Below, in pieces: positions 1 through 64,000 of a stretch of 64,000 bases of DNA. This DNA is from Enterococcus phage vB_OCPT_CCS1, in sequence record ON113170.1. One strand, given 5' to 3'. Numbering within the stretch: position 1 is the first letter of the stretch; each line of letters opens with the position of its first letter. The translations under genes were made by a program, and so were the position numbers. Below the pieces are notes generated by a model. It had not been told where the DNA came from and ran no database searches. It saw only the letters and a list, made by a program, of their open reading frames with translations.

Positions 1-4
1 GGAC

Positions 5-304
5 TTGACACAACACGGGGCAATCAGTGGAATGGTTGGCGGTTTGATTTACTACCACGAAACGACTCAATTTTTTAACGAACACCGTGACGAGATTCTC
101 GCAATGTTACACGAACTGAAAGAAGATACAGGGCTAGACGAAAAAGGGCTTTTTGGTGACAAGTGGAACGATTGGGAAGACTTACTGGAAGAAGAGGCGG
201 ACGACTTAGACCCGTTAGCAGATACAAACAACCAAAACTTGCTTGCATGGTTTGCGGTGGAAGAACTAGCAAGACAAGAACTTGACGAACTAGAAGAAGC
301 ATAA
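5..304 (+). CDS. hypothetical acidic protein (possibly 5'-truncated at window edge)
   Basis: ORF track 99 aa; acidic D/E-rich C-terminus; no upstream context visible. Confidence 0.4.
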   Translation: MTQHGAISGMVGGLIYYHETTQFFNEHRDEILAMLHELKEDTGLDEKGLFGDKWNDWEDLLEEEADDLDPLADTNNQNLLAWFAVEELARQELDELEEA

Positions 305-422
305 CAAACAAGGCGGGACGTGTTCCCGCCTTACATAAAAAAAATAAAAAAATTTTTATGTTTATCTATTGATAAAAAGCAATAAATTTGATAATATAAA
401 GACATAGAAAGGGAGCATAAGA

Positions 423-701
423 ATGTTAAATATAGAATATTTATATCAGCAACTAGAGAGAAGTTTTTACCCAATAAACGACGTTAAACGTTTATCAGTA
501 TTACACAAGCAAGAAATTAACAACTTAAAGAACCAGACAAGAAAAGGAGCTACACCGGAACACGTAGCCAAACAATTGGAAGAACTAGCAAAAGAAATGA
601 ACGAGCTCTCAAATCTTGCCTGTTCATTAGAGTTATATATTAGAAGTGTAAAGAACCAACTAGGCAACGAACTAGGGAAAAACGTGAATAAACACGAATA
701 A
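423..701 (+). CDS. hypothetical early protein
   Basis: ORF track 92 aa; upstream TTGATA-N17-TAATAT promoter-like element and AAGGGAG RBS. Confidence 0.6.
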   Translation: MLNIEYLYQQLERSFYPINDVKRLSVLHKQEINNLKNQTRKGATPEHVAKQLEELAKEMNELSNLACSLELYIRSVKNQLGNELGKNVNKHE

Positions 702-788
702 AAAAATTTAAAAAAAGTTATTGACAAAAGACAATAAATGCTATACAATAAACTTGTAAGATAAATAAGAGAAAGAGGGAACTAAAAA

Positions 789-1202
789 ATGAGTAAAAAA
801 GTTGAAACAGTTATCACACTAATGAAACGAGCAGAAAAGAAAGGGAAAGCAATCAAACGAGCAAGACAAAGAGACCGATGGGGCGTGGGAGACTTAAAAG
901 AAGTCTATAGAGTAGAAAACGATGGTAAAACAGTAAGCTTATACCACTATGAAACACTAACCGCAAAAGTTGACCTTGAAAACATGCAACTAATAGAGAT
1001 ATACGGGGAAAGCCGTTCGGATAGTGATAGCGTGGCAACTTTCTTATCTGAGTTAGGTTTTAAAAACTTCGACTTTGGTTTTAAACCCGTGAACGGTGGT
1101 TTTTGGTTATTCACTTACAAGGACGGGGAAAGACAAGAAGTCTACCTAGATGAACACGGGGAAAATGCCGTTATAAATGAATTTAACCGGGTACAGGCAT
1201 AA
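789..1202 (+). CDS. hypothetical early protein
   Basis: ORF track 137 aa; upstream TTGACA-N17-TACAAT and AGAGGGAA RBS. Confidence 0.6.
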   Translation: MSKKVETVITLMKRAEKKGKAIKRARQRDRWGVGDLKEVYRVENDGKTVSLYHYETLTAKVDLENMQLIEIYGESRSDSDSVATFLSELGFKNFDFGFKPVNGGFWLFTYKDGERQEVYLDEHGENAVINEFNRVQA

Positions 1203-1227
1203 CAAAGAGAGAGAGGAACGGGAAACA

Positions 1228-1419
1228 ATGAAAATAATAACTAGAAAAAGTTATATATTCAGAACTACAGACACACGACTACAGCAATTTAATGATAAGA
1301 GGGTACTCGTTATTAATAAACTATCAGAAGAAGAGGCGGAAGAGTTAAACATGTATAATGTTTGCTTAAACGGTGTAGCTTGCTTTACTGTATACGAGGA
1401 CGAGTTACACGAGGTATAG
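1228..1419 (+). CDS. hypothetical small protein (start moved to ATG with RBS GAGGAACGGGAAACA)
   Basis: ORF track 1177..1419; internal ATG at 1228 has a purine-rich RBS. Confidence 0.4.
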   Translation: MKIITRKSYIFRTTDTRLQQFNDKRVLVINKLSEEEAEELNMYNVCLNGVACFTVYEDELHEV

Positions 1420-1500
1420 GGAGGGAGAGAAGAAACAAGGCAAGAAAGAAAGAAAGAGAGAGAGAAAGGGGGGGGGAGGTAAAGAAGAAAAAGACCTTAG
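1419..1500. repeat. ~80-nt polypurine (GA-rich) tract
   Basis: GGGAGGGAGAGAAGAAACAAGGCAAGAAAGAAAGAAAGAGAGAGAGAAAGGGGGGGGAGGTAAAGAAGAAAAAG, almost no pyrimidines on the plus strand. Confidence 0.7.
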
Positions 1501-2025
1501 AACCTTATAAACCAAAAAGGAGCAAAGAACCCCAGATTTTCAAAACCCGAGCTTTTCGGAACCCGCTTATCAGGGCGCACACTGTTTTCCTATCATTCTA
1601 GCACAAACAGGAAGCTAGAGGGCGCACAATAGCCCTAGGAAGCCACAGGAAGCCCGTAGCGGGGTTTTACATAGATTTATATATAATTATCCATAAATAA
1701 ACAGAACTATGTTAGAATGCTTTAAAATAGCGTAAAATAAATTGAAATATTTAATAGTTTATACTTGCATCGCATCTCTATACATGGTATAGTATAGATA
1801 GTTAAAGGAGAGCTTCACTTATTCGGACGAGAAACAAAACAAAAAAAGTTGAGTTTAATGCTTGACAAGGTAAAATATACATGATAATATAAGGGTGTGG
1901 TTAGGGTTAAACCTTACAGGAAAACGAGCACGACCACACAAAGAAAAAAATTTAAACTTTTCTATTGACATTAAACAATAACTTTGATATACTTAATACA
2001 GATAAGAGAAAGAGAGTGAATAAAA

Positions 2026-2292
2026 ATGAAACTAAAAGACTTTATCAAACTAGCAGAATCCAAGGGCGCTACATTAGAGGCATACAACGAGCTAGGAGGC
2101 TATGAACTAACTAGAGGGAACATAGTAGACCAGAACCCGGTTTTGATTGCTTACATGCAAGGAGCTTACAGTGTAGAAATACCAAACAAGGAACTAGAAA
2201 ATAAGGAGCTATCGGAATTAGTATTTGTTTATAAGAATGTAAGTCTTATCTATCCAAATGAAAAAGAACTATTGTCAGAATTAAAACTATAA
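2026..2292 (+). CDS. hypothetical early protein
   Basis: ORF track 88 aa; TTGACA-N17-TATACT promoter at ~1964-1993; RBS AGAGAGTGA. Confidence 0.55.
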   Translation: MKLKDFIKLAESKGATLEAYNELGGYELTRGNIVDQNPVLIAYMQGAYSVEIPNKELENKELSELVFVYKNVSLIYPNEKELLSELKL

Positions 2293-2357
2293 AAATAATA
2301 TAATACTAGTGAGGAGGCTTTTCCCCCTCACTTACACAAAAAAGGGGCTAACTAAAA

Positions 2358-2600
2358 ATGACCAAGCAACTAATGGAAGAAGCGCTTGACTACCTAAAGA
2401 AAGAGGGAAAACAAATCACTAGAAAACACGTTACACAGTACGGCTTTATCATGTATGAACATCCGACCTGTTCAAGTGCAATTATTATGGTAAAAGATGA
2501 CAAAATTGTAGGACAAACAAACAAAGCTAAAATATTAGAAAACAATAGCAGAACAAGGGAAAAACTAGAAACATCTGACTTTTTAGAATTTACATTATAA
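2358..2600 (+). CDS. hypothetical protein
   Basis: ORF track 80 aa; RBS AAAGGGG upstream. Confidence 0.5.
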   Translation: MTKQLMEEALDYLKKEGKQITRKHVTQYGFIMYEHPTCSSAIIMVKDDKIVGQTNKAKILENNSRTREKLETSDFLEFTL

Positions 2601-2617
2601 AGGGGACTGACTAAAAA

Positions 2618-2926
2618 ATGAATAAAAAGCTAATTATTTCATACCAAAAAGAGTGGGACGAAAACGGGACGACATACCGGCAAACGGTAAAAATACCAAT
2701 GGAATTATTTAACCATATCAATGCTAAACTAAAAGAAGCTATCAAGGACAAGAAGCATAACACTATCACAGATAATTTTAAACATGTTTATATCAAAACG
2801 CTACACAGGGGGAAAAATTACACGACTATCACAACAAGTGGCATTGTTAGGTATGAATTGGAGCAACTAGGTGTAGACGTTAGCAGATACTTAACAGAAA
2901 GAAACACAATTATAGAATCATATTAA
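2618..2926 (+). CDS. hypothetical protein
   Basis: ORF track 102 aa; RBS AAGGGGA upstream. Confidence 0.5.
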   Translation: MNKKLIISYQKEWDENGTTYRQTVKIPMELFNHINAKLKEAIKDKKHNTITDNFKHVYIKTLHRGKNYTTITTSGIVRYELEQLGVDVSRYLTERNTIIESY

Positions 2927-2998
2927 TATAACGGCATATAAAGCCCGTAGCGAGGTTTTAGCGGGCTTTATATATAAATACCTTAAGGAGGAAACAAG

Positions 2999-3139
2999 GT
3001 GCTTACAGTGGAAAATAAGGGCGTTAGGTGGCTAGTGAGTAAAGAAGCATGGAAAGCGGGCTTTGCTATGGAGGTGCTGGGCTTGCCAGATTGTAAGGTT
3101 AAAACCGTGTTAAAAGCGGGTTATAAAATTATTATCTAA
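2999..3139 (+). CDS. possible small GTG-start protein (46 aa)
   Basis: AAGGAGG then 6 nt then GTG; open to TAA at 3139; below ORF-track size cutoff. Confidence 0.3.
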   Translation: MLTVENKGVRWLVSKEAWKAGFAMEVLGLPDCKVKTVLKAGYKIII

Positions 3140-3228
3140 CTATATAATCTTTTTTATTGACATTAAACAATAACTTTGGTATTCTATACTTGTAAGATAA
3201 ATAAAGCAAATGAAAGAGAGTGTTAAGA

Positions 3229-3372
3229 ATGGAAACTAACAAAGCATATGAAAGACTATTGAAAGAAGTAGAACTATTACAAAATGATTTGATGGATATT
3301 GAGGATTATTCCGAAGAAGTGTACCAAGCCTTTGAAAGACTAATCGAAGAACTTGAAGAGGTAGCCGAATAG
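3229..3372 (+). CDS. small acidic protein (47 aa)
   Basis: TTGACA-N17-TATTCT promoter at ~3164-3193 (near-identical to the 1964 promoter); RBS GAAAGAGAG; ATG at 3229; below ORF-track cutoff. Confidence 0.45.
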   Translation: METNKAYERLLKEVELLQNDLMDIEDYSEEVYQAFERLIEELEEVAE

Positions 3373-3564
3373 GACTAGACCAGTATTATAGGACTATACC
3401 AGTTAACCCCACCCCGTGGTTTTGCGACCGTATTTAGGGGCGGGGCTATCAGGGCACCCTCGACCCTCGGGTACCTATTTTTTGGACTGGAAATTTTTTC
3501 TAGAAATTTGGAAAGTCAACACTAAAAGTCAACACCTTACACTAACCCCACCCCGTTGTTTTCT

Positions 3565-3781
3565 CTAGTCGATTTCTTCTATCTGCGTGTTTAATAGATA
3601 CATAGTACCACCCACACCCGTACCCTCTAGAACGATACACTCCAAGAACATTATCCTAGGGGCACTGACATCCTCTAAGGAACTAACTTCTCCATTTAAG
3701 ACATCCGCACCGACCACCTGCACTACATGTCCTAATACTGTCCTGTATTCCTTACCTATTACTACTTGTTCTACCATAGTA
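3565..3781 (-). CDS. hypothetical protein (start chosen at MVEQVV... with strong RBS AAGGGGGAAAG)
   Basis: ORF track 3565..3900; internal ATG at 3781 has a far better RBS than the 3900 ATG. Confidence 0.45.
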
Positions 3782-3832
3782 CTTTCCCCCTTATAAAGAC
3801 CCCACCCCGTTGATAGGGATGAGGTCTTTTTA

Positions 3833-4105
3833 TTAATTCTTACGTACAACCATTTCCTCTGCATAGGGTACAAAATCTGGTTCATGCCCATACAGGTCAT
3901 ATAAGTACGCCTCTAATGAAGATTGGACAAGCGCCTTGACTACATCCATAGGTTCTCCCCTCCAGTAGACTTCTTCATCATAGATTGCCTGTGTGTCACT
4001 ATATCTCACAATTACACGTATACAAGGTTTACCATTAATAAGGGTGTCATCCTTAAGGTTTATGTCGAACCCTCTATATGTGTAATATCTGTATCGTTTC
4101 TTCAT
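3833..4105 (-). CDS. hypothetical protein
   Basis: ORF track 90 aa. Confidence 0.5.
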   Translation of the reverse strand: MKKRYRYYTYRGFDINLKDDTLINGKPCIRVIVRYSDTQAIYDEEVYWRGEPMDVVKALVQSSLEAYLYDLYGHEPDFVPYAEEMVVRKN

Positions 4106-4122
4106 GCTAATGCTCCTAACTA

Positions 4123-4533
4123 CTAAAATTTAAGTGTGTCTTTTAATAACCATATAGTAGTAACTCGAGTACCTTTATGATTCCCTGTTACCAAGCAGAA
4201 CTGTGCGGACTCTCCTTCGTAGATACCGTCCTCTACGTGATGTAAGGCTTCTGTAACACCTAAGTCATCAAGCCCTAAGTATTCTAGATTATGTTCAATC
4301 GTACCAATTTCTACAGCGAAGTGGTTAGCTCGAATACCCATCCATAGGTTATCTGCTTCTGTATGGGAATAAATCTCTTCTGCATGGAACCCTCCAAGAA
4401 TAACCATTAGGCTTTCTTCGTCTACGATACCTTGAAGCGTAATAGTAGTTCGGTTACCTTGCATGATAATCTTCCCTATATACTTTGCGCCTTCTAAGCG
4501 TTCTTCCCAGTTTTCTTGTTTTTTGTTTTCCAT
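4123..4533 (-). CDS. hypothetical protein
   Basis: ORF track 136 aa; RBS AGGAGGAAGAA upstream. Confidence 0.55.
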   Translation of the reverse strand: MENKKQENWEERLEGAKYIGKIIMQGNRTTITLQGIVDEESLMVILGGFHAEEIYSHTEADNLWMGIRANHFAVEIGTIEHNLEYLGLDDLGVTEALHHVEDGIYEGESAQFCLVTGNHKGTRVTTIWLLKDTLKF

Positions 4534-4770
4534 TTATTCTTCCTCCTTTGATATTTCATAGCTTTTTAACATACGATAAGATATTAACTCCAGTATAGCT
4601 GTAAGGTCTAGTATTACAACAGTTAAGACACACATCCCTACAATAAACCAAGGTGTAGGTGCGCTTGATACGGTTGTTAATTCGTGATACACAATATAGC
4701 CTATTAAGTAATTAAGGAATGCTAAAAGTGTACCTGCTATTAATAGTGTGCAATAAACCAAATATTTCAT
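4534..4770 (-). CDS. small membrane protein
   Basis: ORF track 78 aa; two hydrophobic segments; start/stop overlap with neighbours (operon packing). Confidence 0.5.
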   Translation of the reverse strand: MKYLVYCTLLIAGTLLAFLNYLIGYIVYHELTTVSSAPTPWFIVGMCVLTVVILDLTAILELISYRMLKSYEISKEEE

Positions 4771-4994
4771 TTAGTCTCCCCCACTATAAATCGTGCTTTA
4801 GCCTTTAACGGTGCGTATTCCTTTTCTTTTAACCTTACATACTTATAATTAACTCCCAACACTCCCGGAGAACATACGTAAGCAACTACACCCCAGTCTT
4901 TGACTTCGATTACTGTAGCAAAACATCCCCCAAATACAGCATCAAAATGCGGGACTATTTGAACAACATCATATAACTCTGTGTGATACTTCAT
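4767..4994 (-). CDS. hypothetical protein
   Basis: ORF track 75 aa; overlaps the next gene by 4 nt. Confidence 0.5.
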   Translation of the reverse strand: MKYHTELYDVVQIVPHFDAVFGGCFATVIEVKDWGVVAYVCSPGVLGVNYKYVRLKEKEYAPLKAKARFIVGETK

Positions 4995-5222
4995 TTAGTT
5001 TTCCTCCGTACTTAATGGGTCTTGCAGATAGAAGTCAGATATTCCCCATTTGTTTACATAAGTGATTTCTCCTTCTTTACTACCTGTCACCTGTTTTAGT
5101 TTGTATGTGACTTCTTCCCCGTCTTCACGAGAGTTTCCGTCTTTGTCCACTACAAACAATGGAGTCTTCTCCGTGTCTAATAGCTCATAACGTTCACCTG
5201 TTAGCTTGTGTATATAAATCAT
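4995..5222 (-). CDS. hypothetical protein
   Basis: ORF track 75 aa. Confidence 0.5.
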   Translation of the reverse strand: MIYIHKLTGERYELLDTEKTPLFVVDKDGNSREDGEEVTYKLKQVTGSKEGEITYVNKWGISDFYLQDPLSTEEN

Positions 5223-5223
5223 G

Positions 5224-5457
5224 TTATCTCTCCTTTAGAATAATACACATATAGATACAATCACCATAGTTTTCACTGTCATATGTGATATAGTCTACTT
5301 CATAGTCCAGTAATTGTTCCGGGAAATCTTTTGGGTAAAACTCCGTACACCACGACTGTTCTGCACAATAGGGTTCCCCGTCAAAGTCGTTAATATAGAT
5401 TCGGAAAGAGTCACCAACTGATAAGATGTCTCTAACTTGTCTAAGTGTTAGTTTCAA
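5224..5457 (-). CDS. hypothetical protein
   Basis: ORF track 77 aa. Confidence 0.5.
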   Translation of the reverse strand: MKLTLRQVRDILSVGDSFRIYINDFDGEPYCAEQSWCTEFYPKDFPEQLLDYEVDYITYDSENYGDCIYMCIILKER

Positions 5458-5523
5458 ATGTCTTGCACCTCGTTTCCATGATTTCTAAGACAGCTATTAT
5501 CTGTAGCTTACACTTAAAGTGTA

Positions 5524-6042
5524 CTACTCTCCGCTTAAAAAGTCTATGTCCATTCGAACTCTACTAAGAGCTTTACCTAATAAGTTTAGCCCCTGCCATT
5601 GTTCTGGGTAGTTAATACGTAGGTCATTCTCTTTTAGTCCAACACCCCAAATTCTATCGTAAGGGCTAGCTTCAACAAATACTGTATCCTTCGGAAAGCT
5701 TAGCAGGAAGTCCAATAGCTCCTTATTCTGTGTAAACTTATAAAAATTTCCGTAGTAAACAATGCGTTCTCTAACAAGTTGCCATTCAGACTCATCGAAG
5801 TTCTTCACTTGTCTTCCTAATGCCTTTGCTTCTTTAGGTGTAGCAACTTGTAGTATCTTACTCCCTGTATCAAAATCACCAAAATAAATAGCTTTGTTAT
5901 ACATCATAAAATGTTCGCATGTAGGAAAAGATATGGTACCTTCTAAGGCGGTGAATGATGCGGGATACCATTGTGATAAACACTCTTTTCCTATTTTGTT
6001 TGGATTTTTAGCAATATGTCCCCAAAAAGGCACAATAGCCAT
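5524..6042 (-). CDS. NADAR (YbiA-like) domain protein
   Basis: C-terminal VFVEASPYDRIWGVGL matches the NADAR family LvEasp.D.iWGiG signature; upstream EHFMMYNKA...F segment also fits. Confidence 0.7.
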   Translation of the reverse strand: MAIVPFWGHIAKNPNKIGKECLSQWYPASFTALEGTISFPTCEHFMMYNKAIYFGDFDTGSKILQVATPKEAKALGRQVKNFDESEWQLVRERIVYYGNFYKFTQNKELLDFLLSFPKDTVFVEASPYDRIWGVGLKENDLRINYPEQWQGLNLLGKALSRVRMDIDFLSGE

Positions 6043-6054
6043 AATTAATTCCCC

Positions 6055-6252
6055 CTATACCCATGAAATCTTTCTATTTTGTTGCGGACGGAACACTTCT
6101 ACCTTACGTGTGTGAATGTCCCTACCTATAATAGCGTAAGGACTGTAATCTATCACTTCATACAAACGTACAGTGTAGAGGTGTTCTTCTCTTATAAAGC
6201 TACTAGCTTCTGCAATACTGAAAACCTTGTTAACAATACGTACTGCTTTCAT
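6055..6252 (-). CDS. hypothetical protein
   Basis: ORF track 65 aa. Confidence 0.4.
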   Translation of the reverse strand: MKAVRIVNKVFSIAEASSFIREEHLYTVRLYEVIDYSPYAIIGRDIHTRKVEVFRPQQNRKISWV

Positions 6253-6419
6253 TACACACTACTGTACCTTTCTTGCTCTTCATAAATAGCCCTGTCTTCT
6301 TGTAGTTCTATTTCTCTGTCTATACAACTATAACAGATTTCGAAGGTGTAATCGAAGTCACAGTCTAGTTCACTTACTAATTTCCCGCAGTTAACGCAAC
6401 ATAACTCACTCTTCATATA
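6252..6419 (-). CDS. small zinc-ribbon protein (CxxC...CxxC)
   Basis: ORF track 6252..6518; start moved to MKSELCCVNCG with RBS AAAGAGGT; two Cys pairs. Confidence 0.4.
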   Translation of the reverse strand, partial: YMKSELCCVNCGKLVSELDCDFDYTFEICYSCIDREIELQEDRAIYEEQERYSSV

Positions 6420-6828
6420 GTCCGACCTCTTTAAGAATTTCTGTAACAGTCTCAGCCTTCTCTTCTTCTGTCGGAGATTCATACGTCCAATCTGATTGTC
6501 TATCATAATAAGTCCCATGTCCTACGTGGTAACCATTAAGACTATCTTTTATAGCCTCAGTTAATCCGTCCACGAGTTCGTCAGCTATATAGGCTTTAAC
6601 AGGTTTACTAGCTAAAAACTGCACATTGTAGTAGTATTTAGCAAATGATAGGTCACGTTCTTGTAGATATGTTTTAATTTTTTCGTGAGTAAATTCCTCT
6701 GGTAAGTATAGTTGCTCATATCTCGTTTGGAAATCAGCATGTTCCATTATTACATCTAGGTCGTCACTGTCTACCTCTGGGTGCTCAGCCTCTGTAATGA
6801 CCACAGTATGTTTAATTAATTCAATCAT
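6406..6828 (-). CDS. hypothetical protein
   Basis: ORF track 140 aa; RBS GGAGGTATACAAG upstream. Confidence 0.5.
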   Translation of the reverse strand: MIELIKHTVVITEAEHPEVDSDDLDVIMEHADFQTRYEQLYLPEEFTHEKIKTYLQERDLSFAKYYYNVQFLASKPVKAYIADELVDGLTEAIKDSLNGYHVGHGTYYDRQSDWTYESPTEEEKAETVTEILKEVGLYEE

Positions 6829-6978
6829 TCTTGTATACCTCCAATAAAATTACAGTACCAATAAACAAAATATGTCCTAAGATATAAATTCCTACAATAC
6901 TCAAAGTAACAAGTACAGGGTGGTTAGCAAACCCACCCCATACATTGTAAAAAATGTCGAGCATCTGTTTGACCTTCG

Positions 6979-8223
6979 CTATTTAGCCTTAAAATTGTAA
7001 ACAGGCTTAACAATCTTTTGAATATCTACTGTATCTTTGATGATTTCTTTGATTTCGTCAGCATTCTTGTAGGCTTTTGGTGCTTCATCTAGTGTACTTT
7101 GAACAACAGATGTTGTATAGATACCAGACATTGTTTGTTTAAATTCGTCTAAATCGAGCAGTTCTTTTGCTTTAGAACGAGACAATACACGTCCTGCTCC
7201 ATGGGGTGCAGAATTATTCCAATCAGTGTTTCCTTTTCCTACACCGATGATAGAGCCCTCTTTCATATTTAAAGGGATAACGAGTCTAACACCTTCCTGT
7301 GCATCTGTGGCACCTTTACGAATAGTGTTGGAATCTACATCAATATAATTATGAATAGAATCAAATAAGTCAACTACAGTCCAACCCATGTTAGAAACAA
7401 TCTTATCAATGATAGTTTTACGATTCATGTAAGCATAACGTTGTGCTAGTTGCATATCGTTTAAATAATCATCCACTGCGGAACCTTCTAAGTATGGCAA
7501 TTGTGGTTTAACATTGACAGCTTTAAAATTCTTAATAGCCTCTTGAATTTCTGACTGTCTGCCTTCTTGCTTAAGTGTCTCAATCATAGTTGCTAAACCT
7601 TTGTCATCACGTTCATGGTATAAATCCGCTTTCTTCTGGTGATATTGGGCTACTTTAAGTCCTAAAGAGCGGGAACCTGTGTGAACTAACAAGTAGTAAT
7701 TGTTTTCGTCATCTTTACTTAATTCGATAAAATGGTTTCCACCACCTAAAGTACCTAAAGACAAGGTAACACGTTCAATAAATGGTTCTTCTGTTGCACC
7801 TTTAAACGTCATAGATTCTAACATGTGCTTAATCGTATTCGGTACATTAGGATGAAGTTCGTCCAAATTTTCTCTAATGTTAAACCCAGAAGGAACCACT
7901 TTGTTAATCACTGCATCCAATTTAGCCCATTCGGTATCTGTCGTGTCTTCTGGCTTTTCAATTTGAGCTACCATAATACCACAACCTACATCTACGCCAA
8001 CAATAGAGGGTACAACTCGATTAATACCGTCTGGATAATGAATCGTTGTACCAACTGTGGAACCTTTACCATAATGTGCATCTGGCATAATTCTAACAAT
8101 GCCACCTTCTGTTACTGGTTCATTAATCATTGTTGTAACCTGACCGATAGTGCCTTCATCCACCGTGTTAATAAACATTTTCGCATCGGTATACTTACCG
8201 TTAAGTTCAATTAAGTTATTCAT
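6979..8223 (-). CDS. rtcB: RtcB-family RNA 3'-phosphate/5'-OH ligase
   Basis: 414 aa; TLGGGNHFIELS matches the conserved RtcB GGNHF metal-binding motif; length and the HYGKG/HTGSRSLG segments are consistent with RtcB. Confidence 0.85.
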   Translation of the reverse strand: MNNLIELNGKYTDAKMFINTVDEGTIGQVTTMINEPVTEGGIVRIMPDAHYGKGSTVGTTIHYPDGINRVVPSIVGVDVGCGIMVAQIEKPEDTTDTEWAKLDAVINKVVPSGFNIRENLDELHPNVPNTIKHMLESMTFKGATEEPFIERVTLSLGTLGGGNHFIELSKDDENNYYLLVHTGSRSLGLKVAQYHQKKADLYHERDDKGLATMIETLKQEGRQSEIQEAIKNFKAVNVKPQLPYLEGSAVDDYLNDMQLAQRYAYMNRKTIIDKIVSNMGWTVVDLFDSIHNYIDVDSNTIRKGATDAQEGVRLVIPLNMKEGSIIGVGKGNTDWNNSAPHGAGRVLSRSKAKELLDLDEFKQTMSGIYTTSVVQSTLDEAPKAYKNADEIKEIIKDTVDIQKIVKPVYNFKAK

Positions 8224-8404
8224 CAGTTTTCTCCCCCACTAATACTTTCTTCATCTTTTCATCTAGTCTCTGTATAATCTCTTGTTGTTCCTGAGCTAGC
8301 TTTGCATGGTGTTCACGCTGTTTTTTATACTTAGCATAAGCAAATAGTTCTTCTGTAGTTAGTTCTTCCAACTTACGTGTAAATGGTGTAGCCTCAAATT
8401 CCAT
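8216..8404 (-). CDS. hypothetical protein
   Basis: ORF track 62 aa; overlaps rtcB start. Confidence 0.45.
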   Translation of the reverse strand: MEFEATPFTRKLEELTTEELFAYAKYKKQREHHAKLAQEQQEIIQRLDEKMKKVLVGEKTDE

Positions 8405-8492
8405 TACAAGTACCTCCTTGTTTTCTATACTTAAAGTATATCCTGTAAGATAAAAAGAAGCAAGCAGTTTTTACACTACTTGCTATATTTTT

Positions 8493-9236
8493 TTAAACAA
8501 ATTCTTCTCTTACTTCTCCCCAACTTTGGTCTGGGTCTGGTAAGCTAAAAGGTAGCTTATCCTGTTCTTCCTTAGATAAGCTCTGATAACACTTCTCATG
8601 TACTGCAATGGTTCCAGAACTCCCCTGAGCAACAGGTAACACACTAATCAATTCCCGCATAGCTTCCCTAAACTTTTTATAATCTTCGTCATCATCGTTA
8701 TCGACTAGGGCATACACATCGCATTCTGCTTTACGTGCATTTGCAATGTTTTCCTCACTAGGAGCATCATAGAAATTTTTTCTTTGTAATTCAAGATACT
8801 TGACTGCTTTAATTAGTCTTTTAGCATAGTTTTTAGCTATCGGGTCAACATCAATACCATTTTGTAAATATTCTACTAATTGATACTTCGCATCCCCTGA
8901 TGAGATACCGAATAAAGATAAGTAACTTGTAGATAAAATATCTCCACTTAGAAGTATCTTGTTAGAACCAAAATGGTGAGAATCCGCCCTACCAAACTCT
9001 GAATCACATATTTCAGAATGGCTATTGGGGTTTGGAACACCATCTGTTGTATGGTCTTTCCCTCTATAGTTCTTATCTTCCACGACACCACCATACTCAT
9101 TGTAATGTCCTACCGTTTCTCCAATTAATTTTCCTTGTCTGATATGTTTTAAACGACAAAGTTCCCCACCTTTAAAGCAGTCACCCACAATCTGTGTATT
9201 ACATACTGGACAAATATAACCAAAACATCCCATCAC
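8493..9236 (-). CDS. hypothetical Cys-rich protein
   Basis: ORF track 247 aa; N-terminal CPVCN...C..C cluster. Confidence 0.5.
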   Translation of the reverse strand: MMGCFGYICPVCNTQIVGDCFKGGELCRLKHIRQGKLIGETVGHYNEYGGVVEDKNYRGKDHTTDGVPNPNSHSEICDSEFGRADSHHFGSNKILLSGDILSTSYLSLFGISSGDAKYQLVEYLQNGIDVDPIAKNYAKRLIKAVKYLELQRKNFYDAPSEENIANARKAECDVYALVDNDDDEDYKKFREAMRELISVLPVAQGSSGTIAVHEKCYQSLSKEEQDKLPFSLPDPDQSWGEVREEFV

Positions 9237-9817
9237 TCTTCCCCCGTTTTCTTTTTAATAAGATTAAAAACGTCATCAACGTCTTTAGGTGTTGTTGCAC
9301 CAAATAACTGACATAGTTCACGTTCAATACGTTCTTGCTGTACTCTGGCATTGAGTATTTTTTTATATTCAGTTATCAACTCAACATATCTGATAAGTTG
9401 GTCTGGGTCTAGTTTATTTAAGTCAATGTCTAATTTTGTAGGTACAGGTCTAATATTAAAGTAACTTGCCCTTACACTTGCTCCTGATTTTCGCAGTAAG
9501 CTTTCTGCGCTCGCTTTTTCTATTTCATCTGGACGGTCAATATAAAGATAAATGAGTGGACTATTTGGATACCATGAGTGCTTCCCCTCATATTTGTACT
9601 TAGCCTCAGCGATAACGTATTTTCTTCCCTTAACTAGAGGTGCCTCCGTATCTTCAAAACTTTTATCTACTCCTGCTCCAATGTACTCAACAATGTCACC
9701 CTCTTTAAATGGGAAATAATCAAATGGAACAACTTCATGTACACCTCGCATATTTAAACTATGCTGAGCTTCTACAAACTTCATAAAATCGAAATGTTTT
9801 TCATCAACAAGTGGCAT
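9233..9817 (-). CDS. hypothetical protein
   Basis: ORF track 194 aa; 4-nt overlap with the downstream gene. Confidence 0.5.
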   Translation of the reverse strand: MPLVDEKHFDFMKFVEAQHSLNMRGVHEVVPFDYFPFKEGDIVEYIGAGVDKSFEDTEAPLVKGRKYVIAEAKYKYEGKHSWYPNSPLIYLYIDRPDEIEKASAESLLRKSGASVRASYFNIRPVPTKLDIDLNKLDPDQLIRYVELITEYKKILNARVQQERIERELCQLFGATTPKDVDDVFNLIKKKTGEE

Positions 9818-9913
9818 TTTGTACCCCTCCTACAAAGTGTAGCCTCTCATTTTTAAAAGAGGCTTCTTTAGCTTTCTCTATCTGCTCTAATATGCGGTCA
9901 CCTTCTGCTGACA

Positions 9914-10768
9914 TCACTGCACACCCACTCCAATCTCTTTCCCTAGTTTTAGAGATTTGATTTTATTGTTAAACATGTCAGCTTGTTCGTTATAATGAAA
10001 AGCTAGCAACGTTTTAATGTTATTTTCAAATTCAGATGCTTTTGAATCTACATATGATTCCCCCACTAGTGAATACATTGTGATGTTATCTTTACAAAAT
10101 GCCCAAAGAGGTGTATCCAACTCACTTTTTAGCACACGAGTTTTAAACAGATAGTCTGGCTCTTTACTACGGTTTTCAATCTGTTTCTCGGTAATTTTCA
10201 AGTCTTCTTCTCGGACTTTCATTATACGAGTGGTACAAGTAAAGCCTCCTTCGATTACTTCTGATGGTCTAACATCTACTCGTACACCAACTAAATATAA
10301 AGAATCCTCTCTTGAAATGTATACGGGTTCAATATCTACAATCTTAGTAAATGGACACTCGTAACCATTCTTAGCAAACCAATCTGTGATTAAGGACTGT
10401 AACTCATCTTGCTTATCTTCTGGAATCTCATCTGTTAAGTAGTAGTCCTCTGCAACTTCTCCAACTTCTTCATAGACCATCTCTTGTGTACGTTCTAAGA
10501 ATGAATCAACATCTACAGGGAGATAAACCGGAGCCACTCTTCCAACTACAAAACTGTTGACTGGTTCTTCTGGAAGAAAACCTAAAATGTCCTCTACGTG
10601 TTCCCAAATCTCCTCTACAAAAGTTTTTCCATTTCTAATCGCATCTACAGCTAGTTTACCTGCATGAATAGCCTCTTCCTTGGTGTCGAAATAAGCACAA
10701 GCCCTCCAAACTTCCACATCTGTATCACTTGCACACATCCATTTTCCTACTAAAGACTCATTACTCAT
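9914..10768 (-). CDS. hypothetical protein
   Basis: ORF track 284 aa. Confidence 0.5.
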   Translation of the reverse strand: MSNESLVGKWMCASDTDVEVWRACAYFDTKEEAIHAGKLAVDAIRNGKTFVEEIWEHVEDILGFLPEEPVNSFVVGRVAPVYLPVDVDSFLERTQEMVYEEVGEVAEDYYLTDEIPEDKQDELQSLITDWFAKNGYECPFTKIVDIEPVYISREDSLYLVGVRVDVRPSEVIEGGFTCTTRIMKVREEDLKITEKQIENRSKEPDYLFKTRVLKSELDTPLWAFCKDNITMYSLVGESYVDSKASEFENNIKTLLAFHYNEQADMFNNKIKSLKLGKEIGVGVQ

Positions 10769-11079
10769 TTTTTCTTTCCTCCTGTTTTATCCTTATCCAG
10801 ACCCCATATATGTGCCCATTTACGACAAAAGTGTTTATCATAATCTAAGTTCATACCGGTAGCACCTTCGAAGTCTTTAAACTCTTCATAAAATTCCGAT
10901 TCTTTAAACCCATCCCACTTTTTCAATTCAACCATCCTATACATAAGTTGGTCAAATTGATAATCTGGTATTATAATTGCATCTAATTCATAATACAGAT
11001 AACTGTGTAGTAGTAAAGCACGCTCTGTCATGTTAATAAAAGACAAGTTATCTAGTATAGTATTATTTACAACAGTCAC
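10765..11079 (-). CDS. hypothetical protein
   Basis: ORF track 104 aa. Confidence 0.5.
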   Translation of the reverse strand: MTVVNNTILDNLSFINMTERALLLHSYLYYELDAIIIPDYQFDQLMYRMVELKKWDGFKESEFYEEFKDFEGATGMNLDYDKHFCRKWAHIWGLDKDKTGGKKK

Positions 11080-11081
11080 TA

Positions 11082-11564
11082 TTACTCCTCCGGAATTGAA
11101 ATTGTAACTTCTATACCTAACACAGCCATAATCTTGAACAAGGACGGTAAGCTAATTACAGTTAACCCATTTTCATATGTAGAGATGGCTTTCTGTGTAA
11201 TGCCTGCCTTCGTAGCTAATGCCCGTTGGGATAACCCTTGCTCTTCTCTTGTGCTGTGAATATATCCTCGTAGTGTATCAGATAGAGCACGTGTATACTC
11301 TTCCGTATCATCTTTATTAACACCTAGTTCAGTAACTACTTCATTCAAGTTAATCTTTTCCATTACTTGTCCTTTACTATTCTCCCAGTCCTGCGGGTTT
11401 AAATCAATGACAGATACATAGTTCTGTTCTTCTGATAATACAACTGGAATCCCACTATGGTCAACTACCCATACTGGATATACTTTATTCTCTATAAACT
11501 TGTCATTGGTACTAGACAAATATTTAATAGTGTCTCCATGTTTTAAATTCGATGATTTAAGCAT
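11082..11564 (-). CDS. XRE-family HTH DNA-binding protein
   Basis: C-terminal GLSQRALATKAGITQKAISTYENG is a classic HTH_3 helix-turn-helix. Confidence 0.65.
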   Translation of the reverse strand: MLKSSNLKHGDTIKYLSSTNDKFIENKVYPVWVVDHSGIPVVLSEEQNYVSVIDLNPQDWENSKGQVMEKINLNEVVTELGVNKDDTEEYTRALSDTLRGYIHSTREEQGLSQRALATKAGITQKAISTYENGLTVISLPSLFKIMAVLGIEVTISIPEE

Positions 11565-11644
11565 ATCTTCTCCCCCTTACCTTTCTATACTCATAGTATA
11601 TCAGATACCTTTCAGTACGTCAACAACTTTAAATAAAAAAAATC

Positions 11645-12007
11645 CTAGTATTTACTAGGATTTTTCTCTCTTTTTATTGCATCTGCGAGCATCTCACTAA
11701 AACAGGTTCCCCCATTATAGAAGGTAAATAAAAAGTTATACATGTCTGGCTCACCTTCCACAGGAGTAAGCACGGATACTTCATCATTACCTAAAATAGT
11801 TTGTTCGACCGCATGATAAAGGTCATCCCCTACTTTGACATAGCTATCATAATTCTCTTCTAAAAACCACTCCATGTCACTATCATAATAACTAGGTCGC
11901 TCTCCTCTACTTTGTGTAAACAAGCTAACTGCTTGATACTGTTCTGCTTCTGTAAGCTTACGTACCTTACCTACCCGTGTTTCCATTTCTGACATCATTT
12001 CTGACAT
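11645..12007 (-). CDS. hypothetical protein
   Basis: ORF track 120 aa. Confidence 0.5.
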   Translation of the reverse strand: MSEMMSEMETRVGKVRKLTEAEQYQAVSLFTQSRGERPSYYDSDMEWFLEENYDSYVKVGDDLYHAVEQTILGNDEVSVLTPVEGEPDMYNFLFTFYNGGTCFSEMLADAIKREKNPSKY

Positions 12008-12498
12008 TATAATCGCTCCTGCATTAATTTTATTTTGCTTTCAATGATTCCCTTAACACACTCCCAGTACCACATTAGGTGCTGATATTCATTCTCAGAT
12101 ACTTGTGTTGTTAGGAGGCTACATTGTTCAGGTATTTTTTCATGCTTATTAAAATACAATAATATTTGGTTTCCATCGAATATAGCTGTTGTTAATTCCC
12201 GTTTTGGGCGGTCACTAATGTGCATCTCTAAAATGGTATACAACCTTTGTATATTATATTCCTTGTCTAGGTTTATACTTATCATAGACAAACCTCGCTC
12301 TTTATAGCGGTTTTCGCACTCCATAATCATTGTATTTACTAACTGGTTATGCTTGATGTAGTCTTTACTTTTTACATGCACAAATATCCACTCCTTAAAT
12401 ATGGTCTTCGTCTTTAAACGTTTCGTAAGAATAATGTACCTGCGTTCTAACATAGAAGACCTTATTACAGCTTGGGCACGTTGTTTCCCAAATTGCAC
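12007..12498 (-). CDS. hypothetical protein
   Basis: ORF track 163 aa. Confidence 0.5.
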   Translation of the reverse strand: MQFGKQRAQAVIRSSMLERRYIILTKRLKTKTIFKEWIFVHVKSKDYIKHNQLVNTMIMECENRYKERGLSMISINLDKEYNIQRLYTILEMHISDRPKRELTTAIFDGNQILLYFNKHEKIPEQCSLLTTQVSENEYQHLMWYWECVKGIIESKIKLMQERL

Positions 12499-12625
12499 CC
12501 TCCTCTACGTTATCTGAGCTATAGATTCCAGAGTGATATAAATCATCCTCGTCTTTCATAGTTTCTTCACAAAATGGACAAGTGGGGTATAATTCCTTCT
12601 CTTCTATAATAAACCCTTTATACAT
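12395..12625 (-). CDS. small zinc-ribbon protein
   Basis: ORF track 76 aa; CPFCEE...CPSCNKVF. Confidence 0.4.
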   Translation of the reverse strand: MYKGFIIEEKELYPTCPFCEETMKDEDDLYHSGIYSSDNVEEGAIWETTCPSCNKVFYVRTQVHYSYETFKDEDHI

Positions 12626-12636
12626 AGTGACTCTCC

Positions 12637-12933
12637 CTATCTAAACGATTCATCTAAATCGAGTTCACGTTTTGCGATTTCAGTAATTTCTTCAATAGCT
12701 TCTTGGTACTCACGAATAGTCGTAACATCTTTCCCATTCCCACCTAGTACCCAATGATGCTGAATCATGTGCAATGCTTTAGTAAGATTTCCTTGGTAAC
12801 CGATGAGGGAAGTTCTTTCTTTTCCCTTTTTATCATAAAGAACCTCACCTGTTTCATTACGAACTACTCGTCTCACCGTTACGTTATCTGCATCACTGGT
12901 AATACGGTAGTCTAATAATTTCATGTTTAACAT
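12637..12933 (-). CDS. hypothetical protein
   Basis: ORF track 98 aa. Confidence 0.5.
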   Translation of the reverse strand: MLNMKLLDYRITSDADNVTVRRVVRNETGEVLYDKKGKERTSLIGYQGNLTKALHMIQHHWVLGGNGKDVTTIREYQEAIEEITEIAKRELDLDESFR

Positions 12934-13424
12934 TATTTCTCTCTCCTTTTCATTCGTTGGTTCCCTGTACGAGGTTTAAATTTACGTGGTAAAACACGGG
13001 TGTTGCGCTTGACTTCCTGATACTTACGTTTAAGCCGAATCTTCTTGTCTGATTGGCGTTCAAACATATCTGCAAGAGAAGAACAATAGTCAATCTCTGC
13101 ACGTAACTTTTCACCTACATATTTAGCTAGGTAATATTCATCAGTAGCTAACATGTAATAGTCAATGGTATTACTGCCAATAATGAGGACTCGTTCAACT
13201 GTGTATTTATCATAGATAGAAAAGCGTAATCGAATAATCAATTGGTCATATTGCGCATCATAAAAGACTGGTTTATAGTAAGCCATCTTGAGACGATTGT
13301 CTATTTCGTATAGATGGTCTTTTGTATAGTCTAATAGAAGAGTAATACGATTCTCTGTTTCATTTGTTCCTAAATCCATATATTTTCCTTTCCGGTGTGC
13401 GTGAATAGAGTCTAAGATACACAC
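12933..13424 (-). CDS. hypothetical protein
   Basis: ORF track 163 aa. Confidence 0.5.
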   Translation of the reverse strand: MCILDSIHAHRKGKYMDLGTNETENRITLLLDYTKDHLYEIDNRLKMAYYKPVFYDAQYDQLIIRLRFSIYDKYTVERVLIIGSNTIDYYMLATDEYYLAKYVGEKLRAEIDYCSSLADMFERQSDKKIRLKRKYQEVKRNTRVLPRKFKPRTGNQRMKRREK

Positions 13425-13565
13425 CTTAGCTGAAAGCTTACTTGATTAGACTCGGATAAAAGCCCCTTACCTAGACCTGTCCGCTAACAGCGGAGGTTAC
13501 TATCTAGGTAAGGGCTAAGGATAAACACACCCTATACATACCGTTAGTGTGACACGCCCGGTTTG

Positions 13566-13994
13566 CTACTGTTTTAAAATGAGGTCTGTTGGTGATACTG
13601 AATAGCTTTCTCCATTCCTCTTAGCAATTCCGTCTTTATTAAGAACTACTACTTTAAGTTTGTCTTCATCATAACCTGTTATCATCAAATTAGCTCCCAC
13701 TAGTTGTTCATTTCTTGTATAAAGTCCTGCCGGTGAGTAGAGAACACAATCTCCAATGTTAAATACTCCCTTAAGGTGCCTACTGCACATTGGGCAATAC
13801 TTAATAAATGTTCTAGCTTCTGCGGTCATTGTCGTACGAACATTCCCGTAACTATGGAAGCCAAATTGTACACGTAGTACATTATGGTCTATGTCTACTC
13901 CGATACCTCCGGATTCGTCCTCTAAATTATAAAGTAATGCTCCACCCTCACACCAATTACACATGTTGCTCCTCCTTCGCTTTTTGAATTTCAC
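13566..13994 (-). CDS. hypothetical Cys-rich protein
   Basis: ORF track 142 aa; CNWC...CPMC. Confidence 0.5.
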   Translation of the reverse strand: MKFKKRRRSNMCNWCEGGALLYNLEDESGGIGVDIDHNVLRVQFGFHSYGNVRTTMTAEARTFIKYCPMCSRHLKGVFNIGDCVLYSPAGLYTRNEQLVGANLMITGYDEDKLKVVVLNKDGIAKRNGESYSVSPTDLILKQ

Positions 13995-14220
13995 TTTGTA
14001 AAAAATTAATGTACCTTGGATTTTCTATATTAAACATGTCTTGAACATATACGGCTCCTAGTTCTCTATGATACGCATAGTCCACACCAATACGTCTATA
14101 GAACTCATGGTTAACATGATACATAAACTGATGGAATCTTGTGTGATGTCCTTTTAAGTCATACAGCTCCTGTAATAGGTCACAGATTTGTACAAATTCT
14201 TCCTTTGTTCCACTTGCCAT
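13957..14220 (-). CDS. hypothetical protein
   Basis: ORF track 87 aa. Confidence 0.45.
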   Translation of the reverse strand: MASGTKEEFVQICDLLQELYDLKGHHTRFHQFMYHVNHEFYRRIGVDYAYHRELGAVYVQDMFNIENPRYINFLQSEIQKAKEEQHV

Positions 14221-14295
14221 GATTTAGCTCCTCCTTACCTGTTACCTAAAGTATATCAAAGCCCAAAGCATCTGTCAACACTCTGGGTACTTTTT

Positions 14296-15936
14296 TTATT
14301 GTACAGATAATAAGGAGGCTACGTTAATATAAGTAATCAAACCTTTTTCTACGTCCTGTACAATCGGGTACTCTGCTTTGTCTTCATACATGATGTTATC
14401 TCGTACATATAGCATCTCTGATTCAACATAGCGGAAGATAGCATCTGAACTACCTGTTGTTGCTAATCGTATCCGTTTCTTATCCGTAGGGTTTGCTATA
14501 ATTGCCTGATTTTTACTTAGCTTACATAACAACTTAAACATTCTTGTAATGTTTTCGTCTTCTAAAGCCGGAGAATATGCTGTTTTCTTCTTCAATCGTT
14601 GTTCCATATAAATTGGAATTGCTTGTGCAGATAACTTCATTGTAGTATCACTATTTAAGAAGTACTCTGTAGTAGTTAAAACAGTCTTTGATTGTTCTAG
14701 GAACTTAAGCTGTAAATAGCATCGCAAGTCATCTTCTGAGAATGATTTTTGGTATTTTGAATGGTCTGCATTTATCCATTCTACGATGCTACTTAAGAAG
14801 GTTACAGGTCTCTTACCAGAGTAAGAAACACTGATATAGTCAGACGTATTTATTATCTCTTTTGCACAAGAGATTTCATATATAGTAGCTCCCTCTAGGT
14901 CGCTGTCTTCCCCGATAAAAATAGTAGTTAAGAAGCTACTTGGGACAAATCCTACATGGATAAATTCTTGGGTTTCTGGTAGATGTGACTCAATAAAACT
15001 ACCTAAAAGTTCTTTCCATAAGAACTGCTCTTCCTTGACTAGTGCTTCTTTCTTTTGAAGTTTATAGAACAGAAGGTCAAACGCAGTATACCAATCTTCG
15101 GAAATTTTTAGTTTAGTTAATTCTTCATCTACTGGAACATCAATAGTAACAGACGTGTCTTCCTTAACTTCCGTGCTATCTAAATCATTATCCCATAAAT
15201 CAAATGTTTTACGGAGACAAAACTCTCTCCATAATGTATCACTTGGGTCTTCTCCATATTGCAATAGCATTTGCTTTCCAATTGAAGTTAATGTAACCTT
15301 ACCTCGACTATTGATACCTTCGTTGTAATCTTGAATACACCCTTTATATCGCAAAGAAAGTAACATAGCGTTCGTTGCTTTATCTTCAATAAGTTTTAAT
15401 ATTTGTTTATATCCATACTCCATATAGAAGACAGGGAAGTTCTTTTGCTCAACAAAAGCTTCGTGCTCCACCTCTAACCCACGTTTTTGTCTGCCTAGTT
15501 TATCAATTATACGAAGTGCCTCTAATTCTCGTTCCTCAATAGTTACAACATACTGACTGATTTTGTTTTCATAAGCTAAAGCGGTGTTCATCTCTTGCAA
15601 AATCTGTTTAAATAAATCGTTTGCATCTTTTGCCTTCTGAGTCTTAAATGTTCTGATTGTCGTATCATAGAAACGTTCATGACTCGAAATAGCAAACTGC
15701 CCAATATATCGTTTACCTTTTAAATTTAAACGGTTTTCATTACGATTTCCTAGGGTAAACGTTACGTAGACAGACTCACTAGACTTAGAAAAATAAATGT
15801 CTTGAACAACTATGCCAATAGTTTCAAGCTCGTCTATACGTTTAGTAAAATCACTCTCATATTGTGGTCTGTTTATATTTTTGCAGTGTTTTCTATAATG
15901 TACTGCAACAGTTTTCGATTCTTTTGCCACATCCAA
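14296..15936 (-). CDS. large hypothetical protein
   Basis: ORF track 546 aa; no motif recognised by eye. Confidence 0.55.
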   Translation of the reverse strand: MDVAKESKTVAVHYRKHCKNINRPQYESDFTKRIDELETIGIVVQDIYFSKSSESVYVTFTLGNRNENRLNLKGKRYIGQFAISSHERFYDTTIRTFKTQKAKDANDLFKQILQEMNTALAYENKISQYVVTIEERELEALRIIDKLGRQKRGLEVEHEAFVEQKNFPVFYMEYGYKQILKLIEDKATNAMLLSLRYKGCIQDYNEGINSRGKVTLTSIGKQMLLQYGEDPSDTLWREFCLRKTFDLWDNDLDSTEVKEDTSVTIDVPVDEELTKLKISEDWYTAFDLLFYKLQKKEALVKEEQFLWKELLGSFIESHLPETQEFIHVGFVPSSFLTTIFIGEDSDLEGATIYEISCAKEIINTSDYISVSYSGKRPVTFLSSIVEWINADHSKYQKSFSEDDLRCYLQLKFLEQSKTVLTTTEYFLNSDTTMKLSAQAIPIYMEQRLKKKTAYSPALEDENITRMFKLLCKLSKNQAIIANPTDKKRIRLATTGSSDAIFRYVESEMLYVRDNIMYEDKAEYPIVQDVEKGLITYINVASLLSVQ

Positions 15937-15945
15937 TTACCTCTC

Positions 15946-16266
15946 TTATCTTTCTTCTTTTGCAACATATGCCTCTAATACAATGGTTCTAATAGGTTCT
16001 ATTTCGTGTACTTCATCTTTGACCTTCTTGATTACACCTTCTCTTAGCAGTCCTTCTCCTAACTTATGTGAAGCTTCTAGCATTCGTAAGTTTACAAGTT
16101 CATCACTGTCAAATACACTCACATCTAACCTTACTCTGTAAGGTAATACTTGTTGGTGTACACGGGTGACTGTTAGAGGTTCCCCTATAAGAGGACTCTT
16201 TCCAACTCGAGAAAATGCCCAGTTATCTAGTTTTTGGTTAAACCGCTTCTTTAACCTGTCTAACAT
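15946..16266 (-). CDS. hypothetical protein
   Basis: ORF track 106 aa; promoter gtgTTGACTT-N18-TATACT at 16287-16316; RBS GGAGGTGAAAAC. Confidence 0.55.
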   Translation of the reverse strand: MLDRLKKRFNQKLDNWAFSRVGKSPLIGEPLTVTRVHQQVLPYRVRLDVSVFDSDELVNLRMLEASHKLGEGLLREGVIKKVKDEVHEIEPIRTIVLEAYVAKEER

Positions 16267-16286
16267 GTTTTCACCTCCATGTACAT

Positions 16287-16316
16287 AGTATACATGTTAA
16301 GCCTTACAAAAGTCAA
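16287..16316 (-). promoter_or_regulatory. promoter (TTGACT-N18-TATACT)
   Basis: upstream of 15946..16266. Confidence 0.5.
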
Positions 16317-16339
16317 CAATAAAATAAAAAAACATACAA

Positions 16340-17080
16340 CTAAGTATGTTTTTTCGGTACGAAATATTTCTCTTGAATATTGCCGTCTTTATCTACAACA
16401 ATGCCGTTTAACTGTCCGCCATAGGCACAGGCACCATCAATATATATTGTACGGTCTCCTAAATAAATATCACAGTTATTGCCTTTATGAAAGTTCACTG
16501 TAGGGGTATGCCCAACAATGATAGTTTTACTTGTCTCGTTCTTTTGGAGTGGATTCGGTCTAGTCCAAAGCATTTCATGTTCTTCTGCTGTTTTCCAGTC
16601 TGGTTGTCTCCATCTAGGAATACCACCATGTACAAATAGCACGTTACCGAACTCGTAGTAAGGTTCTAGCAGTTCTAGGGTGTCTTTTACGTTAGACTTG
16701 CTAAGAAGCTCCATACGTAACGCTAGGGCACTCCAAGAAGCTGTATTCACCTCCAGAATAGAATCAGCAGTCTCTCGACCTCCCTGATTGTACCATACTG
16801 AATATATATCTTTTAAATCCTCAAAATCGGCATCTCGTACCAAAGGAAAACTAAGGAAGTCTAACAACATCTGGTCATGGTTACCTTTGATTGCTGTTCC
16901 ACCAGAAGCCATGTGCTCATAAACAAACCCTAGAACTTCTTTTGATTGGAGACCTCTGTCTACATAGTCTCCTAAAAGAACCAATTCTTGTTCTTCACGA
17001 TTCCAATATTTTAATAACTCCATAAACTCATCGTACATACCATGTATATCTGATACTACGAACACTTTCTCTTTGCTCAT
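16340..17080 (-). CDS. calcineurin-like metallophosphoesterase (PP2A/ApaH-like Ser/Thr phosphatase fold)
   Basis: VVSDIHGMYDEF...LLGDYVDRG...GNHD are the canonical MPP motifs I-III. Confidence 0.7.
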   Translation of the reverse strand: MSKEKVFVVSDIHGMYDEFMELLKYWNREEQELVLLGDYVDRGLQSKEVLGFVYEHMASGGTAIKGNHDQMLLDFLSFPLVRDADFEDLKDIYSVWYNQGGRETADSILEVNTASWSALALRMELLSKSNVKDTLELLEPYYEFGNVLFVHGGIPRWRQPDWKTAEEHEMLWTRPNPLQKNETSKTIIVGHTPTVNFHKGNNCDIYLGDRTIYIDGACAYGGQLNGIVVDKDGNIQEKYFVPKKHT

Positions 17081-17337
17081 TAATCGTCCTCTACTTTCTC
17101 AAAATAACGAAAGAACGCATACCAATCATATCGTTCAGTAACCTGCTTACTCTCGTACATAAATACAAACTCAACGTATTTGTGTTTAACTGCATGAGGG
17201 TCTATTGGTTCCCAAGGAAGCCTGCGAGGGTAATCATAGTAAACTCTTGTTGGAATGACTTCTCGCATTAATAATTTAGGGTACCGCTTTTTAGGACGGT
17301 ACCTCTTTCCTAAAACATGTTCGTATGTCGGTCTCAT
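17080..17337 (-). CDS. hypothetical basic protein
   Basis: ORF track 85 aa. Confidence 0.45.
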   Translation of the reverse strand: MRPTYEHVLGKRYRPKKRYPKLLMREVIPTRVYYDYPRRLPWEPIDPHAVKHKYVEFVFMYESKQVTERYDWYAFFRYFEKVEDD

Positions 17338-17942
17338 TCTATTGTACCATGTTTCGTATAAGTTAAGCCGGACTCATTGAAATGCTTTTCCTTTTCTTCA
17401 ATCAGGTTAATACACTCTTTAATTGTGTATGGTGTCCCAAAAGGATGTAAAGTTAATTCTGGTGAATCGACACCTACATTTAATAAGTTAGGTTCTTGAT
17501 AAGCCATTTCGTGAATGTGTCCATGTAAGTTTACTCGGTTTCCTCGACTACCAATAATAAGTGGATAGTGTGTTAAATGGATGATTTTTCTTTCTTGCTT
17601 TAGTATTACGCCAACATCACTCCAAAATACTCGTTCACGTAATTCCTCATCCCGATTAATTGTTTTTAAAAGCTTGGTACTGTCGTGGTTTCCTTTAACC
17701 ATGATAATGATACCGTTTAGCTTACGAAGAATCTCTAGAGTATCCTTTGGTTTCTGGTTCATAGCAAAGTCACCTAGATGGTACACAGTGTCTTCCTGTT
17801 TTACCCGTTTGTTCCATGTTTTGATTAAGTAAGCGTTCATCTCATCTACATCAGCAAACCTGCGCCTTGTTTCTACAAAGCCATCTTCTCCACAAATATT
17901 GTGGTGATTAAAGTGCATGTCTGAAATTACATATGTTTTCAT
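17334..17942 (-). CDS. metallophosphoesterase
   Basis: VISDMHFNHHN...YHLGDF...KGNHD...HGHIH MPP motifs. Confidence 0.7.
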   Translation of the reverse strand: MKTYVISDMHFNHHNICGEDGFVETRRRFADVDEMNAYLIKTWNKRVKQEDTVYHLGDFAMNQKPKDTLEILRKLNGIIIMVKGNHDSTKLLKTINRDEELRERVFWSDVGVILKQERKIIHLTHYPLIIGSRGNRVNLHGHIHEMAYQEPNLLNVGVDSPELTLHPFGTPYTIKECINLIEEKEKHFNESGLTYTKHGTIE

Positions 17943-18514
17943 TCTAGCAACCCTCCCAATTCAAAGTTATCGAAGCACTCTGCATTGTATACATTTTGAA
18001 TGGCATTCCGATAGAACTCTACAGTTTCTAGACTAACTGGGGTGAAGTTGTGTACGTCTACCCCTACGTTAAGAGCATTACGTTTTACTTTTTGCTTTTC
18101 ATGAATATGTCCGAATAAGCCAAAATACCCGTCTTTGATTTTATCTTCTGAATAGCTCATATGAGAAGGCTCATGGACAAGAACTAATTTTTGGTCTACA
18201 AGGGTGACAGCTGTTCCTTTTCGAACAAACTCAAAGTAGTTTTCTTGTTCCGGAGTAATAAATCCACCTTTTCCATCCCGTTCGTAGTTACCAAATAATA
18301 AATGAATTTTACCTTTAAGCTGTTTAGCTACTTCGAAGTTACCGAAATCTCCTAAATGGTAAACGGTGTCCTCTTCATCTACAACATCGTTCCACCGTTC
18401 TATCATAGCTAAATCAGCATGTTCTACATTATCAAAATACATACCTCGCATGGAGTATTTGAAAGTACGTTCTTGTCCAAAGTGTGTGTCGGACGTAAAC
18501 CAAATCTTACTCAT
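17939..18514 (-). CDS. metallophosphoesterase (tandem paralog of the previous)
   Basis: FTSDTHFGQ...YHLGDFGN...FGNYE...GHIHE; shared DTVYHLGDF block with 17334..17942. Confidence 0.7.
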   Translation of the reverse strand: MSKIWFTSDTHFGQERTFKYSMRGMYFDNVEHADLAMIERWNDVVDEEDTVYHLGDFGNFEVAKQLKGKIHLLFGNYERDGKGGFITPEQENYFEFVRKGTAVTLVDQKLVLVHEPSHMSYSEDKIKDGYFGLFGHIHEKQKVKRNALNVGVDVHNFTPVSLETVEFYRNAIQNVYNAECFDNFELGGLLE

Positions 18515-19048
<534 letters not shown>

Positions 19049-19075
19049 TTACTCCTCTATGCAATTTAATTATGG

Positions 19076-19426
19076 TTATGTTGTGACTATTAATAGAATT
19101 AACAATTGAAGGTAATGAACTGTTTGGTCAATTGTTAATTGTGTTTTGGGGTCTGGTACTATCGAAGGAAACCATGTACTTTGTGCTTTGAGATAGTCCA
19201 TTACAAAGTGTGGTAACCATAGAACAAGTAAAATGTGTGCTAATGTAATAGACAAACCAATTAGGTAACCTGTCATAGCAATTGTAAAAGTCCAAATAGT
19301 TGCATGGATAAATAACACGTATAGGTCTCTTGTTTTTTCTCTTGCAATATATTCACTTTGTAGTGCATAGTCTCCTACAGCATGTGCTCCTACTAACATA
19401 ACAAACATAGTAATATATGGCGTCAT
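19076..19426 (-). CDS. multi-pass membrane protein
   Basis: ORF track 116 aa; 3-4 hydrophobic helices. Confidence 0.5.
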   Translation of the reverse strand: MTPYITMFVMLVGAHAVGDYALQSEYIAREKTRDLYVLFIHATIWTFTIAMTGYLIGLSITLAHILLVLWLPHFVMDYLKAQSTWFPSIVPDPKTQLTIDQTVHYLQLLILLIVTT

Positions 19427-19992
19427 TCTTGTTCCTCCCTACAATCGTGATAACCTTCTCGGTAAGCTTTAAGCCAATATTCAAGTTCATCCATATCTGA
19501 TGAGAGGTTAATTCTATTTAGCACTGTGTTAATTGGTATTTTAATATCTTCGGTTACTTCTGGTTCAAACGCTTTGTATAATAGCTTGTCGTACCAGTCT
19601 TGATTCCACTGTGTACCTGCCTTATCTTTTATATAGTATTTGTTCCCAATATACTCGATAGGGTAGCATTCACCCTTAATAAACAATGTGCTACTTCCAT
19701 ACATAAATGTCTTTTTACACAACAGATATTTATGTTCATTTAGTTTAATCAATTGCTTTTCCTCCGTATGCTTAGACTCGGTATCTTCAATTAGTTCAGT
19801 AAGCGGTATATACTCTATTGTTCTCCTAAGAACTATATCTCCCGCTTCTTCATCTGTATCTAGCCAACGTTTAGTGCCATCACTCATCCAAATAAGGCGT
19901 AATGGGTAACCCATTTCGTCATATTGGATAATATTAGTTCGGTTACTAACTGTCGGTTCTGGTTTCTTTTTTAGGGATTTAAACAAGTTCAC
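19423..19992 (-). CDS. hypothetical protein
   Basis: ORF track 189 aa. Confidence 0.5.
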   Translation of the reverse strand: MNLFKSLKKKPEPTVSNRTNIIQYDEMGYPLRLIWMSDGTKRWLDTDEEAGDIVLRRTIEYIPLTELIEDTESKHTEEKQLIKLNEHKYLLCKKTFMYGSSTLFIKGECYPIEYIGNKYYIKDKAGTQWNQDWYDKLLYKAFEPEVTEDIKIPINTVLNRINLSSDMDELEYWLKAYREGYHDCREEQE

Positions 19993-20249
19993 CTTGTCAC
20001 CTTCCTGATTAAGGAAGCTGTTACCTCTACAGGAACAACCTCTAGGTTTCTATACTTATTATTATATTTGCCTTCTTTTAGCAAAATTCGAATCATTGTG
20101 TCTCTTCTGCCTACCGCAGATTCACGCATGGGGTACATTTGAGCATATGACGGGTTAGAAGACCACGCATGGAGAGTTAAACCGGCTGTATAATACATAT
20201 ACATCTCCCACTCTGTATCATAGGCTCTTATAACAAACTGAGTGCTCAT
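19989..20249 (-). CDS. hypothetical protein
   Basis: ORF track 86 aa. Confidence 0.45.
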   Translation of the reverse strand: MSTQFVIRAYDTEWEMYMYYTAGLTLHAWSSNPSYAQMYPMRESAVGRRDTMIRILLKEGKYNNKYRNLEVVPVEVTASLIRKVTR

Positions 20250-20516
20250 TTAGTTATCTTCCTCAACTTCTTCATAAGTGTCTGCAAAGATGTCTGGTTT
20301 ACATGGATAAACTTCACCTTGAACACCTTGAATGATGTAGTCTCCCACAGAAACGTGCATCCAACCTTCAAGTGTTTTAATATAAAGTTCTCCTTCTTCA
20401 AAACTATAATCTGCATTTAATATCCATTCTGGGACATAGTAGTTTCCTGTGGAATCCATAAAATCCCCATCAAATTTAAATGCCTCAATTACTACTGGTT
20501 TCTTTCTGTACTTCAT
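20250..20516 (-). CDS. hypothetical protein
   Basis: ORF track 88 aa. Confidence 0.5.
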   Translation of the reverse strand: MKYRKKPVVIEAFKFDGDFMDSTGNYYVPEWILNADYSFEEGELYIKTLEGWMHVSVGDYIIQGVQGEVYPCKPDIFADTYEEVEEDN

Positions 20517-20609
20517 ATGTTACCTCCGTATTTACTATATTTTGTAATATAAAAGATACTTCTACACCACGAAAGTCTTTGTGTGGCTTAGTTCATATTT
20601 CCATTTTAA

Positions 20610-20807
20610 TTACTTCCTTCCTTTTGTTGGTCTTGTTCCGTTTCCTTGTACTTTTGTTCCCCTATACTTAATAGCACAGTCAGCGTGCTGTAGTCTCCAA
20701 TAGCCATTCTTTCTTTCAAAATGACCTTGACCTTTCTCTACAAAGTTACCGCACCTGTAGCAATAACCCGGATACTTGTTGCGCATAGTAGTCTCCCCTT
20801 TACACAA
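20610..20807 (-). CDS. small Cys/His-rich protein
   Basis: ORF track 65 aa; CYRCGN...H...C. Confidence 0.4.
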   Translation of the reverse strand: MCKGETTMRNKYPGYCYRCGNFVEKGQGHFERKNGYWRLQHADCAIKYRGTKVQGNGTRPTKGRK

Positions 20808-21363
20808 GTTCTAACGAAATACTTAATATACCAGAATATTTATCTTTTACAGCTTCCTCTACTTGGTTAACTGCTTCTTCCAGTGAAATAGTTGTATTTA
20901 TATCCTCGGAATAAGTCTTAGCTAAAATTCGTATTGCATGAACTTGGGAAACCTCTTTTAGTTCAACTGAGGTTTTGTCTGCATCATCCACATAAGCTTG
21001 CTCTTTGTATATCTCTAAAGCTTTGCTAGGACTATAAGCTGATATAAGAGCAAAATAAGGACTAGTTACTTCATAGAACTTAATTCCTGTTAAGTTAAAG
21101 AAAGGTGTTACGTAGTCCATTACGCCTTTTTTCATACGTAGTTCATTTGAATGTTTTAAACTATCATAGTGTTCTTTTTCTACTACAACAACCTCGACTA
21201 CTTTACCTTTTTCTACTTCATTTGGTGTACGTAGTCTATCTTTAGCTCCAAGATAGCTACACATTAGTGCATCTTTAACTATCGTTCCGGAAGCAGTATT
21301 ATATCCTGTTTTATAAAAGCCATCTTCTCTTACTGCAACATATAATTTTAACGGCTCACTCAT
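20800..21363 (-). CDS. hypothetical protein
   Basis: ORF track 187 aa; RBS GGGGAGGAAAAT. Confidence 0.5.
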   Translation of the reverse strand: MSEPLKLYVAVREDGFYKTGYNTASGTIVKDALMCSYLGAKDRLRTPNEVEKGKVVEVVVVEKEHYDSLKHSNELRMKKGVMDYVTPFFNLTGIKFYEVTSPYFALISAYSPSKALEIYKEQAYVDDADKTSVELKEVSQVHAIRILAKTYSEDINTTISLEEAVNQVEEAVKDKYSGILSISLELV

Positions 21364-21463
21364 CTTAATTTTCCTCCCCTAAATTCTCACTCTTAGCTCC
21401 ACAGTAAGGACATTTATCTGGTACTAAAACCTTACTCATGATTTGTTCACCTTTCATGTATAC

Positions 21464-21491
21464 AGTATACCTCTATGGTATCAGTAAGTCA
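21464..21491 (-). promoter_or_regulatory. promoter (gtgTTGACTT-N16-TATACT)
   Basis: upstream of 20800..21363. Confidence 0.5.
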
Positions 21492-21531
21492 ACACTTTTT
21501 TTACAAAAAAAAGAACAGCATTTCTGCTGTC

Positions 21532-21735
21532 CTAAAAATCACACCAATCATCTTTATCATAAGAATCATCTGTGTAGTGTTCTTTACCTTTAATGTTCTT
21601 AACATTAACATGCTCATCTTCCTCTGGTTGCTCTTCTTTATTTTTCTTGACAAAGTAGTAACCAATAGAGAAAGCTATACCCCCAAGCAACAGTATAATA
21701 AGAGCGATAAAGAATTTAGCAATGAAGAATCCCAT
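21532..21735 (-). CDS. small membrane protein (possible NfeD-like partner of the SPFH protein)
   Basis: ORF track 67 aa; N-terminal TM helix then acidic tail; immediately downstream of the SPFH gene. Confidence 0.4.
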   Translation of the reverse strand: MGFFIAKFFIALIILLLGGIAFSIGYYFVKKNKEEQPEEDEHVNVKNIKGKEHYTDDSYDKDDWCDF

Positions 21736-22610
21736 TACTTATCAGTGTCCACGATTGCTTGTCCGTCACCGATTGTAGTAGTAACCCAACCGTGTTCCTT
21801 ACGAGCTTGTGCTTCTTCGTAACGAACTAGTTCATCCGTAACAGATTCTGCAATTTTCTTGTTAGCTTCTGCTTGTGCATTAGCTTTGTCTTTAATAGCT
21901 TGGGCTTCTGCTTGGGCTTTCAAAGTAACTTTTGTAGCCTCAGTTTCTGCTTGCGTTTTTTGAGTTTTAGCATCTAACTCAGCTTTTTTAGCTTCTTGTC
22001 CTGAACGGATGATTGCATCAATTGATTTTTGTGTTTCTGGGTCAACGTCAGGTACACCTACCGTTACGTTTTCAACTAAGAAACCTTTACCTTCAACTGA
22101 ATCAGAGAAACGAGCTAGCACTTCTCCCTCAACCTCAGAAGACTTACCTGAAAGAACATCTAGCAAGCTGTACTTAGAGTAAACTTCACGAGCAGTCTTT
22201 TGTAGACGAGATTTCAACCAACCTTTTTCAATATCCTCAGATGTTACGTTACCGAACTCTTTGTACATTTTAGTTGCTTGTTTAGGGTCTACTTTGTAGT
22301 CATACTTAATGTTAACTACAGTTTTCTTACCGTCAGATGTAGAAACCGCAACATCTTTAGCTTGGATAGTTTGTAAACGGATTGGGTATTGTGTTACTTT
22401 GTCAATACCTACCCATTTAACACCGGGCTGTAATGCTTCGGATTTAACACCACCGTTAGGTGAGAAACGTACACCTACATAACCGTTGTCGATTCGTTCG
22501 AAGAAACGGAACGCACCGATTGTACCTCCAATCAATAAAATAACTGCAACCACTCCGGTTACGACTAGGCGTTTAAACGTCTTCTCGCTCATAAAAAATA
22601 ATTCCTCCAA
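21735..22610 (-). CDS. SPFH/band-7 (prohibitin/HflKC-like) membrane protein
   Basis: N-terminal TM; core GYVGVRF...IRLQTI...DVAVSTSDG typical of SPFH domain; long Ala/Gln/Lys coiled-coil tail. Confidence 0.7.
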   Translation of the reverse strand: MEELFFMSEKTFKRLVVTGVVAVILLIGGTIGAFRFFERIDNGYVGVRFSPNGGVKSEALQPGVKWVGIDKVTQYPIRLQTIQAKDVAVSTSDGKKTVVNIKYDYKVDPKQATKMYKEFGNVTSEDIEKGWLKSRLQKTAREVYSKYSLLDVLSGKSSEVEGEVLARFSDSVEGKGFLVENVTVGVPDVDPETQKSIDAIIRSGQEAKKAELDAKTQKTQAETEATKVTLKAQAEAQAIKDKANAQAEANKKIAESVTDELVRYEEAQARKEHGWVTTTIGDGQAIVDTDK

Positions 22611-22652
22611 TATTTAGTTTTTTTATGTGTAAGTTTTCCCCTTACAAATAAC

Positions 22653-22681
22653 AGTATACCTTACACTTTATAACAAGTCAA
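22653..22681 (-). promoter_or_regulatory. promoter (TTGACT-N17-TATACT)
   Basis: upstream of the SPFH gene. Confidence 0.5.
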
Positions 22682-22690
22682 CAACTTCTT

Positions 22691-23305
22691 TTATTTTCTT
22701 GTAGAAAATAATTTAATGGGTGTATGTTCTTCTCCTTCAAGATATTTACCATCTTCCCACAAGACCACTGAGCCTTTCTCTAGGCTTCTCTGTACATCAA
22801 TGATACGTTGATTCCATGAACCACGGAAAACAAGGTTAGGGTTGAATTTATCCTGCTCAAAACGCCCATCTACGAGTACATCTACGTAAGATAATAGTTC
22901 AAGCTTATCTTCCCAATTTTCAGCGTTATAATCTGTAAGCTCTTCAAAAGTATAGCCTGACCAAGACCATATTGTTTTACCTGTTAGCTCCGATTTAATA
23001 CGTTTAGCTAAAGGCAGTAGAACTTGTGTATTTAAGAAAGGTTCTCCACCTAACAAAGTAATACCATCACAATAATCTTGTGCAATGTCTTTAAGGATTT
23101 GGTCTTCTACTTCTTGGGTATAGTCTTTTCCCCAACTAAAGTTTTGTGCTTTTTTATTATAACACCCTAAGCAATTAAACGGGCAACCGGAGACGTATAT
23201 ACTTCCACGTACCCCGATACCGTCTACCATTACAGGAAATTTATAATCAGCATATTTACCCTTAGACAGCCTTTCTGCTGTCCATGTCATTGGGTCTTTA
23301 CTCAT
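22691..23305 (-). CDS. nrdG: anaerobic ribonucleotide reductase activating protein (radical SAM)
   Basis: GCPFNCLGCYN is the CxxxCxxC radical-SAM cluster in NrdG context; start moved to MSKDPMTW with RBS AAGAGGGAAA; ORF track gives 22691..23440. Confidence 0.8.
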   Translation of the reverse strand: MSKDPMTWTAERLSKGKYADYKFPVMVDGIGVRGSIYVSGCPFNCLGCYNKKAQNFSWGKDYTQEVEDQILKDIAQDYCDGITLLGGEPFLNTQVLLPLAKRIKSELTGKTIWSWSGYTFEELTDYNAENWEDKLELLSYVDVLVDGRFEQDKFNPNLVFRGSWNQRIIDVQRSLEKGSVVLWEDGKYLEGEEHTPIKLFSTRK

Positions 23306-23591
23306 CTGTATTTCCCTCTTTCTTAACATGTAACCCTTCGTCATAACCTGATTGGGTAAACTTAGCTTGGCAAATTGCACACTTATAGGCTTTATACCCC
23401 AAATTATTATACGGTACCACTTGGTCTTCTCCGTCTTCATCTTGATGGGTACATGTTTTTTGTAATGCTTCTAGTATTTCATTTCTTTGCTTAATTAATT
23501 GTTCTTTCTTCGCAAGATGTCTACGCTCTTCATGTAAAATCGCAGACTCCGCAATAGCTAAAAGATTTTGTAAAGAGGAAGCTGTACTCAT
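23298..23591 (-). CDS. hypothetical protein
   Basis: ORF track 97 aa; CAICQAKF C-terminal motif. Confidence 0.45.
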   Translation of the reverse strand: MSTASSLQNLLAIAESAILHEERRHLAKKEQLIKQRNEILEALQKTCTHQDEDGEDQVVPYNNLGYKAYKCAICQAKFTQSGYDEGLHVKKEGNTDE

Positions 23592-24472
23592 TAGATTGCC
23601 ACCTCGTAATTAAATCTTCCGTTATGTTTGTAGCCTTCAACCTTAAGTTCAGATAGTGGGCACTCAAAGAAGTTAGTCATGCCAGCTTCTTCCCAAGGTA
23701 ATACTAGCTTAGGTTCTGCGTTTAAAACTTCCTCTGTCATAGGAGCAGTTACTTGTTCGACAGCCCGTTCCATATGACGGTCGTAGATATGTGCATTGTC
23801 AATATTCCAGAACATAGTTCCTAGTTCTAAATCAGATACCTTAGCCATAACTACATGTAACGCATGATACTGCAATACATTAAATGGAAGCCCTAAACAA
23901 ACGTCACCGGAACGTTGCTTAACATGTAAATTCAATTTACCACTCTGAACTGTCCAGTGAGTAGCCCATACACAAGGTTCTAGCGCCATCTCGTCTAAGT
24001 CTTCAACATCCCACAAAGTAGTCATAATTCTGCGAGAACTAGGGTTGTGCTTCAACTGGTGAACAACATAGCTAACTTGGTCAAAAATCTGGGAGAACTC
24101 CCCAATAGAAGATGCCGGAACCCATCTTTTTTTATTAGCTAATTGCCAACCATAAGCTTTTCCAATTGTTCCGTCCTCTTGCGCCCACTCGTCCCAAATA
24201 GTAACCCCACGTTCCTGTAACCACTTGACATCGTTAGACATTGCTTGCCAAATCCACTCTAATTCTGTAAATGCCCACTTAGACCCTACAAACTTACTTT
24301 TAAGAATTGGTAGCCCCATGTCTGGTGTAATTTTAAAGCTTACACCCTCAATCGCATAAGCAGGAGCGGGTTCTCCATCTGCATAATGTGCTCGTACCTC
24401 ATCGGGGTTTTGCAAAATACCTTTTTCTTTAATAGCCAACACAAGGTCAGCATAAATTTTATCAAAACTCAT
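23591..24472 (-). CDS. thyA: thymidylate synthase family enzyme (ThyA-like; could alternatively be a dUMP/dCMP hydroxymethylase)
   Basis: 293 aa; active-site-like LEPC and C-terminal ...HVKQRSGDVCLGLPFNV...NIDNAHIYDRH typical of TS/HMase fold. Confidence 0.75.
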   Translation of the reverse strand: MSFDKIYADLVLAIKEKGILQNPDEVRAHYADGEPAPAYAIEGVSFKITPDMGLPILKSKFVGSKWAFTELEWIWQAMSNDVKWLQERGVTIWDEWAQEDGTIGKAYGWQLANKKRWVPASSIGEFSQIFDQVSYVVHQLKHNPSSRRIMTTLWDVEDLDEMALEPCVWATHWTVQSGKLNLHVKQRSGDVCLGLPFNVLQYHALHVVMAKVSDLELGTMFWNIDNAHIYDRHMERAVEQVTAPMTEEVLNAEPKLVLPWEEAGMTNFFECPLSELKVEGYKHNGRFNYEVAI

Positions 24473-24487
24473 GTGCGTTCTCCTTCT

Positions 24488-25117
24488 CTATGTTCGTCTA
24501 ACTATATTGATAGATTCTGTGTATCCTTTTCTGCGTACCCAGTCTGTGTAGCTATTGTGCTCTTCTTGCGCAATTGCTTTTAAAGAACCATACCACTTCT
24601 TGACTTCTTCCCGTTTTTTACGTTTGAATACTAATGGTTTGTTTTTGTCTATGACGTTGACAATCTTACTTACCCCACCAGTATTATCTATAAACATTAA
24701 TCGTGAAATAGTAGGTTTTGGAGGAAATAGCTTTTTGCATCCCTTACACAGCTCCTCCGGCTCTTTTTTCCTATTTAGCACACTCAAATCTGGTAGGGCT
24801 CTACCACAACGTATGCACTCAGTTCCATAATTAAGTTCATAGTAGTTTACACCCTTACGAGGTGACTTTGACGTAAGTCTCAATTTAGTTTGAGCTACTT
24901 TAACTCTTTTTCTTAGTACTATTTTGTTTTTCTTAACCTTAACACCAACTGGGTCATTACCATCAAAATTAAAAGAAAAACTAATTGCTCCAGAAGAGTT
25001 AACTACCTGAGTAACTGCATTGCGTTCTTCTCGGGCTGCTAACACCCGAACATCTGTTATACGTTTACGTCTTTTCTTTGTGAATAAACGTCCTCGTGTG
25101 TAGTCTATACCTTGCAT
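24488..25117 (-). CDS. basic Zn-ribbon protein (possible mobile endonuclease remnant next to thyA)
   Basis: 209 aa, very K/R-rich; CIRCG...CKGCKK. Confidence 0.4.
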   Translation of the reverse strand: MQGIDYTRGRLFTKKRRKRITDVRVLAAREERNAVTQVVNSSGAISFSFNFDGNDPVGVKVKKNKIVLRKRVKVAQTKLRLTSKSPRKGVNYYELNYGTECIRCGRALPDLSVLNRKKEPEELCKGCKKLFPPKPTISRLMFIDNTGGVSKIVNVIDKNKPLVFKRKKREEVKKWYGSLKAIAQEEHNSYTDWVRRKGYTESINIVRRT

Positions 25118-25118
25118 A

Positions 25119-25937
25119 TTACAAACCTAGCCATGAACGAACTTTGCTGAAAGGAGGTTTCTTTTCAGGCTCCTTGTACTCAGAGTTTGTACGTTTTAAC
25201 TTATCATTGTAGTTATCTGCAAGTGTTAACAATTCATCAGGATTTACTGTTTCACAATAAAAAGCAATCTCTTCCCCAGTTAGCTCTCTATTTTCTTCAA
25301 TCAGCTTATCGAGAGTCAAATCGCAATATTCATCTTCCCAGTCAGCTAAGAAGTACATACGTTCCATGACATAATCTGATGTCTCATCTAGGAATACACC
25401 GAATAGAATTGGGTCTTTATCTCGATTATCTTTTGCTACTTGTTGACCTACTTCATCTGTATAGTCTGTAAACATGACAACTAAGCGGTCAAATTTATCT
25501 TGTACACGTTCAATTACAGGAACAACCTCATCCGGTATTTCACGAGGAAAATCTTTAAGGTCAGCTAGTTTAACTGTGCGATTTTCTACGTTTTCAATAA
25601 AATTCTCAACGTCTTCTGAGTATACAAAGGTTGTAATACCCATATCACGAATTTCTTTTTCTAGTTGAATCGTTCGAATGTGATGACGTAGCAATGATAT
25701 TTGTCGGTCTTGCTTCGTTTTAATTGCTTTCTCTAGCATACGTAGTGCATTTGCGTAATAACGGTCTAGGTCAGCATCTTGGTTTTCTTTTTTACTTTGT
25801 TTCACCCGTTCGAAAAATTCTGTTGGTGAAAGTTCCTCTACTGATTTAGTTGTTAAGTTTTCAGTCATGATATTTCCTCCTAAAAAAATATTCCTTACAG
25901 TAAGTAATATACCATCTGTAAGGAATAAAGTCAACAC
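25119..25937 (-). CDS. hypothetical protein
   Basis: ORF track 272 aa; promoter gtgTTGACTT-N17-TATATT at 25906-25934. Confidence 0.5.
   Translation of the reverse strand: MLTLFLTDGILLTVRNIFLGGNIMTENLTTKSVEELSPTEFFERVKQSKKENQDADLDRYYANALRMLEKAIKTKQDRQISLLRHHIRTIQLEKEIRDMGITTFVYSEDVENFIENVENRTVKLADLKDFPREIPDEVVPVIERVQDKFDRLVVMFTDYTDEVGQQVAKDNRDKDPILFGVFLDETSDYVMERMYFLADWEDEYCDLTLDKLIEENRELTGEEIAFYCETVNPDELLTLADNYNDKLKRTNSEYKEPEKKPPFSKVRSWLGL
25906..25934 (-). promoter_or_regulatory. promoter (gtgTTGACTT-N17-TATATT)
   Basis: upstream of 25119..25937. Confidence 0.5.
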
Positions 25938-25941
25938 TGTA

Positions 25942-26409
25942 TTAGAAAATTGTTGTAAACATGTTGCTATGGTCTAGGGCTAATGTTGCATCTCCTGTAA
26001 TTCTACCATCACGATACAAGATAATTGTAGTATCATCAGTAGAAAGGTCTACTTTTGCTTCGTGAGAAGTAGCAACAAACCATACATAATCACTGTCTGT
26101 TTCATCTTTTTTACGTTCAGCATCTTGTTTCATTTGAGCAACGTAAAACTGAGCTACATTATGTCCTGATGGGTCTCTAGAAGGTTCTCCGAAGATGGTT
26201 GATGCACTAATTGATTCTTCTTGACCATCTAAACCAAGCTCCTCTAAAACACTGTGTGCAGTCATTTCAGGTGTATCCGTAGCTCCCAAGAAAGCATTAG
26301 GTATTTCGTATACCCCTTCTTGAACTCGGTGTAGCAACACCATACCTCCTGTTTCGGGACGGTATCTTAATGGTAATAATGTAATGTTAAATCCTACTTT
26401 TTCAATCAT
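25942..26409 (-). CDS. Nudix-like hydrolase (degenerate Nudix box)
   Basis: GATDTPEMTAHSVLEELGL resembles Gx5Ex7..EExGU with substitutions; context of NAD-salvage genes. Confidence 0.35.
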   Translation of the reverse strand: MIEKVGFNITLLPLRYRPETGGMVLLHRVQEGVYEIPNAFLGATDTPEMTAHSVLEELGLDGQEESISASTIFGEPSRDPSGHNVAQFYVAQMKQDAERKKDETDSDYVWFVATSHEAKVDLSTDDTTIILYRDGRITGDATLALDHSNMFTTIF

Positions 26410-26423
26410 GTTAATTCCTCCAT

Positions 26424-27161
26424 TTATTCAATAACTTTTTGTTTAGTTAATTTGCCACTTTCATCATACCACGCATAGATTGCTGTGACAACATTTGTTT
26501 GGTATAAAACATCTCGAATTGCAAACCAGTAGTTCCCAGAACCAAAGTCTAACAAGAACCAGAAGAAATTACTTGCGAACCATCCCCACCATGAGAAGTC
26601 AATTCGCATAATCATTAAGAATTGTGATACGATTCCTAGCAAGTAAGCAATAATGTTACCCCAATACATGATGTTACCCATTAGGGAACCATCTGTAGTA
26701 AAACCAATTTTATCTCCGTACATAATTAAAACAATTAAACCTACAATCGTGAATGCTAAAGTAAATACTACCCAAAAAGCGTTCATCTTACCTACTTTAA
26801 TACGCCCATCTTCATCTTGATTAGACTCTTTAGTCCACTCTTTTAACCCAATAATGTGTGTAATACCGTAATAAATACCTGCAAAAGCCAAACCGAAGTT
26901 CCCGAACATAGTATTAATAATAATTTCACCAACGTTAGAACTAATACCTAAGATATTTCCCATTTTAGGATAACGGTCTGCTAAAGATACCACACAAGGT
27001 ACACCTAAACAGTAAGCTGTGATATAGAATAACCAGTTAGTTTTATCTGACCAGTCAGTGACAAACACACCTACAACCAGTCCCAGTACCACCAAAGTAA
27101 TTGCGTACTGTTTGCGCCACTTCCCATTGGCTAGTGAAATATTGTCCATAAATATTTTCAT
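26424..27161 (-). CDS. pnuC: PnuC-like nicotinamide riboside transporter
   Basis: 245 aa; 7-8 hydrophobic helices; Trp-rich loops; sits next to the NadR-like gene. Confidence 0.55.
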   Translation of the reverse strand: MKIFMDNISLANGKWRKQYAITLVVLGLVVGVFVTDWSDKTNWLFYITAYCLGVPCVVSLADRYPKMGNILGISSNVGEIIINTMFGNFGLAFAGIYYGITHIIGLKEWTKESNQDEDGRIKVGKMNAFWVVFTLAFTIVGLIVLIMYGDKIGFTTDGSLMGNIMYWGNIIAYLLGIVSQFLMIMRIDFSWWGWFASNFFWFLLDFGSGNYWFAIRDVLYQTNVVTAIYAWYDESGKLTKQKVIE

Positions 27162-27162
27162 A

Positions 27163-27528
27163 TTATTTCTCCTCCTTTGTTTTTGCCCAAGAAATTATAA
27201 CTACTCTTACCGGTTCCCCATTGATGTAACTATGCGTTTTAGCATTTACTGTAAAACCTCTTTCTGTCAAAACCTCTGACAGAACTTGCTCCTGACTATA
27301 AAACATCTTCCACGCTAACGCATTTTTGTTTGAAGCTAAAATTAATTCTCTACTATGGGGAGCCTGTTCCTTGATTAAACCTAAAATGTAATTAAGCTCT
27401 TTTCTATAGTTTTCTTTCGCATAGAGCTGTCTAGCACTTTCAGCATTAAAGTCTGCCAACTTTCTCTCTTCTACTAGCCCATTTAAAAACTCATCTGCCC
27501 AAGAATATTCTTCTTTTTCACTCATCAT
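27163..27528 (-). CDS. hypothetical protein
   Basis: ORF track 121 aa. Confidence 0.5.
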   Translation of the reverse strand: MMSEKEEYSWADEFLNGLVEERKLADFNAESARQLYAKENYRKELNYILGLIKEQAPHSRELILASNKNALAWKMFYSQEQVLSEVLTERGFTVNAKTHSYINGEPVRVVIISWAKTKEEK

Positions 27529-28652
27529 ATTTCCTCCTTTTTAGTCCAAATTTCGTCAACGTATAATTGCAATGTATCAACTGTAGTTCCTTCTAGGTAC
27601 TTTTCGATAATTTTCTTGCAAAGTTCATAACGAGTTTCATAATCACTCGCAGTTACTTCCACATATGGGATATGATTCTCCGCATATAATTTCTTCAACA
27701 GTTTTTGGAAGTCTTGTCTACGTTTTTCATCACCGATTAAACGCATACCATCGTCTACCCATTTAGTCGAATTATCTAACAAAATAACCAAGTCAAATCG
27801 GTCATTATCAATCTTATCTTGTACAGACGGATGTGGTTTTCCTTCATACGTAATACAAAAAGCTTGTGTGGCTACGTAATCTGTATCAGAAATAGTAAAT
27901 CTGTTAGCATTACGTCTTGCAAATCTAACGTCTTGATAGTGACCATTAGCAATTGCTTGGTAGTCACTATACTGTAACGCACTCTCATCTCCGCCTAATT
28001 CAAGTTCACAGTAGTTACGACCGTATTCCCAAACAGTCGTAGTAGCAAAGTAGTTACCTAGCTTATCTACCATCAAAGTTTTACCACTAGACTCTCCTCC
28101 TGCAATTACAATTGTAGGAGCCAATGCTTCCCGGCTAGCACGAGGTAGATAGTCCCAGTACTTAATAGGGTTGTTACGTACTTTTGTTGCACTAATGTTA
28201 ACATTAGAACGCTCTGGGTCTACTAATATTGTAGGACAGCCAAAGTATTTTTGATAGCCTTCCGCATCCTGTGGTTCACTTGAAAAGAATGTTGCTTCCT
28301 CCCAATCAAAACCTCTTTCAGCCAACACACGATTACCTGTTACAGTCTCTTTCACAAGGTTTGCCCATGCTTCCCACCCATTAGGGTATTCTGGAATGTT
28401 TGATTCATCTACTAATACGGGAATAATGACATCTCGTTGAACTTGGAAAGTCTTTTGAACAATTCGTAGCTTATCTCGTGCCGTTAGTGGACGTTTCATA
28501 TTAGAATCCACGTATAAATGGTCATCTCTACTATCTGAGTGGCTTACTACTACAACAAGAGTCTCTACTTGTGTGCTTGCTTTTTGAATCATATCTACAT
28601 GTCCTTTGTGTAAGGGATAAAATTTCCCAACTACTACTCCGAACTTTTTCAT
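27525..28652 (-). CDS. nadR: NadR-like bifunctional NMN adenylyltransferase / ribosylnicotinamide kinase (no HTH domain)
   Basis: N-terminal GVVVGKFYPLHKGH ((H/T)xGH nucleotidyltransferase motif); C-terminal IAGGESSGKT Walker A typical of the NR kinase domain. Confidence 0.8.
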   Translation of the reverse strand: MKKFGVVVGKFYPLHKGHVDMIQKASTQVETLVVVVSHSDSRDDHLYVDSNMKRPLTARDKLRIVQKTFQVQRDVIIPVLVDESNIPEYPNGWEAWANLVKETVTGNRVLAERGFDWEEATFFSSEPQDAEGYQKYFGCPTILVDPERSNVNISATKVRNNPIKYWDYLPRASREALAPTIVIAGGESSGKTLMVDKLGNYFATTTVWEYGRNYCELELGGDESALQYSDYQAIANGHYQDVRFARRNANRFTISDTDYVATQAFCITYEGKPHPSVQDKIDNDRFDLVILLDNSTKWVDDGMRLIGDEKRRQDFQKLLKKLYAENHIPYVEVTASDYETRYELCKKIIEKYLEGTTVDTLQLYVDEIWTKKEEI

Positions 28653-28690
28653 ACCTTATTCCTCCTTTTAGGTATTTTTTACTATAATTA

Positions 28691-28718
28691 ATTATATCAC
28701 ACTTTATAGTATAGTCAA
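28691..28718 (-). promoter_or_regulatory. promoter (TTGACT-N16-TATAAT)
   Basis: upstream of the NadR-like gene; RBS AAAGGAGGAATAAGG. Confidence 0.55.
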
Positions 28719-28737
28719 CAAGTTTTCATGAAATTTT

Positions 28738-29100
28738 TCAACGATTAAACTGTTTATAAATTTCTCTCCAATTGACTTGTTCAGTAGTATGCCCCTTATC
28801 GTCAATATACACGTCAGCTCCAAGCTTACGGCTGTTATTTCCATATGCTTTCATCAAATCTGGATGATTCTCATTGATGTAGTGGTAATTAATACCACAT
28901 TCTGCCAAAAACCTTTTTGCTTGTTCTAACTCTTCGCCTTCACGACATGTCCATATAAGAATTTGTTTTCCTGACTTGTATAGGCTGTTAATTACTTCTT
29001 TTGCATGTGGTTGTAGCCCTACAATACTTGGAAATTCACTTCTTACAATAGTGTCATCAAAGTCGATAGCTATGTATTTACACTTTGATAAATCTTTCAT
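28738..29100 (-). CDS. HAD-superfamily phosphatase
   Basis: IAIDFDDTIV (DxDxT motif I); promoter gtgTTGACTT-N17-TATACT at 29152-29180. Confidence 0.65.
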   Translation of the reverse strand: MKDLSKCKYIAIDFDDTIVRSEFPSIVGLQPHAKEVINSLYKSGKQILIWTCREGEELEQAKRFLAECGINYHYINENHPDLMKAYGNNSRKLGADVYIDDKGHTTEQVNWREIYKQFNR

Positions 29101-29151
29101 TTGCTTCTCCTTTCAAATAAAAAAGGTATACCCTTCTTTGCTACAAGAAGA

Positions 29152-29180
29152 AGTATACCTTATGAGTATCACTAAGTCAA
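29152..29180 (-). promoter_or_regulatory. promoter (gtgTTGACTT-N17-TATACT)
   Basis: upstream of the HAD phosphatase gene. Confidence 0.55.
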
Positions 29181-29194
29181 CACTATCTTACAAA

Positions 29195-29434
29195 TTATTT
29201 GTAAGAATTTTTTATTTCTTTAATTTTTCCCATTTGTACACCCGTAAAACTAATACCTGTAGACGTTTCTACGTAAGGTAATGAAGTTACGGACTTATTA
29301 ACTAAATAATCTCTGGCTGTTGGGTCTTCATCAATGTTTCGTTCTTCAAAGAGAATTTTCTCCCCTTCAAGCATACGTTTCACGAATGTACACTGACCAC
29401 AACCATTTTTTGAGTAGACTGTTACTTTAGGCAT
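29195..29434 (-). CDS. nrdH: glutaredoxin/NrdH-like redoxin
   Basis: 79 aa; VTVYSKNGCGQC CxxC active site in thioredoxin-fold context. Confidence 0.7.
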   Translation of the reverse strand: MPKVTVYSKNGCGQCTFVKRMLEGEKILFEERNIDEDPTARDYLVNKSVTSLPYVETSTGISFTGVQMGKIKEIKNSYK

Positions 29435-30191
29435 GAGGAGCCTCCTTTTTAAACCATTTAGAGTTTGTAAATGCTAATACATCATTTGCTAGATATAACA
29501 TGTAAGTTAGCATTAGTACATAAACTGCATGTCCATGTAAAGCTGTTTGAATCCATAGAGCTACTGACATTAGTCCTTGGAAAGTCCAGAAGTAATATTG
29601 TGCTCTAAAGCCTTTCACACACAGTACAGCTCCAACTAAACCAATCATTGCACTTGTTGCATCTAAGAAAGCCTGCGGTGAATGTAAAACAACCGTATCT
29701 AATAAATATAAAGCAACCCAGAAAACAACAATAAGACCTAATGTTTTAAGCATGTGTACAGGTTGCATTTTACGAGGTTTCAAACCCTCATTCCATTGTT
29801 TAGAGAAGATGATAGGAATATCTAACAAAACAATATAAGCAGTTTGCATAATAATATCACTGTAATTACCTGTTACAGTTGCTACACCGATTAATAAAAT
29901 AGCAGAAATAAATCCTAAAATACCATTAATTGATTTACCCATTGTAATTGTTACAGTACATGTAAATCCAATAATTCCTGCAATTGTAGCAGTAAACCCG
30001 GTCATTGTTAACCCTTGACCTTGTAGCATAGGTAGAATAATACCGGTAAATACTTGGACTGCCATTCCGACAAACCATAATACACGAGCTGATTTGTTCC
30101 AACCAGTTAAACCATCTTTATAATATTCGTAAGTGAATAATTTTTCAATATTTTCTTTGTTATCTTTCCAAAACTTTTTTAACTTGTCCAT
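29427..30191 (-). CDS. PnuC-like membrane transporter (second copy)
   Basis: 254 aa polytopic membrane protein; similar layout to 26424..27161. Confidence 0.5.
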   Translation of the reverse strand: MDKLKKFWKDNKENIEKLFTYEYYKDGLTGWNKSARVLWFVGMAVQVFTGIILPMLQGQGLTMTGFTATIAGIIGFTCTVTITMGKSINGILGFISAILLIGVATVTGNYSDIIMQTAYIVLLDIPIIFSKQWNEGLKPRKMQPVHMLKTLGLIVVFWVALYLLDTVVLHSPQAFLDATSAMIGLVGAVLCVKGFRAQYYFWTFQGLMSVALWIQTALHGHAVYVLMLTYMLYLANDVLAFTNSKWFKKEAPHA

Positions 30192-30208
30192 TTGTTATTT
30201 TTCCTCCA

Positions 30209-31030
30209 TTAAATAGCTTTCTCTAGTGTGTATAAGTCTTGATTGTCAGTAAACTTGCTTAATTCATGGAAAGGTAGTTTACCCTCTAATCTATTGTATA
30301 GCTTCAATGCAACTTGTGTAGCGTGGTCTTTACACCAAGGTAAGCCATTTAACTCACATAAACATTTAACCGTATCTACAGTAGATAGTGCCCCGACTTC
30401 ACACAACTTACTCAAAATAATTGTTAACAAGTAAACACGGTCTCCTTTATCATTCACAAAGTCTTTATCTGTTACATCTAAAACAATTTTAGGGAATCCC
30501 ATATCTTTTTGTAACCAATTTTGATAGTTCTCATGATGCCGTTTAAAGTATTCGTATAATTCAGTACCCTCTTCTACTTTCTCAAACTCACGGGCACGTG
30601 CATTGATTCGTTTGATTTCTTCTTCAAAAGAACAATTTAATACAATCATTAAATCGGGAGTTTTTTTAGGTAATGGTTCTAATTCTTTTAACATACGATT
30701 AAGCAATCGGTGATAAACTCCCTGTTCCATTTCTGTGACATGACCCTCTTGTACTAGTTGGTCTAAGAAGATACTGTCTTCAAAAATAGAACGGTCTAAA
30801 ATACCGTTATCTACACTCATAGCTTCTTGAATCATTTCGAAGCGTTTAGACAACATATCTATTTGGAAAAGTAGTCCATACTTTGCTTTATCTTGGTAGA
30901 ACAATTCAAGCATTGGATTTTCCTCTACCGGTTCATAAACTGCTTTTGTATTTAAAAGATTTGCTAATATTTCTGTCATTGATGATTTACCTACACCAAT
31001 AACTCCGGCTAATGTAATTATCATAACCAT
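30209..31030 (-). CDS. deoxynucleoside kinase
   Basis: IITLAGVIGVGKSS P-loop, DRSIFEDSIF (dNK motif), and the ERxxxRxRxxE lid segment ARAREFEKVEE. Confidence 0.75.
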   Translation of the reverse strand: MVMIITLAGVIGVGKSSMTEILANLLNTKAVYEPVEENPMLELFYQDKAKYGLLFQIDMLSKRFEMIQEAMSVDNGILDRSIFEDSIFLDQLVQEGHVTEMEQGVYHRLLNRMLKELEPLPKKTPDLMIVLNCSFEEEIKRINARAREFEKVEEGTELYEYFKRHHENYQNWLQKDMGFPKIVLDVTDKDFVNDKGDRVYLLTIILSKLCEVGALSTVDTVKCLCELNGLPWCKDHATQVALKLYNRLEGKLPFHELSKFTDNQDLYTLEKAI

Positions 31031-31093
31031 CTCCTCTAACTTTTTCTTATTTTTGACAATATTAAGAGCCTGACTAGCAGGCTCTAATAAACC

Positions 31094-32094
31094 TTACATA
31101 TGTTTCACACGTGCATCTATTTCTTTTTTACGTCCGTGTGCATTAGGACGAGCTTGTGGTTGACCTATAAAATCAAGAACAAGTTTACGAGTATCTTCCC
31201 AGTTTGTGTTATCAAGACGTAAAAGCGGTATGTTGTTTTCCAAGCAGTAATTTGTCTTTACAGTATCTCGATATACACTATCTCGGTATTCCTCTTCATT
31301 TGAATAAAATATAGAACTAGGGTTACTATGCTGTTTACCATCGTATTCAATTATTGCTAGTACATTCTCATTTTCATCCACTAAGGAAAAATCAAACATT
31401 AAACCTCTAATACCATTTTTAGGGTTAACAATTCTTGGGTATTGATACCTGTAATTGACATTAGCTTCTGTAAGTATACGGTTTACCATAGTCTCTCCGG
31501 AAGACATTCCACAATGAATGCAGTAGCCACCTCTTGTAGAAAAATCATACGGAGAAACTTTTGATATTGAACCGCACTTCGTATGTTCTATTTCTATCGG
31601 CATCTTAGAGCGCTTGTAAGTGCCTAACACAACATACTCCCCATTGTAATCTTCAATAAGCTTGTAAAAGGCTTTTTTAACCCAAGGGGTGTTACTAAAA
31701 CAATTAGGACATTTAGTACCCATAGTTATTGGTAAGTCCGCTCTTGTTGAGTAAACAGTTCCACAAGATATATGTCTAACCGTTATGTCCTCTTTGTTAG
31801 TTTTATACTCACTTAATAACTCATAGTCACTACCCATAATTTCCATAAACTGTTTTCTATAGGATTCTGGGCTTTTTCTTCTTGACGTATCTTTGTAACA
31901 ATGTCTGCAAGTAAAACCATACTTGTAAATGTTGCTTGGTGTTCTCTCAATAATATTGCCACAGCTATGTTCAATACCCACTTTTTCTCTAGTACTAACA
32001 TAGGGTCTTACTATTGAGTACTCACCGTTAGTATTGTTTTCATCAAAATAGTCCAAGAATTTTTGTTTACTTTTCTCAATATTTTTTGTCATGT
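31094..32094 (-). CDS. homing-endonuclease-like protein (Zn-finger repeats + Vsr/DUF559-like nuclease motif) with NrdD-mimicking C-terminal tail
   Basis: three Cys-rich repeats in the N-terminal half; LAIIEYDGKQH matches the (V/I)EYDG..H nuclease motif; last 23 aa near-identical to the NrdD C-terminus; start moved to MTKNIEK with RBS AGGAGG. Confidence 0.55.
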
Positions 32095-32149
32095 TCACAA
32101 CCTCCTGTACATAAATAATATAGCACAAGACGTTGTGAACCGACAGCGA

Positions 32150-34321
32150 CTACATATGTTTTGCTCTGTGGTCGATTTCTACTTTTCTTCCGTGTGGCAT
32201 AGGTCTAGCTTGTGGATTTCCGAGATAGCCACATGTTCGTTTAACGACATCGCATGTTGCGGGGTCATTATTCCCACATTGTGGACATTCGTAGCCATCT
32301 GATGTGGGGTTAAACTCTCCGTCAAAACCACATTCATGACATTTATCAATTGGAGTGTTTGTTCCTAAGTAACCAACTTTATCATAGCTGTAGTCCCAAA
32401 CAGCTTCTAACGCCTTAAGGTTATGAACTAGTTTAGGATACTCTACATAGTGAATAAAACCACCAGAAGCATATTTTGGAAACTCTTTCTCAAAGTCAAT
32501 CTTTTCAAAAGGTGTTGGAGCTTTACGAACATCATAGTGGAAACTATTTGTATAGTATTCTTTGTCTGTAATGTTCTCGATGATTCCATATTTTTCTGTG
32601 TCCATACGACAGAATCTATCGGTTAGACTTTCACTTGGTGTTGAGTAGATAGAGAACCAGATGCCTGTCTCTTTTGTCCATTCATCCTTTTTATCATAAA
32701 GCTTACGTAGAACGTCTAAAGCAAACTCTTTTGCTTCTTCATGTCTTGGGTCTGTTTTATCTTGCCAGTCACCACCATAGAACATGCTAGCAACCTCGTA
32801 CAGCCCGATATAGCCCATAGAAACCGTTGCACGGTTATTTATGAACAATTGTTTTACATCGTCATCATCGGTTAAATTAGCCCCAAAAGCACCATGTTTG
32901 TACAAGATAGGAGCATTCTTTGGTTGAGCTTCGTAAGTACGTTCAATTCGATAAACCAAAGCATCATGTAATACCTTAGCTCGTTCTTCAAAAATTTCCC
33001 AGAAGACTTCTTTATCCCCTTCTGATTCAATAGCAATACGTGGTAAGTTAAGGGTTACTACTCCTAAATTCATACGACCAGAGTTTACTTCGTTTCCATG
33101 TTCATCTTTCCATCCTTGTAAGAATGAACGACAACCCATAGGACATTTAAATGAACCTGTTAGCTCAACAATTTTGTCATAGTTCAAAATATCAGGGTAC
33201 ATACGTTTAGCTGAACATTCTAATGCTAACTGTTTTACTTCATAGTTAGGGTCTTCTGGTTTACGGTTAACTCCGTCTTTAATAGTGAATAATAATTTAG
33301 GGAAGATTGCTGTACGTCCTTCTGTTCCTAGACCTTGGATACGTACTTTAAAAATAGCTTTTTGGATTTCTCTTTCCCAACGACCTGTACCTAAACCAAA
33401 GCCAATAGAGGTGAAAGGAGTTTGACCATTCGATGTAAATAACGTATTGATTTCATACTCTAGGCTTTGCATTGCATCGTAAATATCTTTGTTTGTTTTC
33501 TCGATTGCATATGTTTCTGGTTCAGGAATACGGTAACGTTTAGCATCCGCCATATGTTTTTGGTAATTCATTTCAGCATAAGGGGCTAATACTTCATCAA
33601 TGCGGTCAAACGAACAACCACCATATTGACTGGAAGCCACATTCGCAATAATTTGTGCTGTTTGTGCTGTAGCTGTTTGAATGGAATGAGGTGAACCAAT
33701 TTCTGCATTACCCATTTTAAACCCGTTCTTCAACATATATTCAAAGTCAATCAAACAACAATTAGTCATTGGACGGTAAGGTTGGTAGTCTAAATCGTGA
33801 TAATGAATATCTCCACGTAAATGTGCGTTAGCTACATGAGGAGGGAGCATTTTAAGACCCTCAACTTTGTTAACTGTACCTGCTGTAAGGTCTCGTTCTG
33901 TTGCAAAGGTATTTGAGTCCTTATTTGCATTCTCATTGACAATAGTTTTGTCCTTTTCTTGTAGCTTACGTAATCTTACATTAATATCTGTATCACCTGC
34001 ACGTTCAGCATCACGTAAAGAACGAAACTCAATATAGTTTCTAGCTACGTTTTTAGCAAAAGATTTCATTAATTCCTGCTCTACAATACTTTGGAGTTTT
34101 GCAATATCGACACGTCCTGTATCGCTGTAATGCTTCACTACAAAGCGTTTAACACGTTCAGCTATAATCTCTCCTAAATCTGTTTTAGCGCCCGTAGCAT
34201 CCTTCTCAGCTCGTCCTACGGCACGTACAATCCTTCCTTCATTAAACTTGACAGTTCTTCCATCTCGTTTAACTACAAAAATCTGTTTTGTCTTAACATC
34301 TACATCTTGTGTTTCTTGCAC
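32150..34321 (-). CDS. nrdD: anaerobic ribonucleoside-triphosphate reductase (class III)
   Basis: 723 aa; N-terminal ATP-cone (VVKRDGRTVKFNEGRI); C-terminal CxxC...CxxC zinc site and glycyl-radical motif RTCGYLG. Confidence 0.9.
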   Translation of the reverse strand: MQETQDVDVKTKQIFVVKRDGRTVKFNEGRIVRAVGRAEKDATGAKTDLGEIIAERVKRFVVKHYSDTGRVDIAKLQSIVEQELMKSFAKNVARNYIEFRSLRDAERAGDTDINVRLRKLQEKDKTIVNENANKDSNTFATERDLTAGTVNKVEGLKMLPPHVANAHLRGDIHYHDLDYQPYRPMTNCCLIDFEYMLKNGFKMGNAEIGSPHSIQTATAQTAQIIANVASSQYGGCSFDRIDEVLAPYAEMNYQKHMADAKRYRIPEPETYAIEKTNKDIYDAMQSLEYEINTLFTSNGQTPFTSIGFGLGTGRWEREIQKAIFKVRIQGLGTEGRTAIFPKLLFTIKDGVNRKPEDPNYEVKQLALECSAKRMYPDILNYDKIVELTGSFKCPMGCRSFLQGWKDEHGNEVNSGRMNLGVVTLNLPRIAIESEGDKEVFWEIFEERAKVLHDALVYRIERTYEAQPKNAPILYKHGAFGANLTDDDDVKQLFINNRATVSMGYIGLYEVASMFYGGDWQDKTDPRHEEAKEFALDVLRKLYDKKDEWTKETGIWFSIYSTPSESLTDRFCRMDTEKYGIIENITDKEYYTNSFHYDVRKAPTPFEKIDFEKEFPKYASGGFIHYVEYPKLVHNLKALEAVWDYSYDKVGYLGTNTPIDKCHECGFDGEFNPTSDGYECPQCGNNDPATCDVVKRTCGYLGNPQARPMPHGRKVEIDHRAKHM

Positions 34322-34471
34322 TCAAAGTTCCACCTTTCTTACAATATCTAGTATACTTAGTATAGCATAACAATACTTACAGTGCAAGATGTAATTGTTA
34401 ACAAAAAATAAAAGACTACAAACTAAGTTGTAGTCTTTTTCAACAAATATTACAAATTGATTAATTTTTTC

Positions 34472-34741
34472 TCAGATTAGTTCACCTAAGAAATCCTCAC
34501 CATCATCTGGTTTCTTGTTCTTATACTCGTCTGTTTTAAGCATTAAATACTTATTACCAGTTTCTACCTGTAATCTCTCAAATGCTCTACGGTACTCTTC
34601 GGCACTAGATGTAGCATCTAGTAAGAACTTAGCATTAAGAATAGCTAACACTGCTAGTAAGTCTTCTCTACTACCAGACATCTGTACCTTGACTGCACCA
34701 TCCTCAGTTGTATAAGCTCCGATTTTATTCTTAATTGCCAC
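34472..34741 (-). CDS. hypothetical protein
   Basis: ORF track 89 aa. Confidence 0.45.
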   Translation of the reverse strand: MAIKNKIGAYTTEDGAVKVQMSGSREDLLAVLAILNAKFLLDATSSAEEYRRAFERLQVETGNKYLMLKTDEYKNKKPDDGEDFLGELI

Positions 34742-34760
34742 AGTTACACCTCTTAATCTT

Positions 34761-35588
34761 TTAATTTAATTTAATTTTAGGCATAGCTTCAAGAAGTTTA
34801 TTATTGAACTTTCCAGAAATAACAGCTTCCCCAAGTTCATTCGTTACCACGGAAATCCAGTAAGGAGACTTCGGTTTCAAACGATTATTGTTAACATCTA
34901 AAAATGCTCGGAACAATCGAGGGAAAGAGGTCACCCCTACTAGTTTACTAGCAAGGTCATGTGCAATAACTTTCTTAGTGAAACGCTCTGCATTAAATGA
35001 GTCTAGCGTATATAACAAGAAATAAACTCCCTGCAACTGTGTGTTTGACCTAAAATCTGTTGAATCAATAAACTTTTGATAGGACTGAGCAAACTTGACA
35101 TATTCTTTATAGTTACGGAAACGGAATGCACCATCACGTACAACATCTGTTTTTCTTCCTGCTGTACTACTATAGCCTAGCGCAGTAGCAATAGTAGAGG
35201 ACACCCGTAATGCCGGATACGTGGACATCAAGTTCAATAGTTGTTTATAACTTTGGTATCCTGATTCGGCATACTTATGGATGTAGTCTTCGACCTTCCA
35301 TGATTTACTTGTACTATTCAATTCTGCAACGTCAATGTCACTGTCATCGAACGTATAAGTAATAGGTAACCCAAGCTCACGAGCTACAGCTAAACGGTGT
35401 TGTCCGTCAATAACTTCCATCTTTCGATTTACTTTAATCTCGGTAAGAACCCCACGTTTCGCAATTGAGTCTCGTAAAGCCTTAGAAATTTTAACTGGTC
35501 TGTTTCCTTTTAGTTGTTTGAACTTAGACAAGTCTGCTGTTTCATAGACCTGTTTTACTGCTTTATCTTGCTTCTTTTCTTTAGACAC
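34761..35588 (-). CDS. ParB/sulfiredoxin-like nuclease-domain protein
   Basis: RDSIAKRGVLTEIKV...IDGQHRLAVARELGL is the ParB N-terminal (ParBc) signature. Confidence 0.65.
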   Translation of the reverse strand: MSKEKKQDKAVKQVYETADLSKFKQLKGNRPVKISKALRDSIAKRGVLTEIKVNRKMEVIDGQHRLAVARELGLPITYTFDDSDIDVAELNSTSKSWKVEDYIHKYAESGYQSYKQLLNLMSTYPALRVSSTIATALGYSSTAGRKTDVVRDGAFRFRNYKEYVKFAQSYQKFIDSTDFRSNTQLQGVYFLLYTLDSFNAERFTKKVIAHDLASKLVGVTSFPRLFRAFLDVNNNRLKPKSPYWISVVTNELGEAVISGKFNNKLLEAMPKIKLN

Positions 35589-35606
35589 CTGTCATCTCTC
35601 CCTTAA

Positions 35607-35918
35607 TTATTTTTTGTATTGAATGCTTTGACTTACCTCAGTAATCTTCTTAACCTTTTTAAATACATTAGGATAGCATTTTTCTAAGGTATTTCGGTCT
35701 ACACCAATGCGTTCATAGGCGCTAATAAGTTTGAAAGTTCCGTATTGAGATTCAACTTTTGTTTTCTTAAGTTGAATCATTTGTTCAAGAATTTCTTTTC
35801 TAAGTTCATCTCTTTGCTCGTTTAAAGAATCGAGCAATTCCTGAACACGTTTGTATTCCTTAAAGTTGCGCTCTAATTCTTTTTCTTTTACTTCTGTAGT
35901 TGTTAGTCTCATGACCAT
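35607..35918 (-). CDS. coiled-coil protein
   Basis: ORF track 103 aa; heptad-rich; promoter at 35944-35972. Confidence 0.5.
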   Translation of the reverse strand: MVMRLTTTEVKEKELERNFKEYKRVQELLDSLNEQRDELRKEILEQMIQLKKTKVESQYGTFKLISAYERIGVDRNTLEKCYPNVFKKVKKITEVSQSIQYKK

Positions 35919-35943
35919 CTCTCCCTTTATTTACTATACTCAA

Positions 35944-35972
35944 AGTATATCATTACATATTATAAAAGTCAA
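35944..35972 (-). promoter_or_regulatory. promoter (gtgTTGACTT-N17-TATACT)
   Basis: exact TTGACT/TATACT with 17-nt spacer upstream of 35607..35918. Confidence 0.55.
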
Positions 35973-36012
35973 CACCTATCTTACAAAAAATTGCCAAAAA
36001 AATATTTGGCAA

Positions 36013-36243
36013 TCAGTTTTTGTCATCAGGTTCTAATAGCTTGTCCGCAGGCATATCAAAAATCCGAGCTAATTTAGCTTGATTATTTGCTCTGGGTTTT
36101 TTGATTCCATGCTCCCAATAGGATACAGTTGACCAGTGTACACCTAGTTTTTTAGCTACAGAACGCAAGGATTCATGCTTTTCTTCACGAACACGTTTCA
36201 GCACCAAGGGTTTTGGCTTGCTTTCCACGATTCTCCCCTCCAT
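36013..36243 (-). CDS. XRE-family HTH regulator
   Basis: LRSVAKKLGVHWSTVSYWEHG helix-turn-helix. Confidence 0.65.
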   Translation of the reverse strand: MEGRIVESKPKPLVLKRVREEKHESLRSVAKKLGVHWSTVSYWEHGIKKPRANNQAKLARIFDMPADKLLEPDDKN

Positions 36244-36286
36244 TCTATATGTAACTACAGCCCTAGGAAATCCTAGGGCAAACAGA

Positions 36287-37822
36287 TTATTTAAGTGCTT
36301 CTTTTACAAAGTCGTATTCTGGTTTATTTAACACAGACAACATCATTTCTTCTGGGGAAGTAACTTCTCCACCTAGTACTTGCGATAAAATATTTGTGGA
36401 GAATCCAGAAACTAACGCAACATTATCTTCGTTAAACCGTACTGGTAGATTATCATGACGAGATTGTACATTCCAGAAAATAATAGCAGGTAACTCGTAG
36501 CCATGATTTGCAAACTCCTGTTTTGCTTGCTCAAAGTTTGTTCTTTGTCCTCGTTCACAAGCAGTATTAAATTCCATATCACTGATAATAATAATCTTGG
36601 ATGGTAGTTCTTCTTGCGGTGTGTTATGCTTAACCGCAGTATCAAGAATCAATCGGAACACTGCTTGAATATTAGTAGAATAGCCAACTCTTGCACGGTT
36701 ATATACTCTCATACGGTCATACACAGTATCCTGTGGATTCAAATATACTAAACTAGGTTCTGATGCAAATGTAATGAAGTGATTAGCGAAAGTACCGTTT
36801 AATTTTTCAGCCGTGTATAATGCCAAACCTTGCGCAACATCCCAAGGGTAAACCCCGTTCGTTTCTGTCCAAGTCATTGAACTAGAAGAATCAGCAACTA
36901 CAATTGCGTTATCTTCCACATCCTTAATAACATCATCTAAAGACTGCCAAGTAGCTTCTAAAGAACGATTTACACCCTGACCTGCACGTGCTTTACGGTA
37001 TGCTCCTGTAATCTCGTGAGGTAATACCAAACTTGCATTAAGCTTTCCTTCACCCGACTCCACCTTTTCCATAAGCGCTTCATATTCATCTGGCATGTGT
37101 AATTGCAAAGCTTTACGGTATTTGAATAATGCTTTAGAGGATACTTGGTTCAAATCAATCTTATGGTATTCCTTGCTTGCTAACCGAACTTCAATTACAT
37201 TTAAGTAATCACGTAATTTAGCAATCATTTTACGATAACGAGTTAGACCTGCTTTGCCTTCAAAACCTAAATAGTTAGCAATACGAGCACCTTGATTACG
37301 TTTCTTACTATTTGGAGAACTTACATTAGCTAACCATTTACCTAGTAATGAAACAGGTTTACCCTCTGACATATTTTTAATATCTGATGTTAGTTGGTTC
37401 CCGATGATACGTGCACCTTCTGTATCCACAAAGTGGATACTACGTTTGTGTGCGTATTCCATAGTTTCAAATAAGTCTGTCCAACGACCAACATATGCCA
37501 TGTACTCCATTAAAGTAACGATTACTTGCTTGTTTTGGTTACGACCATCCACTAAGTATTTGATTGCTTCTAGGTAAGCGGAACGTTCACCCAATCCACC
37601 TAAACGGATATTACGTAAGTGTACCAAATTGCGTAATGCTAACTCTGGGTTTTCAGCATAAGCTTTAGAAAACATGTTTCGTACATCTTCTAAACGACCA
37701 CGCATAGCCCCTGCTTGTGCAAAGAAGTCTAAGTTAGCGTTTAAAGTTGATGTGTAAGTTTTAGCTCCATTTTCTGTATGTCCAACAGTTGTTTCTTCTT
37801 TTAGGTTGTCTAAAAATGACAT
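36287..37822 (-). CDS. rsr: Ro60/Rsr-like protein: helical TROVE-like N-terminal region + C-terminal vWA domain (also consistent with phage DUF2828-type annotation)
   Basis: 511 aa; ~310-aa helical N-terminal part; C-terminal vWA with MIDAS VVADSSSSMTW (DxSxS) and downstream IIISDMEF; architecture and size match Ro60; promoter 37864-37892 and RBS AAAGGAGAGATG. Confidence 0.55.
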   Translation of the reverse strand: MSFLDNLKEETTVGHTENGAKTYTSTLNANLDFFAQAGAMRGRLEDVRNMFSKAYAENPELALRNLVHLRNIRLGGLGERSAYLEAIKYLVDGRNQNKQVIVTLMEYMAYVGRWTDLFETMEYAHKRSIHFVDTEGARIIGNQLTSDIKNMSEGKPVSLLGKWLANVSSPNSKKRNQGARIANYLGFEGKAGLTRYRKMIAKLRDYLNVIEVRLASKEYHKIDLNQVSSKALFKYRKALQLHMPDEYEALMEKVESGEGKLNASLVLPHEITGAYRKARAGQGVNRSLEATWQSLDDVIKDVEDNAIVVADSSSSMTWTETNGVYPWDVAQGLALYTAEKLNGTFANHFITFASEPSLVYLNPQDTVYDRMRVYNRARVGYSTNIQAVFRLILDTAVKHNTPQEELPSKIIIISDMEFNTACERGQRTNFEQAKQEFANHGYELPAIIFWNVQSRHDNLPVRFNEDNVALVSGFSTNILSQVLGGEVTSPEEMMLSVLNKPEYDFVKEALK

Positions 37823-37863
37823 CTGACATCTCTCCTTTGTATGATAGTATTTTATCTAACACC

Positions 37864-37892
37864 ACTATAACATGTAATATTATGTAAGTCAA
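37864..37892 (-). promoter_or_regulatory. sigma-A-type promoter of the Ro60-like gene (gtgTTGACTT-N17-TATAGT family)
   Basis: minus strand TTGACT at 37887-37892, TATAGT at 37864-37869, 17-nt spacer. Confidence 0.55.
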
Positions 37893-38060
37893 CGCCTTTT
37901 ATAAATAAAAAACCCATCCATTTAAGAATGAGTTTTTTCATCTTAACCAGTAGTTAAGCGGGGGGGGCGCAACACCTTTTATTTAACTTGTCATTATAAT
38001 ATCAAGAACCACAGGCTTAATAATTAGATTTGAAAGGTTTAGTCTATTAGTAGTTGATTG

Positions 38061-38140
38061 CTGTAGGGTTCTTTATGCTCTGGCAACCTAGTAGGTTAGA
38101 GCTATGGCAAATTGCCAAAACCTTTTTATTATGTACAAGA
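38061..38140. repeat. structured ~80-nt repeat, copy 1 (two hairpins supported by compensatory changes)
   Basis: GCTCT-[AACCT-agt-AGGTT]-AGAGC then TGGCA-aat-TGCCA then AAAACCTTTTTAT. Confidence 0.5.
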
Positions 38141-38156
38141 ATCTATTTTATACGTT

Positions 38157-38213
38157 GCTCTAACCAAACTGAGCTACGGGAGGATGATTCCTCCCGGCAG
38201 GACTCGAACCTGC
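38157..38213 (-). ncRNA. tRNA-mimic module 1 (T arm + closed acceptor hairpin + D arm; no anticodon arm): YrlA-like Y-RNA candidate
   Basis: on the minus strand: GCAGG-TTCGAGT-CCTGC (T arm), CGGGAGG-aatcat-CCTCCCG (7-bp hairpin where acceptor strands would pair), TA, GCTCAGTTTGGTTAGAGC (canonical D arm). Confidence 0.5.
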
Positions 38214-38244
38214 GACCCACGGCTCCATAGGCAATAAAAATCGC

Positions 38245-38325
38245 TGTTAGATTCTTTATGTTCCGGCACCCATTAAGGATGGAACTATAGCTATGCTAAA
38301 ACCGTTTTATTTATGTAACAAGAAC
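38245..38325. repeat. structured ~80-nt repeat, copy 2
   Basis: GTTCC-[CCAT-taagg-ATGG]-GGAAC then TAGC-tat-GCTA then AAAACCGTTTTAT; stems covary with copies 1 and 3. Confidence 0.5.
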
Positions 38326-38338
38326 GCATTAACTTTAA

Positions 38339-38390
38339 GCTTTACCAATTAAGCTATACCACCAATGGTGGCAGTTGGATTCGAACCAAC
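38339..38390 (-). ncRNA. tRNA-mimic module 2 (same permuted architecture)
   Basis: GTTGG-TTCGAAT-CCAAC (T arm), TGCCACC-att-GGTGGTA (hairpin), TA, GCTTAATTGGTAAAGC (D arm). Confidence 0.5.
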
Positions 38391-38427
38391 AACTCACATT
38401 TTTCAGATGTATTAGTTTTAAAAATTT

Positions 38428-38510
38428 GCTGTGGCGTTCTTTATGTTCCGGCTACCTGTTAGGTTGGAACTATGACATATGTCAAAACCTTTTTATCTTG
38501 TCTTTATAAT
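38428..38510. repeat. structured ~80-nt repeat, copy 3
   Basis: GTTCC-[ACCT-gtt-AGGT]-GGAAC then TGACA-ta-TGTCA then AAAACCTTTTTAT. Confidence 0.5.
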
Positions 38511-38558
38511 AGCATAAGCTATTTAAACTGTCAAGTATTAATTTAAATATATTGAAAC

Positions 38559-38783
38559 TTATTTAAAAGCTCCAATATATTTAACAGTACCTTTGCATTT
38601 ACGTGCAAAAGCTTCTAGCTCTTTACGAGCACCTAAACGGTCTGGTTGAGAAGACTGTACTGTAACTTCTTTTGGCACAGTAATTTCACGAGTTTTCTTA
38701 ACTGTCTTTCCGTTTTTTAACTTTTGTTCATACTCTTCTGTACGAGTAGAAGTTGTTGAAATAATTCCATAAAATTTAGACAT
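38559..38783 (-). CDS. hypothetical basic protein
   Basis: ORF track 74 aa; RBS CCGGAGGT. Confidence 0.45.
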   Translation of the reverse strand: MSKFYGIISTTSTRTEEYEQKLKNGKTVKKTREITVPKEVTVQSSQPDRLGARKELEAFARKCKGTVKYIGAFK

Positions 38784-38814
38784 GTTATGTGACCTCCGGT
38801 CATTTTATTTTAAT

Positions 38815-38895
38815 GGGGAGTGATGGAGTTGCACCACCCGAGCTTTCGCAACTGATTTACAGTCAGCCCCGCTACTACTTACGGTATAACTCCCC
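38815..38895 (-). tRNA. atypical type-II tRNA-like (anticodon GUA, Tyr?) with noncanonical T loop
   Basis: acceptor GGGGAGT/ACTCCCC 7 bp; anticodon hairpin GCTGA-CTGTAAA-TCAGT; extra arm; T loop reads TGCAACT rather than TTCRANY. Confidence 0.35.
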
Positions 38896-39091
38896 GTATA
38901 AGTATGTATATATCAATACAATGTACAAGAACTTTTAGTGAGGTAGCTCTCATAGTGTATTAATGGGGTACATTGTGTAACTTCAACTAGTATTGCCTCA
39001 CACGTGACTAGTCTTATATACACAATGCCTACATACAACCCGATAGACCACCCTTGGTACGCATATTAAGAGGCGCAGGGTGGTACGAATA

Positions 39092-39162
39092 TATGGATTG
39101 CAGGATTTGAACCCGCACCTTTTTGACGGAAGCCAAAAATACTACCCTTATATTAAATCCAC
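39092..39162 (-). tRNA. tRNA-Gly(UCC)
   Basis: T arm GCGGG-TTCAAAT-CCTGC; acceptor 6/7 + G-U; anticodon loop CTTCCGT; AT-rich D arm. Confidence 0.5.
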
Positions 39163-39282
39163 ATAGTGTTAATAGGCGGGTACCCGACAGCGAAGTATCA
39201 TTCCTGTCTTGTCATTCTCCTATTAACTCCATAATACCTTGCCTAGAGTTGAGCTAGGTCTCACATTTATCGAAGGTACTAA

Positions 39283-39355
39283 TCGGGAAAGCAGGACTTG
39301 AACCTGCGACCCCACGCTCCCAAAGCGTGTGCGCTACCAACTGCGCTATTTCCCG
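39283..39355 (-). tRNA. tRNA-Pro(UGG)
   Basis: acceptor CGGGAAA/TTTCCCG exact; D arm GCGCAGTTGGTAGCGC; anticodon stem CACGC/GCGTG with loop TTTGGGA; T arm GCAGG-TTCAAGT-CCTGC. Confidence 0.8.
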
Positions 39356-39432
39356 TTAACTTATACATACATTATAACACAAACTTACATGCTGTAAACA
39401 ACTATTTGTAAGTTTTTTTAATTTATCCATTC

Positions 39433-39510
39433 GGGACAGTGTGCTTTAACCATTCAGCCACCCGCAGGGGCAACCCGCAGGACGGGAATCGAACCCGTAT
39501 AACACTGTCC
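39433..39510 (-). ncRNA. tRNA-mimic module 3, closed by a 9-bp stem at the anticodon-stem position: YrlA-like Y-RNA candidate
   Basis: GGACAGTGT-tat-ACGGG-TTCGATT-CCCGT (T arm)-CCTGCGGG-ttgcc-CCTGCGGG (8-bp self-complementary hairpin with two G-U)-tg-GCTGAATGGTTAAAGC (D arm)-ACACTGTCC; the terminal 9-bp stem GGACAGTGT/ACACTGTCC encloses the whole unit. Confidence 0.55.
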
Positions 39511-39675
39511 TATTGGATAGGCTTGTGTACCTGTCATCTTCCGATTACACACACCTAGTCTAGTTACCGTACCAATAGATTTGACAGGAATCTAGGGTAA
39601 CGCCCAATATGGTGTTAATTCACCTCGTATTCTGTTACAGGTTTGCAACCCTGAACAAGGATGACCAATCCTAAT

Positions 39676-39743
39676 GATATGCGAGGGGATTTGAACCCCT
39701 ATCTACTTCATAGGTCACTTTATCCACTTAAGCTACGCATACC
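39676..39743 (-). tRNA. irregular tRNA-like element (short; possible pseudogene)
   Basis: canonical T arm AGGGG-TTCAAAT-CCCCT and 7-bp acceptor (one G-U); only ~16 nt between D arm and T arm, so no standard anticodon arm fits. Confidence 0.3.
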
Positions 39744-39799
39744 TATTTAATTTCTAGCTAGGTAACTAAATTCACTGCACCTTGCGCAGAGTACAGCTA

Positions 39800-39872
39800 T
39801 GGAGCATAGCGGACTTGAACCGCTGACATCTACCTTGCAAGGGTAGCGCTCTCCCAACTGAGCTAATGCCCC
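39800..39872 (-). tRNA. tRNA-Ala(UGC)
   Basis: acceptor GGGGCAU with G3:U70 wobble (Ala identity); D arm GCTCAGTTGGGAGAGC; anticodon loop CTTGCAA; T arm AGCGG-TTCAAGT-CCGCT. Confidence 0.85.
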
Positions 39873-39877
39873 GAAAA

Positions 39878-39950
39878 CACCTCCGCTGAGATTTGAACTC
39901 AGAATGCGGGATTAGAAATCCTGTGGTTTATCCAATTAGCCTACGGAGAT
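39878..39950 (-). tRNA. tRNA-Arg(UCU)
   Basis: T arm CTGAG-TTCAAAT-CTCAG; anticodon stem CAGGA/TCCCG with loop TTTCTAA; acceptor 7 bp with one G-U. Confidence 0.7.
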
Positions 39951-39954
39951 ATAC

Positions 39955-40119
39955 TTACTTAAACGGAAGATAAATTGTTTGACCAATTCTAATTTTATTA
40001 GGGTCTTTAATATTCCTATTCTGACCATGTAACCAAATTAGTCTCCATAACCAAGGCTTGCCATAATATTTTCTAGCAATAGAATACAATGTGTCACCTT
40101 TTTTAACTGTGTATTTCAT
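39955..40119 (-). CDS. small LysM-domain protein (54 aa)
   Basis: MKYTVKKGDTLYSIARKYYG...IGQTIYLP is a LysM consensus; RBS AGGGGG; below ORF-track cutoff. Confidence 0.45.
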   Translation of the reverse strand: MKYTVKKGDTLYSIARKYYGKPWLWRLIWLHGQNRNIKDPNKIRIGQTIYLPFK

Positions 40120-40148
40120 AACAATTACCCCCTAATTTATAAATATGG

Positions 40149-40517
40149 CTATATATAGGATACTCCTGTAAACAATTCAATTGCTTCAATTTCAGTATGG
40201 AAGTTTTCCCATTCTAAACATTCATAGAAATCTTGTAAGATATGCTTGTCTTTCCTGTAAACAGTCTCACCTTTATGGGCTTTCTCACAGATTTCTCTAA
40301 CAGCATCCACATTATATTTACCACCAGTTTTATACTGTTCTAAACCAGAATCTAGTAAAACTCGTTGTACTTCTTCACTCTTATCTCCTGCTTTCCAAGA
40401 GTCAAAAGCTTTATCATACAATGTATCTTCCATGTTTTCACCTTCTACTTCCATGATTGATTGAATAAATCTTTGCCACTTAGAAGGCTCTTTGTGTTTA
40501 CCTTTACGAAAACTCAT
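40149..40517 (-). CDS. hypothetical protein
   Basis: ORF track 122 aa; RBS GGAGG upstream. Confidence 0.5.
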   Translation of the reverse strand: MSFRKGKHKEPSKWQRFIQSIMEVEGENMEDTLYDKAFDSWKAGDKSEEVQRVLLDSGLEQYKTGGKYNVDAVREICEKAHKGETVYRKDKHILQDFYECLEWENFHTEIEAIELFTGVSYI

Positions 40518-40543
40518 TATTAGCCTCCATTATCTTTAATGAA

Positions 40544-40630
40544 CCGAGGAGGAGGGACTCGAACCCCCAAACGCTTTTACACGTCTACATGATTTCAAAT
40601 CACGCTGAATACCAGTTATGATACTCCCCG
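40544..40630 (-). tRNA. tRNA-Ser(UGA), type II
   Basis: 87 nt; acceptor CGGGGAG pairs CTCCTCG with G-U; anticodon loop TTTGAAA; long variable arm; T arm GGGGG-TTCGAGT-CCCTC. Confidence 0.65.
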
Positions 40631-40741
40631 AAAAAGAAACTGATTGACTAGTACTGTTAGTTGACTAGTCAACCGGAACTACTTAAACCGAACTCTTTAA
40701 ACAGCTTTAGTAGTTATTATTTAGGTTTTTAAATAAACAAC

Positions 40742-41002
40742 TTACCAAAACCAAACTAGATTTAATGCTAGTCGTTTACTAATAATAGGTGATTTTCTAT
40801 GTCTAACCGATTTAAACTTACGTACATTCCCCTTATATGGTGTAAAGTCAATCTTACAAGGTTCAACATAATTAAATTTACGGTTAGCTCGTTTAATTAC
40901 TGCTTGCTTTTGTTTAGAAGCTTTAATTTCTTTTTCAAATGCTTCTTTTTCAATGTTGTTAGCTATGGTTGCTAAATGTTCAGTCATAAAGCTCATGTCC
41001 AT
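40742..41002 (-). CDS. hypothetical basic protein
   Basis: ORF track 86 aa between two tRNA-Ser genes; RBS AGGAGAGATG. Confidence 0.4.
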   Translation of the reverse strand: MDMSFMTEHLATIANNIEKEAFEKEIKASKQKQAVIKRANRKFNYVEPCKIDFTPYKGNVRKFKSVRHRKSPIISKRLALNLVWFW

Positions 41003-41019
41003 CTCTCCTTACACGTTCT

Positions 41020-41106
41020 ATGGAAGGCATGGGATTCGAACCCACACATGCTGTTACACATCTACTTGGTTTCCAACCAAGCCTCTTTACCGTTTGAGTA
41101 ACCTTC
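41020..41106 (-). tRNA. tRNA-Ser(GGA), type II
   Basis: 87 nt; acceptor GGAAGGT/GCCTTCC; D stem CTC/GAG 3 bp; anticodon stem CTTGG/CCAAG with loop TTGGAAA; long variable arm; T arm GTGGG-TTCGAAT-CCCAT. Confidence 0.75.
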
Positions 41107-41202
41107 CGTCTTGGGAGCAGGCGGGTTTGTGTCAAGTACACAATACCTAATCTTCTGTGCATGTTGTTCCCTAGGCTTTATGCACACCCTACTATCTGCA
41201 TA

Positions 41203-41388
41203 CTAACAGACCTGCCAATTTTCTAACACTTTTTCTAATGCTTCGTATGGACACATTACTGTCTTACCGTGAACACCATGTATTCTCAAAATAATATAAT
41301 GTTCATTTATCTCAGAGGTAACAAAGTATATCTTGTCTTTCACTAAACCTAAACTTCCGTTTAAACCAATGAATTTTAAATACATCAT
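41203..41388 (-). CDS. hypothetical protein
   Basis: ORF track 61 aa; RBS AAGGAGGT. Confidence 0.4.
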   Translation of the reverse strand: MMYLKFIGLNGSLGLVKDKIYFVTSEINEHYIILRIHGVHGKTVMCPYEALEKVLENWQVC

Positions 41389-42132
41389 GTTACCTCCTTA
41401 TTATGTATAACCCATGAAGCATCATGGGGGGACTGTAGTATGCCCAACCTGCGGGGATGCTCCGCTCTGAATCCGTAGAAATCAGCCACAATTCGATATT
41501 TATTTAATGAAAAAATTAGATAGGATTCGACTGCTTGACAAAGGCAGTCTATGGAGTAGACGGGACTCGAACCCGTGTCCTAACGTAGAACCATACAAAA
41601 TTCTACGGGCGTAGTTACTAGTTTTAATCTACGTTAAGGTTACAACTAATAACTGAAATTACCTTAACTGAGTGGTAAAGCCTCTCCTGAGTTATCCACT
41701 TTTACCTCAGCGTTGTCGGTTGATGAGTCCTCTAGGTAGAACCGACCCTAGTCTAGAGGGGTAAGTGTGTAGCTAGTCTAAAACTAGGCTACAGCTAATA
41801 ATTCTTCGTTTTTAGCAGTTATATTTACTGCGATGATTAAGTCATCACTCTGCCCGCTATTCATATACTCCTTACGCCAGTCGAAACCAAAACTACCCCA
41901 ACATAAGAATTTCTTTTGACTAACCCTACCCTTCCGGCAGGGTCTAATCAAAAGTATACAATTAAAAAAATGAAAATGAGTTACGGAAAATGTAACGTCT
42001 CCACCACCGGACTATAAGGGTAAGTTGTTCCGGTCTTTAACCTAAGTACTTTACTTAAATCTAACAGGACAGCCTTCATTACGTAAACTACTTAACCATG
42101 TAAAACGTAAAGGTCAATTTCCGTTGACCTAA

Positions 42133-42206
42133 TGCAAGAGGGGGGATTCGAACCCCCACTGAATAGATTCTAAGTCTACTTCCTCTGCCAGTTGGGATAC
42201 TCTCGC
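42133..42206 (-). tRNA. tRNA with anticodon UAG (Leu by anticodon; short variable arm, atypical D arm)
   Basis: perfect T arm GGGGG-TTCGAAT-CCCCC; acceptor 7 bp with one G-U; anticodon hairpin GTAGA-CTTAGAA-TCTAT. Confidence 0.5.
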
Positions 42207-42291
42207 ATAATAACAGCCCTACCCAACCGCTGTTCTGCTAGCATATAGCTTGCAGGCTTTTTATCTGTGTTATAAAAACCAGAAAGGCTAT

Positions 42292-42375
42292 ACGGGTAAC
42301 AGGAGTCGAACCTGCATGTCACAAGGGACAATGGATTTTAAGTCCACAGCGTATACCAGTTCCGCCATACCCGCA
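42292..42375 (-). tRNA. tRNA-Leu(UAA), type II
   Basis: 84 nt; acceptor GCGGGTA/TACCCGT (G-U); anticodon loop CTTAAAA; variable hairpin TGTC-ACAAGG-GACA; T arm GCAGG-TTCGACT-CCTGT. Confidence 0.75.
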
Positions 42376-42552
42376 TAATCACTTTTTAAACTAGATTATT
42401 TATGATTTCCCACTTCTGAAAAAAATACCACTTTATATATCAACATTTTTCTTATGAATGGGTTAAGATATGTTTTAACGAAAAAGAGGCTAAAAGAGTA
42501 TTTCCTCAAAATTTTTTGTCAAGTTAATCTAGTAAGGAAAAGTGTAACCTTA

Positions 42553-42624
42553 TGTGACTGCTCAGAATCGAACTGAGATTCATGTTTCCACAGAACACTG
42601 CCTTACCGTTAGGCTACAGTCACC
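42553..42624 (-). tRNA. tRNA-His(GUG)
   Basis: acceptor GTGACTG/CAGTCAC exact with an extra encoded 5' G (G-1, His hallmark); anticodon loop CTGTGGA; T arm CTCAG-TTCGATT-CTGAG. Confidence 0.8.
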
Positions 42625-42647
42625 ATCATGTGTTCCTTACAAGAATT

Positions 42648-42676
42648 ACTATACAGCATCTTGTAAGGAAAGTCAA
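42648..42676 (-). promoter_or_regulatory. promoter (gtgTTGACTT-N17-TATAGT) preceding tRNA-His
   Basis: motif match; drives the tRNA sub-cluster. Confidence 0.5.
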
Positions 42677-42695
42677 CACTTAAATGTAATTTTAT

Positions 42696-42917
42696 TTAAA
42701 AAAGTTTTGATGAATCTAATTGAGAGAAACTTTCAGGTAGAGAACCTAGTTCTTCCATATACTCTTGGTCAATCTCATAAACAGATAACTCGGTTACTTC
42801 GTTTTCAATAGTAAGTTTCATTGCTTCTGCTGTTTGTATACTGTGTCCTTCTATTTGAAGTTTATCATCAAGATAAATACCTTCCCAGTCTTCTGCAACT
42901 ACATAGTCTGCTTTCAA
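42696..42917 (-). CDS. hypothetical acidic protein
   Basis: ORF track 73 aa. Confidence 0.4.
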   Translation of the reverse strand: MKADYVVAEDWEGIYLDDKLQIEGHSIQTAEAMKLTIENEVTELSVYEIDQEYMEELGSLPESFSQLDSSKLF

Positions 42918-42925
42918 GATATTAC

Positions 42926-43177
42926 CTACTTTCTTCTCAATTTCTGATAAAAATTATTATTCTTGTAATCATCCTCGTGGGCATAGAATTTTTTCATGTC
43001 ATATGTCCAACAAGTTTCTTCTACTCGTTTATGATGTGTCAATGTTACTTCGTCATCAAAACAACCTTGATTTAATTTATGCCTGTAATTTCTATTAACC
43101 ATTCTTTTTATATCTCGAACAGTTGAATCTTTCATACAAACATAACGGTAATAGGGTTTTCTGTAACTTCTACTCAT
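42926..43177 (-). CDS. hypothetical basic protein
   Basis: ORF track 83 aa; RBS AGGAGGACTTAC. Confidence 0.4.
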   Translation of the reverse strand: MSRSYRKPYYRYVCMKDSTVRDIKRMVNRNYRHKLNQGCFDDEVTLTHHKRVEETCWTYDMKKFYAHEDDYKNNNFYQKLRRK

Positions 43178-43331
43178 TGTAAGTCCTCCTTAATAGATAC
43201 TTACAATTTAGACAATACTTTCTTCACAGGAACCACTCCTTATTAATAAAAGCTACCTCCCGAAAAACGTTTCTTCACCAAAGTGTAAGACGTAAACTAA
43301 CGACAGGTCATAGTTTTCCAATTAAGGCAAA

Positions 43332-43405
43332 TACCAGTGAGAGGATTTGAACCTCTGACACCCGCCTTATCAAGACGATGCTCTAACCAACTGAGCTACA
43401 CTGGT
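43332..43405 (-). tRNA. tRNA-Ile(GAU)
   Basis: acceptor ACCAGTG/CACTGGT exact; D arm GCTCAGTTGGTTAGAGC; anticodon loop TTGATAA; T arm AGAGG-TTCAAAT-CCTCT. Confidence 0.8.
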
Positions 43406-43558
43406 GTGACCCATGTGTCAGGACTTTCACCTGTTCTCGGGGTGCCCCGCCTCTCTACTAATCTCCTCATTCGGTGCCCCTACTAGAGTGACTAGAGATA
43501 GTTAGCAATAAAAATTATATATCATGAATCAAATTTTTACTGCATCCTATATACACGA

Positions 43559-43630
43559 TACCGTCTACAGGATTTGAACCTGTGACATCCACCTTGTAAG
43601 GGTGACGTTCTCCCACTGAACTAAGACGGT
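43559..43630 (-). tRNA. tRNA-Val(UAC)
   Basis: acceptor ACCGTCT/AGACGGT exact; D arm GTTCAGTGGGAGAAC; anticodon loop CTTACAA; T arm ACAGG-TTCAAAT-CCTGT. Confidence 0.75.
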
Positions 43631-43759
43631 GAAATATGGAACCCTACCAGAGGATTTCTTTCGGTATTACAGTCACCTCGGCATGAACAAAGCCAGATAT
43701 TGAGGTCTGGACTTCTCACGCCCCGGGAGTCGAACCCAGTATAGACAAACCATATTTTA

Positions 43760-43854
43760 TACGGAAGACAGGATTCGAACCTGCGATATAGGAGTTTTAG
43801 TGCACTTATTGTCTCCACGGTATCCGTTGCGTATGCCCTACACGCCACTTCCGT
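43760..43854 (-). tRNA. long (95 nt) tRNA-like element, unassigned
   Basis: canonical T arm GCAGG-TTCGAAT-CCTGT with exact 7-bp acceptor ACGGAAG/CTTCCGT; D-arm-like GCGTGTAGGGCATACGC; ~44 nt between D and T arms (long variable arm or insertion); anticodon not resolved. Confidence 0.35.
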
Positions 43855-43861
43855 ATGTTAA

Positions 43862-43934
43862 CCGACAGTAAAGGAATCGAACCTCTATCACTAGATTCGT
43901 AGTCTAGTATCCTATCCAATTGAACGAACTGTCG
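43862..43934 (-). tRNA. tRNA-Arg(ACG)
   Basis: acceptor CGACAGT/ACTGTCG exact; anticodon stem CTAGA/TCTAG with loop CTACGAA; T arm AGAGG-TTCGATT-CCTTT. Confidence 0.75.
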
Positions 43935-44027
43935 CTCTAGGCTAGCAATTACGCAGACTGACTATGGGCACCTTCGTCCCGTCCCCTGTAAGTGCCCTCC
44001 TACAGGTTGTCCGTGGCACCGCAATGT

Positions 44028-44101
44028 ACTAACCGATGTCCCCACAGGGATTTGAACCCCGAACCTCCCGATTAAAAGTCGGGTGCTCTAGCCGATTGAG
44101 C
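44028..44101 (-). tRNA. tRNA-Lys(UUU)
   Basis: D arm GCTCAATCGGCTAGAGC; anticodon stem CCCGA/TCGGG with loop CTTTTAA; T arm CGGGG-TTCAAAT-CCCTG; acceptor 7 bp with two G-U. Confidence 0.8.
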
Positions 44102-44167
44102 TATGAAGACAGTTGTGTTTTTCAAGATAACCCTCTCGAAAAACCGTTACTAATAGAAAAACTAAGG

Positions 44168-44241
44168 GTCTCGACTGACAGATTTGAACTGCCTGCTCCT
44201 CCTAAGAGGCGTGTTACCAAAGCCATACACCAACTCTTCGA
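44168..44241 (-). tRNA. degenerate tRNA-like element (possible pseudogene)
   Basis: good T arm GGCAG-TTCAAAT-CTGTC but the acceptor pairs only 5/7 and no convincing D or anticodon arm. Confidence 0.25.
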
Positions 44242-44243
44242 GA

Positions 44244-44317
44244 ATATCCCCTACAGGATTCGAACCTGTGACCCCCTGATTAAGAGTCAGGTGCTACCAC
44301 CAACTGAGCTAAGGAGA
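44244..44317 (-). tRNA. tRNA-Lys(CUU)
   Basis: T arm ACAGG-TTCGAAT-CCTGT exact; D arm GCTCAGTTGGTGGTAGC; anticodon stem CCTGA/TCAGG with loop CTCTTAA; acceptor with one G-U. Confidence 0.6.
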
Positions 44318-44330
44318 TAAGATTACCAAT

Positions 44331-44406
44331 AGCTAGTTAAGCCTTACGGAATCGAACCGCCATGAGGTTATGAAGCTCACATAGACCACTAGACACAAAA
44401 CTAGCT
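44331..44406 (-). tRNA. noncanonical tRNA-like element (7-nt insertion between T arm and acceptor)
   Basis: perfect 7-bp terminal stem AGCTAGT/ACTAGCT and T-arm-like GGCGG-TTCGATT-CCGTA, but 7 extra nt (AAGGCTT) separate the T arm from the 3' acceptor strand; D arm weak. Confidence 0.3.
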
Positions 44407-44501
44407 TATTGATAAAATTCTATATAGATAATTGTATGCAATGTTCGCACTAACTAACCAGATAACTAGCCAATCATTCAAAACATTAATTTGTGAGTTT
44501 C

Positions 44502-44573
44502 CGCTCACAATGCTGATTGAGAGAATCGAACTCCCATTCCCGGGTTACAAAGCCGGAGTAATAGCCGTTATAC
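44502..44573 (-). tRNA. tRNA-Thr(UGU)
   Basis: acceptor GCTGATT/AATCAGC exact; anticodon stem CCGG/CCGG with loop TTTGTAA; T arm GGGAG-TTCGATT-CTCTC. Confidence 0.7.
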
Positions 44574-44607
44574 TAAATCAGCGTAACCCCTCAATAGAGG
44601 GGAATTA

Positions 44608-45699
44608 TTATACTAGGTTACCATACCCGTAGGTATTTGTTTGAGCTTGTTTAAACATGATGCTCTTGATAGTTAAGTCGTTGTACTTTTCATCGTCTTC
44701 ATCATCAAGGTACACATCAACGTTAACGTTCTTACCGGAAATACCGATTGTTTCGTCTTTACCAACTGTTAAGTCTTTACTGTTGAATGATACATCAAAG
44801 TAGATGCTATCTTCTTTTGTACGACTACCGAACGAAACTCTGTCACCGAATAAATCTAAGCTTCGAGAGTTGATTACAACAGGTTGTAACCCACCTTCGA
44901 ATTGAATAGTTACTGTGTAATATTGATTTTCAATATTAAGGATGTTTAAGTCAGCAATAGCTTCACCAAATGGGATACCAAAGTTTAATTCCAACGCAAT
45001 AGCTCGTAAGCAGTCATAATTTAACTTAATTCTACGGCTAAACTTAACAACACTGTCAATTTCACCATAGTAAGCTTCGTCTAACTTATCTTGCAAGTAA
45101 GTACGAATTTCATCTGCATCAGGATATTCGAAACGTAAATGGTAATGAAAACGTCCCGGACGGTTAAGCATAAAGTCATTTACACGATTTAAGCTATTAA
45201 CAGTAAGAGCGTAGATACGTTTACGTTGTGATAAACCATCGAATAAGCTCAATAGTTTTTCTTGTGGTTCACGACCGTCACGGTCATTGAATACTTTTTC
45301 AAACTCATCGAACAGGATAAGAGACTCTTGGTCAATACTGTCAATAAATTCTGCAATCCCCGGATAAGCTTCTGTAATTAAGATAACAGGCATACCCTCT
45401 TCAATAGCTCGTTGAGATAAGATTTGAGTAAATAGTGATTTACCAATCCCTTTGTCTCCACTTAAAATGATTCCTAAGCTACGATTAATTGTTTTAAATG
45501 TGTGTAGCACTTTTTCAATTTTAGCTAAACGGTCACCGTAAACTTTAGGTTCTTTCAAATCAAAATCGTCTGTTACTACTAGCGAGAACCCTGACATTTG
45601 ATTGAACCGAACTTTATAAGTTTGCGCAGGTAACTTATCATAAGTTTTAAGGTCGTTTGCATAAATTTCATAGTTACTACCATAGTTGATTACTTTCAT
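44608..45699 (-). CDS. AAA+ ATPase
   Basis: Walker A SGDKGIGKS, Walker B LILFDEFE, sensor/Arg-finger region NRPGRFHYHLRF; start moved to MKVINYG (RBS AAGGGG) because the longer ORF-track start overlaps tRNA-Phe. Confidence 0.7.
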   Translation of the reverse strand: MKVINYGSNYEIYANDLKTYDKLPAQTYKVRFNQMSGFSLVVTDDFDLKEPKVYGDRLAKIEKVLHTFKTINRSLGIILSGDKGIGKSLFTQILSQRAIEEGMPVILITEAYPGIAEFIDSIDQESLILFDEFEKVFNDRDGREPQEKLLSLFDGLSQRKRIYALTVNSLNRVNDFMLNRPGRFHYHLRFEYPDADEIRTYLQDKLDEAYYGEIDSVVKFSRRIKLNYDCLRAIALELNFGIPFGEAIADLNILNIENQYYTVTIQFEGGLQPVVINSRSLDLFGDRVSFGSRTKEDSIYFDVSFNSKDLTVGKDETIGISGKNVNVDVYLDDEDDEKYNDLTIKSIMFKQAQTNTYGYGNLV

Positions 45700-45738
45700 A
45701 AATATTCCCCTTATTCGTGTTTTACTAGCATTTGCTAA

Positions 45739-45812
45739 TGGAGAGGGGTGGAATTGAACCACCGACCCCTAGGGTTTCAATCTAGTGCTCTAACCTACTG
45801 AGCTACCTCTCC
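45739..45812 (-). tRNA. tRNA-Phe(GAA)
   Basis: acceptor GGAGAGG/CCTCTCC exact; D arm GCTCAGTAGGTTAGAGC; anticodon loop TTGAAAC; T arm GGTGG-TTCAATT-CCACC. Confidence 0.75.
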
Positions 45813-45943
45813 GTGTCAATTTGGACTTATCCCCCACGTGGTTACTAAGATAAGTCCTATGCCTTTGAAGTGTGGATACTCAAAAATGAGTACAGGTACT
45901 AAAAATCTGATGACAAGTCAGATTTATATCATAAGCAGAAGGT

Positions 45944-46015
45944 GAGATTCGAACTCACATTCAGGGGTTTGCAATCCCTAGCCTTAACCACTTGGCTACT
46001 TCCGCAATATCAAAA
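45944..46015 (-). tRNA. tRNA-Cys(GCA)
   Basis: D arm GCCAAGTGGTTAAGGC; anticodon stem AGGGA/TCCCT with loop TTGCAAA; T arm GTGAG-TTCGAAT-CTCAC. Confidence 0.8.
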
Positions 46016-46027
46016 TACACGCTGTGA

Positions 46028-46099
46028 AGGATTCGAACCCCCGTCTTCCGGGTTGGAGCCGGAAATGATAGCCACTACACCAACAGCGCAAGATTCGGA
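46028..46099 (-). tRNA. tRNA-Trp(CCA)
   Basis: anticodon stem TCCGG/CCGGA with loop CTCCAAC; T arm GGGGG-TTCGAAT-CCTTC; acceptor with terminal G-U. Confidence 0.75.
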
Positions 46100-46226
46100 G
46101 GGGAGGGACTAGCAACCCTCCGAAAGATGTAAGATAATGAGAGATTAAAACATACCACTATTAAAAGTGGAATAGGTAATTAAGGATTCGAACCTTACAA
46201 GCCCTTACTGCTTACCTTGTAAACTT

Positions 46227-46255
46227 ATAGTATCATGTGTTGTACCGAAAGTCAA
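46227..46255 (-). promoter_or_regulatory. promoter (gtgTTGACTT-N17-TACTAT) preceding tRNA-Trp/Cys/Phe
   Basis: motif match. Confidence 0.45.
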
Positions 46256-46300
46256 CACTTTTTATAAAAATAATAGGGAGAAATATTTCTCCCTAAAAAA

Positions 46301-46373
46301 TGGACTACTTGGGAATCGAACCCAAACCTGTCAGTTATGAGCTGACGGCTCTGACCTACTGAGCTAATAGTCC
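46301..46373 (-). tRNA. tRNA-Met(CAU), elongator-type (could be the lysidine Ile2 tRNA)
   Basis: D arm GCTCAGTAGGTCAGAGC; anticodon stem GTCAG/CTGAC with loop CTCATAA; T arm TTGGG-TTCGATT-CCCAA; no initiator features (no C1:A72, no GGG/CCC anticodon stem). Confidence 0.8.
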
Positions 46374-46580
46374 GTGTAATAATACCACGAAATAAACCTT
46401 AGTAAGTCATACAGTCCCAGAAAGGGAGGCATATGATACTAGTGTTGAGTGCCATAATCGTTTAATAAATGTGACTGAGAGAGTAATAAATTTCTTAGGC
46501 ATGTCCATATGCCTCCTTTCCAATAATGATAGTTTTAAGATATAAACAGAATAAATAAAAGAGAAAATAATAATGAATAA

Positions 46581-46652
46581 TAGCGCATGAGAGAGTCGAA
46601 CTCTCGATTCCGGTTCGAAAGACCGGTGTCTTGACCGCTTGACCAATGCGCC
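46581..46652 (-). tRNA. tRNA-Glu(UUC)
   Basis: D arm GTCAAGCGGTCAAGAC; anticodon stem CCGGT/ACCGG with loop CTTTCGA; T arm GAGAG-TTCGACT-CTCTC. Confidence 0.8.
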
Positions 46653-46657
46653 ATAAA

Positions 46658-46732
46658 CGAGCTATATGGGACTTGAACCCATGACCTTCTCCGTGACAGG
46701 GAGACGAGCACTCCTGACTGCTCCAATAGCCC
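46658..46732 (-). tRNA. tRNA-Asp(GUC)
   Basis: anticodon stem TCTCC/GGAGA with loop CTGTCAC; D stem GAGC/GCTC; T arm ATGGG-TTCAAGT-CCCAT. Confidence 0.8.
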
Positions 46733-47986
46733 AATGTTTCCCCAACCACCGCCACCTAGGGGATTCGTACGTCTACGTGAGTTTTTTGGTTATAGTTCCT
46801 TGTTTAAGACAAGGAAGTACGAGTGGACTACCAATTTACCACTCTGCGGTTCTGATTGCGGTAGGTGGGATATGTAAGATAAAAAGACCACTCTTAGAAT
46901 GATTTAATCTGTAAAAAACACATCGCATAAACGAGATGCAGTTATAGCTCTATCAAGCAACCTACACCGATTCCGTCGATTACTACCGACATCGCCTTGC
47001 TCGTGTACTTTGAGCGCCCATTTCCAACCCTCGGTTGCTAATGTTTCTCTCCTAACCTACACCTGAGAGTGGCACACGTCTGTGCTAGTATTTTATGCCT
47101 ATTAACTGATTCGCAGGCACACTGCTTAATTCAGCCAACCAATCGGCATCCGATAAGATTGATTGTTTCCGTAGGTTCTTTAAGTCACTGGAGTGGTACT
47201 GCCCCACTCACGCCTATTAAAGTGTTAACTTAATAGATAAAAACTACTCATAACAGGTTTACTACCATAGCATTCTCTACTTCCGCCACAGTGACATGTT
47301 TAAAAACTCAAAACTTAATAGATTAAGGGCTTTTCTTCCTGCTTCATATACACTCACTGCATTCGGTCACATACTCAGAGAGGCTGAACCATCGGGAGCT
47401 ACCCGATAGCTTCTCTCTGCCTTTAATGTATGGTCTAGCACGGTGGCTAACAACGTTCACCTAAACATTCAGCTATTAAAAGTATTAATTAACATATATC
47501 CTTATGTCTTCTATAATATTTTCATCAAAAGCTGACTTAGGCTACTTGTACCAAGGTCTCTTGTTAAACCTGTATTTCTACAGTTCTCGTCAAAGGGAGT
47601 CTTTTGAGTTTTCCAAGGTCTGCCAAGCTTCTCACACTTCCACCTAACTTGGATTCTTTTCCACAGGAACGTCTATTGTATCCCCCAAGAGTCTTGTACC
47701 TTACAATCCATGTATACTCCACATAACGCTTAACTGATATTAGCTTTTACTAATAGTTACTCCTATGTTACCATAAGACCTACCTGCAACCCAAAGCACT
47801 ATCGCACCTTCGGTTACATTCAGATTCACGCCACGCTATCCTAGCAAGCTGTTCAAACTTTCTGCACTAGGTTCAAAATCTATTAAGTTTTCAATTTTTA
47901 ACCACTAACTTGTGGTGTAATACTAATATAGCATAACATTACAAAGTTGTAAACACCTTTTTGTAAGTTTTTTTGATTTTTTTTTG

Positions 47987-48074
47987 ATGGAAGGTAAGGG
48001 GGTCGAACCCTTACACCGGATTTCTCCGACCTAACTGATTAGCAATCAGCCCTATTACCATTTGAGTAACCTTC
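47987..48074 (-). tRNA. tRNA-Ser(GCU), type II
   Basis: 88 nt; acceptor GGAAGGT/ACCTTCC exact; anticodon loop TTGCTAA; variable hairpin; T arm AAGGG-TTCGACC-CCCTT. Confidence 0.75.
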
Positions 48075-48075
48075 C

Positions 48076-48112
48076 AAAAACAAAAAGGGAACCCCTGTAA
48101 TTAAACAGGGGT
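48076..48112 (-). terminator. minus-strand terminator between tRNA-Gln and tRNA-Ser
   Basis: minus strand ACCCCTGT-ttaatt-ACAGGGGT followed by TCCCTTTTTGTTTTT. Confidence 0.6.
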
Positions 48113-48184
48113 AAGAGAGATGTCTCTAAAAGCCTACAACCATTATAACATAGAAACATAGTTTGTACAGCCGTAACTGTACAA

Positions 48185-48256
48185 CTGTCAGGACAGGGTT
48201 CGAACCTGTATCGTAACTTCCAAAGAGTTATGTCCTACCTATTAGACGACCTGACA
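48185..48256 (-). tRNA. tRNA-Gln(UUG)
   Basis: acceptor TGTCAGG/CCTGACA exact; D arm GTCTAATAGGTAGGAC; anticodon stem TAACT/AGTTA with loop CTTTGGA; T arm ACAGG-TTCGAAC-CCTGT. Confidence 0.8.
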
Positions 48257-48347
48257 AAAGGTGGAACCTCCCTAAATTTGGGGAAGAGGGAGGTTATCAT
48301 GCTATTAACAAACACGAATCTGCTAACCAAGTAATCTTGACTAGCAA

Positions 48348-48418
48348 CTCACCTAGCAGGACTTGAACCTACAAGAACTGGTTAACAGCCAGTCATGATA
48401 CCGTTTCATCATAGGTGA
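48348..48418 (-). tRNA. tRNA-Asn(GUU)
   Basis: acceptor TCACCTA/TAGGTGA exact; anticodon stem ACTGG/CCAGT with loop CTGTTAA; T arm GTAGG-TTCAAGT-CCTGC. Confidence 0.8.
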
Positions 48419-48422
48419 ATTT

Positions 48423-48473
48423 TAGTTCTATCAACATTATAACACAAAAGCTGATAGAACTAGCAACTTTTTT
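48423..48473 (+). terminator. plus-strand terminator-like 11-bp hairpin + T-run at the edge of the tRNA block
   Basis: TAGTTCTATCA...TGATAGAACTA then GCAACTTTTTT. Confidence 0.5.
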
Positions 48474-48668
48474 ACAAACTTAACAACTTTTTTCTTAACT
48501 ACTGATTCAGCAACTTACTCAATAGTTAAAGACTTAAAGAAAGAGGAAGTAATTGAGGTATGTCAATCACTAACTAAAGTATACAACATTTTTATCATCC
48601 TGACAACAACTAAATACAAAAAGTTCAAAAAAGATTATAAATAGTTAAATTATCAGAATATTCAAATT

Positions 48669-48802
48669 AATGTCCTATTTTAAATTTTTGACCTCCTTAT
48701 ATACTTAATACTATATATTAAATATATATATCTAAATTATATAAATATTAGACTATATATTATTAATATATATAAGACTTGCAAAAAATTAAAATAGGAC
48801 AT
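48669..48802. repeat. AT-rich element A bounded by an 18-20-nt inverted repeat (AATGTCCTATTTTAAATTTTT ... AAAAATTAAAATAGGACATT)
   Basis: arms are exact reverse complements ~95 nt apart; core TCCTTATATACTTAATACTATATAT; second copy at 52853..52971. Confidence 0.6.
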
Positions 48803-48852
48803 TTTTCTGACAATTCACTTTTAGATAAAAAGAAAGAGAGCAAAATGCCCTC

Positions 48853-49191
48853 TTACCGTGTTTCAAAGTATTCCTTGATTGTATACTCTCTAGCTTCTTT
48901 AGCTTCATCAGTTTCATCTTTAGGAGCTAAATACAAGTCAGTAATTGTAGCAGGTACCTCTACCATCTTGTAGTCAATAAAAGTAGCTTGACGTAGATTT
49001 AAGTATCGAATACCTGTTGTTCTATCAGTACCTGTATGAACAGGCAAGAAAGTTAATTCTTTACCTCTGACAGAGCCATTAGCTTGTGTTAGTGCATCAA
49101 CTACAGTTCCGCCCATATAGCGTGGAAATAGGTAAACCTTGTCAGTACCTACTGTAATTTCTGCGACCTTTTCGTGTGTTGGATAGTTCAC
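48853..49191 (-). CDS. hypothetical protein
   Basis: ORF track 112 aa; RBS AAAGGAGAAATT. Confidence 0.5.
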   Translation of the reverse strand: MNYPTHEKVAEITVGTDKVYLFPRYMGGTVVDALTQANGSVRGKELTFLPVHTGTDRTTGIRYLNLRQATFIDYKMVEVPATITDLYLAPKDETDEAKEAREYTIKEYFETR

Positions 49192-49245
49192 TTATAATTT
49201 CTCCTTTCAGAATATGCTATAATTACAGTATAAGTATAACATATT

Positions 49246-49593
49246 CTATGGTTTAAAAATGCTGAACACGTAAGTCACAACCGCACCGAGAACAATCATG
49301 AAGATGTTCTCCACGATGTCTCTTTTATGGTCAAACTCTTTATCGTTTACACCTTCGAGAGCATCAATGGTTTCTTCCAGTTTTGTAATCTGGTACGTAA
49401 GATGTGAATATTTCTCTTCATGAACAGCTAACCTTTTATCAAGACTGTTAACGATGTCCTTCAATTCACTAACTGCATTATTCAGTTCTGTGTTGTCCTG
49501 TTTAATGCCCTTCTCAGTTAGTTCTCCATGTTGGAGCTTGTCTTCCAATCGTTGCAGTCTTAATACTAGGTCACCTATTTGGTAATCGTTCAT
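49246..49593 (-). CDS. coiled-coil protein with C-terminal TM anchor
   Basis: ORF track 115 aa; RBS GAGGGGGAGCAC. Confidence 0.5.
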   Translation of the reverse strand: MNDYQIGDLVLRLQRLEDKLQHGELTEKGIKQDNTELNNAVSELKDIVNSLDKRLAVHEEKYSHLTYQITKLEETIDALEGVNDKEFDHKRDIVENIFMIVLGAVVTYVFSIFKP

Positions 49594-49632
49594 TTGTGCT
49601 CCCCCTCTCGGTTGTATAGCTCAATCTCCCGG

Positions 49633-49890
49633 TCAGTTAGAAAACCACATGTAACCGCCTATGCCCAGAATACATCCGACAAGGTAAATAATTGGAGTAT
49701 ACAGCCCAATGAAGAGCATAACCACGCTACCAACACTAAGTCCGTATAATATCAAAAGATACTTATACGATGCCAAAGGACTTAAATCTGCTTGCAGTTT
49801 TTTGTACTGTATAGCTCGGGTGACATAGTAGGATGCTGAGTAAACGAACAACTGTAGTAATAACATAGCAATAAATGCTAGTCGGTACAT
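49633..49890 (-). CDS. small polytopic membrane protein (holin-like)
   Basis: 85 aa, three hydrophobic segments. Confidence 0.4.
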   Translation of the reverse strand: MYRLAFIAMLLLQLFVYSASYYVTRAIQYKKLQADLSPLASYKYLLILYGLSVGSVVMLFIGLYTPIIYLVGCILGIGGYMWFSN

Positions 49891-50008
49891 TCTATCGCCT
49901 CTCTTCTTTCCTAGAGCTATCTTTAATATAGTACACCAAAGCCTTTATAATCAGGTGTGCTAGATTAAATATGTAGGCTAAAAAATACAAACGGAAGAGT
50001 GAGAAAAA

Positions 50009-50278
50009 GTGAAGGTACGGAAAAAACTATTATACAAATCAATTTTTATCACCATCTCTGTTATCATCATGATTTGTGCAAGCAAGCTGATTGCAGATGT
50101 GCTAGGCTTAGAACAACATTTTACAGCAACAATGCTTGTAGGAGGTTCTTTGTGGGCTTGGATAGCTAGTATTGTCTTTGATTCTTATGAGAAGAGAAAA
50201 AAGAAGGACAATCTACAGCAACAGCTTAATGAAGCACTGCGTGATTTAAAAGAGATAAAAGCGTTAATCAAAAAATAA
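50009..50278 (+). CDS. membrane protein (GTG start)
   Basis: ORF track 89 aa; two TM helices then KKK and coiled coil. Confidence 0.45.
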   Translation: MKVRKKLLYKSIFITISVIIMICASKLIADVLGLEQHFTATMLVGGSLWAWIASIVFDSYEKRKKKDNLQQQLNEALRDLKEIKALIKK

Positions 50279-50288
50279 TTAATAAGGG

Positions 50289-50576
50289 GTGGAGGATATG
50301 TCCCTTACAAGAGAAGAAATAAAGCAAAAAAGGCAGTATATTTTTAGCAAAGCTCAAAAGACGACAAATATACGAAAAGGGGATAAACGCATAGCAAGTG
50401 CTACACGGATGTGTGCAGTATGTGGAAGACCGTTGTCTAGACTTGTTCTTACTAATGGTTCTGCAATAGTTACTACAGCACATGTAAGCTGTAAGATGTC
50501 AGATTTAGTACGATTGAACATGTGTGAAGACATACGGTCTTGCTATGCGTATACAAGTAAAAAGGGGGAGGAATAG
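50289..50576 (+). CDS. hypothetical Cys-containing protein
   Basis: ORF track 95 aa; RBS AGGGGTGGAGGAT. Confidence 0.45.
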   Translation: MEDMSLTREEIKQKRQYIFSKAQKTTNIRKGDKRIASATRMCAVCGRPLSRLVLTNGSAIVTTAHVSCKMSDLVRLNMCEDIRSCYAYTSKKGEE

Positions 50577-50580
50577 CCAC

Positions 50581-51009
50581 ATGAGTATGGCAGACCGTAT
50601 TAAAGAAAATGCTGAACAAAAGAAAATGGAACGTACATCCGAACAACGATTACGTGACACATTTAATAATGCTTCTCTCACGTTAATTAACCAGTTCATG
50701 GCTAAAGTTATGGCAGGTTCAATAGATATAGATGACGTTGGAGATTTAACCCGTCTATTCCAAATCTACATGCAGATTAATAATATCAATGCAGGAATGC
50801 AAGAGGGAACTGGTCAGTTACCTGCTCTTAGTGCTACGCAAAAAGATATTATTGCAGACAAGGTAAGCACTGAAAAGGCTACCATAGATGGAGAGGAGGA
50901 GGAAGTTGTTTCGTTGGAGGAATTAGCTAAATTATCGGATGAAGAAATTGATAAGATGCTATTGGATAAGGAAATCCAAATGAACAAAGAAAACGAAGCA
51001 ACGTTTTAA
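50581..51009 (+). CDS. possible terminase small subunit
   Basis: ORF track 50524..51009; start moved to MSMADRIKEN with RBS AAGGGGGAGGAA; position immediately 5' of the large terminase; acidic C-terminus. Confidence 0.4.
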   Translation: MSMADRIKENAEQKKMERTSEQRLRDTFNNASLTLINQFMAKVMAGSIDIDDVGDLTRLFQIYMQINNINAGMQEGTGQLPALSATQKDIIADKVSTEKATIDGEEEEVVSLEELAKLSDEEIDKMLLDKEIQMNKENEATF

Positions 51010-52844
51010 TGACAAATAAAGCACAACATATTGCTAAAATGGCAAAAGAAATGTATGGGACGGACAAAATAACAACTGCACAGCTTGCCTACATCACAGA
51101 CATGTTAACTCCGTCCACATATTTACTAAGAAACCACTCCGTTCGTAATCATCCGATTACATTTATGATTTCCGGACGTGACCAACAAAAAGCCCAAGCG
51201 CATAGACCTTGGCAAGTAAAAATTATTAATGACCAACATCGAACAAAGGCAGTTATTAAATCACGGCAATTAGGGCTTTCAGAAATGGGAGTAGGAACCA
51301 TGCTACACTTTGCAGATACACATAGTTACGATGCAGTTAAGTGTTTGTATACCTTCCCAACAAATGAACAAATGACTAAATTTGTACAAACACGTCTTGA
51401 CCCAGTATTACAACGTGGTTACTACAGTACGATTATTGACCCAGAAGTAGACTCATTAAAGGCTAAGAAGATTCGTAATAGCTTTTTATACTTCCGTTCA
51501 AGTTCTAAACCGGGAGCTGTAGAAGGGGTCGATATTGATTACCTGTCTATGGATGAGTACGACCGTGTTCCTGCATTAGCCGAAGCTTCTGCATTGGAAT
51601 CTATGTCATCTTCTCCATATAAGATTGTTACTCGTTGGTCTACTCCATCAGCTCCTGATGTAGGTATCCATGCTTTGTTTGAACAGTCTGACCAATACTG
51701 GTATCTACACAAATGTGACAAGTGCAATCATTATAACCAAATGAACTATGAAGACTATGTACCGGAGGCACCAGTGGAACGCAGAGGGAATATTCTTTGT
51801 GTAAACCCTAAAGGGGTAGACCCAATTGCCAAAACAGTTGTGGATGGCTCCTTCCAATTCGTTTGTCAAAAATGTGGAGAACCATTAGACCGTTGGTACA
51901 ATGGTATATGGGTTCCTAAATACCCAGACCGTACTAAAAATGGTCTAGGTATTCGAGGATACATGATTTCTCAAATGAATGCTGTTTGGGTATCTGCTGA
52001 CCAATTAAAAACAAAAGAATTAACATCACTATCAAAACAAGCGTTCTATAACTATACATTGGGTTACCCTTATGCTGACCAGAAACTTACAGTTAATGCT
52101 AGTGACGTAGAACGTAATAGACGTGGAGACCTCCCAGAATCTCCTAGAGACCGTGGAGATTACAAGTTTATCTCTGTAGGTATTGACTGGGGAAACAGAC
52201 ACTGGGTGTCCATTCATGGCGTTAGAACGAATGGTCAAGTAGATTTAATTAAATTGTTCTCTGTAGGTAAAGCTAACCCGTTAAACCCTGATGCAATTGA
52301 TACAGATATTCAGTCAATTCGATTACAATTAGCACCATATGAACCTGATATTATCGTTGCTGATGTTGGTGACTCTGGTGATAAAGTTGCTAAACTGATT
52401 CAGATTTATGGTAAAGACCGTGTATTTGGTTGTGTATACCCATCTACACCTAAATCTACAGGTAACTTAGTGCCTAGTTGGAATGTTCAAGGTAACAAGG
52501 TATCTGCTGATAAGCTAATGCAGAATAAACGATACATCTCAAACATGAAAGATGGAGTTATTGGTTTCTACCATAAAATGGATAGTGAACTAATGCTTTA
52601 CATTGAACACTGGGGAAATGTAGTAATTCGTGATGAAGAGGATGAAAAATCTCCTACAGGATTCCGACAAACTATTGGACGTAAAGGTGATGACCACTAT
52701 TCACAAGCTAGTGTTTATTCCATGTTAGGTTATGAACATTTGATGAACGTATTTACAGGGGCAGATGACTACGGGTTTAACTCTGATTGGATTTCTACTC
52801 AATTGAACCCTACACCTCCTGATATTTTTACTCAATTTACTTAA
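51009..52844 (+). CDS. terL: terminase large subunit
   Basis: 611 aa directly upstream of portal; ATPase-like N-terminal half (KSRQLG.SE region) and nuclease-like C-terminal half with acidic DxxD/DWG blocks. Confidence 0.75.
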   Translation: MTNKAQHIAKMAKEMYGTDKITTAQLAYITDMLTPSTYLLRNHSVRNHPITFMISGRDQQKAQAHRPWQVKIINDQHRTKAVIKSRQLGLSEMGVGTMLHFADTHSYDAVKCLYTFPTNEQMTKFVQTRLDPVLQRGYYSTIIDPEVDSLKAKKIRNSFLYFRSSSKPGAVEGVDIDYLSMDEYDRVPALAEASALESMSSSPYKIVTRWSTPSAPDVGIHALFEQSDQYWYLHKCDKCNHYNQMNYEDYVPEAPVERRGNILCVNPKGVDPIAKTVVDGSFQFVCQKCGEPLDRWYNGIWVPKYPDRTKNGLGIRGYMISQMNAVWVSADQLKTKELTSLSKQAFYNYTLGYPYADQKLTVNASDVERNRRGDLPESPRDRGDYKFISVGIDWGNRHWVSIHGVRTNGQVDLIKLFSVGKANPLNPDAIDTDIQSIRLQLAPYEPDIIVADVGDSGDKVAKLIQIYGKDRVFGCVYPSTPKSTGNLVPSWNVQGNKVSADKLMQNKRYISNMKDGVIGFYHKMDSELMLYIEHWGNVVIRDEEDEKSPTGFRQTIGRKGDDHYSQASVYSMLGYEHLMNVFTGADDYGFNSDWISTQLNPTPPDIFTQFT

Positions 52845-52852
52845 AAAAGCAA

Positions 52853-52971
52853 AATGTCCTATTTTAATTTTTCTACGTCCTTATATATTAATACTATATA
52901 TCTATATACCTATATCTAGTTATTAAGTATATATAGTATAATATATTATATAAGGGAGACAAAAATTTAAA
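52853..52971. repeat. AT-rich element B (second copy of the inverted-repeat-bounded element)
   Basis: AATGTCCTATTTTAATTTTT ... AAAAATTTAAAATAGGACATT; core TCCTTATATATTAATACTATATAT shared with copy A; same orientation. Confidence 0.6.
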
Positions 52972-53087
52972 ATAGGACATTTTTATCAAATTAGCTATTG
53001 ATTGACAAAAAATAATATGCTATTATACTACTTGTCAATAATAGCACTAGTTATTTTTCTTGTCATAACAATAAAGGAGACGTTTAC

Positions 53088-53933
53088 ATGAATGACAATC
53101 AAGAATACCAAGCTCTTGTTGATAATCTTCTTAGTTCTGTTCCAGAGATTAAACCTGTAGAAGCTACAGTTAGTAAGTCCTTTTTAGAAGGTATGCTAGG
53201 TAAGAAGTTAAACTACGGGTACGTTATATCAGAAAATGAAAAATTATCAAAAGACTATTCACATATTGTGAAGGCTTATGGTTTTAACTCCTTTTATGAC
53301 CTATACTGCTACGCTGATAGTTGTGATTCACTAAATGACTATTTAATTAAAGGCGGTCAAAAAGATTTATCAAAGTTGAAGCCAGTTAAAAGACGAGTAA
53401 TGAGAAATGGTAAAATGATGACAACTACTATCTACGAAGACAGTTCCGGAGAAAACGATGATAAAAACCCACTAGATAAGGACACTCAAACAGAGGAAAA
53501 TGTTGAACCAAGAAATGCTAGAGATTTAAGCAAAACAATTATTGGGGATGACCATAATGGTATAGACCCAAAACAAATTGCTAAACTTAAAACTGAGGCA
53601 GGCAGGTTAAACGGGACATTTTCAACTGATTGTTCTTCATACTTAGTTCTTCAAGGAGAAACCGGAGAACTTGGTGGTGTGGCAGGTTATCGTAAAGAGG
53701 GTAGCTATTTATATCTAGCTTTCTATCAATCAGACGACCTTACAAGTGGAGTGGCTTATGTAGCATTTACACAACTATTGTTACGTGCTCGTAAACTTGG
53801 CTTAGGTGCTAAGATTGATGCTACTGATGACCCGTTAGCACTAGAATTATTTAAAGAATACGGACTTAAAAAAAGTGGTAGTTGTTATATAATTTCCAAG
53901 AGTTCCCTACTGGAAGCGCTTGGGGAGCCATGA
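53088..53933 (+). CDS. hypothetical protein
   Basis: ORF track 281 aa; promoter TTGACA-N16-TATACT and RBS AAAGGAGA. Confidence 0.5.
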   Translation: MNDNQEYQALVDNLLSSVPEIKPVEATVSKSFLEGMLGKKLNYGYVISENEKLSKDYSHIVKAYGFNSFYDLYCYADSCDSLNDYLIKGGQKDLSKLKPVKRRVMRNGKMMTTTIYEDSSGENDDKNPLDKDTQTEENVEPRNARDLSKTIIGDDHNGIDPKQIAKLKTEAGRLNGTFSTDCSSYLVLQGETGELGGVAGYRKEGSYLYLAFYQSDDLTSGVAYVAFTQLLLRARKLGLGAKIDATDDPLALELFKEYGLKKSGSCYIISKSSLLEALGEP

Positions 53934-54757
53934 TTTCAACTTTTGAGTTATTTTTAATTTTAGCCTTCTCAACAACTGTGTTTATATGCTATAATCTTTT
54001 TGTAGCTCAAACAGTCAAGACAATTTTTGATTTGAGAAAAAAGGCACAAGTTGTGCTAACTGAAAGAGCAACTGAGCTAACGAAGAAGTTAACAAACATA
54101 CTGAAAGGGGATGTACAGGAGTTGCCAGAGAAAGAAAACGTAATTATTAACGAACAAACACTCTCTGACTTGTTAGTCGAAAAAGCAAGCGATGCCGACT
54201 ACAAATTGTTCATTGAGAAACTGACAGAGATTGTAAAGGACTTATATTCAAATTATCAATTTCTTCGTCAAGACCCACAGCCCGATGACTTCATGTCAGG
54301 TTATTTTTTAGGGTTCCAAGTTTTTAGAGAGGAATACCCTGTCGAATACGAGTATTTATTCCGATTAGCTATTGACCGTGGGTTAGACGATATTAAAATC
54401 AATAAACTCTTTGTCGAAGCTTTACAAAACGGAGAGGTATTACCATTAGGGGATGCCATTGTTGACCCTAACTTGTCCGGATGCAGTTCTATCCTTCAAG
54501 CACAAGAAGTACGTGTAAACATTGTATTCGCACCTAAAGCATACATGGAGCGTAAAGAAGAGTTGATTGAAGAGAAAACTGCTGAAATGGAAAAGCAGAA
54601 GAAAGAGCAACAAGAACTAGCAATCCAAAAAGACAACGTGGTTAAATCTGCACGTCTTGCTGAGGCTGTCATTAACGAATTAGTGGATGAAGTCGCAGAA
54701 AAACACGAACTACAAGAACTCGTTAAACAAATTAAAGAAAGCATGAGGTATTTCTAA
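53930..54757 (+). CDS. membrane-anchored coiled-coil protein
   Basis: ATGA start/stop overlap with previous gene; N-terminal TM FELFLILAFSTTVFICYNLF. Confidence 0.5.
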   Translation: MISTFELFLILAFSTTVFICYNLFVAQTVKTIFDLRKKAQVVLTERATELTKKLTNILKGDVQELPEKENVIINEQTLSDLLVEKASDADYKLFIEKLTEIVKDLYSNYQFLRQDPQPDDFMSGYFLGFQVFREEYPVEYEYLFRLAIDRGLDDIKINKLFVEALQNGEVLPLGDAIVDPNLSGCSSILQAQEVRVNIVFAPKAYMERKEELIEEKTAEMEKQKKEQQELAIQKDNVVKSARLAEAVINELVDEVAEKHELQELVKQIKESMRYF

Positions 54758-55114
54758 ATGGCAAACCCTACAACCAAAGTAACATTAAATCAAGCATTAA
54801 TCAAAGAATTGCGTGCACTTCAAGGAAAAAGAGAGTCCTTGATTGCAAGCAATCTACATGTACCAGAACCTCAGTCAGTTATGATTCCAATTCCTAATGT
54901 TTTAGTAACAGATGGTGACAAAGAGGTACTAAAATTTATTAAAAATATCGGTTTAATTCGAGCTGATAAATCTTTTGGGTTAGATGTGGCAATTGAAGCA
55001 GGAGAAAAAGTAACCCTTACAGATGGACGGTCTTCCACTATCTTGGAATGTATTTTCTATTACACAGGAGATACAAAAATTGATGAAATTGAGCAATTCT
55101 TAGAACAAAACTAA
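54758..55114 (+). CDS. hypothetical protein
   Basis: ORF track 118 aa; TAAATG junction. Confidence 0.5.
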   Translation: MANPTTKVTLNQALIKELRALQGKRESLIASNLHVPEPQSVMIPIPNVLVTDGDKEVLKFIKNIGLIRADKSFGLDVAIEAGEKVTLTDGRSSTILECIFYYTGDTKIDEIEQFLEQN

Positions 55115-55147
55115 TATTTCCTGATTAAAAAGAGTCTTTTTTACTTG

Positions 55148-55157
55148 TGCTATATTA
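55148..55157 (+). promoter_or_regulatory. conserved late-gene element TGCTATATTA (copy 1 of 6), ~60 nt upstream of the endolysin start
   Basis: same 10-mer recurs at 56582, 57327, 58352, 60548, 62432, each 36-84 nt before a late gene start and often just after a terminator. Confidence 0.5.
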
Positions 55158-55216
55158 ACATTGCACAAGGAAAGAGAACTCTTTTTTTTGTGACTTTTTT
55201 TACAGGAGGTTGCAAG

Positions 55217-56485
55217 ATGGCAGGCGAAGTATTTAGTAGTTTAATTACAAGCGTTAACCCTAAACTGATGAACTCTGGTAGTCGTAATGGTATTGCTATT
55301 GACCGCATTGTTCTACATCACAACGCAACAACAAACAAGGATGTTGCTATGAACACATGGGTAGTAGGTGGTAGTGCAGGTACATCTGCTCACTATGAGG
55401 TTACTCCAACAGAGATTATCGGTTGTGTAGGTGAGCAGTACTCAGCATTCCATGCCGGAGGAACTGGTGGTGCAGATATTCCTAAGATGGCTAACCCTAA
55501 CCAACGCTCAATCGGTATCGAAAACTTAAATTCAAGTGGTGCTCCTAACTGGTCAATTGACCCTCGTACGGTTACAAACTGTGCTCGATTAGTAGCAGAT
55601 ATTTGTAAACGTTACGGTATCCCATGTGACCGCCAACATGTCTTAGGTCATAACGAAGTGACTGCAACAGCATGTCCCGGAGGTATGAACGTAGACGAAG
55701 TTGTACGCCAAGCAAAACAATTTATGGCAGGTGGAAATAACAGCGCACCTAAGCCTAGTCAAACAAACGGTCGTCAAGCATTCTTTGATATTGTGAATGT
55801 AAACTCTGGTGCATTTAACGTACAAGGATGGTTCATTCCTAGCAAGTCTACAAAAGGGCAATCTATCTGGTTATACTTTATGGATAAAGCTACAAACAAA
55901 GAAATTGGGCGTTTCCAAGGTAAACGTGTAGTTCGTGAAGACGTTAAAAAAGTATACCCATCTAACCCTAACGGGGCAGAAGTTGGTTTTAATGTTAATG
56001 GCTTAACCCCACAAAATCTTATGGGTAAAGAGTATTACTTCTTGTTACGTTATAACAACGATAGCAAAGAAGAGCTTTACGTAAAAGATAAAGTCTTTAA
56101 AGCCCCTGCATTAATTAACCGTGGTTGTTTAGACGTAATCAGAGGCGACAAAGGTCAGGTAACACTACACGGATGGCACTTATCTTCTAAACGTAGAGAT
56201 ACTGACAAACACTTCTTATTCATCATGGATAAGAAAACGAATAAAGAAATTGTACGTTTTGACGTTACAAAATCTTCATTCAAGGCTTCTCCTGATATTC
56301 AAAAACTATATGACGGAACGATTGCGCAACGAGGAAACTGTAGATTTGCTTTTGCTCATGCACTAGATGCTAAATCTCCTGCACGTGGTAAAGACATCTA
56401 TATCCTAAGTCGTTATTGCTCCGACCCATTAGGGAATACAGGAATTTCTGACCAGTTACAACTTGGTGGAACTAACAAATTGTAA
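55217..56485 (+). CDS. endolysin: N-acetylmuramoyl-L-alanine amidase (Amidase_2/PGRP) + two C-terminal cell-wall-binding repeats
   Basis: HHNATT...HYEV...GHNEVTATACPG zinc-amidase motifs; two ~90-aa repeats (GWFIPSKS...KEIGRF / GWHLSSKR...KEIVRF); start moved to MAGEVF with RBS ACAGGAGG. Confidence 0.8.
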   Translation: MAGEVFSSLITSVNPKLMNSGSRNGIAIDRIVLHHNATTNKDVAMNTWVVGGSAGTSAHYEVTPTEIIGCVGEQYSAFHAGGTGGADIPKMANPNQRSIGIENLNSSGAPNWSIDPRTVTNCARLVADICKRYGIPCDRQHVLGHNEVTATACPGGMNVDEVVRQAKQFMAGGNNSAPKPSQTNGRQAFFDIVNVNSGAFNVQGWFIPSKSTKGQSIWLYFMDKATNKEIGRFQGKRVVREDVKKVYPSNPNGAEVGFNVNGLTPQNLMGKEYYFLLRYNNDSKEELYVKDKVFKAPALINRGCLDVIRGDKGQVTLHGWHLSSKRRDTDKHFLFIMDKKTNKEIVRFDVTKSSFKASPDIQKLYDGTIAQRGNCRFAFAHALDAKSPARGKDIYILSRYCSDPLGNTGISDQLQLGGTNKL

Positions 56486-56496
56486 CAGTACAATGA

Positions 56497-56525
56497 CCTA
56501 CCTTCGGGTGGGTCTTTTTTATTAC
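56497..56525 (+). terminator. rho-independent terminator after the endolysin gene
   Basis: ACCTACC-ttcg-GGTGGGT hairpin followed by CTTTTTTATT. Confidence 0.6.
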
Positions 56526-56581
56526 TGTAATAATATGTAATAGAACTGTAATGATTTAGGACTACCTTTGTAATACTAATT

Positions 56582-56591
56582 TGCTATATTA
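56582..56591 (+). promoter_or_regulatory. late-gene element TGCTATATTA (copy 2), upstream of the LysM gene
   Basis: exact 10-mer. Confidence 0.5.
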
Positions 56592-56642
56592 GTTCCTGTA
56601 AGCAACACATAAAACTAAAACAACCCAAAGGAGAACGACAAC

Positions 56643-57269
56643 TTGAAGAAAACGACAATTGCAACATTAGGACTTTTAGGACTAGGACTATCATTAGGAT
56701 TGGGAGCTAAAGCTCACGCAGACGAAATCCAAGAAAATGGACAAACTTACTGGCAAGTAGAATCCGGAGATACATTATCAGCTATTGGTAATCGTTACGG
56801 AATTGATTTTAACCTAATTCACCAAGCAAACTCAGACAAAGTTTCAGATGCTAACTTGATTTATGTTGGAGACAAACTATTATTACCATTAAACGGTGAA
56901 GTTCAAGCTCCTGTAGCTCAACCAGTGCAAGAAGCACCAGTTGTAGAACAAGCGCCTGTAGTAGAAGAAACACCTGTAGTAGAACAGGCACCTGTAGTTG
57001 AACAGGCACCCGTTGTTCAAGAACCAGTAGAACAAGCTCCTGCCGTTACATCTAACTCAGCAAAAGAATGGATTGCACAAAAAGAATCTAGCGGTTCTTA
57101 CTCAGCAACTAACGGACGTTACATTGGACGTTACCAATTAGATGCTTCATACTTAAACGGTGACTACTCACCAGAAAACCAAGAACGTGTAGCAGATGCT
57201 TATGTTGCAGGACGTTATGGTTCATGGGAAAATGCACAAGCTTTCTGGTTAGCTAACGGTTGGTACTAA
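56643..57269 (+). CDS. secreted LysM protein with (APVVEQ)n linker and IsaA/Rpf-like transglycosylase-type C-terminal domain
   Basis: signal peptide MKKTTIATLGLLGLGLSLGLGAKAHA; LysM (GDTLSAIGNRYG...GDKLLLP); six APVVEQ-like repeats; C-terminal AQKESSGSYSATNGRYIGRYQLDASYL resembles the ES...GxYQ motif of small lytic transglycosylases. Confidence 0.6.
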   Translation: MKKTTIATLGLLGLGLSLGLGAKAHADEIQENGQTYWQVESGDTLSAIGNRYGIDFNLIHQANSDKVSDANLIYVGDKLLLPLNGEVQAPVAQPVQEAPVVEQAPVVEETPVVEQAPVVEQAPVVQEPVEQAPAVTSNSAKEWIAQKESSGSYSATNGRYIGRYQLDASYLNGDYSPENQERVADAYVAGRYGSWENAQAFWLANGWY

Positions 57270-57326
57270 AATAATAAATACTAACAGATTAAAAAAAGAC
57301 TCTCTTTTTAGGGGGTCTTTTTCTTA

Positions 57327-57336
57327 TGCTATATTA
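57327..57336 (+). promoter_or_regulatory. late-gene element TGCTATATTA (copy 3), upstream of the NlpC/P60 gene
   Basis: exact 10-mer. Confidence 0.5.
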
Positions 57337-57371
57337 TAACTGTAACTTAAAACAAACAGGAAGTGATAGCT

Positions 57372-58316
57372 ATGAGTAACATTAACATGGAAACCGCAAT
57401 TGCGAACATGTACGCTCTAAAAGCAAGAGGTATTACTTACTCAATGAACTACTCCCGAACAGGTGCAGATGGCACAGGGGATTGCTCTGGTACTGTCTAT
57501 GATTCTTTACGTAAGGCAGGGGCTAGTGATGCAGGTTGGGTACTTAACACAGATAGTATGCACAGTTGGCTAGAAAAAAATGGTTTTAAACTGATTGCAC
57601 AAAATCAGGAATGGTCAGCTAAACGTGGAGACGTTGTTATCTTTGGTAAAAAAGGTGCAAGTGGTGGTTCCGCAGGTCACGTGGTTATCTTCATTAGTAG
57701 CACACAGATTATTCACTGTACATGGAAATCCGCAACAGCTAACGGTGTTTACGTAGATAACGAAGCAACTACTTGCCCATATAGCATGGGTTGGTATGTG
57801 TATCGTTTAAATGGTGGAAGTACTCCTCCAAAACCAAACACTAAGAAAGTAAAAGTACTTAAACATGCTACCAACTGGTCTCCATCAAGTAAAGGTGCAA
57901 AAATGGCAAGTTTTGTCAAAGGCGGTACATTTGACGTTAAACAACAACGACCAATTTCTTATTCTTACTCTAATCAAGAATACTTGATTGTAAATAAAGG
58001 AACAGTACTTGGATGGGTTCTTTCCCAAGACATTGAAGGTGGATATGGTTCAGATAGAGTTGGGGGAAGCAAACCTAAACTACCTGCCGGATTTACGAAG
58101 GAAGAAGCTACGTTTATTAATGGTAATGCTCCTATTACTACTCGTAAGAATAAACCAAGCTTATCTTCTCCAACAGCTACACCATTGTATCCGGGACAAT
58201 CTGTAAGATACCTTGGTTGGAAGTCTGCTGAGGGATACATCTGGATTTATGCAAACGATGGACGTTACATCCCTGTACGACCTGTAGGTAAGAAAGCATG
58301 GGGTACATTTAAGTAA
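57372..58316 (+). CDS. NlpC/P60-family peptidoglycan peptidase with SH3-like C-terminal domain
   Basis: GDCSGTVYD (catalytic Cys) ...GHVVIF... (His); start moved to MSNINMET with RBS ACAGGAAGTGA. Confidence 0.6.
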   Translation: MSNINMETAIANMYALKARGITYSMNYSRTGADGTGDCSGTVYDSLRKAGASDAGWVLNTDSMHSWLEKNGFKLIAQNQEWSAKRGDVVIFGKKGASGGSAGHVVIFISSTQIIHCTWKSATANGVYVDNEATTCPYSMGWYVYRLNGGSTPPKPNTKKVKVLKHATNWSPSSKGAKMASFVKGGTFDVKQQRPISYSYSNQEYLIVNKGTVLGWVLSQDIEGGYGSDRVGGSKPKLPAGFTKEEATFINGNAPITTRKNKPSLSSPTATPLYPGQSVRYLGWKSAEGYIWIYANDGRYIPVRPVGKKAWGTFK

Positions 58317-58326
58317 CATGACTTAA

Positions 58327-58350
58327 GAGGGCTATTTAGCCCTCTTTTTT
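58327..58350 (+). terminator. rho-independent terminator
   Basis: AGAGGGC-tattta-GCCCTCT then TTTTTTG. Confidence 0.65.
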
Positions 58351-58351
58351 G

Positions 58352-58361
58352 TGCTATATTA
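58352..58361 (+). promoter_or_regulatory. late-gene element TGCTATATTA (copy 4)
   Basis: exact 10-mer. Confidence 0.5.
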
Positions 58362-58444
58362 AATTAGTAGACAGTGATGAAAAATTGTTACAGGGCTACC
58401 TGTGGTATACTTAAACTAGTACAAATGCTTGGGGGTAAGAATAC

Positions 58445-58789
58445 GTGGCATACTTACAGGACGATACATGGCAAGCAGTAAAACAGTTAGCTAAACAAAA
58501 CGGTTTTGTAGGAGACTGGATTCTAATTATTCACCTCTACTATGAAAACGGTGGAAACAATGTACAAGTTCATACTGCTATAGATAATAAAAATTACCGC
58601 ATACTACGAATCTTAGATAACAAACAGGTTTTATTAGTTGATAGAGAAGGAAACGTTGCTGTAGAGGACTATGAAGTAGTCAATGACAGTCAGAAAGGTT
58701 TCTTTTATAGTGATATGCACAAAGTCGAACTAACACTTCCGGAAGGTTGTAGCTTCAACGGTAAACAAAGAATAAAAATTTATATATGA
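58445..58789 (+). CDS. hypothetical protein
   Basis: ORF track 114 aa. Confidence 0.5.
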   Translation: MAYLQDDTWQAVKQLAKQNGFVGDWILIIHLYYENGGNNVQVHTAIDNKNYRILRILDNKQVLLVDREGNVAVEDYEVVNDSQKGFFYSDMHKVELTLPEGCSFNGKQRIKIYI

Positions 58790-58805
58790 GGTAGGTGTAA
58801 TCAAG

Positions 58806-60494
58806 TTGCCAAAATGGTTAGATAAAGTGTTGGGTGTAGAAGAAGATACTGACATCGTTAAAAGCGAAGAAGTCTACCAAACCTTGCTTAAAGAAATTCA
58901 AGCACAGCCGTTAACAGAAACGGTAGAGAAAGGTATGAATGGTAAACCAGTAGCATACATGCAACCTATAATTGGTGACATGTCAGTAAACCCCGGATTT
59001 AAGACAAAACCTTCTATTAGAAATTCTCAGGATTTACACAAAATGTTGAAGAAGTTTGGTAACAATATCATTCTTAATTCAATTATTAATACACGGTCAA
59101 ATCAGGTATCTATGTATTGTAAACCTGCAAGAAACTCTGAGACAGGTGTAGGTTACGAGGTTCGGCTGAAAGATATTGAACAAGAGCCATCCACACATGA
59201 CATTGCAAATATTAAAAGAATTGAAAGCTTTTTAGAAAATACCGCAGTATTCAAAGACCAAAATAGGGATAATTTTACTGCTTTTTGTAAGAAGATGGTA
59301 CGTGCAACTTATATGTATGACCAAGTTAACTTTGAGAAGGTATTCGATAAAGATGGTAACTTTATTAAATTTGATACTGTAGACCCCACAACAATCTTCT
59401 TAGCTACTAACGGTAAAGGAAAAATTATTGAAAAGGGAGAACGATTTGTACAAGTACTAGACAATCGAATCGTAGCCAAATTTAATGAACGTGAGATGGC
59501 TTTTGCTGTTCGTAACCCACGTGCTGATATTGAAGTAGGTCAGTACGGTTATCCAGAACTAGAGATTGCCTTGAAGCAGTTTATTGCACATGAAAACACC
59601 GAGACGTTTAATGACCGATTTTTCTCTCACGGAGGAACAACACGTGGTATCTTACATGTTAAAGCAGGACAACAACAAAGTCAGCAAGCATTAGATATTT
59701 TCCGTAGAGAATGGAGAAGCTCCTTATCAGGTATTAATGGTTCATGGCAAATCCCAGTAGTATCCGCAGAAGACGTTAAGTTCGTTAACATGACACCATC
59801 TGCTAATGATATGCAGTTTGAAAAATGGTTGAACTATTTAATCAATGTAATTTCTGCGTTGTATGGGATTGACCCCGCTGAAATTAACTTCCCGAATAAT
59901 GGGGGAGCAACTGGTTCTAAAGGTGGTTCTTTAAACGAGGGTAACTCAAAAGAGAAAATGCAAGCTTCCCAAAATAAAGGGTTACAACCATTATTACGCT
60001 TTATTGAAGATACTGTAAATACTTTCATTATTGCTGAGTTTGGAGACAAGTATCAATTCCAATTTAGAGGCGGAGACTTAAGTGCTCAATTAGACAAGAT
60101 TAAGATTCTTGAAGCAGAAGTTAAGGTATTTAAAACAGTTAACGAAGCACGTGCTGAAAAAGGGTTGGAACCAATTAAAGGTGGAGACGTAATCTTAGAC
60201 GGTGTTCTAATTCAATCTATCGGTCAGTTAATGCAACAAGAACAATTTAACTATCAAAGACAACAGGATAAGCTTAACAGGCTCTTAGAGATTTCTGGTG
60301 GCGAAGCAGATGATTCTAATGGAATTAGCTTCCAAGACAAACAACAAGGCTTAGATGGCACCTCAGCTAGCGTAAATGGTAAAGGAGAGTCATCTGTTGG
60401 TAAAGATGGTCAAATTAAAGGTAAAGGCGTAACTAACACCAATTCTGCTAAACAAGGTATGAAAGGTGATAAACCTAACGACTGGCAAAAATAA
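58806..60494 (+). CDS. portal protein (TTG start)
   Basis: 562 aa between terminase and protease/scaffold/capsid; RBS GAGGTAGGTG; gene order. Confidence 0.7.
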   Translation: MPKWLDKVLGVEEDTDIVKSEEVYQTLLKEIQAQPLTETVEKGMNGKPVAYMQPIIGDMSVNPGFKTKPSIRNSQDLHKMLKKFGNNIILNSIINTRSNQVSMYCKPARNSETGVGYEVRLKDIEQEPSTHDIANIKRIESFLENTAVFKDQNRDNFTAFCKKMVRATYMYDQVNFEKVFDKDGNFIKFDTVDPTTIFLATNGKGKIIEKGERFVQVLDNRIVAKFNEREMAFAVRNPRADIEVGQYGYPELEIALKQFIAHENTETFNDRFFSHGGTTRGILHVKAGQQQSQQALDIFRREWRSSLSGINGSWQIPVVSAEDVKFVNMTPSANDMQFEKWLNYLINVISALYGIDPAEINFPNNGGATGSKGGSLNEGNSKEKMQASQNKGLQPLLRFIEDTVNTFIIAEFGDKYQFQFRGGDLSAQLDKIKILEAEVKVFKTVNEARAEKGLEPIKGGDVILDGVLIQSIGQLMQQEQFNYQRQQDKLNRLLEISGGEADDSNGISFQDKQQGLDGTSASVNGKGESSVGKDGQIKGKGVTNTNSAKQGMKGDKPNDWQK

Positions 60495-60547
60495 ATAGAG
60501 GGGTAACACCCTCTATTTACAATTGTCCAACTGTTTAGTGGTAGTTC

Positions 60548-60557
60548 TGCTATATTA
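60548..60557 (+). promoter_or_regulatory. late-gene element TGCTATATTA (copy 5), upstream of the protease gene
   Basis: exact 10-mer. Confidence 0.5.
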
Positions 60558-60593
60558 AAAACAGATGTAAGTTTAGGTGGTGAATGAACAAGA

Positions 60594-61382
60594 ATGCAAG
60601 AAAAGTATAATATTTTCGTTCCCATTGACGTAGCAGGTTCTGTAGAGAAATCTGAACAGGCAAACGATGGTGAATGGTACGTACAGGGTTACGCTACAAC
60701 GCCTGACCTTGACTTGCAAGGAGACATTATTTTACCACAGGGAATTGACATTTCTTACTTTGTTACTAAAGGGTGGGTAAACTACGAACATAAACAAGAT
60801 GCGGAATACATCATCGGTGTACCAACTGACAACTGTTATGTAGACCTTAATAAAGGCTTATTCGTAGAAGCTAAACTTATGAAAGAAAGCAAGTATGCTC
60901 AATCAATGTGGCAGTTAGCTAATACCATTCAAAAATCAGGAATCTCACGTCAGTTAGGTTTCTCAATTGAAGGGGCAGTTACAAGTCGAAATGCAAGAGA
61001 CAATCGTATTATTGAGGGTGTGGCTATCAGAAACGTAGCATTAACTACACATCCTGCTAACCCACAAGCTACGTGGGAAACACTTGTTAAGTCTTGGACA
61101 ACAGGGTATGGAATTACTCCTGAGACACAGACAGATGCAGGGGCATTACGTAGAGAAATGTTTAAAGAAGACATTACAAACTTAACGTATGCAGTTAAAA
61201 CAGTAGCTAAGTTATATGGTAAAAAGCCCGAAGATAAAGAGTTTATATTGCGTGAAGTTGCTAAGAGTTTTGACCAAGAAACCTCTGAACCAGAGTTAAG
61301 TGCATTTATGTTACAATTAACTAGAGGGGTTTCCTTACAAGAAGCTAACAACTTCATTGAAAGTAGAAAGGAGCTAAAATAG
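60594..61382 (+). CDS. prohead protease
   Basis: 262 aa between portal and scaffold; C-terminal TTGYGITPETQTDAGALRRE segment repeated at the N-terminus of the major capsid protein (cleavage/assembly-related propeptide homology). Confidence 0.6.
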   Translation: MQEKYNIFVPIDVAGSVEKSEQANDGEWYVQGYATTPDLDLQGDIILPQGIDISYFVTKGWVNYEHKQDAEYIIGVPTDNCYVDLNKGLFVEAKLMKESKYAQSMWQLANTIQKSGISRQLGFSIEGAVTSRNARDNRIIEGVAIRNVALTTHPANPQATWETLVKSWTTGYGITPETQTDAGALRREMFKEDITNLTYAVKTVAKLYGKKPEDKEFILREVAKSFDQETSEPELSAFMLQLTRGVSLQEANNFIESRKELK

Positions 61383-62398
61383 TGTCTAAAACAATCAATG
61401 ACATTATCGAAGATTTCGATTCAAAAGTGAATGTACAGGAAGTTTCTAAATCTATTGAAGACGAACAAGTAGAACCTGTACAGGAAGAAGCAGTTGAAGC
61501 ACCAGAAACAGTTGAAGAAGGTGTGGAAAGTGACAAGCCGGAAGAACAGCCTGTTGAAGCTGAGGAAGTTAAAGAGGATGCTAAACCAGAATCCGAACCT
61601 GCTGAGTCAGTTGAGAAGTCAGAACCAGAGTCCGAAGTCGCAGAAGAAGCTACGGAACCAGAAGTGGAAGAAGTAGAAAAATCTGATAAGGAATCCGATG
61701 AAGAAGAAAAGAAATCTTCTGACAAAGAGGACGACAAAGAGGACGACAAAGACGATAAAAAGGCTAAAAAAGATAAAGAAGATAAAAAAGAAGATAAAGA
61801 CAAGGAAGATGAAGACAAAGAAGATGTTAAAAAATCTGATGAGTCCGAAGTCTCAGAACCTGTAGAGAAATCTACTATTTCTCCACAAGATATTCTTGGT
61901 GGATTTGAAGCAGTATTCAAAAATATGGCAGGTCTTGTTGATGTCCAAAAATCTTTAACAGATACTATTACAGAATTAAAATCTGAAATTGTAAGCTTAC
62001 GTGAAGCTAGAGAAGCAATTTCTATTGAACCTGAGGAAGTTAATAAATCTATTCTTTTAGATAAAACTAGTGAAGTAACTGTAGAAGGTAAAGCAGTAGG
62101 ATTTGTTACTAAATCTGTAGATGTGCAACCAGATGTAACTTCTGAACAAGAAGACGTTGTTGAAGTAGTAGTAGAAGGTGCTGAACAACAAGAAGAAGCT
62201 CCTGATAAATCTGATGAAGAACAATTGTTTGACAGTGTTCGTGGAATCCGTGACGACTTAATGAGCACATATACTCGTGTTGCAAGTACCGGACAAGCTC
62301 CTCGTGGTGAGTTAGAGGAAATTCGTCAATTATGGGGACGTATTAAATCCCAAGACGAACTAGCTCGTGCACAAGCATTCATTGATAAATACAAATAA
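61382..62398 (+). CDS. scaffolding protein (highly acidic, E/D/K low-complexity)
   Basis: 338 aa, ~40% D+E, coiled-coil C-terminus; position between protease and capsid. Confidence 0.6.
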   Translation: MSKTINDIIEDFDSKVNVQEVSKSIEDEQVEPVQEEAVEAPETVEEGVESDKPEEQPVEAEEVKEDAKPESEPAESVEKSEPESEVAEEATEPEVEEVEKSDKESDEEEKKSSDKEDDKEDDKDDKKAKKDKEDKKEDKDKEDEDKEDVKKSDESEVSEPVEKSTISPQDILGGFEAVFKNMAGLVDVQKSLTDTITELKSEIVSLREAREAISIEPEEVNKSILLDKTSEVTVEGKAVGFVTKSVDVQPDVTSEQEDVVEVVVEGAEQQEEAPDKSDEEQLFDSVRGIRDDLMSTYTRVASTGQAPRGELEEIRQLWGRIKSQDELARAQAFIDKYK

Positions 62399-62422
62399 AT
62401 TTACTAAAATGTAAATTTTTTT
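62397..62422 (+). terminator. terminator after the scaffold gene
   Basis: AAATTTAC-taaaat-GTAAATTT then TTTT. Confidence 0.5.
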
Positions 62423-62431
62423 AAGGTGTAC

Positions 62432-62441
62432 TGCTATATTA
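62432..62441 (+). promoter_or_regulatory. late-gene element TGCTATATTA (copy 6), upstream of the major capsid gene
   Basis: exact 10-mer. Confidence 0.5.
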
Positions 62442-62454
62442 TAGTCAGAACCAA

Positions 62455-62500
62455 TGAGAGACCTGACATTTCCCCCCTGAACCTCCACAGGGTCAGGTCT
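62455..62500 (+). other. 5'UTR stem-loop (11-bp stem) between late element and major capsid start
   Basis: GAGACCTGAC...GGTCAGGTCTC. Confidence 0.5.
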
Positions 62501-62520
62501 CATCTTTGAGAGGAATAAAA

Positions 62521-63942
62521 ATGAAAGGTGATTTATATATAATGCCAGAAGACAAAAAACAAGAAGCTAAATTAAATCCCGTTCAGGAACAAGTAATCAA
62601 AGGATTTACAACTGGTTATGGTATTACTCCTGACACGCAAACTGATGCAGCGGCTTTAAGACGAGAATTTCTAGATGACCAAATTACTATGCTTACATGG
62701 GCAGAAGGAGACTTGTCATTCTATCGTGACATCACAAAACGCCCTGCTACATCTACAGTAGCTAAATATGACGTATACTTAGCACATGGTAAAGTAGGAC
62801 ATACACGTTTCGTTCGTGAAATCGGTGTAGCTCCAATTTCTGACCCAAGCTTACGTCAAAAAACTGTTAACATGAAATACGTTTCTGATACTAAGAACAT
62901 GAGTATCGCATCTGGTTTAGTTAACAACATCGAAGACCCAATGCAAATCTTAACAGACGATGCTATCTCTGTTGTTGCTAAAACAATTGAATGGGCTTCT
63001 TTCTATGGAGATGCTGACTTATCTGAAAACCCAGAACGTGACTCCGGTCTAGAATTTGACGGTTTAGTTAAATTAATTGACAAACATAACGTTATTGATG
63101 CTAAAGGTGAAAGCTTAACAGAAGCATTGCTTAACCAAGCTTCCGTATTAATCGGTAAAGGTTATGGTACTCCAACTGATGCTTACATGCCAATCGGTGT
63201 ACAAGCTGACTTCGTTAACCAACAACTTGACAAACAAGTTCAAGTTATCCGTGACAACGGTCAAAATGTAACAATGGGATTCAACGTTCAAGGGTTCAAC
63301 TCTGCACGTGGATTCATTAAATTACATGGTTCAACAGTAATGGAATTAGAACAAATCTTGGATGAATACCAAATGGTTAGCCCTAATGCTCCACAAAAAG
63401 CTACTGTTCAAACAGCTGTAGAAACTAACAAGAAAGGTACATTCCGTCCAGAAGACATTGCTACTCCTGCTGAGTATAAAGTAGTTGTAGTATCTGACGA
63501 TGCAGAATCTGCTCCATCTGACGTAGCTACTGCTACAATTGCTAATGCTACTGACGGTGTTAAATTATCAATCACTATCAACAGCATGTACCAAGCTCGT
63601 CCTCAATACGTAGCTATCTACCGTAAAGGACATCAAACAGGATTGTTCTACCAAATCGCACGTGTACCTGCAAGTAAAGCAGAAGGCAACGTAATCACTT
63701 TCTACGATTTGAACCAACAAATCCCTGAAACTGCTGACGTATTCGTAGGTGAATTGACTCCATCTGTAGTTCACTTGTTCGAATTACTACCAATGATGCG
63801 TTTACCATTAGCTCAAATGAACGCTTCTGTAACATTCGCAGTTCTATGGTATGGTGCTTTAGCTCTTCGTGCACCTAAGAAATGGGCACGAATCAAGAAC
63901 GTTAAATACATTCCATCTGGAAACGTAATTAACGAACGCTAA
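62521..63942 (+). CDS. major capsid protein
   Basis: ORF track 62506..63942; start moved to MKGDLY with RBS GAGAGGAATAAAA; 5'UTR stem-loop upstream; gene order after the scaffold. Confidence 0.75.
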   Translation: MKGDLYIMPEDKKQEAKLNPVQEQVIKGFTTGYGITPDTQTDAAALRREFLDDQITMLTWAEGDLSFYRDITKRPATSTVAKYDVYLAHGKVGHTRFVREIGVAPISDPSLRQKTVNMKYVSDTKNMSIASGLVNNIEDPMQILTDDAISVVAKTIEWASFYGDADLSENPERDSGLEFDGLVKLIDKHNVIDAKGESLTEALLNQASVLIGKGYGTPTDAYMPIGVQADFVNQQLDKQVQVIRDNGQNVTMGFNVQGFNSARGFIKLHGSTVMELEQILDEYQMVSPNAPQKATVQTAVETNKKGTFRPEDIATPAEYKVVVVSDDAESAPSDVATATIANATDGVKLSITINSMYQARPQYVAIYRKGHQTGLFYQIARVPASKAEGNVITFYDLNQQIPETADVFVGELTPSVVHLFELLPMMRLPLAQMNASVTFAVLWYGALALRAPKKWARIKNVKYIPSGNVINER

Positions 63943-64000
63943 TCTTAGTTAAACTAAGAAAAATTGAATAGAAAACGGAATAGGGAACGGTCTAACTGTT

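Follow-up and report, generated by a model that had tools for sequence, protein, structure and literature searches.

A constrained but dispensable RtcB-family RNA ligase gene in an Enterococcus phage and its candidate role in RNA repair

The open reading frame at positions 6979..8223 on the minus strand of the window, which is the 64,000-nucleotide stretch of Enterococcus phage vB_OCPT_CCS1 (ON113170.1) analysed in this study, encodes a product of 414 amino acids that sequence profiles and a predicted structure confirm as a member of the RtcB family of 3'-phosphate/5'-OH RNA ligases. With moderate confidence, and judging from its sequence, we consider it an active ligase that would serve this Enterococcus Schiekvirus as an accessory enzyme for counter-defence or RNA maintenance. 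The gene call adds nothing new, as phage RtcBs are already a recognised class and the gene is annotated in near-identical phages. What is new here is its context, namely the dN/dS ratio, the deletions in sibling phages, the status of RtcB as the sole RNA ligase found, the block of RNA genes and the compressed gene order of Listeria phage AG20.

The reading frame starts with the ATG at 8223 and ends with a TAG stop codon in the list of open reading frames; its boundaries are exactly those given in an earlier note on this DNA, to which the strand is added here. The same note had named the product RtcB, an identity borne out by the sequence profile, the predicted fold and the conserved catalytic residues. 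In the Pfam search that it had proposed, the RtcB profile (PF01139) was matched over its full length (profile positions 15-425 of 426) at a score of 202 bits, where 27 is the cut-off (E=2.3e-59), and PHROG 1075, "tRNA splicing ligase", was matched with E=1.2e-137. The AF2 model (pLDDT 92.2, pTM 0.89) was compared with the PDB using Foldseek, where all 16 significant matches were RtcB proteins, human, Pyrococcus and Thermus RtcB among them with TM scores of about 0.7 (all 16: E=1e-25 to 2e-16; TM score normalised to the query 0.58-0.71), and the next match had E=0.03. With the RtcBs of E. coli, P. horikoshii and human, the phage protein shares the fold and the active-site residues, and the three-step sealing with GTP and Mn2+ is presumed to be alike; however, it is only about 20% identical to the solved RtcB structures, and no RtcA, RtcR or archease partner was found. 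The nearest cellular relatives are "RtcB family" proteins of Firmicutes with about 50% identity. Placement in a curated RtcB subfamily was rejected, as all NCBIfam models score under their own cut-offs: PRK09588, the E. coli-type equivalog, reached 106.8 bits against 407, and TIGR03073, the PrfH-associated RtcB, 85.3 against 271.8. Since both equivalog cut-offs were missed, the substrate preference of E. coli RtcB is not transferable. No release-factor family appeared among the 62 window ORFs scanned with Pfam, for which matches to 25 of the 32 families were listed.

For the active site, residues were mapped by HMMER alignment to P. horikoshii RtcB (1uc2/4dwq) together with a profile-to-PDB alignment, and invariance was scored in 31 homologues. 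The GGGNHF motif noticed earlier is present and invariant at residues 160-165 (7729..7746, minus strand, as for the codons that follow), with N163 and H164 corresponding to N202 and the Mn ligand H203 of P. horikoshii. The invariant D78-V-G-C81 (7981..7992) supplies the counterparts of the Mn ligands D95 and C98, H181 (7681..7683) that of the Mn ligand H234, and the invariant pair H291-N292 (7348..7353) that of H329-N330, again with an Mn ligand, so that all five P. horikoshii ligands of the two-metal site (D95, C98, H203, H234, H329) are matched by D78, C81, H164, H181 and H291. H341 (7201..7203), in SAPHGAGR aligned to STCHGAGR, corresponds to the guanylylated histidine H404. Altogether D48, H50, D78, C81, N163, H164, H181, H291, N292, H341, R345, Y385 and K406 are invariant in the 31 homologues, and their counterparts in P. 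horikoshii RtcB belong to its active site; Y385 aligns with Y451, a residue with a role in guanine contact. The His, Cys and Asn ligands, whose loss had been named beforehand as speaking against an RtcB, are all retained on alignment. This conserved active site points to a GTP/Mn2+-dependent enzyme that would join 3'-phosphate or 2',3'-cyclic phosphate ends to 5'-OH ends.

According to the chemistry of the family, and as the conserved residues suggest, RtcB would guanylylate itself on H341 with GTP and Mn2+, turn any 2',3'-cyclic phosphate end into a 3'-phosphate and then move the GMP to the RNA 3'-phosphate, whereupon the 5'-OH of the other fragment would attack and restore a normal 3'-5' phosphodiester bond. 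The targets re-sealed would be tRNAs, and possibly rRNA, tmRNA and mRNA, that are cut during infection by metal-independent ribonucleases of the host, for which PrrC/RloC-type anticodon nucleases, HEPN-type abortive-infection RNases and MazF/RelE-type toxins are candidates. RtcB accepts only 3'-phosphate or 2',3'-cyclic phosphate ends plus 5'-OH ends, as produced by the PrrC, RloC, MazF/RelE and HEPN types. tRNases of the VapC/PIN and TOPRIM types depend on metal, and their cuts normally have 3'-OH/5'-P ends, which makes the VapC-like systems listed in the earlier note a doubtful example. Retron PtuAB, Septu and PARIS also use metal-dependent nucleases, and the inability of RtcB to join 3'-OH/5'-P ends counts in these cases against a counter-defence role. 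All three are recently described tRNA-targeting defences (PMC11555353, PMC13096335). A phage RtcB has been proposed before as a repairer of tRNAs cut by metal-independent RNases (PMC7824862; PMC13313380); the literature searched contained no experiment in which a phage RtcB is shown to act against a defence system, nor any work on an Enterococcus phage RtcB.

The reaction would be a one-step sealing, apparently without archease or RtcA, and would do the same job as Pnkp and Rnl1 of phage T4, which act on PrrC-cleaved tRNA-Lys; under the logic proposed for both, the phage mends RNA that a suicide RNase of the host has severed. However, T4 first heals the ends with a kinase/phosphatase and then uses an ATP-dependent ligase, whereas RtcB joins the raw ends directly, and the enzymes and their chemistry are unrelated; no Pnkp or Rnl homologue of the T4 type was found in the window searches. 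Repair partners were sought with Pfam in the 62 window ORFs, in the EfV12-phi1 genome as annotated in RefSeq, and by tblastn with the Listeria phage ligase, AG2_042 and AG2_048. Neither archease, RtcA cyclase, RtcR sigma-54 activator nor PNK/Pnkp was present among the Pfam matches listed for the 62 ORFs (25 of 32 matched families, the rest apparently the weakest) or in the EfV12-phi1 annotation, and within this scope the earlier statement that no archease lies nearby holds. A tRNA-splicing endonuclease was likewise absent among the Pfam matches listed for these ORFs, and the window and positions 1-150,000 of EfV12-phi1 contained no homologue of the ATP-dependent PF09414 RNA ligase. RtcB is the only RNA ligase found in the window and EfV12-phi1 searches.

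By direct reading, a Shine-Dalgarno-like GGGGGAG (8231..8237, minus strand) lies 7 nt 5' of the rtcB ATG, and the upstream 62-aa ORF (8216..8404, minus strand; PHROG 23831) has its last 8 nt, stop codon included, in common with the start of rtcB. Just upstream of this gene pair lies a terminator-like hairpin with a 10-bp stem and a T-rich tail (8459..8484, minus strand), recognised by a consensus match only and possibly marking where a separate sub-operon begins. The number of sigma-70-like sites around rtcB equals the expectation from shuffled sequence and is uninformative about promoters. A conserved small partner ORF was rejected: the small ORFs that directly flank rtcB on either side in the Enterococcus, Listeria, Bacillus, f2b1 and C. 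difficile phages showed no detectable similarity to one another, and the 62-aa ORF is not homologous to those upstream of rtcB in other phages. About 0.9 kb downstream of rtcB, the same gene block contains a NADAR-domain gene (5524..6042, minus strand; Pfam PF08719, E=1.7e-47).

RtcB homologues were found in 695 phage records. In about 20 GenBank phages, including phiSHEF16, EfV12-phi1, EFDG1 and vB_EfaM_A2, the protein is encoded at the same locus with 95-99.8% identity and is labelled RtcB, tRNA-splicing ligase or RNA-2',3'-PO4:RNA-5'-OH ligase. The source phage is an Enterococcus Schiekvirus (Herelleviridae), and the RtcBs of its siblings show essentially no difference from that of the window. 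The orthologues differ by 30-36 synonymous and 4 non-synonymous changes, with 12-15% of the synonymous sites differing and a dN/dS of about 0.03; the gene is intact, under strong purifying selection and selectively maintained. It is kept in 19 phages and deleted or replaced in eight siblings. According to BLAST against the window, 21C1, Porthos and EfsSzw-1 have an identical 1.3-kb deletion of the interval 6868..8169, by which the first 18 rtcB codons remain fused to the tail of a 47-aa ORF. In two other rtcB-less siblings inspected, 113 and phiSHEF13, unrelated small ORFs replace the gene, joined in at its edges or close to them, and these cassettes gave no informative Pfam match. A dN/dS of about 0.03 on the one hand and loss in eight siblings on the other show that rtcB is a constrained yet dispensable accessory gene in a variable slot. 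As the eight phages without it were still isolated and propagated, any benefit must be host-specific. Loss and replacement of this kind are typical of counter-defence genes and were counted for such a role, which plausibly fits the behaviour of an accessory gene in a variable slot.

Other Herelleviridae, the Listeria phages A511, P100 and AG20 and Bacillus phages of the Bastillevirinae, carry RtcBs of PHROG 1075 in the same length class (about 395-435 aa) with 44-50% identity. In AG20, the genes for the tRNA array, a Ro-like protein, an HTH protein, an HD-like protein, RtcB, NADAR and an ATP-type RNA ligase follow one another on one strand, the whole run between first tRNA and ligase taking up about 10 kb, with a gap of about 1.2 kb between the Ro-like gene and rtcB. 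Order and strand are common to AG20 and the window, with identities of 43% for the Ro-like protein, 42% for HTH, 50% for RtcB and 46% for NADAR; the window NADAR matches AG2_044, two genes downstream of the AG20 rtcB, so that the proximity of rtcB and NADAR is conserved. However, the PF09414 ATP-dependent RNA ligase and the HD-like protein of the Listeria phages are absent here, and the Ro-like gene and rtcB of this phage stand about 28 kb apart with genes of nucleotide metabolism between them, whereas the Listeria block is compact at about 10 kb. This gap, together with the solitary position of rtcB among small ORFs in the Bacillus phages CAM003 and f2b1 and the Clostridium phage phiCD211, indicates that the linkage of rtcB, the Ro-like gene and the tRNAs may be mere inherited synteny and not a functional tie.

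The earlier hint that bacterial rtcB is linked to rsr and Y RNAs was apt, as a Ro60-fold protein and sub-threshold YrlA-like RNAs are encoded about 28 kb upstream of rtcB on the same strand. The Ro60-like protein of 511 aa (36287..37822, minus strand; DUF2828 and DUF7788; PHROG 850) has a helical ring and a vWA domain with an intact MIDAS motif, its AF2 model reaches a pLDDT of 90.7, and Ro60/TROVE structures fill the first 11 places among its fold matches in the PDB. The link to Ro60 is one of fold comparison, because sequence searches against solved Ro60 structures (phmmer, 36-sequence profile) gave only weak vWA matches. Tandem Y-RNA-like units (38058..38494, minus strand) consist of three copies of a 69-nt element alternating with YrlA-like tRNA-like modules (38126-38241 and 38312-38419), and a third YrlA-like match lies at 39420-39520 on the same strand; the scores with Rfam RF02553 (YrlA) are 47.1, 34.3 and 30.1 bits, all under the gathering score of 69. 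These RNAs have syntenic matches in EfV12-phi1; beside the AG20 Ro-like gene, none was found at E<=0.1, where a ROOL-like match was the only one. The array of 24 tRNAs detected with ARAGORN (39091..48419, minus strand), whose members are possible RtcB clients, contains a one-piece tmRNA (41549-41899) and a ROOL RNA (47309-47895), both on the minus strand with Rfam gathering-level matches. A homologue of the Ro-like protein in a FelixO1-like phage works against the Ppl defence system (bioRxiv 10.1101/2024.10.10.617714), which was counted for the favoured reading. RtcB probably complements the 24 tRNAs, the tmRNA, the Ro60-like protein and the Y-RNA-like RNAs of this leftward gene block, any link to the Ro60-like protein being putative.

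A stronger form of this idea gives RtcB the sealing step in an RNA quality-control system built on a Ro60-like/Y-RNA RNP of the phage, in which the RNP would spot damaged or misfolded RNAs and RtcB would mend the broken backbones. The main clients would be the tRNAs, tmRNA and structured RNAs that the phage itself encodes. It overlaps with the favoured explanation but makes the partnership with the Ro-like protein and Y RNAs essential. Besides the Ro60 fold of the 511-aa protein, the YrlA-like RNAs that adjoin its gene and are conserved in EfV12-phi1, and the gene order with RtcB in AG20, the Salmonella rsr-yrlBA-rtcBA operon is a precedent (PMC7790460, PMC4201824). All three kinds of component, a Ro60-fold protein, tRNA-like Y RNAs and RtcB, also occur in this genome; however, Salmonella has them in one operon, whereas here rtcB lies about 28 kb from the Ro-like and Y-like genes, RtcA and RtcR were not found, the Ro-like protein is DUF2828/DUF7788 and not Pfam TROVE, and the sub-threshold Y-like RNAs have the additional 69-nt 5' element. 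Moreover, the genes are not co-inherited: eight Schiekvirus phages have the Ro-like gene without rtcB, EFP01 has rtcB with only a Ro-like remnant, many RtcB phages lack a Ro-like gene within 9 kb, and the records of Ro-like homologues include FelixO1-like, Vibrio and Campylobacter phages, genera that did not lead in the RtcB search. Together with YrlA matches under the Rfam gathering score, this leaves an obligatory partnership rather unlikely.

Equally tentative is the wider proposal of a single RNA-maintenance module throughout the Herelleviridae, comprising tRNA array, Y-RNA-like RNAs, Ro60-like protein, HTH regulator, RtcB and NADAR, in which a Ro-like/Y-RNA particle would recognise damaged tRNAs, tmRNA and rRNA of phage or host for re-sealing by RtcB, and in which the Y-like RNAs would show a new variant architecture made up of a 69-nt 5' element, a tRNA-like module and a closing helix covarying between copies. 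If true, this module would keep the private translation kit of the phage working under attack by host RNases.

It is very improbable that RtcB acts on DNA by sealing or GMP-capping breaks in the phage genome with 3'-phosphate/5'-OH ends from host nucleases. E. coli RtcB reportedly seals or GMP-caps such DNA ends in vitro, according to the Shuman laboratory, the phage enzyme shares its active site with RtcBs reported to have this side activity, and the rtcB block contains genes of DNA and nucleotide metabolism and a stand-alone LigA Ia domain; however, there is no specific contextual signal, the established cellular substrates of the family are RNAs, and the conserved neighbours in Listeria phages are RNA-related (tRNAs, Ro-like protein, RNA ligase). 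No more credible is a role in the maturation of phage RNAs, by splicing intron-containing or split tRNAs or by joining or circularising tRNA-like or Y-like units, although RtcB is the tRNA-splicing ligase of archaea and animals and the phage is rich in tRNA-like genes. All 24 tRNAs are contiguous, intron-free and match the full tRNA model (ARAGORN, Rfam), the tmRNA is of the standard one-piece type, and the suggestion in the earlier note that the tRNA-like units are processed by RtcB thus finds no support. The intron-bearing tRNAs, endonuclease and archease of the archaeal/eukaryal splicing system were not found, the latter two being absent among the Pfam matches listed, and rtcB-less siblings are viable with the same RNA genes. 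That rtcB is a decaying or neutral passenger without current function, as its loss or replacement in eight siblings might suggest, can practically be dismissed in view of its intact frame, its complete set of catalytic residues and its low dN/dS.

For the favoured reading of an accessory repair ligase, the natural siblings with rtcB (phiSHEF16, 163) and with its deletion (21C1, Porthos, EfsSzw-1) could provide a practical route to the host RNase that it would answer. As these phages are candidate therapeutics against E. faecium and E. faecalis, accessory genes that widen the host range are of some applied interest. The wider RNA kit of the phage, with its Ro60-like protein, Y-like RNAs, tmRNA, ROOL RNA and 24 tRNAs, is more interesting than rtcB itself.

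The rtcB gene occupies minus-strand positions 6979..8223, exactly as the earlier note had placed it, and encodes 414 amino acids from an ATG start in the ORF list, with a ribosome-binding site (GGGGGAG, same strand) 7 nt upstream. The stop codon of an upstream 62-aa ORF shares 8 nt with the rtcB start, and a terminator-like hairpin (8459-8484) precedes this pair; the small ORFs flanking rtcB show no relatedness between the phages compared. The product had been assigned to the RtcB family from its size and a GGGNHF motif (residues 160-165, window 7729-7746), and this assignment stands, as Pfam RtcB (PF01139) matches from end to end (202 bits, E=2.3e-59), PHROG 1075 'tRNA splicing ligase' matches with E=1.2e-137, and the catalytic His, Cys and Asn residues are retained. 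Since the product scores under every cut-off of the curated NCBIfam RtcB models, including PRK09588 (E. coli-type RtcB; 107 bits, cut-off 407) and TIGR03073 (PrfH-linked RtcB; 85 bits, cut-off 272), it is a family member and not an equivalog of a characterised RtcB subfamily. The P. horikoshii, Thermus and human RtcB structures were reached both by phmmer and by a 31-sequence profile, and in these alignments D95, C98, N202, H203, H234, H329-N330, the guanylylated histidine H404 and Y451 of P. horikoshii correspond to D78, C81, N163, H164, H181, H291-N292, H341 and Y385, respectively. All of these, together with D48, H50, R345 and K406, are invariant in the alignment of 31 homologues (48-71% identity to the query). 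The AlphaFold model computed from this alignment (pLDDT 92.2, pTM 0.89) retrieved only RtcB structures as significant Foldseek matches in the PDB (E=1e-25 to 2e-16, TM about 0.6-0.7), the first non-significant match having E=0.03. There is hardly any doubt that the product is an RtcB-family enzyme.

By megablast, the window belongs with Enterococcus phages of the genus Schiekvirus (Herelleviridae, Brockvirinae), with phiSHEF16 and phage 163 as best matches. The same protein (95-99.8% identity) is present in 22 Enterococcus phage records, representing 19 distinct phages, nearly all labelled RtcB, tRNA-splicing ligase or RNA-2',3'-PO4:RNA-5'-OH ligase. Homologues were found in 695 phage records, among them Mycobacterium (221), Bacillus (63) and Listeria (58) phages, haloarchaeal viruses and others; the closest outside Enterococcus phages are from Listeria (50%), Bacillus (45-48%) and Clostridium (43%) phages, and among cellular proteins Firmicutes 'RtcB family' members come closest, with about 50% identity.

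In phages that keep it, rtcB is under strong purifying selection, with 30-36 synonymous and 4 non-synonymous differences from the A2 and EfV12-phi1 orthologues (dS 0.12-0.15, dN/dS about 0.03). Eight sibling phages share the flanks and lack the gene. The homology of 21C1, Porthos and EfsSzw-1 extends down to window position 8170 and restarts at 6867 with a junction overlap of 8 nt, an identical 1.3-kb deletion (6868-8169) that joins the first 18 rtcB codons to the final part of the 47-aa ORF downstream; the gene was thus lost and not ancestrally absent in these phages, which differ in flank divergence. Phage 113 carries unrelated small ORFs in place of rtcB, with junctions at 6974 and 8232, almost exactly the gene boundaries, and the replaced segment of phiSHEF13 is larger; the two replacement cassettes differ, their junctions lie at or near gene boundaries, and their ORFs gave no informative Pfam match. 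These deletions and replacements define the rtcB locus as a variable accessory slot, a hot-spot at which near-identical phages vary (window 6868-8169; sibling loci L010-L014). At least some hosts allow propagation without rtcB, as is expected of a host-specific counter-defence gene.

Upstream of rtcB by transcription, on the same strand, lie RNA genes and a Ro-like gene. The 24 tRNA genes are all intron-free, and their array includes a full-length tmRNA (41549-41899; Rfam 142.7 bits; tag peptide AKNEELLAVA by ARAGORN) and a full-length ROOL RNA (47309-47895; RF03087, 267.8 bits). Rfam YrlA (Y RNA-like) gave three sub-threshold matches (47.1, 34.3 and 30.1 bits; gathering score 69), two at 38058-38494 and one at 39420-39520, which have the permuted T-arm/hairpin/D-arm layout and were found again at syntenic EfV12-phi1 positions; one more weak tRNA-like match was obtained at 38816-38893 (27.7 bits). 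A 69-nt element occurs three times, alternating with two YrlA-like tRNA-like modules at a period of about 184 nt. Minimum-energy folding pairs the 3' part of the element with the 3' tail of the next module, and the closing helix shows compensatory differences between copies (GAACGC/GCGUUC versus GAAUCUA/UAGAUUC). A unit of about 185 nt comprising element and module is suggested, as a lead rather than a demonstration. Immediately downstream of the YrlA-like matches, the 511-aa Ro-like ORF (36287-37822, minus strand) contains DUF2828 and DUF7788 according to Pfam and belongs to a family found in 706 phage records, termed 'RNA-binding protein' by PHROG and 'Ro-like' by mycobacteriophage annotators. 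Sequence searches alone gave no link to Ro60; the AlphaFold model (pLDDT 90.7), however, has Ro60/TROVE proteins as its top 11 PDB fold matches over the full length, including the Thermus phage phiLo Ro60, and the vWA MIDAS motif (D311, S313, S315, T383, D415) is invariant. For a FelixO1-like homologue, Bas63 gp130, activity against the Ppl defence system has been reported (bioRxiv 10.1101/2024.10.10.617714).

In Listeria phage AG20 (Herelleviridae, Pecentumvirus), a tRNA array, a ROOL-like RNA, Ro-like, HTH, a small ORF, HD-like, a small ORF, RtcB, two small ORFs, NADAR, two more genes and an ATP-type RNA ligase follow one another on one strand, covering about 6.5 kb from Ro-like to ligase and about 10 kb including the tRNA array. 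The ROOL-like match adjoining this array (locus L004, 12194-12745, minus strand) scores 90.1 bits, slightly below the gathering score. Order and strand are kept in the window (Ro-like 43%, HTH 42%, RtcB 50%, NADAR 46% identity), whereas its HTH gene and rtcB are about 28 kb apart, separated by genes of nucleotide metabolism and NAD salvage. The NADAR-domain gene (5524-6042, minus strand) lies about 0.9 kb downstream of rtcB, a proximity also seen in AG20 (46% identity) and absent in the Bacillus and Clostridium phages checked. The block between rtcB and the Ro-like gene (about 16300-31100, minus strand) encodes two PnuC-like NMN transporters and a cytidylyltransferase-like/AAA_28 (NadR-like) protein, both kinds suggesting phage NAD+ salvage, as well as three metallophosphoesterases and an Rv2179c-like 3'-5' exoribonuclease domain (18515-19045). 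A stand-alone 104-aa ORF (10765-11079, minus strand; Pfam Nlig-Ia, E=5e-20) matches NAD-dependent DNA ligase over the N-terminal Ia (NAD+-binding) domain alone and lacks the adenylation domain. The independent loss of rtcB and the Ro-like gene among Schiekvirus phages speaks against a strict functional tie between their products: EFP01 (KY549443.1 / NC_047796.1) keeps rtcB and matches only 14% of the Ro-like gene at DNA level (about 114015-114221), a stretch that looks like a remnant. Two further observations point the same way: FelixO1-like, Vibrio and Campylobacter phages, in which the Ro-like family is abundant, are not among the leading genera in the RtcB search, and RtcB is solitary in Bacillus and Clostridium phages.

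The Pfam matches listed for the 62 window ORFs (25 of the 32 matched families in the second scan, the other seven apparently being the weakest) include no archease, RtcA, RtcR, polynucleotide kinase or ATP-dependent RNA ligase, nor is any annotated across the EfV12-phi1 genome, in agreement with the earlier note, which had recognised no archease-like partner near rtcB. With the ligase of the Listeria phage and its neighbouring proteins as queries, tblastn gave no match in the window or the EfV12-phi1 genome (for the ligase, positions 1-150,000), so RtcB is the sole RNA ligase detected in the phage. That RtcB might splice or process the tRNA-like units finds no support, as the phage RNA set contains no introns or split genes, no splicing endonuclease is among the Pfam matches listed, and the Ro-like neighbour gene is still present in the inspected rtcB-less siblings. 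Phage RtcB has been proposed to act as a ligase that repairs the damage done by metal-independent host RNases (PMC7824862; PMC13313380); our literature search returned no experimental test of this idea and no work on Enterococcus phage rtcB. Beyond the established family, fold, intact active site, constraint, accessory status and lack of other detected ligases, established RtcB enzymology predicts that H341 would be guanylylated in a GTP/Mn2+-dependent step, the RNA 3'-phosphate activated and the activated end then attacked by the 5'-OH. Judging from context and literature, RtcB may repair tRNAs or other RNAs that metal-independent RNases of the host cleave during infection, and we somewhat favour such a counter-defence role. 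RtcB substrates are solely nuclease products with 3'-phosphate or cyclic phosphate plus 5'-OH ends. Metal-dependent tRNases (PIN/VapC; TOPRIM-type PtuAB, Septu, PARIS) would not yield them.

The RtcB assignment is correct but ordinary, the gene being already annotated. What is added are deletion and replacement variants occurring in nature, with which the counter-defence hypothesis can be tested directly, and the presence in the same phage of a Ro60-fold protein, Y-RNA-like RNAs, tmRNA and ROOL RNA.

Follow-up and report, generated by a model that had tools for sequence, protein, structure and literature searches.

Gene content of the locus

Do the genes clustered at positions 25942–30191 of Enterococcus phage vB_OCPT_CCS1 (ON113170.1; the window analysed is a 64,000 nt stretch of this record) form one pathway for rebuilding NAD+, or do they belong to separate salvage routes? 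A sequence-only reading of this DNA had listed two PnuC-like transporters, a NadR-like enzyme, a Nudix-like protein and a HAD phosphatase, and had joined them into a single nicotinamide-riboside (NR) salvage island. Each of these genes is present, with profile or structure matches far beyond chance, and the interval begins and ends at genuine ORF boundaries, with every gene on the minus strand. Also lying within it are an NrdH-like glutaredoxin ORF, which overlaps the 3' end of the PnuC-2 gene, and ORF121, both missing from the earlier list. The source phage is of the Schiekvirus type (Herelleviridae), with 99.6 % identity to Enterococcus phage Porthos across the entire region, and the neighbourhood is a nucleotide-metabolism block comprising NrdD, NrdG, ThyA, a deoxynucleoside kinase (dNK) and NrdH. 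The features are as follows.

25890–25927, minus strand: hairpin, possible terminator by fold energy, 3' of the Nudix-like gene
25942–26409, minus strand: Nudix-like protein, 155 aa, NrtR-type domain
26424–27161, minus strand: PnuC-1, 245 aa (PF04973, E = 2.4e-12, 47.6 bits; phrog_1880, E = 1.8e-39)
27163–27528, minus strand: ORF121, 121 aa, orphan between NadR and PnuC-1
27525–28652, minus strand: NadR-like, HTH-less NMN adenylyltransferase (NMNAT)/nicotinamide-riboside kinase (RNK), 375 aa (profile and PDB matches)
28691–28718, minus strand: promoter-like site, TTGACT-16-TGtGATATAAT, directly upstream of NadR
28738–29100, minus strand: HAD phosphatase, 120 aa (BT0820 family/PDB 2obb)
29115–29160, minus strand: intrinsic-terminator-like hairpin and U-run, 3' of NrdH
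29195–29434, minus strand: NrdH-like glutaredoxin (PF00462, E = 1.6e-12; TIGR02194, 59 bits)
29427–30191, minus strand: PnuC-2, 254 aa (PF04973, E = 8.9e-23, 81.6 bits; TIGR01528, 72 bits)
30209–31030, minus strand: dNK (PF01712, E = 2.1e-37), outside the interval of the earlier reading

The NadR-like enzyme and its partner transporter

By its sequence, the NadR-like protein is a complete NMNAT/RNK enzyme that has no HTH domain and retains every canonical motif. It matches NF005988 (450 bits) over model positions 63–408, and therefore lacks the HTH domain, as well as TIGR01526 (354 bits, above the cutoff of 341) and PF13521 (E = 2.3e-30). Among proteins of known structure, it aligns end-to-end with Haemophilus influenzae NadR (PDB 1lw7; E = 1e-105, 47 % identity), and also matches 8x7f (E = 1.6e-99) and Bas30_86 (9x6f; E = 1.1e-56, 37 % identity). 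The latter is the NadR-like half of NARP3, a system of Escherichia phage TrudiRoth in which it is paired with the PnuC-like Bas30_87 (Yan et al., Sci Adv August 2026; PMC13464706). Intact on alignment are GKFYPLHKGH, ISATKVR, GGESSGKT, DTD and WVDDGMR, such that the HxGH, ISxTxxR, Walker A, Walker B and lid motif classes are all kept; the HxGH and Walker A motifs, and the missing HTH domain, are as the sequence-only reading had described them. Eleven Bas30_86 residues whose mutation abolished function (PMC13464706) are likewise retained: K10, F11, S37, E80, P84, G89, F110, S112, V139, I141 and D275. Across phages of many different hosts, 746 records contain a NadR homolog.

Both transporters match the PnuC profile PF04973. 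PnuC-1 is, from its sequence, a predicted NR importer partnering NadR. Its ligand motif WxxW(x)3N is unaltered (WWGWFASN), and a MAFFT alignment at ∼20 % identity to 4QTN shows counterparts of Q171, Y217 and N220. Its score of 26 bits falls short of the NCBIfam PnuC equivalog cutoff (42 bits). The two genes are closely linked: in three of three other phage-like contigs a PnuC-1 homolog lies directly downstream of a NadR homolog (56–64 % identity), they abut in EFDG1-type phages, where ORF121 is absent, and each is matched in 26 Enterococcus phage records.

Predicted transcription signals divide the region

Directly upstream of NadR we found a site of the sigma-A/sigma-70 type that matches the consensus at 11 of 12 positions and carries an extended −10 TG, the best in the 7.3 kb scanned; this consensus match points to a strong promoter. 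The hairpin after NrdH (RNA fold −19.1 kcal/mol, z = −3.2) is followed by UUUUUUAUUU, and phage 113 has an annotated terminator at the corresponding site. From the fold prediction, this hairpin is expected to separate a dNK–PnuC-2–NrdH unit from the HAD and NadR genes. A further hairpin follows the Nudix-like gene (−17.3 kcal/mol, z = −4.6, weak U tail), again at a site equivalent to an annotated terminator in phage 113, and is possibly the terminator closing a NadR-to-Nudix unit. Of the two transporters, only PnuC-1 co-occurs with NadR and sits behind the NadR promoter.

PnuC-2 and the deoxynucleoside kinase

PnuC-2 belongs to a Pnu clade distinct from that of PnuC-1, and pairwise comparison of the two proteins gave no significant similarity. 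In the MAFFT alignment with 4QTN, its ligand motif reads YYFWTFQG (YxxWxxxG), with W replaced by Y and N by G, whilst Q99 is replaced by D and Q171 by A; these changes are invariant throughout its clade. The altered positions include the equivalents of Bas30_87 Q94 and N180, at which substitution by alanine abolishes NR binding (PMC13464706). As the NR-binding residues are missing and the gene recurs beside deoxynucleoside kinases in unrelated phages, PnuC-2 probably imports (deoxy)nucleosides in conjunction with the dNK encoded upstream, which is annotated as a deoxyadenosine/deoxyguanosine kinase in relatives. Such an arrangement, with a dNK adjacent or close to a PnuC-2 homolog, is seen in a ∼70 kb PolA phage lineage, in VPE25 (NDT–dGK–Pnu) and in an ∼80 kb lineage, although most phage PnuC-2 homologs are solitary. 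PnuC-2 and dNK are both kept in phages 113 and EFP01, which lack NadR, and no NadR was found within 4 kb of PnuC-2 homologs outside Schiekvirus. Neither an NrdR box nor a riboswitch accompanies the bacterial PnuC-2 homologs, and their neighbours include no dNK, nrd or NadR gene.

Several GenBank records name PnuC-2 an 'NrdR-regulated deoxyribonucleotide transporter, PnuC-like', and a deoxynucleoside-transporting Pnu subgroup, PnuN, was proposed in Lactobacillus (Rodionov and Gelfand 2005, as cited in PMC7749635). Like PnuN, PnuC-2 is a Pnu protein of the Lactobacillales sphere, and as in deoxynucleoside salvage of the Lactobacillus type (dNK, nucleoside deoxyribosyltransferase) it stands beside a dNK, and in VPE25 beside NDT and dGK. 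However, an NrdR box was found neither in the phage nor upstream of the closest bacterial PnuC-2 homologs, and the substrate of PnuN is itself a prediction.

The Nudix-like protein, HAD phosphatase and ORF121

An AlphaFold2 model of the Nudix-like protein (pLDDT 82.5, pTM 0.80) has as its top Foldseek match 2FML (TMq 0.81, E = 1.3e-10), the Enterococcus faecalis NrtR-family protein EF2700, and the family profile matches 2fml over its full length (E = 3.7e-21). The match covers the effector domain, including the family-specific C-terminal hairpin and FDH motif, whilst the wHTH DNA-binding domain and N-terminal swapped arm of EF2700 are absent; conversely, EF2700 lacks a YRDGRxTGD hairpin that is strongly conserved in the phage-encoded protein. 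The Nudix box reads GATDTPEMTAHSVLEELGL, in which the RE pair is lost; the EE pair is unconserved in the family. Most NrtRs similarly have a perturbed Nudix signature. The protein is thus a stand-alone NrtR-type (EF2700-like) ADP-ribose effector/sensor domain with a degenerate signature and no wHTH, and is probably non-catalytic; 'Nudix-like' holds for the fold but not for the catalytic signature. It occurs in 30 Enterococcus phage records, including some without NadR.

The HAD protein is a small, cap-less, BT0820-like phosphatase: its best matches are in the BT0820 family (PDB 2obb, E = 2.5e-15), and it carries the motifs DFDDT, WT, K and DD, with a score against NF046079 of 90.9 bits, below the cutoff of 165. 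It is present in the NadR-less phage 113 and absent from EFP01. For ORF121 there was no Pfam, PHROG or NCBIfam family match, and it is kept in phages 113, 163 and EFP01, all lacking NadR and PnuC-1; it is probably a passenger gene outside the pathway. Judged by gene co-occurrence, the NadR/PnuC-1 module does not depend on any of these three genes.

Two probable modules rather than one island

Homology, motif integrity, gene linkage, co-occurrence and consensus transcription signals together make it rather likely that the locus holds two separate salvage modules, each a facilitator with a trapping kinase. Module A (NadR, 27525–28652; PnuC-1, 26424–27161; its own promoter, 28718–28691) would be a Gram-positive-phage counterpart of NARP3, and module B (dNK, 30209–31030; PnuC-2, 29427–30191; NrdH, 29195–29434; terminator at its end) would serve (deoxy)nucleoside salvage. 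For module A we infer the substrates, the restoration of NAD+ and the anti-defence role along the following lines. NR would diffuse in through PnuC-1, be phosphorylated by the RNK domain of NadR to NMN, and so be trapped; the NMNAT domain would adenylate NMN to NAD+, and the NAD+ pool may be kept or restored during infection, including when host NADase defences of the SIR2, TIR or Thoeris type fire. The most likely task of module B is to bring in and phosphorylate (deoxy)nucleosides that feed DNA synthesis, with dNK as the presumed trapping enzyme.

The single island of the sequence-only reading, with two redundant NR transporters, NadR, Nudix and HAD, now appears very improbable. Its five genes lie together in one orientation, two other contigs have canonical NUDIX genes close to NadR–PnuC-1-type pairs, NMNAT is joined with a Nudix domain in NARP2 and KVP40 NatV, and the Nudix-like protein shares homology with a sensor domain of the NAD pathway. 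Against this, the region is divided by a predicted terminator and a promoter of its own for NadR, the Nudix-like, HAD and PnuC-2 genes persist in NadR-less phages (HAD being missing from EFP01), the Nudix-like protein has a degenerate catalytic signature, residues for NR binding are missing from PnuC-2, which is elsewhere linked to dNK, and a cytosolic phosphatase acting on NMN would counteract the RNK step. Both transporters are indeed of the Pnu family, but with its different clade and altered ligand motif an NR role for PnuC-2 is doubtful. PnuC-2 could carry NR after all, given that it passes the TIGR01528 equivalog cutoff and its bacterial homologs are labelled NR transporters by NCBI. That PnuC-2, or both proteins, is the true NR transporter, with PnuC-1 moving another vitamin-like substrate or acting as a regulator or partner of NadR, is unlikely: PnuC-2 directly matches 4QTN (E = 6.5e-8) besides passing the cutoff, neither of which holds for PnuC-1, yet WxxW(x)3N and Q171 are kept in PnuC-1 and not in PnuC-2, and PnuC-1 is strictly NadR-linked, which PnuC-2 never is outside Schiekvirus.

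Within the favoured two-module reading, the purpose of module A has also to be weighed. In E. coli phage Bas30, Bas30_86/87 take up NR, convert it to NAD+ and protect phages against Sir2-HerA and DSR1 (PMC13464706), and a type I Thoeris SIR2 NADase is present in Enterococcus faecium. By analogy with Bas30, the proposal of NAD+ reconstitution against NADase defences appears right for a core of NadR and PnuC-1, and does not extend to the Nudix-like protein, HAD or PnuC-2. It is possible, though rather unlikely, that NadR and PnuC-1 act instead as a general metabolic booster, raising or recycling NAD+ for replication in niacin-dependent enterococci whatever the host immunity, for example by re-adenylating NMN freed by the NAD+-dependent host DNA ligase. 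Consistent with this are the surrounding auxiliary nucleotide-metabolism block, the filing of both families as auxiliary metabolic genes by PHROGs, the spread of NadR homologs over phages of diverse hosts, jumbo-phage surveys that read such genes as an independent NAD+ supply, and NadR biochemistry, in which the NMNAT domain accepts NMN whatever its source (PMC7221760). However, the 10^3- to 10^4-fold rescue by the two-gene module in E. coli was specific to NADase defences (PMC13464706), and sister phages 113, 163 and EFP01 do without the module, a pattern typical for accessory genes of counter-defence. One role does not preclude the other, and here the anti-defence role is inseparable from general NAD+ supply.

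Relation to known NAD+ salvage systems

Module A shares with bacterial PnuC/NadR salvage (H. influenzae, Salmonella, E. coli; 4QTN, 1LW7, 8X7F) the NadR domains, the Pnu fold family, and facilitated diffusion with metabolic trapping, but it has no HTH repressor domain, is phage-borne and stands behind a strong, constitutive-looking promoter; PnuC-1 is far from the characterised NR-specific PnuCs. NARP2 and KVP40 NadV/NatV (Nampt plus NMNAT–Nudix) are also phage NAD+ salvage routes that end in NMNAT with a Nudix-family domain nearby. They start from nicotinamide rather than NR, and no Nampt was identified in the 25942–30191 interval; the Nudix domain here is a separate, probably non-catalytic protein.

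Closest is NARP3, which likewise combines an HTH-less NadR (NMNAT and RNK) with a Pnu-family transporter in one transcription unit. Its NadR catalytic motifs and most mutation-tested residues are conserved in module A, and the predicted chemistry (NR import to NMN to NAD+) is the same. Module A differs in having a Gram-positive host and a Herelleviridae myovirus as carrier, an orphan ORF between its two genes in the present phage, and a transporter of a very divergent Pnu clade, with His at the position of the essential Q94 of Bas30_87. As a phage pathway of PnuC with an HTH-less NadR had been put forward in 2024 (Osterman et al., bioRxiv 10.1101/2024.02.11.579819) and was demonstrated in 2026, the locus is no longer a new variant of NAD+ reconstitution, as had been suggested. 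NARP3 has been described as largely restricted to phages of Enterobacteriaceae (PMC13464706). The NadR-like protein is 37 % identical to Bas30_86 but 47 % to H. influenzae NadR, and was therefore acquired independently; the novelty lies in this Enterococcus version, an independently acquired member of a known, NARP3-type system.

Gene content of the region

The region shares 99.6 % DNA identity with Enterococcus phage Porthos (Herelleviridae, Schiekvirus) and was matched by 32 Enterococcus phage records. As existing annotations in these records include NadR-like, PnuC-like, Nudix, HAD and NrdH genes, the block described in the sequence-only reading is correctly placed and named; that reading had, however, counted five genes within 25942–30191, where there are in fact seven ORFs. 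All are carried on the minus strand, and with the kinase gene just upstream they follow the transcription order dNK, PnuC-2, NrdH, HAD, NadR, ORF121, PnuC-1, Nudix-like. The block is flanked by NrdD (32150–34321) and ThyA/NrdG (22691–24472), and thus lies inside the phage nucleotide-metabolism region.

Genes and predicted transcription signals of the region
30209–31030, minus strand: deoxynucleoside kinase (dNK), just upstream of and outside 25942–30191
29427–30191, minus strand: PnuC-2, Pnu-family transporter
29195–29434, minus strand: NrdH-like glutaredoxin
29160–29115, minus strand: predicted hairpin and U-run after NrdH (dG −19.1 kcal/mol, z=−3.2)
28738–29100, minus strand: HAD phosphatase
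28718–28691, minus strand: promoter-like site TTGACT-16-TGtGATATAAT (11/12), the best in the region, directly upstream of NadR
27525–28652, minus strand: NadR-like, 375 aa
27163–27528, minus strand: ORF121
26424–27161, minus strand: PnuC-1, Pnu-family transporter
25942–26409, minus strand: Nudix-like
After the Nudix-like gene: second predicted hairpin

NadR and PnuC-1 resemble the NARP3 pathway

The NadR-like protein scored 450 bits against equivalog NF005988 and also passed TIGR01526. Its residue 1 aligns at position 63 of the NF005988 model, with the alignment running through position 408, and the protein therefore lacks the HTH domain. End-to-end alignments were obtained with NadR of H. influenzae (1lw7; E=1e-105, 47 % identity), E. 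coli (8x7f) and L. lactis (6gye), as well as with Bas30_86 (9x6f; E=1.1e-56, 37 % identity), the enzyme of the NR-to-NAD+ pathway NARP3 of E. coli phage Bas30. The earlier description of a NadR-like protein with HxGH and Walker A motifs and no HTH is thereby borne out, and on alignment the NMNAT and RNK motifs are intact: GKFYPLHKGH (HxGH), ISATKVR (ISxTxxR), Walker A GGESSGKT, Walker B DTD and lid WVDDGMR. Mutations of Bas30_86 at the residues compared here impaired NAD+ regeneration (Yan et al., PMC13464706). Most of these are kept in the phage protein (K10, F11, S37, E80, P84, G89, F110, S112, V139, I141 and D275); D115 is Q, as in H. influenzae NadR, and E230 is V, the H. influenzae enzyme having I. 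Nothing in the alignments suggests a dead enzyme.

Both membrane proteins are PnuC homologs, scoring above the PF04973 cutoff of 27.3 bits (PnuC-1, 47.6 bits; PnuC-2, 81.6 bits). PnuC-1 also matched phrog_1880 and did not reach 4QTN in phmmer, which PnuC-2 matched at E=6.5e-8. Pairwise comparison detected no significant similarity between the two, which are thus not duplicates. For the PnuC equivalog TIGR01528 (cutoff 42.45 bits), PnuC-2 scored above (72.0) and PnuC-1 below (26.1), the reverse of the order suggested by motif and gene linkage. Aligned with 4QTN and a T5-like NARP3-type PnuC, PnuC-1 keeps the TM6 ligand-binding motif of Pnu proteins, WxxW(x)3D/N (PMC5749112), as WWGWFASN, together with the equivalents of Q171, Y217 and N220. 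Among the NR-coordinating residues of the NARP3 transporter Bas30_87, mapped here at about 20 % identity, N45 is probably kept (GN) and N180 is kept; Q94 (corresponding to Q99) is a clade-conserved His, a difference from NARP3.

The genomic context ties PnuC-1 to NadR. Within the phage collection each had 26 matches among Enterococcus records, and they stand side by side in the related Enterococcus phage EFDG1 and in two further phage-like contigs, L010 and L012. PnuC-1 homologs are rare, and all three additional contexts recovered place them directly downstream of a NadR homolog (56–64 % identity); in the window, too, PnuC-1 follows NadR, with one promoter-like site ahead of the two genes. 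In L010 (4069–6768) and L012 (4012–7819) a canonical PF00293 NUDIX gene lies beside the pair, and one of these NUDIX genes matches the Nudix-like protein of the window (pairwise E=8e-6); in L012 a nucleoside deoxyribosyltransferase-family gene also flanks the pair.

That NadR genes of phages are usually accompanied by PnuC, and that the two may constitute a further NAD+ reconstitution pathway, had already been pointed out by Osterman et al. (2024; bioRxiv 10.1101/2024.02.11.579819). Yan et al. (Sci Adv, 12 Aug 2026, PMC13464706) subsequently gave the name NARP3 and reported that Bas30_87 binds and imports NR, which Bas30_86 converts to NAD+; together the two proteins restored NAD+ and saved phages from the defences Sir2-HerA and DSR1. 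Reconstitution from NR is therefore not the new variant that had been supposed, having been proposed in 2024 and demonstrated in 2026. The Enterococcus phage system shares with NARP3 a phage NadR homolog that comprises NMNAT and RNK domains without an N-terminal HTH, the catalytic motifs of Bas30_86, and a Pnu-type transporter in the NadR operon. The NARP3 operon was described as largely restricted to Enterobacteriaceae phages, with Enterococcus unmentioned (Yan et al., PMC13464706). Our tblastn search matched NadR to 746 phage records, among them records of Vibrio, Bacillus, Lactobacillus and 26 of Enterococcus. All non-Enterococcus homologs showed <60 % identity, the closest among the matches listed being about 36 %, which argues that the Enterococcus lineage was acquired independently. 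Within the host genus, E. faecium has a relevant defence in the form of a type I Thoeris SIR2 NADase.

NadR homologs were seen in 305 Vibrio phage records, ICP1 included, and records of ICP1 isolates contain a weak PnuC-like match about 170 bp from the NadR match position. Judged from these homologs, NARP3-like modules seem much commoner than the 124 operons reported (Yan et al., PMC13464706).

PnuC-2 is more likely a deoxynucleoside transporter

The sequence-only reading had placed two PnuC-like transporters in an NR salvage island. The motif and the NadR linkage support this for PnuC-1, but PnuC-2 has an altered motif and is linked to dNK instead. In place of WxxW(x)3D/N it carries YYFWTFQG, and Y199, W202, Q205 and G206 are invariant among 12 clade members, as are the changes Q99 to D and Q171 to A. 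Relative to Bas30_87 (alignment at about 20 % identity), N45 is unchanged while D replaces Q94 and G replaces N180, and changing either of these two residues to alanine costs Bas30_87 its NR binding (Yan et al., PMC13464706).

PnuC-2 homologs were present in 120 phage records (51 from Enterococcus, 41 from Lactobacillus, plus Weissella and others) and on Lactobacillales chromosomes, and outside Schiekvirus no NadR was found within 4 kb of them. Besides Schiekvirus, three phage lineages have the homolog adjoining or near dNK: a ~70 kb PolA phage (Pnu-HNH-dNK-ThyA), VPE25 (nucleoside deoxyribosyltransferase-dGK-Pnu, the homolog beside the kinase) and a ~80 kb lineage; the coupling was recorded in Schiekvirus, in sequences L007–L009 and L076/L077, and in VPE25, there with the deoxyribosyltransferase. 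In other phages and bacteria the homolog is solitary. The sister phages 113, 163 and EFP01 keep dNK-PnuC-2-NrdH and are missing NadR and PnuC-1.

On bacterial chromosomes the only neighbours of PnuC-2 homologs were QueT, a Tad2-like protein and a short-chain dehydrogenase; at 50 of 51 loci the surrounding 5 kb contained no dNK, NadR or nrd gene, and no riboswitch was detected nearby at gathering or E≤1 thresholds. These contexts gave no clue to the substrate. In Companilactobacillus/Lactobacillus (L005, 6832–7541; L006, 6701–7557) the homolog is followed by QueT, of the queuosine-precursor transporter family, and a small Tad2-like protein (PF11195).

A deoxynucleoside-specific Pnu subgroup, PnuN, was proposed earlier (Rodionov and Gelfand 2005, as cited in PMC7749635). 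As with PnuN of Lactobacillus, PnuC-2 is genomically coupled to dNK as trapping enzyme. It differs in that no NrdR box or nrd regulon membership was found: with the consensus of Rodionov and Gelfand 2005, here a weak test, no box of at least 13/16 occurred upstream of 23 bacterial homologs or in the window, where the best matches were 12/16, at background frequency. One of these, a weak box-like palindrome TTACAATATCTAGTAT at 34339–34354, is found immediately upstream of the start of nrdD, again at background level (12/16). Taken together, residues and gene context make it more likely that this second Pnu clade, widespread in Lactobacillales phages, serves deoxynucleoside salvage rather than NR/NMN transport.

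Pnu transporters are facilitators, and trapping of their substrate depends on a co-localised kinase (PMC5749112, PMC7221760). The simplest reading of the region is that of two parallel modules, in which PnuC-1 and NadR would use NR and PnuC-2 and dNK would use (deoxy)nucleosides. Gene linkage agrees with the ligand-residue pattern of the two transporters. The predicted hairpins and promoter-like site match the same split, and the annotation of phage 113 has terminators at positions equivalent to both hairpins.

The remaining genes do not co-vary with NadR

The NAD+ salvage proposed for the region is supported at its core, as a now known kind of system, but the five-gene island was over-inclusive. 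None of the three genes Nudix-like, HAD and ORF121 co-varies with NadR. The HAD protein resembles BT0820 (2obb, E=2.5e-15) and carries all four HAD motifs I–IV (DFDDT, WT, K, DD), but scored 90.9 bits against NF046079, below its cutoff of 165. A NadR-linked role was not upheld: the gene is present in the NadR-less phage 113 and absent from EFP01. We also considered an NMN/NAD nucleotidase like H. influenzae e(P4), and rejected it as unsupported, as inspection by eye showed no N-terminal signal sequence and the gene does not co-vary with NadR. ORF121 has no detectable family in Pfam, NCBIfam or PHROG; EFDG1-type phages lack it and NadR-less ones keep it, and no similarity was seen between it and a 114 aa ORF at the same position in L011. 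EFDG1-type phages carry a 245 aa transmembrane protein and a LemA-family gene between NadR and HAD (L004, 5904–7186), a pair missing at the equivalent ~28653–28737 of the window; the NadR-HAD junction is an accessory-gene hot spot.

The Nudix-like protein likewise had no informative match in direct Pfam, NCBIfam and PHROG searches, and exhaustive phmmer yielded no more than 14 relatives, true NUDIX proteins coming last. AF2 modelling reached pLDDT 30 with a 5-sequence alignment and 82.5 with 14 sequences including distant relatives. With the model, Foldseek gave 138 PDB matches at E≤1e-3, of which the best 50 were almost all Nudix-fold, headed by 2FML (TMq 0.81); the family profile, over its whole length, matched 2FML (E=3.7e-21). 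The protein in this structure is EF2700 of E. faecalis, a regulator of the NrtR family; its Nudix domain serves as the ADP-ribose effector domain. The phage protein has the N-terminal ADPRase-like effector domain of this family, but ends at the equivalent of EF2700 residue ~191 of 273 and lacks the C-terminal winged-HTH DNA-binding domain, which no downstream ORF supplies. The Nudix signature GX5EX7REUXEEXGU is also broken: the phage sequence GATDTPEMTAHSVLEELGL lacks the RE pair, while the EE pair and G vary within the family. The protein is probably a binder, not a hydrolase. The fold assignment has thus stood, but not membership of a NadR unit, as the gene belongs to the Schiekvirus core (30 Enterococcus records) and is kept whether or not NadR is present.

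Other features of the window

Between dNK and NrdD lies an endonuclease-like ORF of 344 aa (31094–32128, minus strand), absent in Porthos and annotated in phage 113 as a VSR-type endonuclease. Its final ~23 residues GQPQARPNAHGRKKEIDARVKHM repeat the C-terminus of NrdD GNPQARPMPHGRKVEIDHRAKHM, and the ORF has the appearance of an inserted homing-endonuclease gene with a copy of the 3' end of nrdD. Some relatives have nrdD in two pieces. ThyA (23591–24472, minus strand) has 293 aa, compared with 319 in Porthos, because a divergent internal segment is ~26 aa shorter. With this variant segment the gene is intact rather than truncated, and on its sequence is a mosaic allele, not a pseudogene.

A 24-gene tRNA array (39092–48418, minus strand) embeds a phage-encoded tmRNA (RF00023; 41549–41899, minus strand, 142.7 bits), and a full-length ROOL RNA (RF03087; 47309–47895, minus strand, 267.8 bits) lies inside the phage tRNA region. 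The Porthos annotation lists tRNAs, and neither tmRNA nor ROOL.

Significance

We also entertained a further reading, which we regard as improbable, in which the region combines a NARP3-like NR module with a Pnu-dNK 'dNTP reconstitution' module and a captured NrtR/EF2700 effector domain. PnuC-2 would then be a deoxynucleoside facilitator feeding the phage dNK and, if this were true, the module would bypass dNTP-depleting defences besides supplying replication. The catalytically dead NrtR/EF2700 domain could soak up ADP-ribose-derived molecules (ADPR or Thoeris cADPR isomers) or, alternatively, could pair with host NrtR in a dominant-negative way and so relieve repression of NAD salvage in the host. 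We know of no described precedent for either a 'dNTP reconstitution' module or a phage-captured NrtR effector domain.

Under the two-module reading, NARP3 counter-defence would extend past Enterobacteriaceae phages to the therapeutic-type Enterococcus myoviruses of Schiekvirus (such as iF6, EFDG1 and Porthos), and the NadR-plus and NadR-minus sister phages provide a natural comparison of host range among E. faecium and E. faecalis strains armed with NADases. The findings also caution that not every phage 'PnuC' is an NR/NMN transporter, and the stand-alone NrtR-type domain is a candidate ADP-ribose-binding phage protein. The remaining interest of the region lies in a NARP3-like system of Gram-positive hosts with natural plus/minus variants, a likely non-NR Pnu-dNK module and this stand-alone domain.

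What the first reader, a model, noticed from the sequence alone, without database searches (positions are those of the whole stretch)
36287..39520. Ro60/Rsr-like protein gene flanked by three permuted tRNA-mimic RNAs: a candidate phage-borne Ro60/Y-RNA module
The 511-aa minus-strand protein at 36287-37822 has the Ro60 architecture: a ~310-aa helical N-terminal region followed by a vWA domain with a MIDAS motif (DSSSSM). Immediately upstream on the same strand lie three units at 38157-38213, 38339-38390 and 39433-39510. Each carries a textbook T arm (TTCGAGT, TTCGAAT or TTCGATT loops) and a canonical D arm (for example GCTCAGTTTGGTTAGAGC). In each, the two acceptor strands are joined into a closed 7-8 bp hairpin and there is no anticodon arm. 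In unit 3 a 9-bp stem (GGACAGTGT/ACACTGTCC) sits exactly where the anticodon stem would be. This is the architecture reported for bacterial YrlA-type Y RNAs: a tRNA-like T arm, D arm and acceptor stem, with the Ro60-binding helix replacing the anticodon stem. In bacteria rsr, Y RNAs and rtcB are frequently co-encoded. This genome also carries rtcB at 6979-8223 and about 27 tRNAs. Together these suggest a phage RNA quality-control, repair or decoy system. It may counter host anticodon nucleases or ribosome- or tRNA-targeting defences.
Basis: partly seen in the sequence, partly recalled or inferred. Interest (0 to 1): 0.85.

Follow-up and report, generated by a model that had tools for sequence, protein, structure and literature searches.

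The report
Phage Ro60-like protein with tRNA-mimic RNAs
This Enterococcus phage encodes a Ro60-shaped RNA-binding protein next to small RNAs that imitate parts of tRNA, and all of them carry a conserved "handle" found beside the same protein family in hundreds of phages and bacteria, which looks like a large, undescribed branch of the Ro60/Y-RNA system linked to tRNA repair.

Summary

- This "handle" lies within 1.5 kb upstream of the DUF2828 gene in 72 of 80 bacterial loci. In 72 of 80 viral loci it lies between 1.5 kb upstream and 1.2 kb downstream.
- It is strongly strand-biased, its helix covaries, and it has no Rfam family.
- It encloses one of three modules: a permuted tRNA elbow, an anticodon-stem-loop look-alike, or nothing recognisable.
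- In some phages it replaces the anticodon loop of whole tRNA bodies.
- In bacteria rtcB lies within 6 kb in 41 of 80 loci, mostly immediately downstream.
- Mycobacteriophage "Ro-like" proteins belong to the same family and carry the same handle.

Verdict: a real Ro60/Y-RNA-like module. The kind is known (phage Ro60 with Y RNAs). The protein family, the recognition motif and the module repertoire are a new variant. The function, tRNA-damage surveillance or decoy, is inferred.

The parts
36287..37822 (-). Gene for the Ro60-like protein (511 aa): helical ring domain (DUF2828) plus vWA/MIDAS domain (DUF7788)
37864..37892 (-). Sigma-70-like promoter in front of the protein gene (TTGACT-17-TATAGT)
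   Evidence: Consensus scan, 10 of 12 matches with TG. Consensus match only.
37903..37938 (-). Terminator-like hairpin plus U-run that would end the small-RNA transcription unit
   Evidence: Read from the sequence. The ortholog in L002 has a cleaner hairpin. Not called by the scan tool because the loop is 10 nt.
38003..38073 (-). RNA-0: handle-only RNA. Helix AAGAACC/GGUUCUU(G) with U-ACAGCAA, about 46-nt loop, no tRNA-like part
   Evidence: R2 covariance model, 35.5 bits, E 9e-6, the only significant hit in 64 kb. RNAfold gives the closing helix. Caveat: one of the 48 seeds is its L002 ortholog.
38077..38116 (-). Hairpin pair H1/H2 preceding RNA-0 (seen only in the Enterococcus-phage relatives)
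   Evidence: Three copies in the window and more in L002 and L003, with compensatory changes in both hairpins and a conserved AUAG and GCC bulge.
38136..38256 (-). Helix AAGAAUCU/AGAUUCUU(G), A-ACAGCGA, T arm 38197-38213, closed acceptor-like hairpin 38177-38196, D arm 38157-38174
   Evidence: Rfam YrlA 47.1 bits, E 7e-9. R1 55.7 bits. RNAfold. Covariation in A6.
38260..38298 (-). Hairpin pair H1/H2 preceding RNA-1
38319..38441 (-). Helix AAGAACGC/GCGUUCUU(G), C-ACAGCAA, T arm 38374-38390, acceptor-like hairpin 38357-38373, D arm 38339-38354
   Evidence: Rfam YrlA 34.3 bits, E 3.5e-5. R1 61.7 bits. RNAfold. Covariation with L003 and others.
38445..38483 (-). Hairpin pair H1/H2 preceding RNA-2
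38506..38534 (-). Sigma-70-like promoter (TTGACA-17-TATTAT) that would drive RNA-2, RNA-1 and RNA-0 as one transcript
   Evidence: Consensus scan, 11 of 12 matches with TG. Consensus match only.
39424..39520 (-). Unit 3: YrlA-like RNA of the classical shape. Long 5'/3' stem (UAUCCA..GGACAGUGU / ACACUGUCC-CGAA-UGGAUA), T arm, closed hairpin, 3-bp D arm. No AAGAA/ACAGCAA handle
   Evidence: Rfam YrlA 30.1 bits, E 5.5e-4. Fold -42 kcal/mol, z -3.99. The stem is fully compensated in L003, GGAAACG/CGUUUCC.
6979..8223 (-). RtcB RNA ligase gene, 28 kb away. Probable functional partner by analogy with bacterial loci
   Evidence: Pfam RtcB E 2e-59. rtcB lies within 6 kb of the DUF2828 gene, mostly immediately downstream, in 41 of 80 bacterial loci.

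Best explanation
The locus is a phage version of the Ro60/Y-RNA ribonucleoprotein, built from a divergent protein family and its own class of small RNAs.

Shown:
- The protein folds like Ro60, a helical ring plus a vWA domain with a complete MIDAS site.
- Just upstream on the same strand lies a promoter-like site followed by three RNAs: RNA-2, RNA-1 and RNA-0.
- Each RNA is closed by a conserved helix (5'-AAGAAnnn / nnnUUCUU-G-3') with ACAGC(A/G)A directly 3' of the 5' strand.
- This handle is the one feature conserved next to DUF2828 genes across very distant phages and bacteria.
- What the handle encloses varies: a permuted tRNA elbow (T arm, closed acceptor hairpin, D arm) in RNA-1 and RNA-2, an anticodon-stem-loop look-alike in many relatives, or a whole tRNA body.

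Inferred:
- The protein binds the handle, as Ro60 binds the conserved 5' strand and helix of Y RNAs.
- The tRNA-like module then tethers the particle to, or competes for, proteins that recognise tRNA.
- With rtcB, which is adjacent in bacteria and elsewhere in this phage genome, and the phage's own tRNA set and tmRNA, the particle serves tRNA-damage surveillance, repair or decoying during infection, for example against host anticodon nucleases.
- Unit 3, a more classical YrlA-shaped RNA 1.6 kb upstream, may be a second ligand.
For: Protein:
- DUF2828+DUF7788; AF2 pLDDT 93.5.
- Foldseek top 8 hits are Ro60/TROVE.
- MIDAS residues are invariant.

RNAs in the window:
- YrlA hits occur only at the three units.
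- Closing helices fold as described.
- RNA-0 scores E 9e-6 with a model built from distant relatives.
- The handle occurs nowhere else in the 64 kb.

Association with the gene:
- In 80 viral loci, ACAGCAA occurs 375 times on the gene strand and 42 times on the other, with about 53 expected. Of these, 126 lie in the 500 nt upstream of the gene, and 72 of 80 loci have a copy.
- In 80 bacterial loci the counts are 291 against 95, with 130 in the 500 nt upstream.
- In the reverse test, 15 of 120 loci found by the motif alone hold a DUF2828 gene.

Helix:
- 116 of 162 anchored partners extend by two more pairs, against about 23 expected by chance.
- The first extra pair is G-C 47, A-U 38, C-G 19, U-A 8.
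- G follows the 3' strand in 96 of 114 cases.

tRNA-like units: RNAalifold recovers the handle helix, T arm, acceptor hairpin and D arm. 18 of 21 pairs are compensatory. 92.5% of cells are paired against 68% shuffled and <=46% slid.

Anticodon-loop mimicry: 79 of 218 simple units carry a Y-U-NNN-R-N 7-nt loop on a stem of at least 4 bp. Shuffles give a mean of 11.8 and a maximum of 18.

rtcB: within 6 kb, mostly immediately downstream, in 41 of 80 bacterial loci. One example is rtcB, then 3 handle RNAs and 5 tRNAs, then DUF2828.

Precedent:
- Rsr-YrlA-RtcB and 22 phages with Ro60 and YrlA (PMC4201824).
- The phiLo Ro60 binds phage Y-like RNAs and host PNPase (PMC12135203).
Against: - There are no binding, expression or processing data. 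RNA ends are unknown and the promoter and terminator are consensus matches only.
- There is no TROVE signal by sequence. Pfam gives none at E<=1. hhalign against human Ro60 gives probability 10.7%, in the vWA region only.
- YrlA scores are below Rfam's gathering cutoff.
- The canonical GNCGAA Ro-binding motif is absent.
- In this phage rtcB is 28 kb away, and only 1 of 80 viral loci has rtcB within 5 kb.
- In several large phages, handle units are scattered through tRNA arrays with no DUF2828 gene in the fetched stretch. The handle could therefore serve tRNA-array processing independently of the protein.
- Members of alignment A6 were picked by a pairing descriptor, so their high pairedness is partly by construction.
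Confidence: 0.65

Rival explanations
1. The handle units are cis-acting spacer or processing elements of phage tRNA arrays, for example leader hairpins that guide RNase cleavage or stabilise precursors. The DUF2828 gene merely tends to sit in or beside such arrays, and the protein does not bind them.
For: - In many phage loci the units lie between tRNA genes. A tRNA often starts 10-25 nt after the 3' strand, or the unit starts right after a tRNA 3' end.
- 105 of 120 motif-selected loci show no DUF2828 gene in the fetched stretch, and some of them have 5-7 strand-biased copies.
- 52 of 80 viral DUF2828 loci contain tRNAs.
Against: - In bacteria the units pile up in the 500 nt upstream of DUF2828 (130 copies), where most loci have 0-1 tRNA nearby.
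- In this window the handle is absent from the 21-tRNA array and present only beside the gene.
- The fetched stretches are short relative to 100-190-kb contigs, so the gene may lie elsewhere on them.
- About 200 of the motif-only hits in the whole collection are expected by chance (my estimate).
Confidence: 0.15
2. The handle marks a protein-dependent RNA cutting-and-joining pathway. tRNA-shaped genes with the handle in their anticodon loop are intron-containing tRNAs, and handle-closed permuted units are permuted tRNA genes. They would mature through cleavage and RtcB ligation, as in archaeal or eukaryal splicing and the permuted tRNAs of Cyanidioschyzon.
For: - 74 unique tRNA-shaped genes in 36 viral loci carry a 30-70-nt insert holding ACAGCAA.
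- One is a clean tRNA-Ile(UAU) with the insert at position 37/38.
- L105 and Whirlwind units have acceptor hairpin loops that begin with (G)CCA.
- RtcB is the ligase of such pathways, and rtcB is linked to the gene in bacteria.
Against: - ARAGORN's implied anticodons are mostly unnatural (AAA, UUA, AUU, AGG and others), and insert positions scatter from 30 to 40.
- No such genes occur in the 80 bacterial loci, although rtcB is adjacent there.
- The window's RNA-1 and RNA-2 have no anticodon stem, no CCA, and acceptor loops of only 3-4 nt, so they cannot yield tRNAs.
- No endonuclease is evident.
Confidence: 0.07
3. The conserved 17-nt block (AAGACnC-nn-ACAGCAA) is a DNA signal, either a promoter for a phage polymerase or sigma factor or an operator, rather than part of an RNA.
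For: - It is a contiguous, strand-specific sequence block followed by an A/T-rich, G-poor stretch.
- It loosely resembles SP6/K11-type promoters (from memory).
- It is dispersed in front of genes in some large phages.
Against: - The block's variable positions covary with a partner 33-215 nt downstream, at variable distance, and that partner is followed by G.
- The enclosed sequence folds into tRNA-like or anticodon-arm-like modules.
- It occurs only three times in this 64-kb window, and in bacteria that have no phage polymerase.
Confidence: 0.05
4. The units are decayed or rearranged tRNA pseudogenes with no function.
For: They sit at the edge of a tRNA array. Rfam tRNA gives weak partial hits there (20.4 and 16.1 bits).
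Against: - All four helices are conserved, with compensatory changes, between phages at 66% protein identity and in unrelated phages and bacteria.
- The order T arm, closed hairpin, D arm is fixed.
- The handle is conserved.
- YrlA model hits are absent from real tRNA junctions.
Confidence: 0.03

Closest known systems
Bacterial Rsr (Ro60) with YrlA Y RNA and the rsr-yrlBA-rtcBA operon (Salmonella, Mycobacterium smegmatis; PMC4201824, PMC7790460)
   Same: - A ring-plus-vWA protein.
- Small RNAs encoded within a few kb on the same strand.
- An RNA made of a 5'/3' closing stem plus a T arm, acceptor-like hairpin and D arm.
- Genomic linkage to rtcB, shown here for the bacterial relatives.
   Different: - The protein is DUF2828/DUF7788 with no TROVE signal by sequence.
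- The RNAs score below YrlA's gathering cutoff.
- The 5' recognition motif is ACAGCAA next to an AAGAC/GUCUU helix, not GNCGAA(N)G.
- Relatives also use anticodon-arm mimics and unpermuted tRNA bodies as the variable module.
- rtcB is not adjacent in the phage.
Thermus phage phiLo Ro60 with Yrl1/Yrl2 (PMC12135203; PDB 9KOP, 9L5Y)
   Same: - Two or three small RNAs immediately upstream of the gene.
- A proposed role in hijacking host RNA metabolism.
   Different: - phiLo Ro60 is a recognised TROVE protein.
- As described, its Yrl RNAs are stem-bulge-stem RNAs with a CGAA motif and no tRNA-like domain.
- Here only unit 3 has a CGAA internal loop, and it sits on the 3' strand.
Mycobacteriophage 'Ro-like RNA binding protein' (e.g. 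Whirlwind gp55); YrlA-like RNAs reported in 22 phages (PMC4201824)
   Same: - The same protein family: 34.5% identity over 98% of the query, DUF2828+DUF7788.
- The same handle: three AC-ACAGCAA units after the gene, one enclosing a YrlA-like module (38.3 bits) and one an anticodon-arm mimic.
   Different: - Host and phage family differ (Herelleviridae of Enterococcus).
- The RNAs lie upstream, not downstream.
- The Enterococcus units carry extra 5' hairpins.
- I could not read the 2014 supplementary table, so I cannot say whether these particular phages were among the 22.
Permuted and intron-containing tRNA genes processed by a splicing endonuclease and RtcB (archaea, eukaryotes, Cyanidioschyzon merolae)
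   Same: - The same tRNA parts appear in two circular permutations.
- There are inserts at the anticodon loop.
- An RtcB ligase is involved.
   Different: - No bulge-helix-bulge motif or endonuclease was identified.
- The window's units lack an anticodon stem and CCA.
- The implied anticodons in relatives are mostly unnatural.

Membership tests
Ro60/Rsr (TROVE + vWA proteins) | TROVE domain recognisable by sequence (Pfam PF05731) | tested here: not met
   Pfam scan at E<=1 lists only DUF7788, DUF2828 and VWA_2. PDB sequence and profile searches find no Ro60. hhalign of the family profile against human Ro60 gives probability 10.7%, E 0.003, in the vWA region only. The Ro60 sequence was recalled from memory and then validated, 538 of 538 residues, against PDB 9nen_A.
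Ro60/Rsr (TROVE + vWA proteins) | Ring of helical repeats followed by a vWA domain (three-dimensional architecture) | tested here: met
   [not shown]
Ro60/Rsr (TROVE + vWA proteins) | MIDAS motif (DxSxS...T...D) in the vWA domain | tested here: met
   D311, S313, S315, T383 and D415 are invariant in 61 homologs.
Ro60/Rsr (TROVE + vWA proteins) | Binds Y RNAs and misfolded RNAs | not testable with these tools
   Needs RIP/CLIP or EMSA.
Pfam DUF2828 / DUF7788 (PHROG 850) | Scores above the curated cutoffs of both models | tested here: met
   DUF7788 154.7 bits (cutoff 27.1) and DUF2828 95.1 bits (cutoff 29). PHROG 850 E 6e-139.
YrlA (Rfam RF02553) | Score at or above Rfam's gathering threshold (69 bits) | tested here: not met
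   47.1, 34.3 and 30.1 bits, with E 7e-9, 3.5e-5 and 5.5e-4 in 2 kb. No hit in the gathering run.
YrlA (Rfam RF02553) | tRNA-like module in the order T arm, acceptor-like hairpin, D arm, enclosed by a stem formed by the 5' and 3' ends | tested here: met
   Descriptor and R1 hits. Folds. Covariation across 17 RNAs.
YrlA (Rfam RF02553) | Encoded within 4 kb of, and on the same strand as, the Ro60 ortholog (criterion of PMC4201824) | tested here: met
   All on the minus strand, 0.2-1.7 kb upstream of the gene. The gene is Ro60-like by fold only.
YrlA (Rfam RF02553) | GNCGAAN0-1G motif near the 5' end (proposed Rsr contact, PMC4201824) | tested here: not met
   RNA-1, RNA-2 and RNA-0 carry ACAGC(A/G)A there instead. 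Unit 3 has CCCGAAUG, but on its 3' strand.
Handle RNAs of DUF2828 loci (family defined here) | Helix 5'-(A)AGAnnn / nnnUCUU-3' followed by G, with ACAGCAA 1-2 nt after the 5' strand, on the gene strand near a DUF2828 gene | tested here: met
   Met by RNA-0, RNA-1 (ACAGCGA variant) and RNA-2. Not met by unit 3.
Functional tRNA | Anticodon arm, open acceptor stem, detection by tRNA models | tested here: not met
   Not called by ARAGORN. Rfam tRNA gives 20.4 and 16.1 bits against a cutoff of 29. The acceptor strands are joined by 3-5-nt loops, and the anticodon stem has at most 3 bp.
RtcB RNA-repair operon | rtcB adjacent to and co-oriented with the Ro-like gene | tested here: not met
   In the window rtcB lies 28 kb away. 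Only 1 of 80 viral loci has it within 5 kb. In 41 of 80 bacterial loci it lies within 6 kb, mostly immediately downstream.

The most novel reading that the evidence does not exclude
The AAGAC-helix/ACAGCAA handle is a recognition signal for a protein-dependent RNA cutting-and-joining pathway in bacteria and phages. The Ro60-like protein would hold the handle while the RNA is cleaved and RtcB religates it. Handle-interrupted tRNA bodies and handle-closed permuted units would then be precursors of spliced or circularised tRNA-type RNAs, making this a bacterial and phage counterpart of archaeal and eukaryal tRNA splicing and of permuted tRNA genes.
Probability: 0.07. Interest if true: 0.95.

Novelty: new variant of a known kind. 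Interest (0 to 1): 0.7.

Why it matters
Ro60 and Y RNAs are conserved from bacteria to humans, yet what the particle does outside a few model species is still unclear.

This locus shows that a second, very large protein family has the Ro60 shape. DUF2828/DUF7788 returned 4796 hits in the protein collection and occurs in 694 isolated phage records, including relatives of Felix O1, Listeria and Staphylococcus phages, and mycobacteriophages. It travels with its own small RNAs.

Those RNAs combine one invariant handle with interchangeable pieces of tRNA: the elbow, the anticodon arm, or the whole body. In bacteria they sit beside the RNA ligase RtcB.

This gives a concrete and easily mutated protein-RNA interface, and a testable idea: the particle displays tRNA parts to enzymes that damage or repair tRNA during phage-host conflict. 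It also adds an RNA family that is missing from Rfam and from phage annotations, where these regions are left blank or labelled "tRNA-OTHER".

Tried and rejected
- A MAFFT alignment of the three window units alone was too poor to model.
- The R1 core model (T arm, hairpin, D arm) gave 599 hits, but most were tRNA-tRNA junctions in arrays. 67 of the top 150 overlap two ARAGORN tRNAs, and more are junctions of tRNAs that ARAGORN missed. I did not use it for counting.
- A loose scan (any 7-bp helix around ACAGCNA, G-U allowed) is no better than chance in the window: 14 hits against 5-11 in shuffles. Only the three AAGAA.../...UUCUUG copies are specific.
- I considered the handle as a T7/SP6-like promoter. 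I rejected this because its variable bases covary with a distant partner.
- I considered true tRNA introns. This is disfavoured by the unnatural implied anticodons and scattered insert positions.
- R2 does not capture RNA-1 or RNA-2, because their 96-98-nt inserts exceed what a model of simple units tolerates.
- PDB sequence and profile searches found nothing useful.
- Literature: no open-access paper links DUF2828 or DUF7788 to Y RNAs. Burroughs & Aravind 2016, the Sim et al. 2020 review and the 2014 supplementary tables could not be read, so earlier mention there cannot be excluded.

Full report
**What the window is.** The region is 98.8% identical to Enterococcus phage phiSHEF16 and 90-98% identical to about 30 other Schiekvirus (Herelleviridae) genomes. 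In those records the 511-aa gene is labelled "hypothetical", "DUF2828" or "RNA-binding protein". The RNA units are not annotated.

**Checking the observation.**
- The ORF at 36287-37822 (-) exists.
- ARAGORN finds 24 tRNAs and a tmRNA, all on the minus strand between 39.1 and 48.4 kb. Rfam adds a ROOL RNA.
- At Rfam's gathering thresholds nothing is reported at the three units.
- A sensitive scan of 37.7-39.7 kb matches the YrlA model full-length at all three. The hits are 38126-38241 (47.1 bits, E 7e-9), 38312-38419 (34.3 bits, E 3.5e-5) and 39420-39520 (30.1 bits, E 5.5e-4). The cutoff is 69 bits.
- The same kind of scan over the adjacent 9-kb array of 21 tRNAs gives no YrlA hit at E<=1. The hits are therefore not a by-product of tandem tRNAs.
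- A strict descriptor (perfect T stem with a TTCRANN loop, a hairpin of at least 6 bp, then a D arm) finds exactly these three sites in 64 kb.
- rtcB at 6979-8223 is confirmed.

**The protein.**
- Pfam gives DUF2828 (N-terminal part) and DUF7788 (C-terminal, vWA-like) but no TROVE hit. PHROGs calls the family "RNA-binding protein".
- Neither the sequence nor a 61-member profile finds Ro60 among PDB sequences.
- hhalign against human Ro60 aligns only the MIDAS region, at 10.7% probability.
- The AlphaFold2 model is confident (pLDDT 93.5) and its best structural matches are all Ro60.
  - Foldseek's top 8 hits are full-length, with TM up to 0.64.
- The MIDAS residues are invariant in the family.
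- Conclusion: the protein has the Ro60 architecture but belongs to a separate sequence family.

**A conserved handle, found by comparison.** I fetched 80 viral contigs encoding relatives at 33-80% identity. A short motif stood out, first seen as a repeat in the window and then in a distant locus.
- The consensus is (A/U)AAGAC(R)C-NN-ACAGCAA(U), followed by a G-poor stretch.
- ACAGCAA occurs 375 times on the gene strand and 42 times on the other strand, with about 53 expected.
- Copies are concentrated near the gene: 126 in the 500 nt upstream, 61 in the next 500 nt and 33 just downstream, against about 5 per bin elsewhere.
- 72 of 80 loci have at least one copy and 48 have three or more.
- The 7 nt before the NN spacer have a perfect complement 35-50 nt downstream in 97 of 245 instances, against 5 of 245 in shuffles.
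- A less biased test anchors on the five conserved bases only. There, 116 of 162 partners extend by two further pairs, against about 23 expected. The first extra pair is G-C 47, A-U 38, C-G 19, U-A 8. G follows the helix in 96 of 114 cases.
- This is an RNA helix with ACAGCAA at the 5' edge of the enclosed loop.
- Rfam has no family for it, in the window or in 12 loci.

**The window re-read.** The handle appears three times in 64 kb, all just upstream of the gene.
- RNA-2 (38441-38319): AAGAACGC-C-ACAGCAA ... unit 2 ... GCGUUCUU-G.
- RNA-1 (38256-38136): AAGAAUCU-A-ACAGCGA ... unit 1 ... AGAUUCUU-G.
- RNA-0 (38073-38003): AAGAACC-CU-ACAGCAA ... 46 nt ...
- RNAfold closes all three with these helices.
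- A covariance model built from 48 simple units of distant phages and bacteria (one seed is RNA-0's L002 ortholog) finds RNA-0 as the only significant hit in the window: 35.5 bits, E 9e-6.
- Each RNA is preceded by two small covarying hairpins. I saw these only in the Enterococcus-phage relatives.
- A strong promoter-like site (38534-38506) lies upstream of the cluster. A terminator-like hairpin (37938-37903) and a second promoter-like site (37892-37864) separate the cluster from the gene.
- In a relative at 66% protein identity (L003) there are five tandem units, and their helices are all different and all compensated.
- Unit 3 (39520-39424) lacks the handle. It has a long two-part stem with a CGAA internal loop. 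That stem is fully compensated in L003 (GGAAACG/CGUUUCC against GGACAGUGU/ACACUGUCC).

**What the handle encloses elsewhere.**
- Permuted tRNA elbow. With strict criteria, 23 of 415 handle units in 15 phage and bacterial loci enclose a permuted tRNA-like core.
  - An unconstrained MAFFT and RNAalifold analysis of 17 such RNAs recovers the handle helix, T arm, acceptor-like hairpin and D arm. 18 of 21 pairs show double compensatory changes.
  - 92.5% of cells pair, against 68% when shuffled and at most 46% when slid. No shuffle out of 500 reaches the observed covariation.
  - The members were chosen by a pairing descriptor, so pairedness is partly built in. The variety of pair types is not.
- Anticodon-arm look-alike. 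Of 218 unique simple units, 161 contain a hairpin of at least 4 bp with a 7-nt loop (shuffled mean 96). In 79 the loop reads Y-U-NNN-R-N, like an anticodon loop (shuffled mean 11.8, maximum 18). The last position is A in 55 of the 79. The "anticodons" are varied: UUU 10, UGA 9, and many others.
- Whole tRNA bodies. In 36 viral loci, 74 unique tRNA-shaped genes carry the handle as a 30-70-nt insert in the anticodon loop. The implied anticodons are mostly unnatural and the insert positions scatter. I therefore read these as tRNA bodies whose anticodon loop is replaced by the handle, not as genuine introns.
- The handle is thus a constant module joined to interchangeable tRNA parts.

**Bacteria and rtcB.**
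- One homolog sits on a contig that also carries an S10 ribosomal-protein operon. The order is rtcB, then an 875-nt gap holding three handle units (one enclosing a permuted tRNA-like module) and five tRNAs, then the DUF2828 gene.
- I then examined 80 bacterial genome loci, from Clostridia, Treponema, Synergistaceae, Selenomonas, Carnobacterium and others.
  - rtcB lies within the flank in 41, mostly immediately downstream on the same strand.
  - ACAGCAA occurs 291 times on the gene strand and 95 on the other, with 130 copies in the 500 nt upstream.
  - 72 of the 80 loci have a copy within 1.5 kb upstream.
- This mirrors the rsr-yrlBA-rtcBA arrangement of Salmonella (PMC4201824, PMC7790460).
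- In phages rtcB is rarely adjacent: 1 of 80 loci.

**Reverse test.** I estimate about 200 chance matches in the whole collection. Fifteen of the 120 hold a DUF2828 gene in the fetched stretch. Others are large phages in which handle units, each with its helix, are scattered through tRNA arrays. This is the main support for the rival view that the units are array spacers. Whole-genome co-occurrence could not be tested here.

**Relation to what is known.**
- Phage Ro60 genes with Y-like RNAs are established. Chen et al. 2014 found YrlA-like RNAs near TROVE-annotated genes in 254 bacteria and 22 phages. A 2025 study showed that Thermus phage phiLo Ro60 binds two upstream Y-like RNAs and host PNPase.
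- tblastn finds relatives of the window protein in 694 isolated phages.
- Mycobacteriophage Whirlwind gp55, annotated "Ro-like RNA binding protein", is DUF2828+DUF7788 with no TROVE hit.
- Whirlwind gp55 is followed by three handle units: one simple, one enclosing a YrlA-like module (38.3 bits) and one with the loop CUGCUAA.
- Shigella phage Sf13, of the subfamily Ounavirinae, has four units in the tRNA array after its gene.
- The kind of system is therefore known, and some members of this very family have long been called Ro-like.
- I could not find the following described anywhere: the handle itself, its replacement of the GNCGAA motif, the anticodon-arm and whole-tRNA modules, and the bacterial DUF2828-rtcB linkage. 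Some key papers were not readable.

**Mechanism.**
- Shown: the fold; the genomic coupling of protein, handle RNAs and (in bacteria) rtcB; the RNA structures and their covariation.
- Inferred: the protein binds the handle; the tRNA-like module brings the particle to, or diverts, tRNA-recognising proteins; and in this phage, which carries its own tRNAs, tmRNA and RtcB, the particle helps keep translation running when host defences attack tRNA.
- I put 0.65 on the Ro60/Y-RNA-like particle as stated. Confidence in the specific decoy or repair role is lower.

**Verdict.** It is a new variant of a known kind. It has added value because it exposes a widespread, unannotated RNA family and a directly testable protein-RNA interface.

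Noticed in passing
window 47309-47895 (-): A full-length ROOL RNA (RF03087, 267.8 bits) sits inside the phage tRNA array, between tRNA-Ser(GCU) and tRNA-Asp.
   Followed up: no
window 41549-41899 (-): Phage-encoded tmRNA (142.7 bits, tag AKNEELLAVA). In phage 113 a group I intron endonuclease gene lies directly beside it.
   Followed up: no
window 39676-39742 (-): A short (67-nt) tRNA-like gene with a good T arm but an aberrant anticodon region. Rfam tRNA gives 41.7 bits in the sensitive scan. It is missed by ARAGORN and by the gathering run, and annotated 'tRNA-OTHER' in phage 113.
   Followed up: partly
window 38816-38893 (-): A tRNA-Tyr-like element with a long variable arm and a non-canonical T loop. 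Rfam tRNA gives 27.7 bits, just under the cutoff of 29. It is not called by ARAGORN and is annotated tRNA-Tyr in phage 113.
   Followed up: no
window 38445-38483, 38260-38298, 38077-38116 (-): Each handle RNA is preceded by two hairpins (H1, H2) with compensatory changes between copies and between phages, a conserved AUAG linker and a GCC bulge. I saw them only in the Enterococcus-phage relatives (window, L002, L003). Their role (processing site, or part of the RNA) is unknown.
   Followed up: partly
L004 4575-4927; L066 1750-1995; L010 6586-6991; 36 viral loci in all: tRNA-shaped genes of 110-130 nt whose anticodon loop holds a 30-70-nt insert made of a hairpin plus ACAGCAA. There are 74 unique cases, some with an encoded CCA. 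ARAGORN reads them as intron-containing tRNAs, but with mostly unnatural anticodons.
   Followed up: partly
simple handle units in L002-L081 and L208-L287: About a third of the handle-only RNAs contain a stem with a 7-nt loop of the form Y-U-NNN-R-A, i.e. anticodon-arm look-alikes with many different 'anticodons' (UUU, UGA, GUC, GUU, GCU and others).
   Followed up: yes
L205 5917-9452 (ENA contig with an S10 ribosomal operon); L208-L287: In bacteria the DUF2828 gene has rtcB within 6 kb, mostly immediately downstream, in 41 of 80 loci, with handle RNAs upstream. This parallels rsr-yrlA-rtcB. I did not find it described.
   Followed up: yes
L288 3940-4310 (Mycobacterium phage Whirlwind); L289 4200-5050 (Shigella phage Sf13): Well-known cultured phages carry the same handle RNAs next to their DUF2828 ('Ro-like') genes. 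These include mycobacteriophages with 'Ro-like' proteins and members of the Ounavirinae. Existing transcriptome data for such phages could be mined.
   Followed up: partly
window 39424-39442 (-), 3' strand of unit 3: The sequence GUCCCGAAUGG resembles the Ro60-contacted GGUCCGAAGG of vertebrate Y RNAs (from memory) and the CGAA bulge stressed for phage phiLo Yrl RNAs. Here it lies on the 3' rather than the 5' strand of the stem, and L003 has CGUA instead.
   Followed up: no
window 36013-36243 (-); L202 6283-6573: A small XRE-type HTH gene lies next to the DUF2828 gene, both in this phage and in an unrelated phage contig. It may be a local regulator.
   Followed up: no
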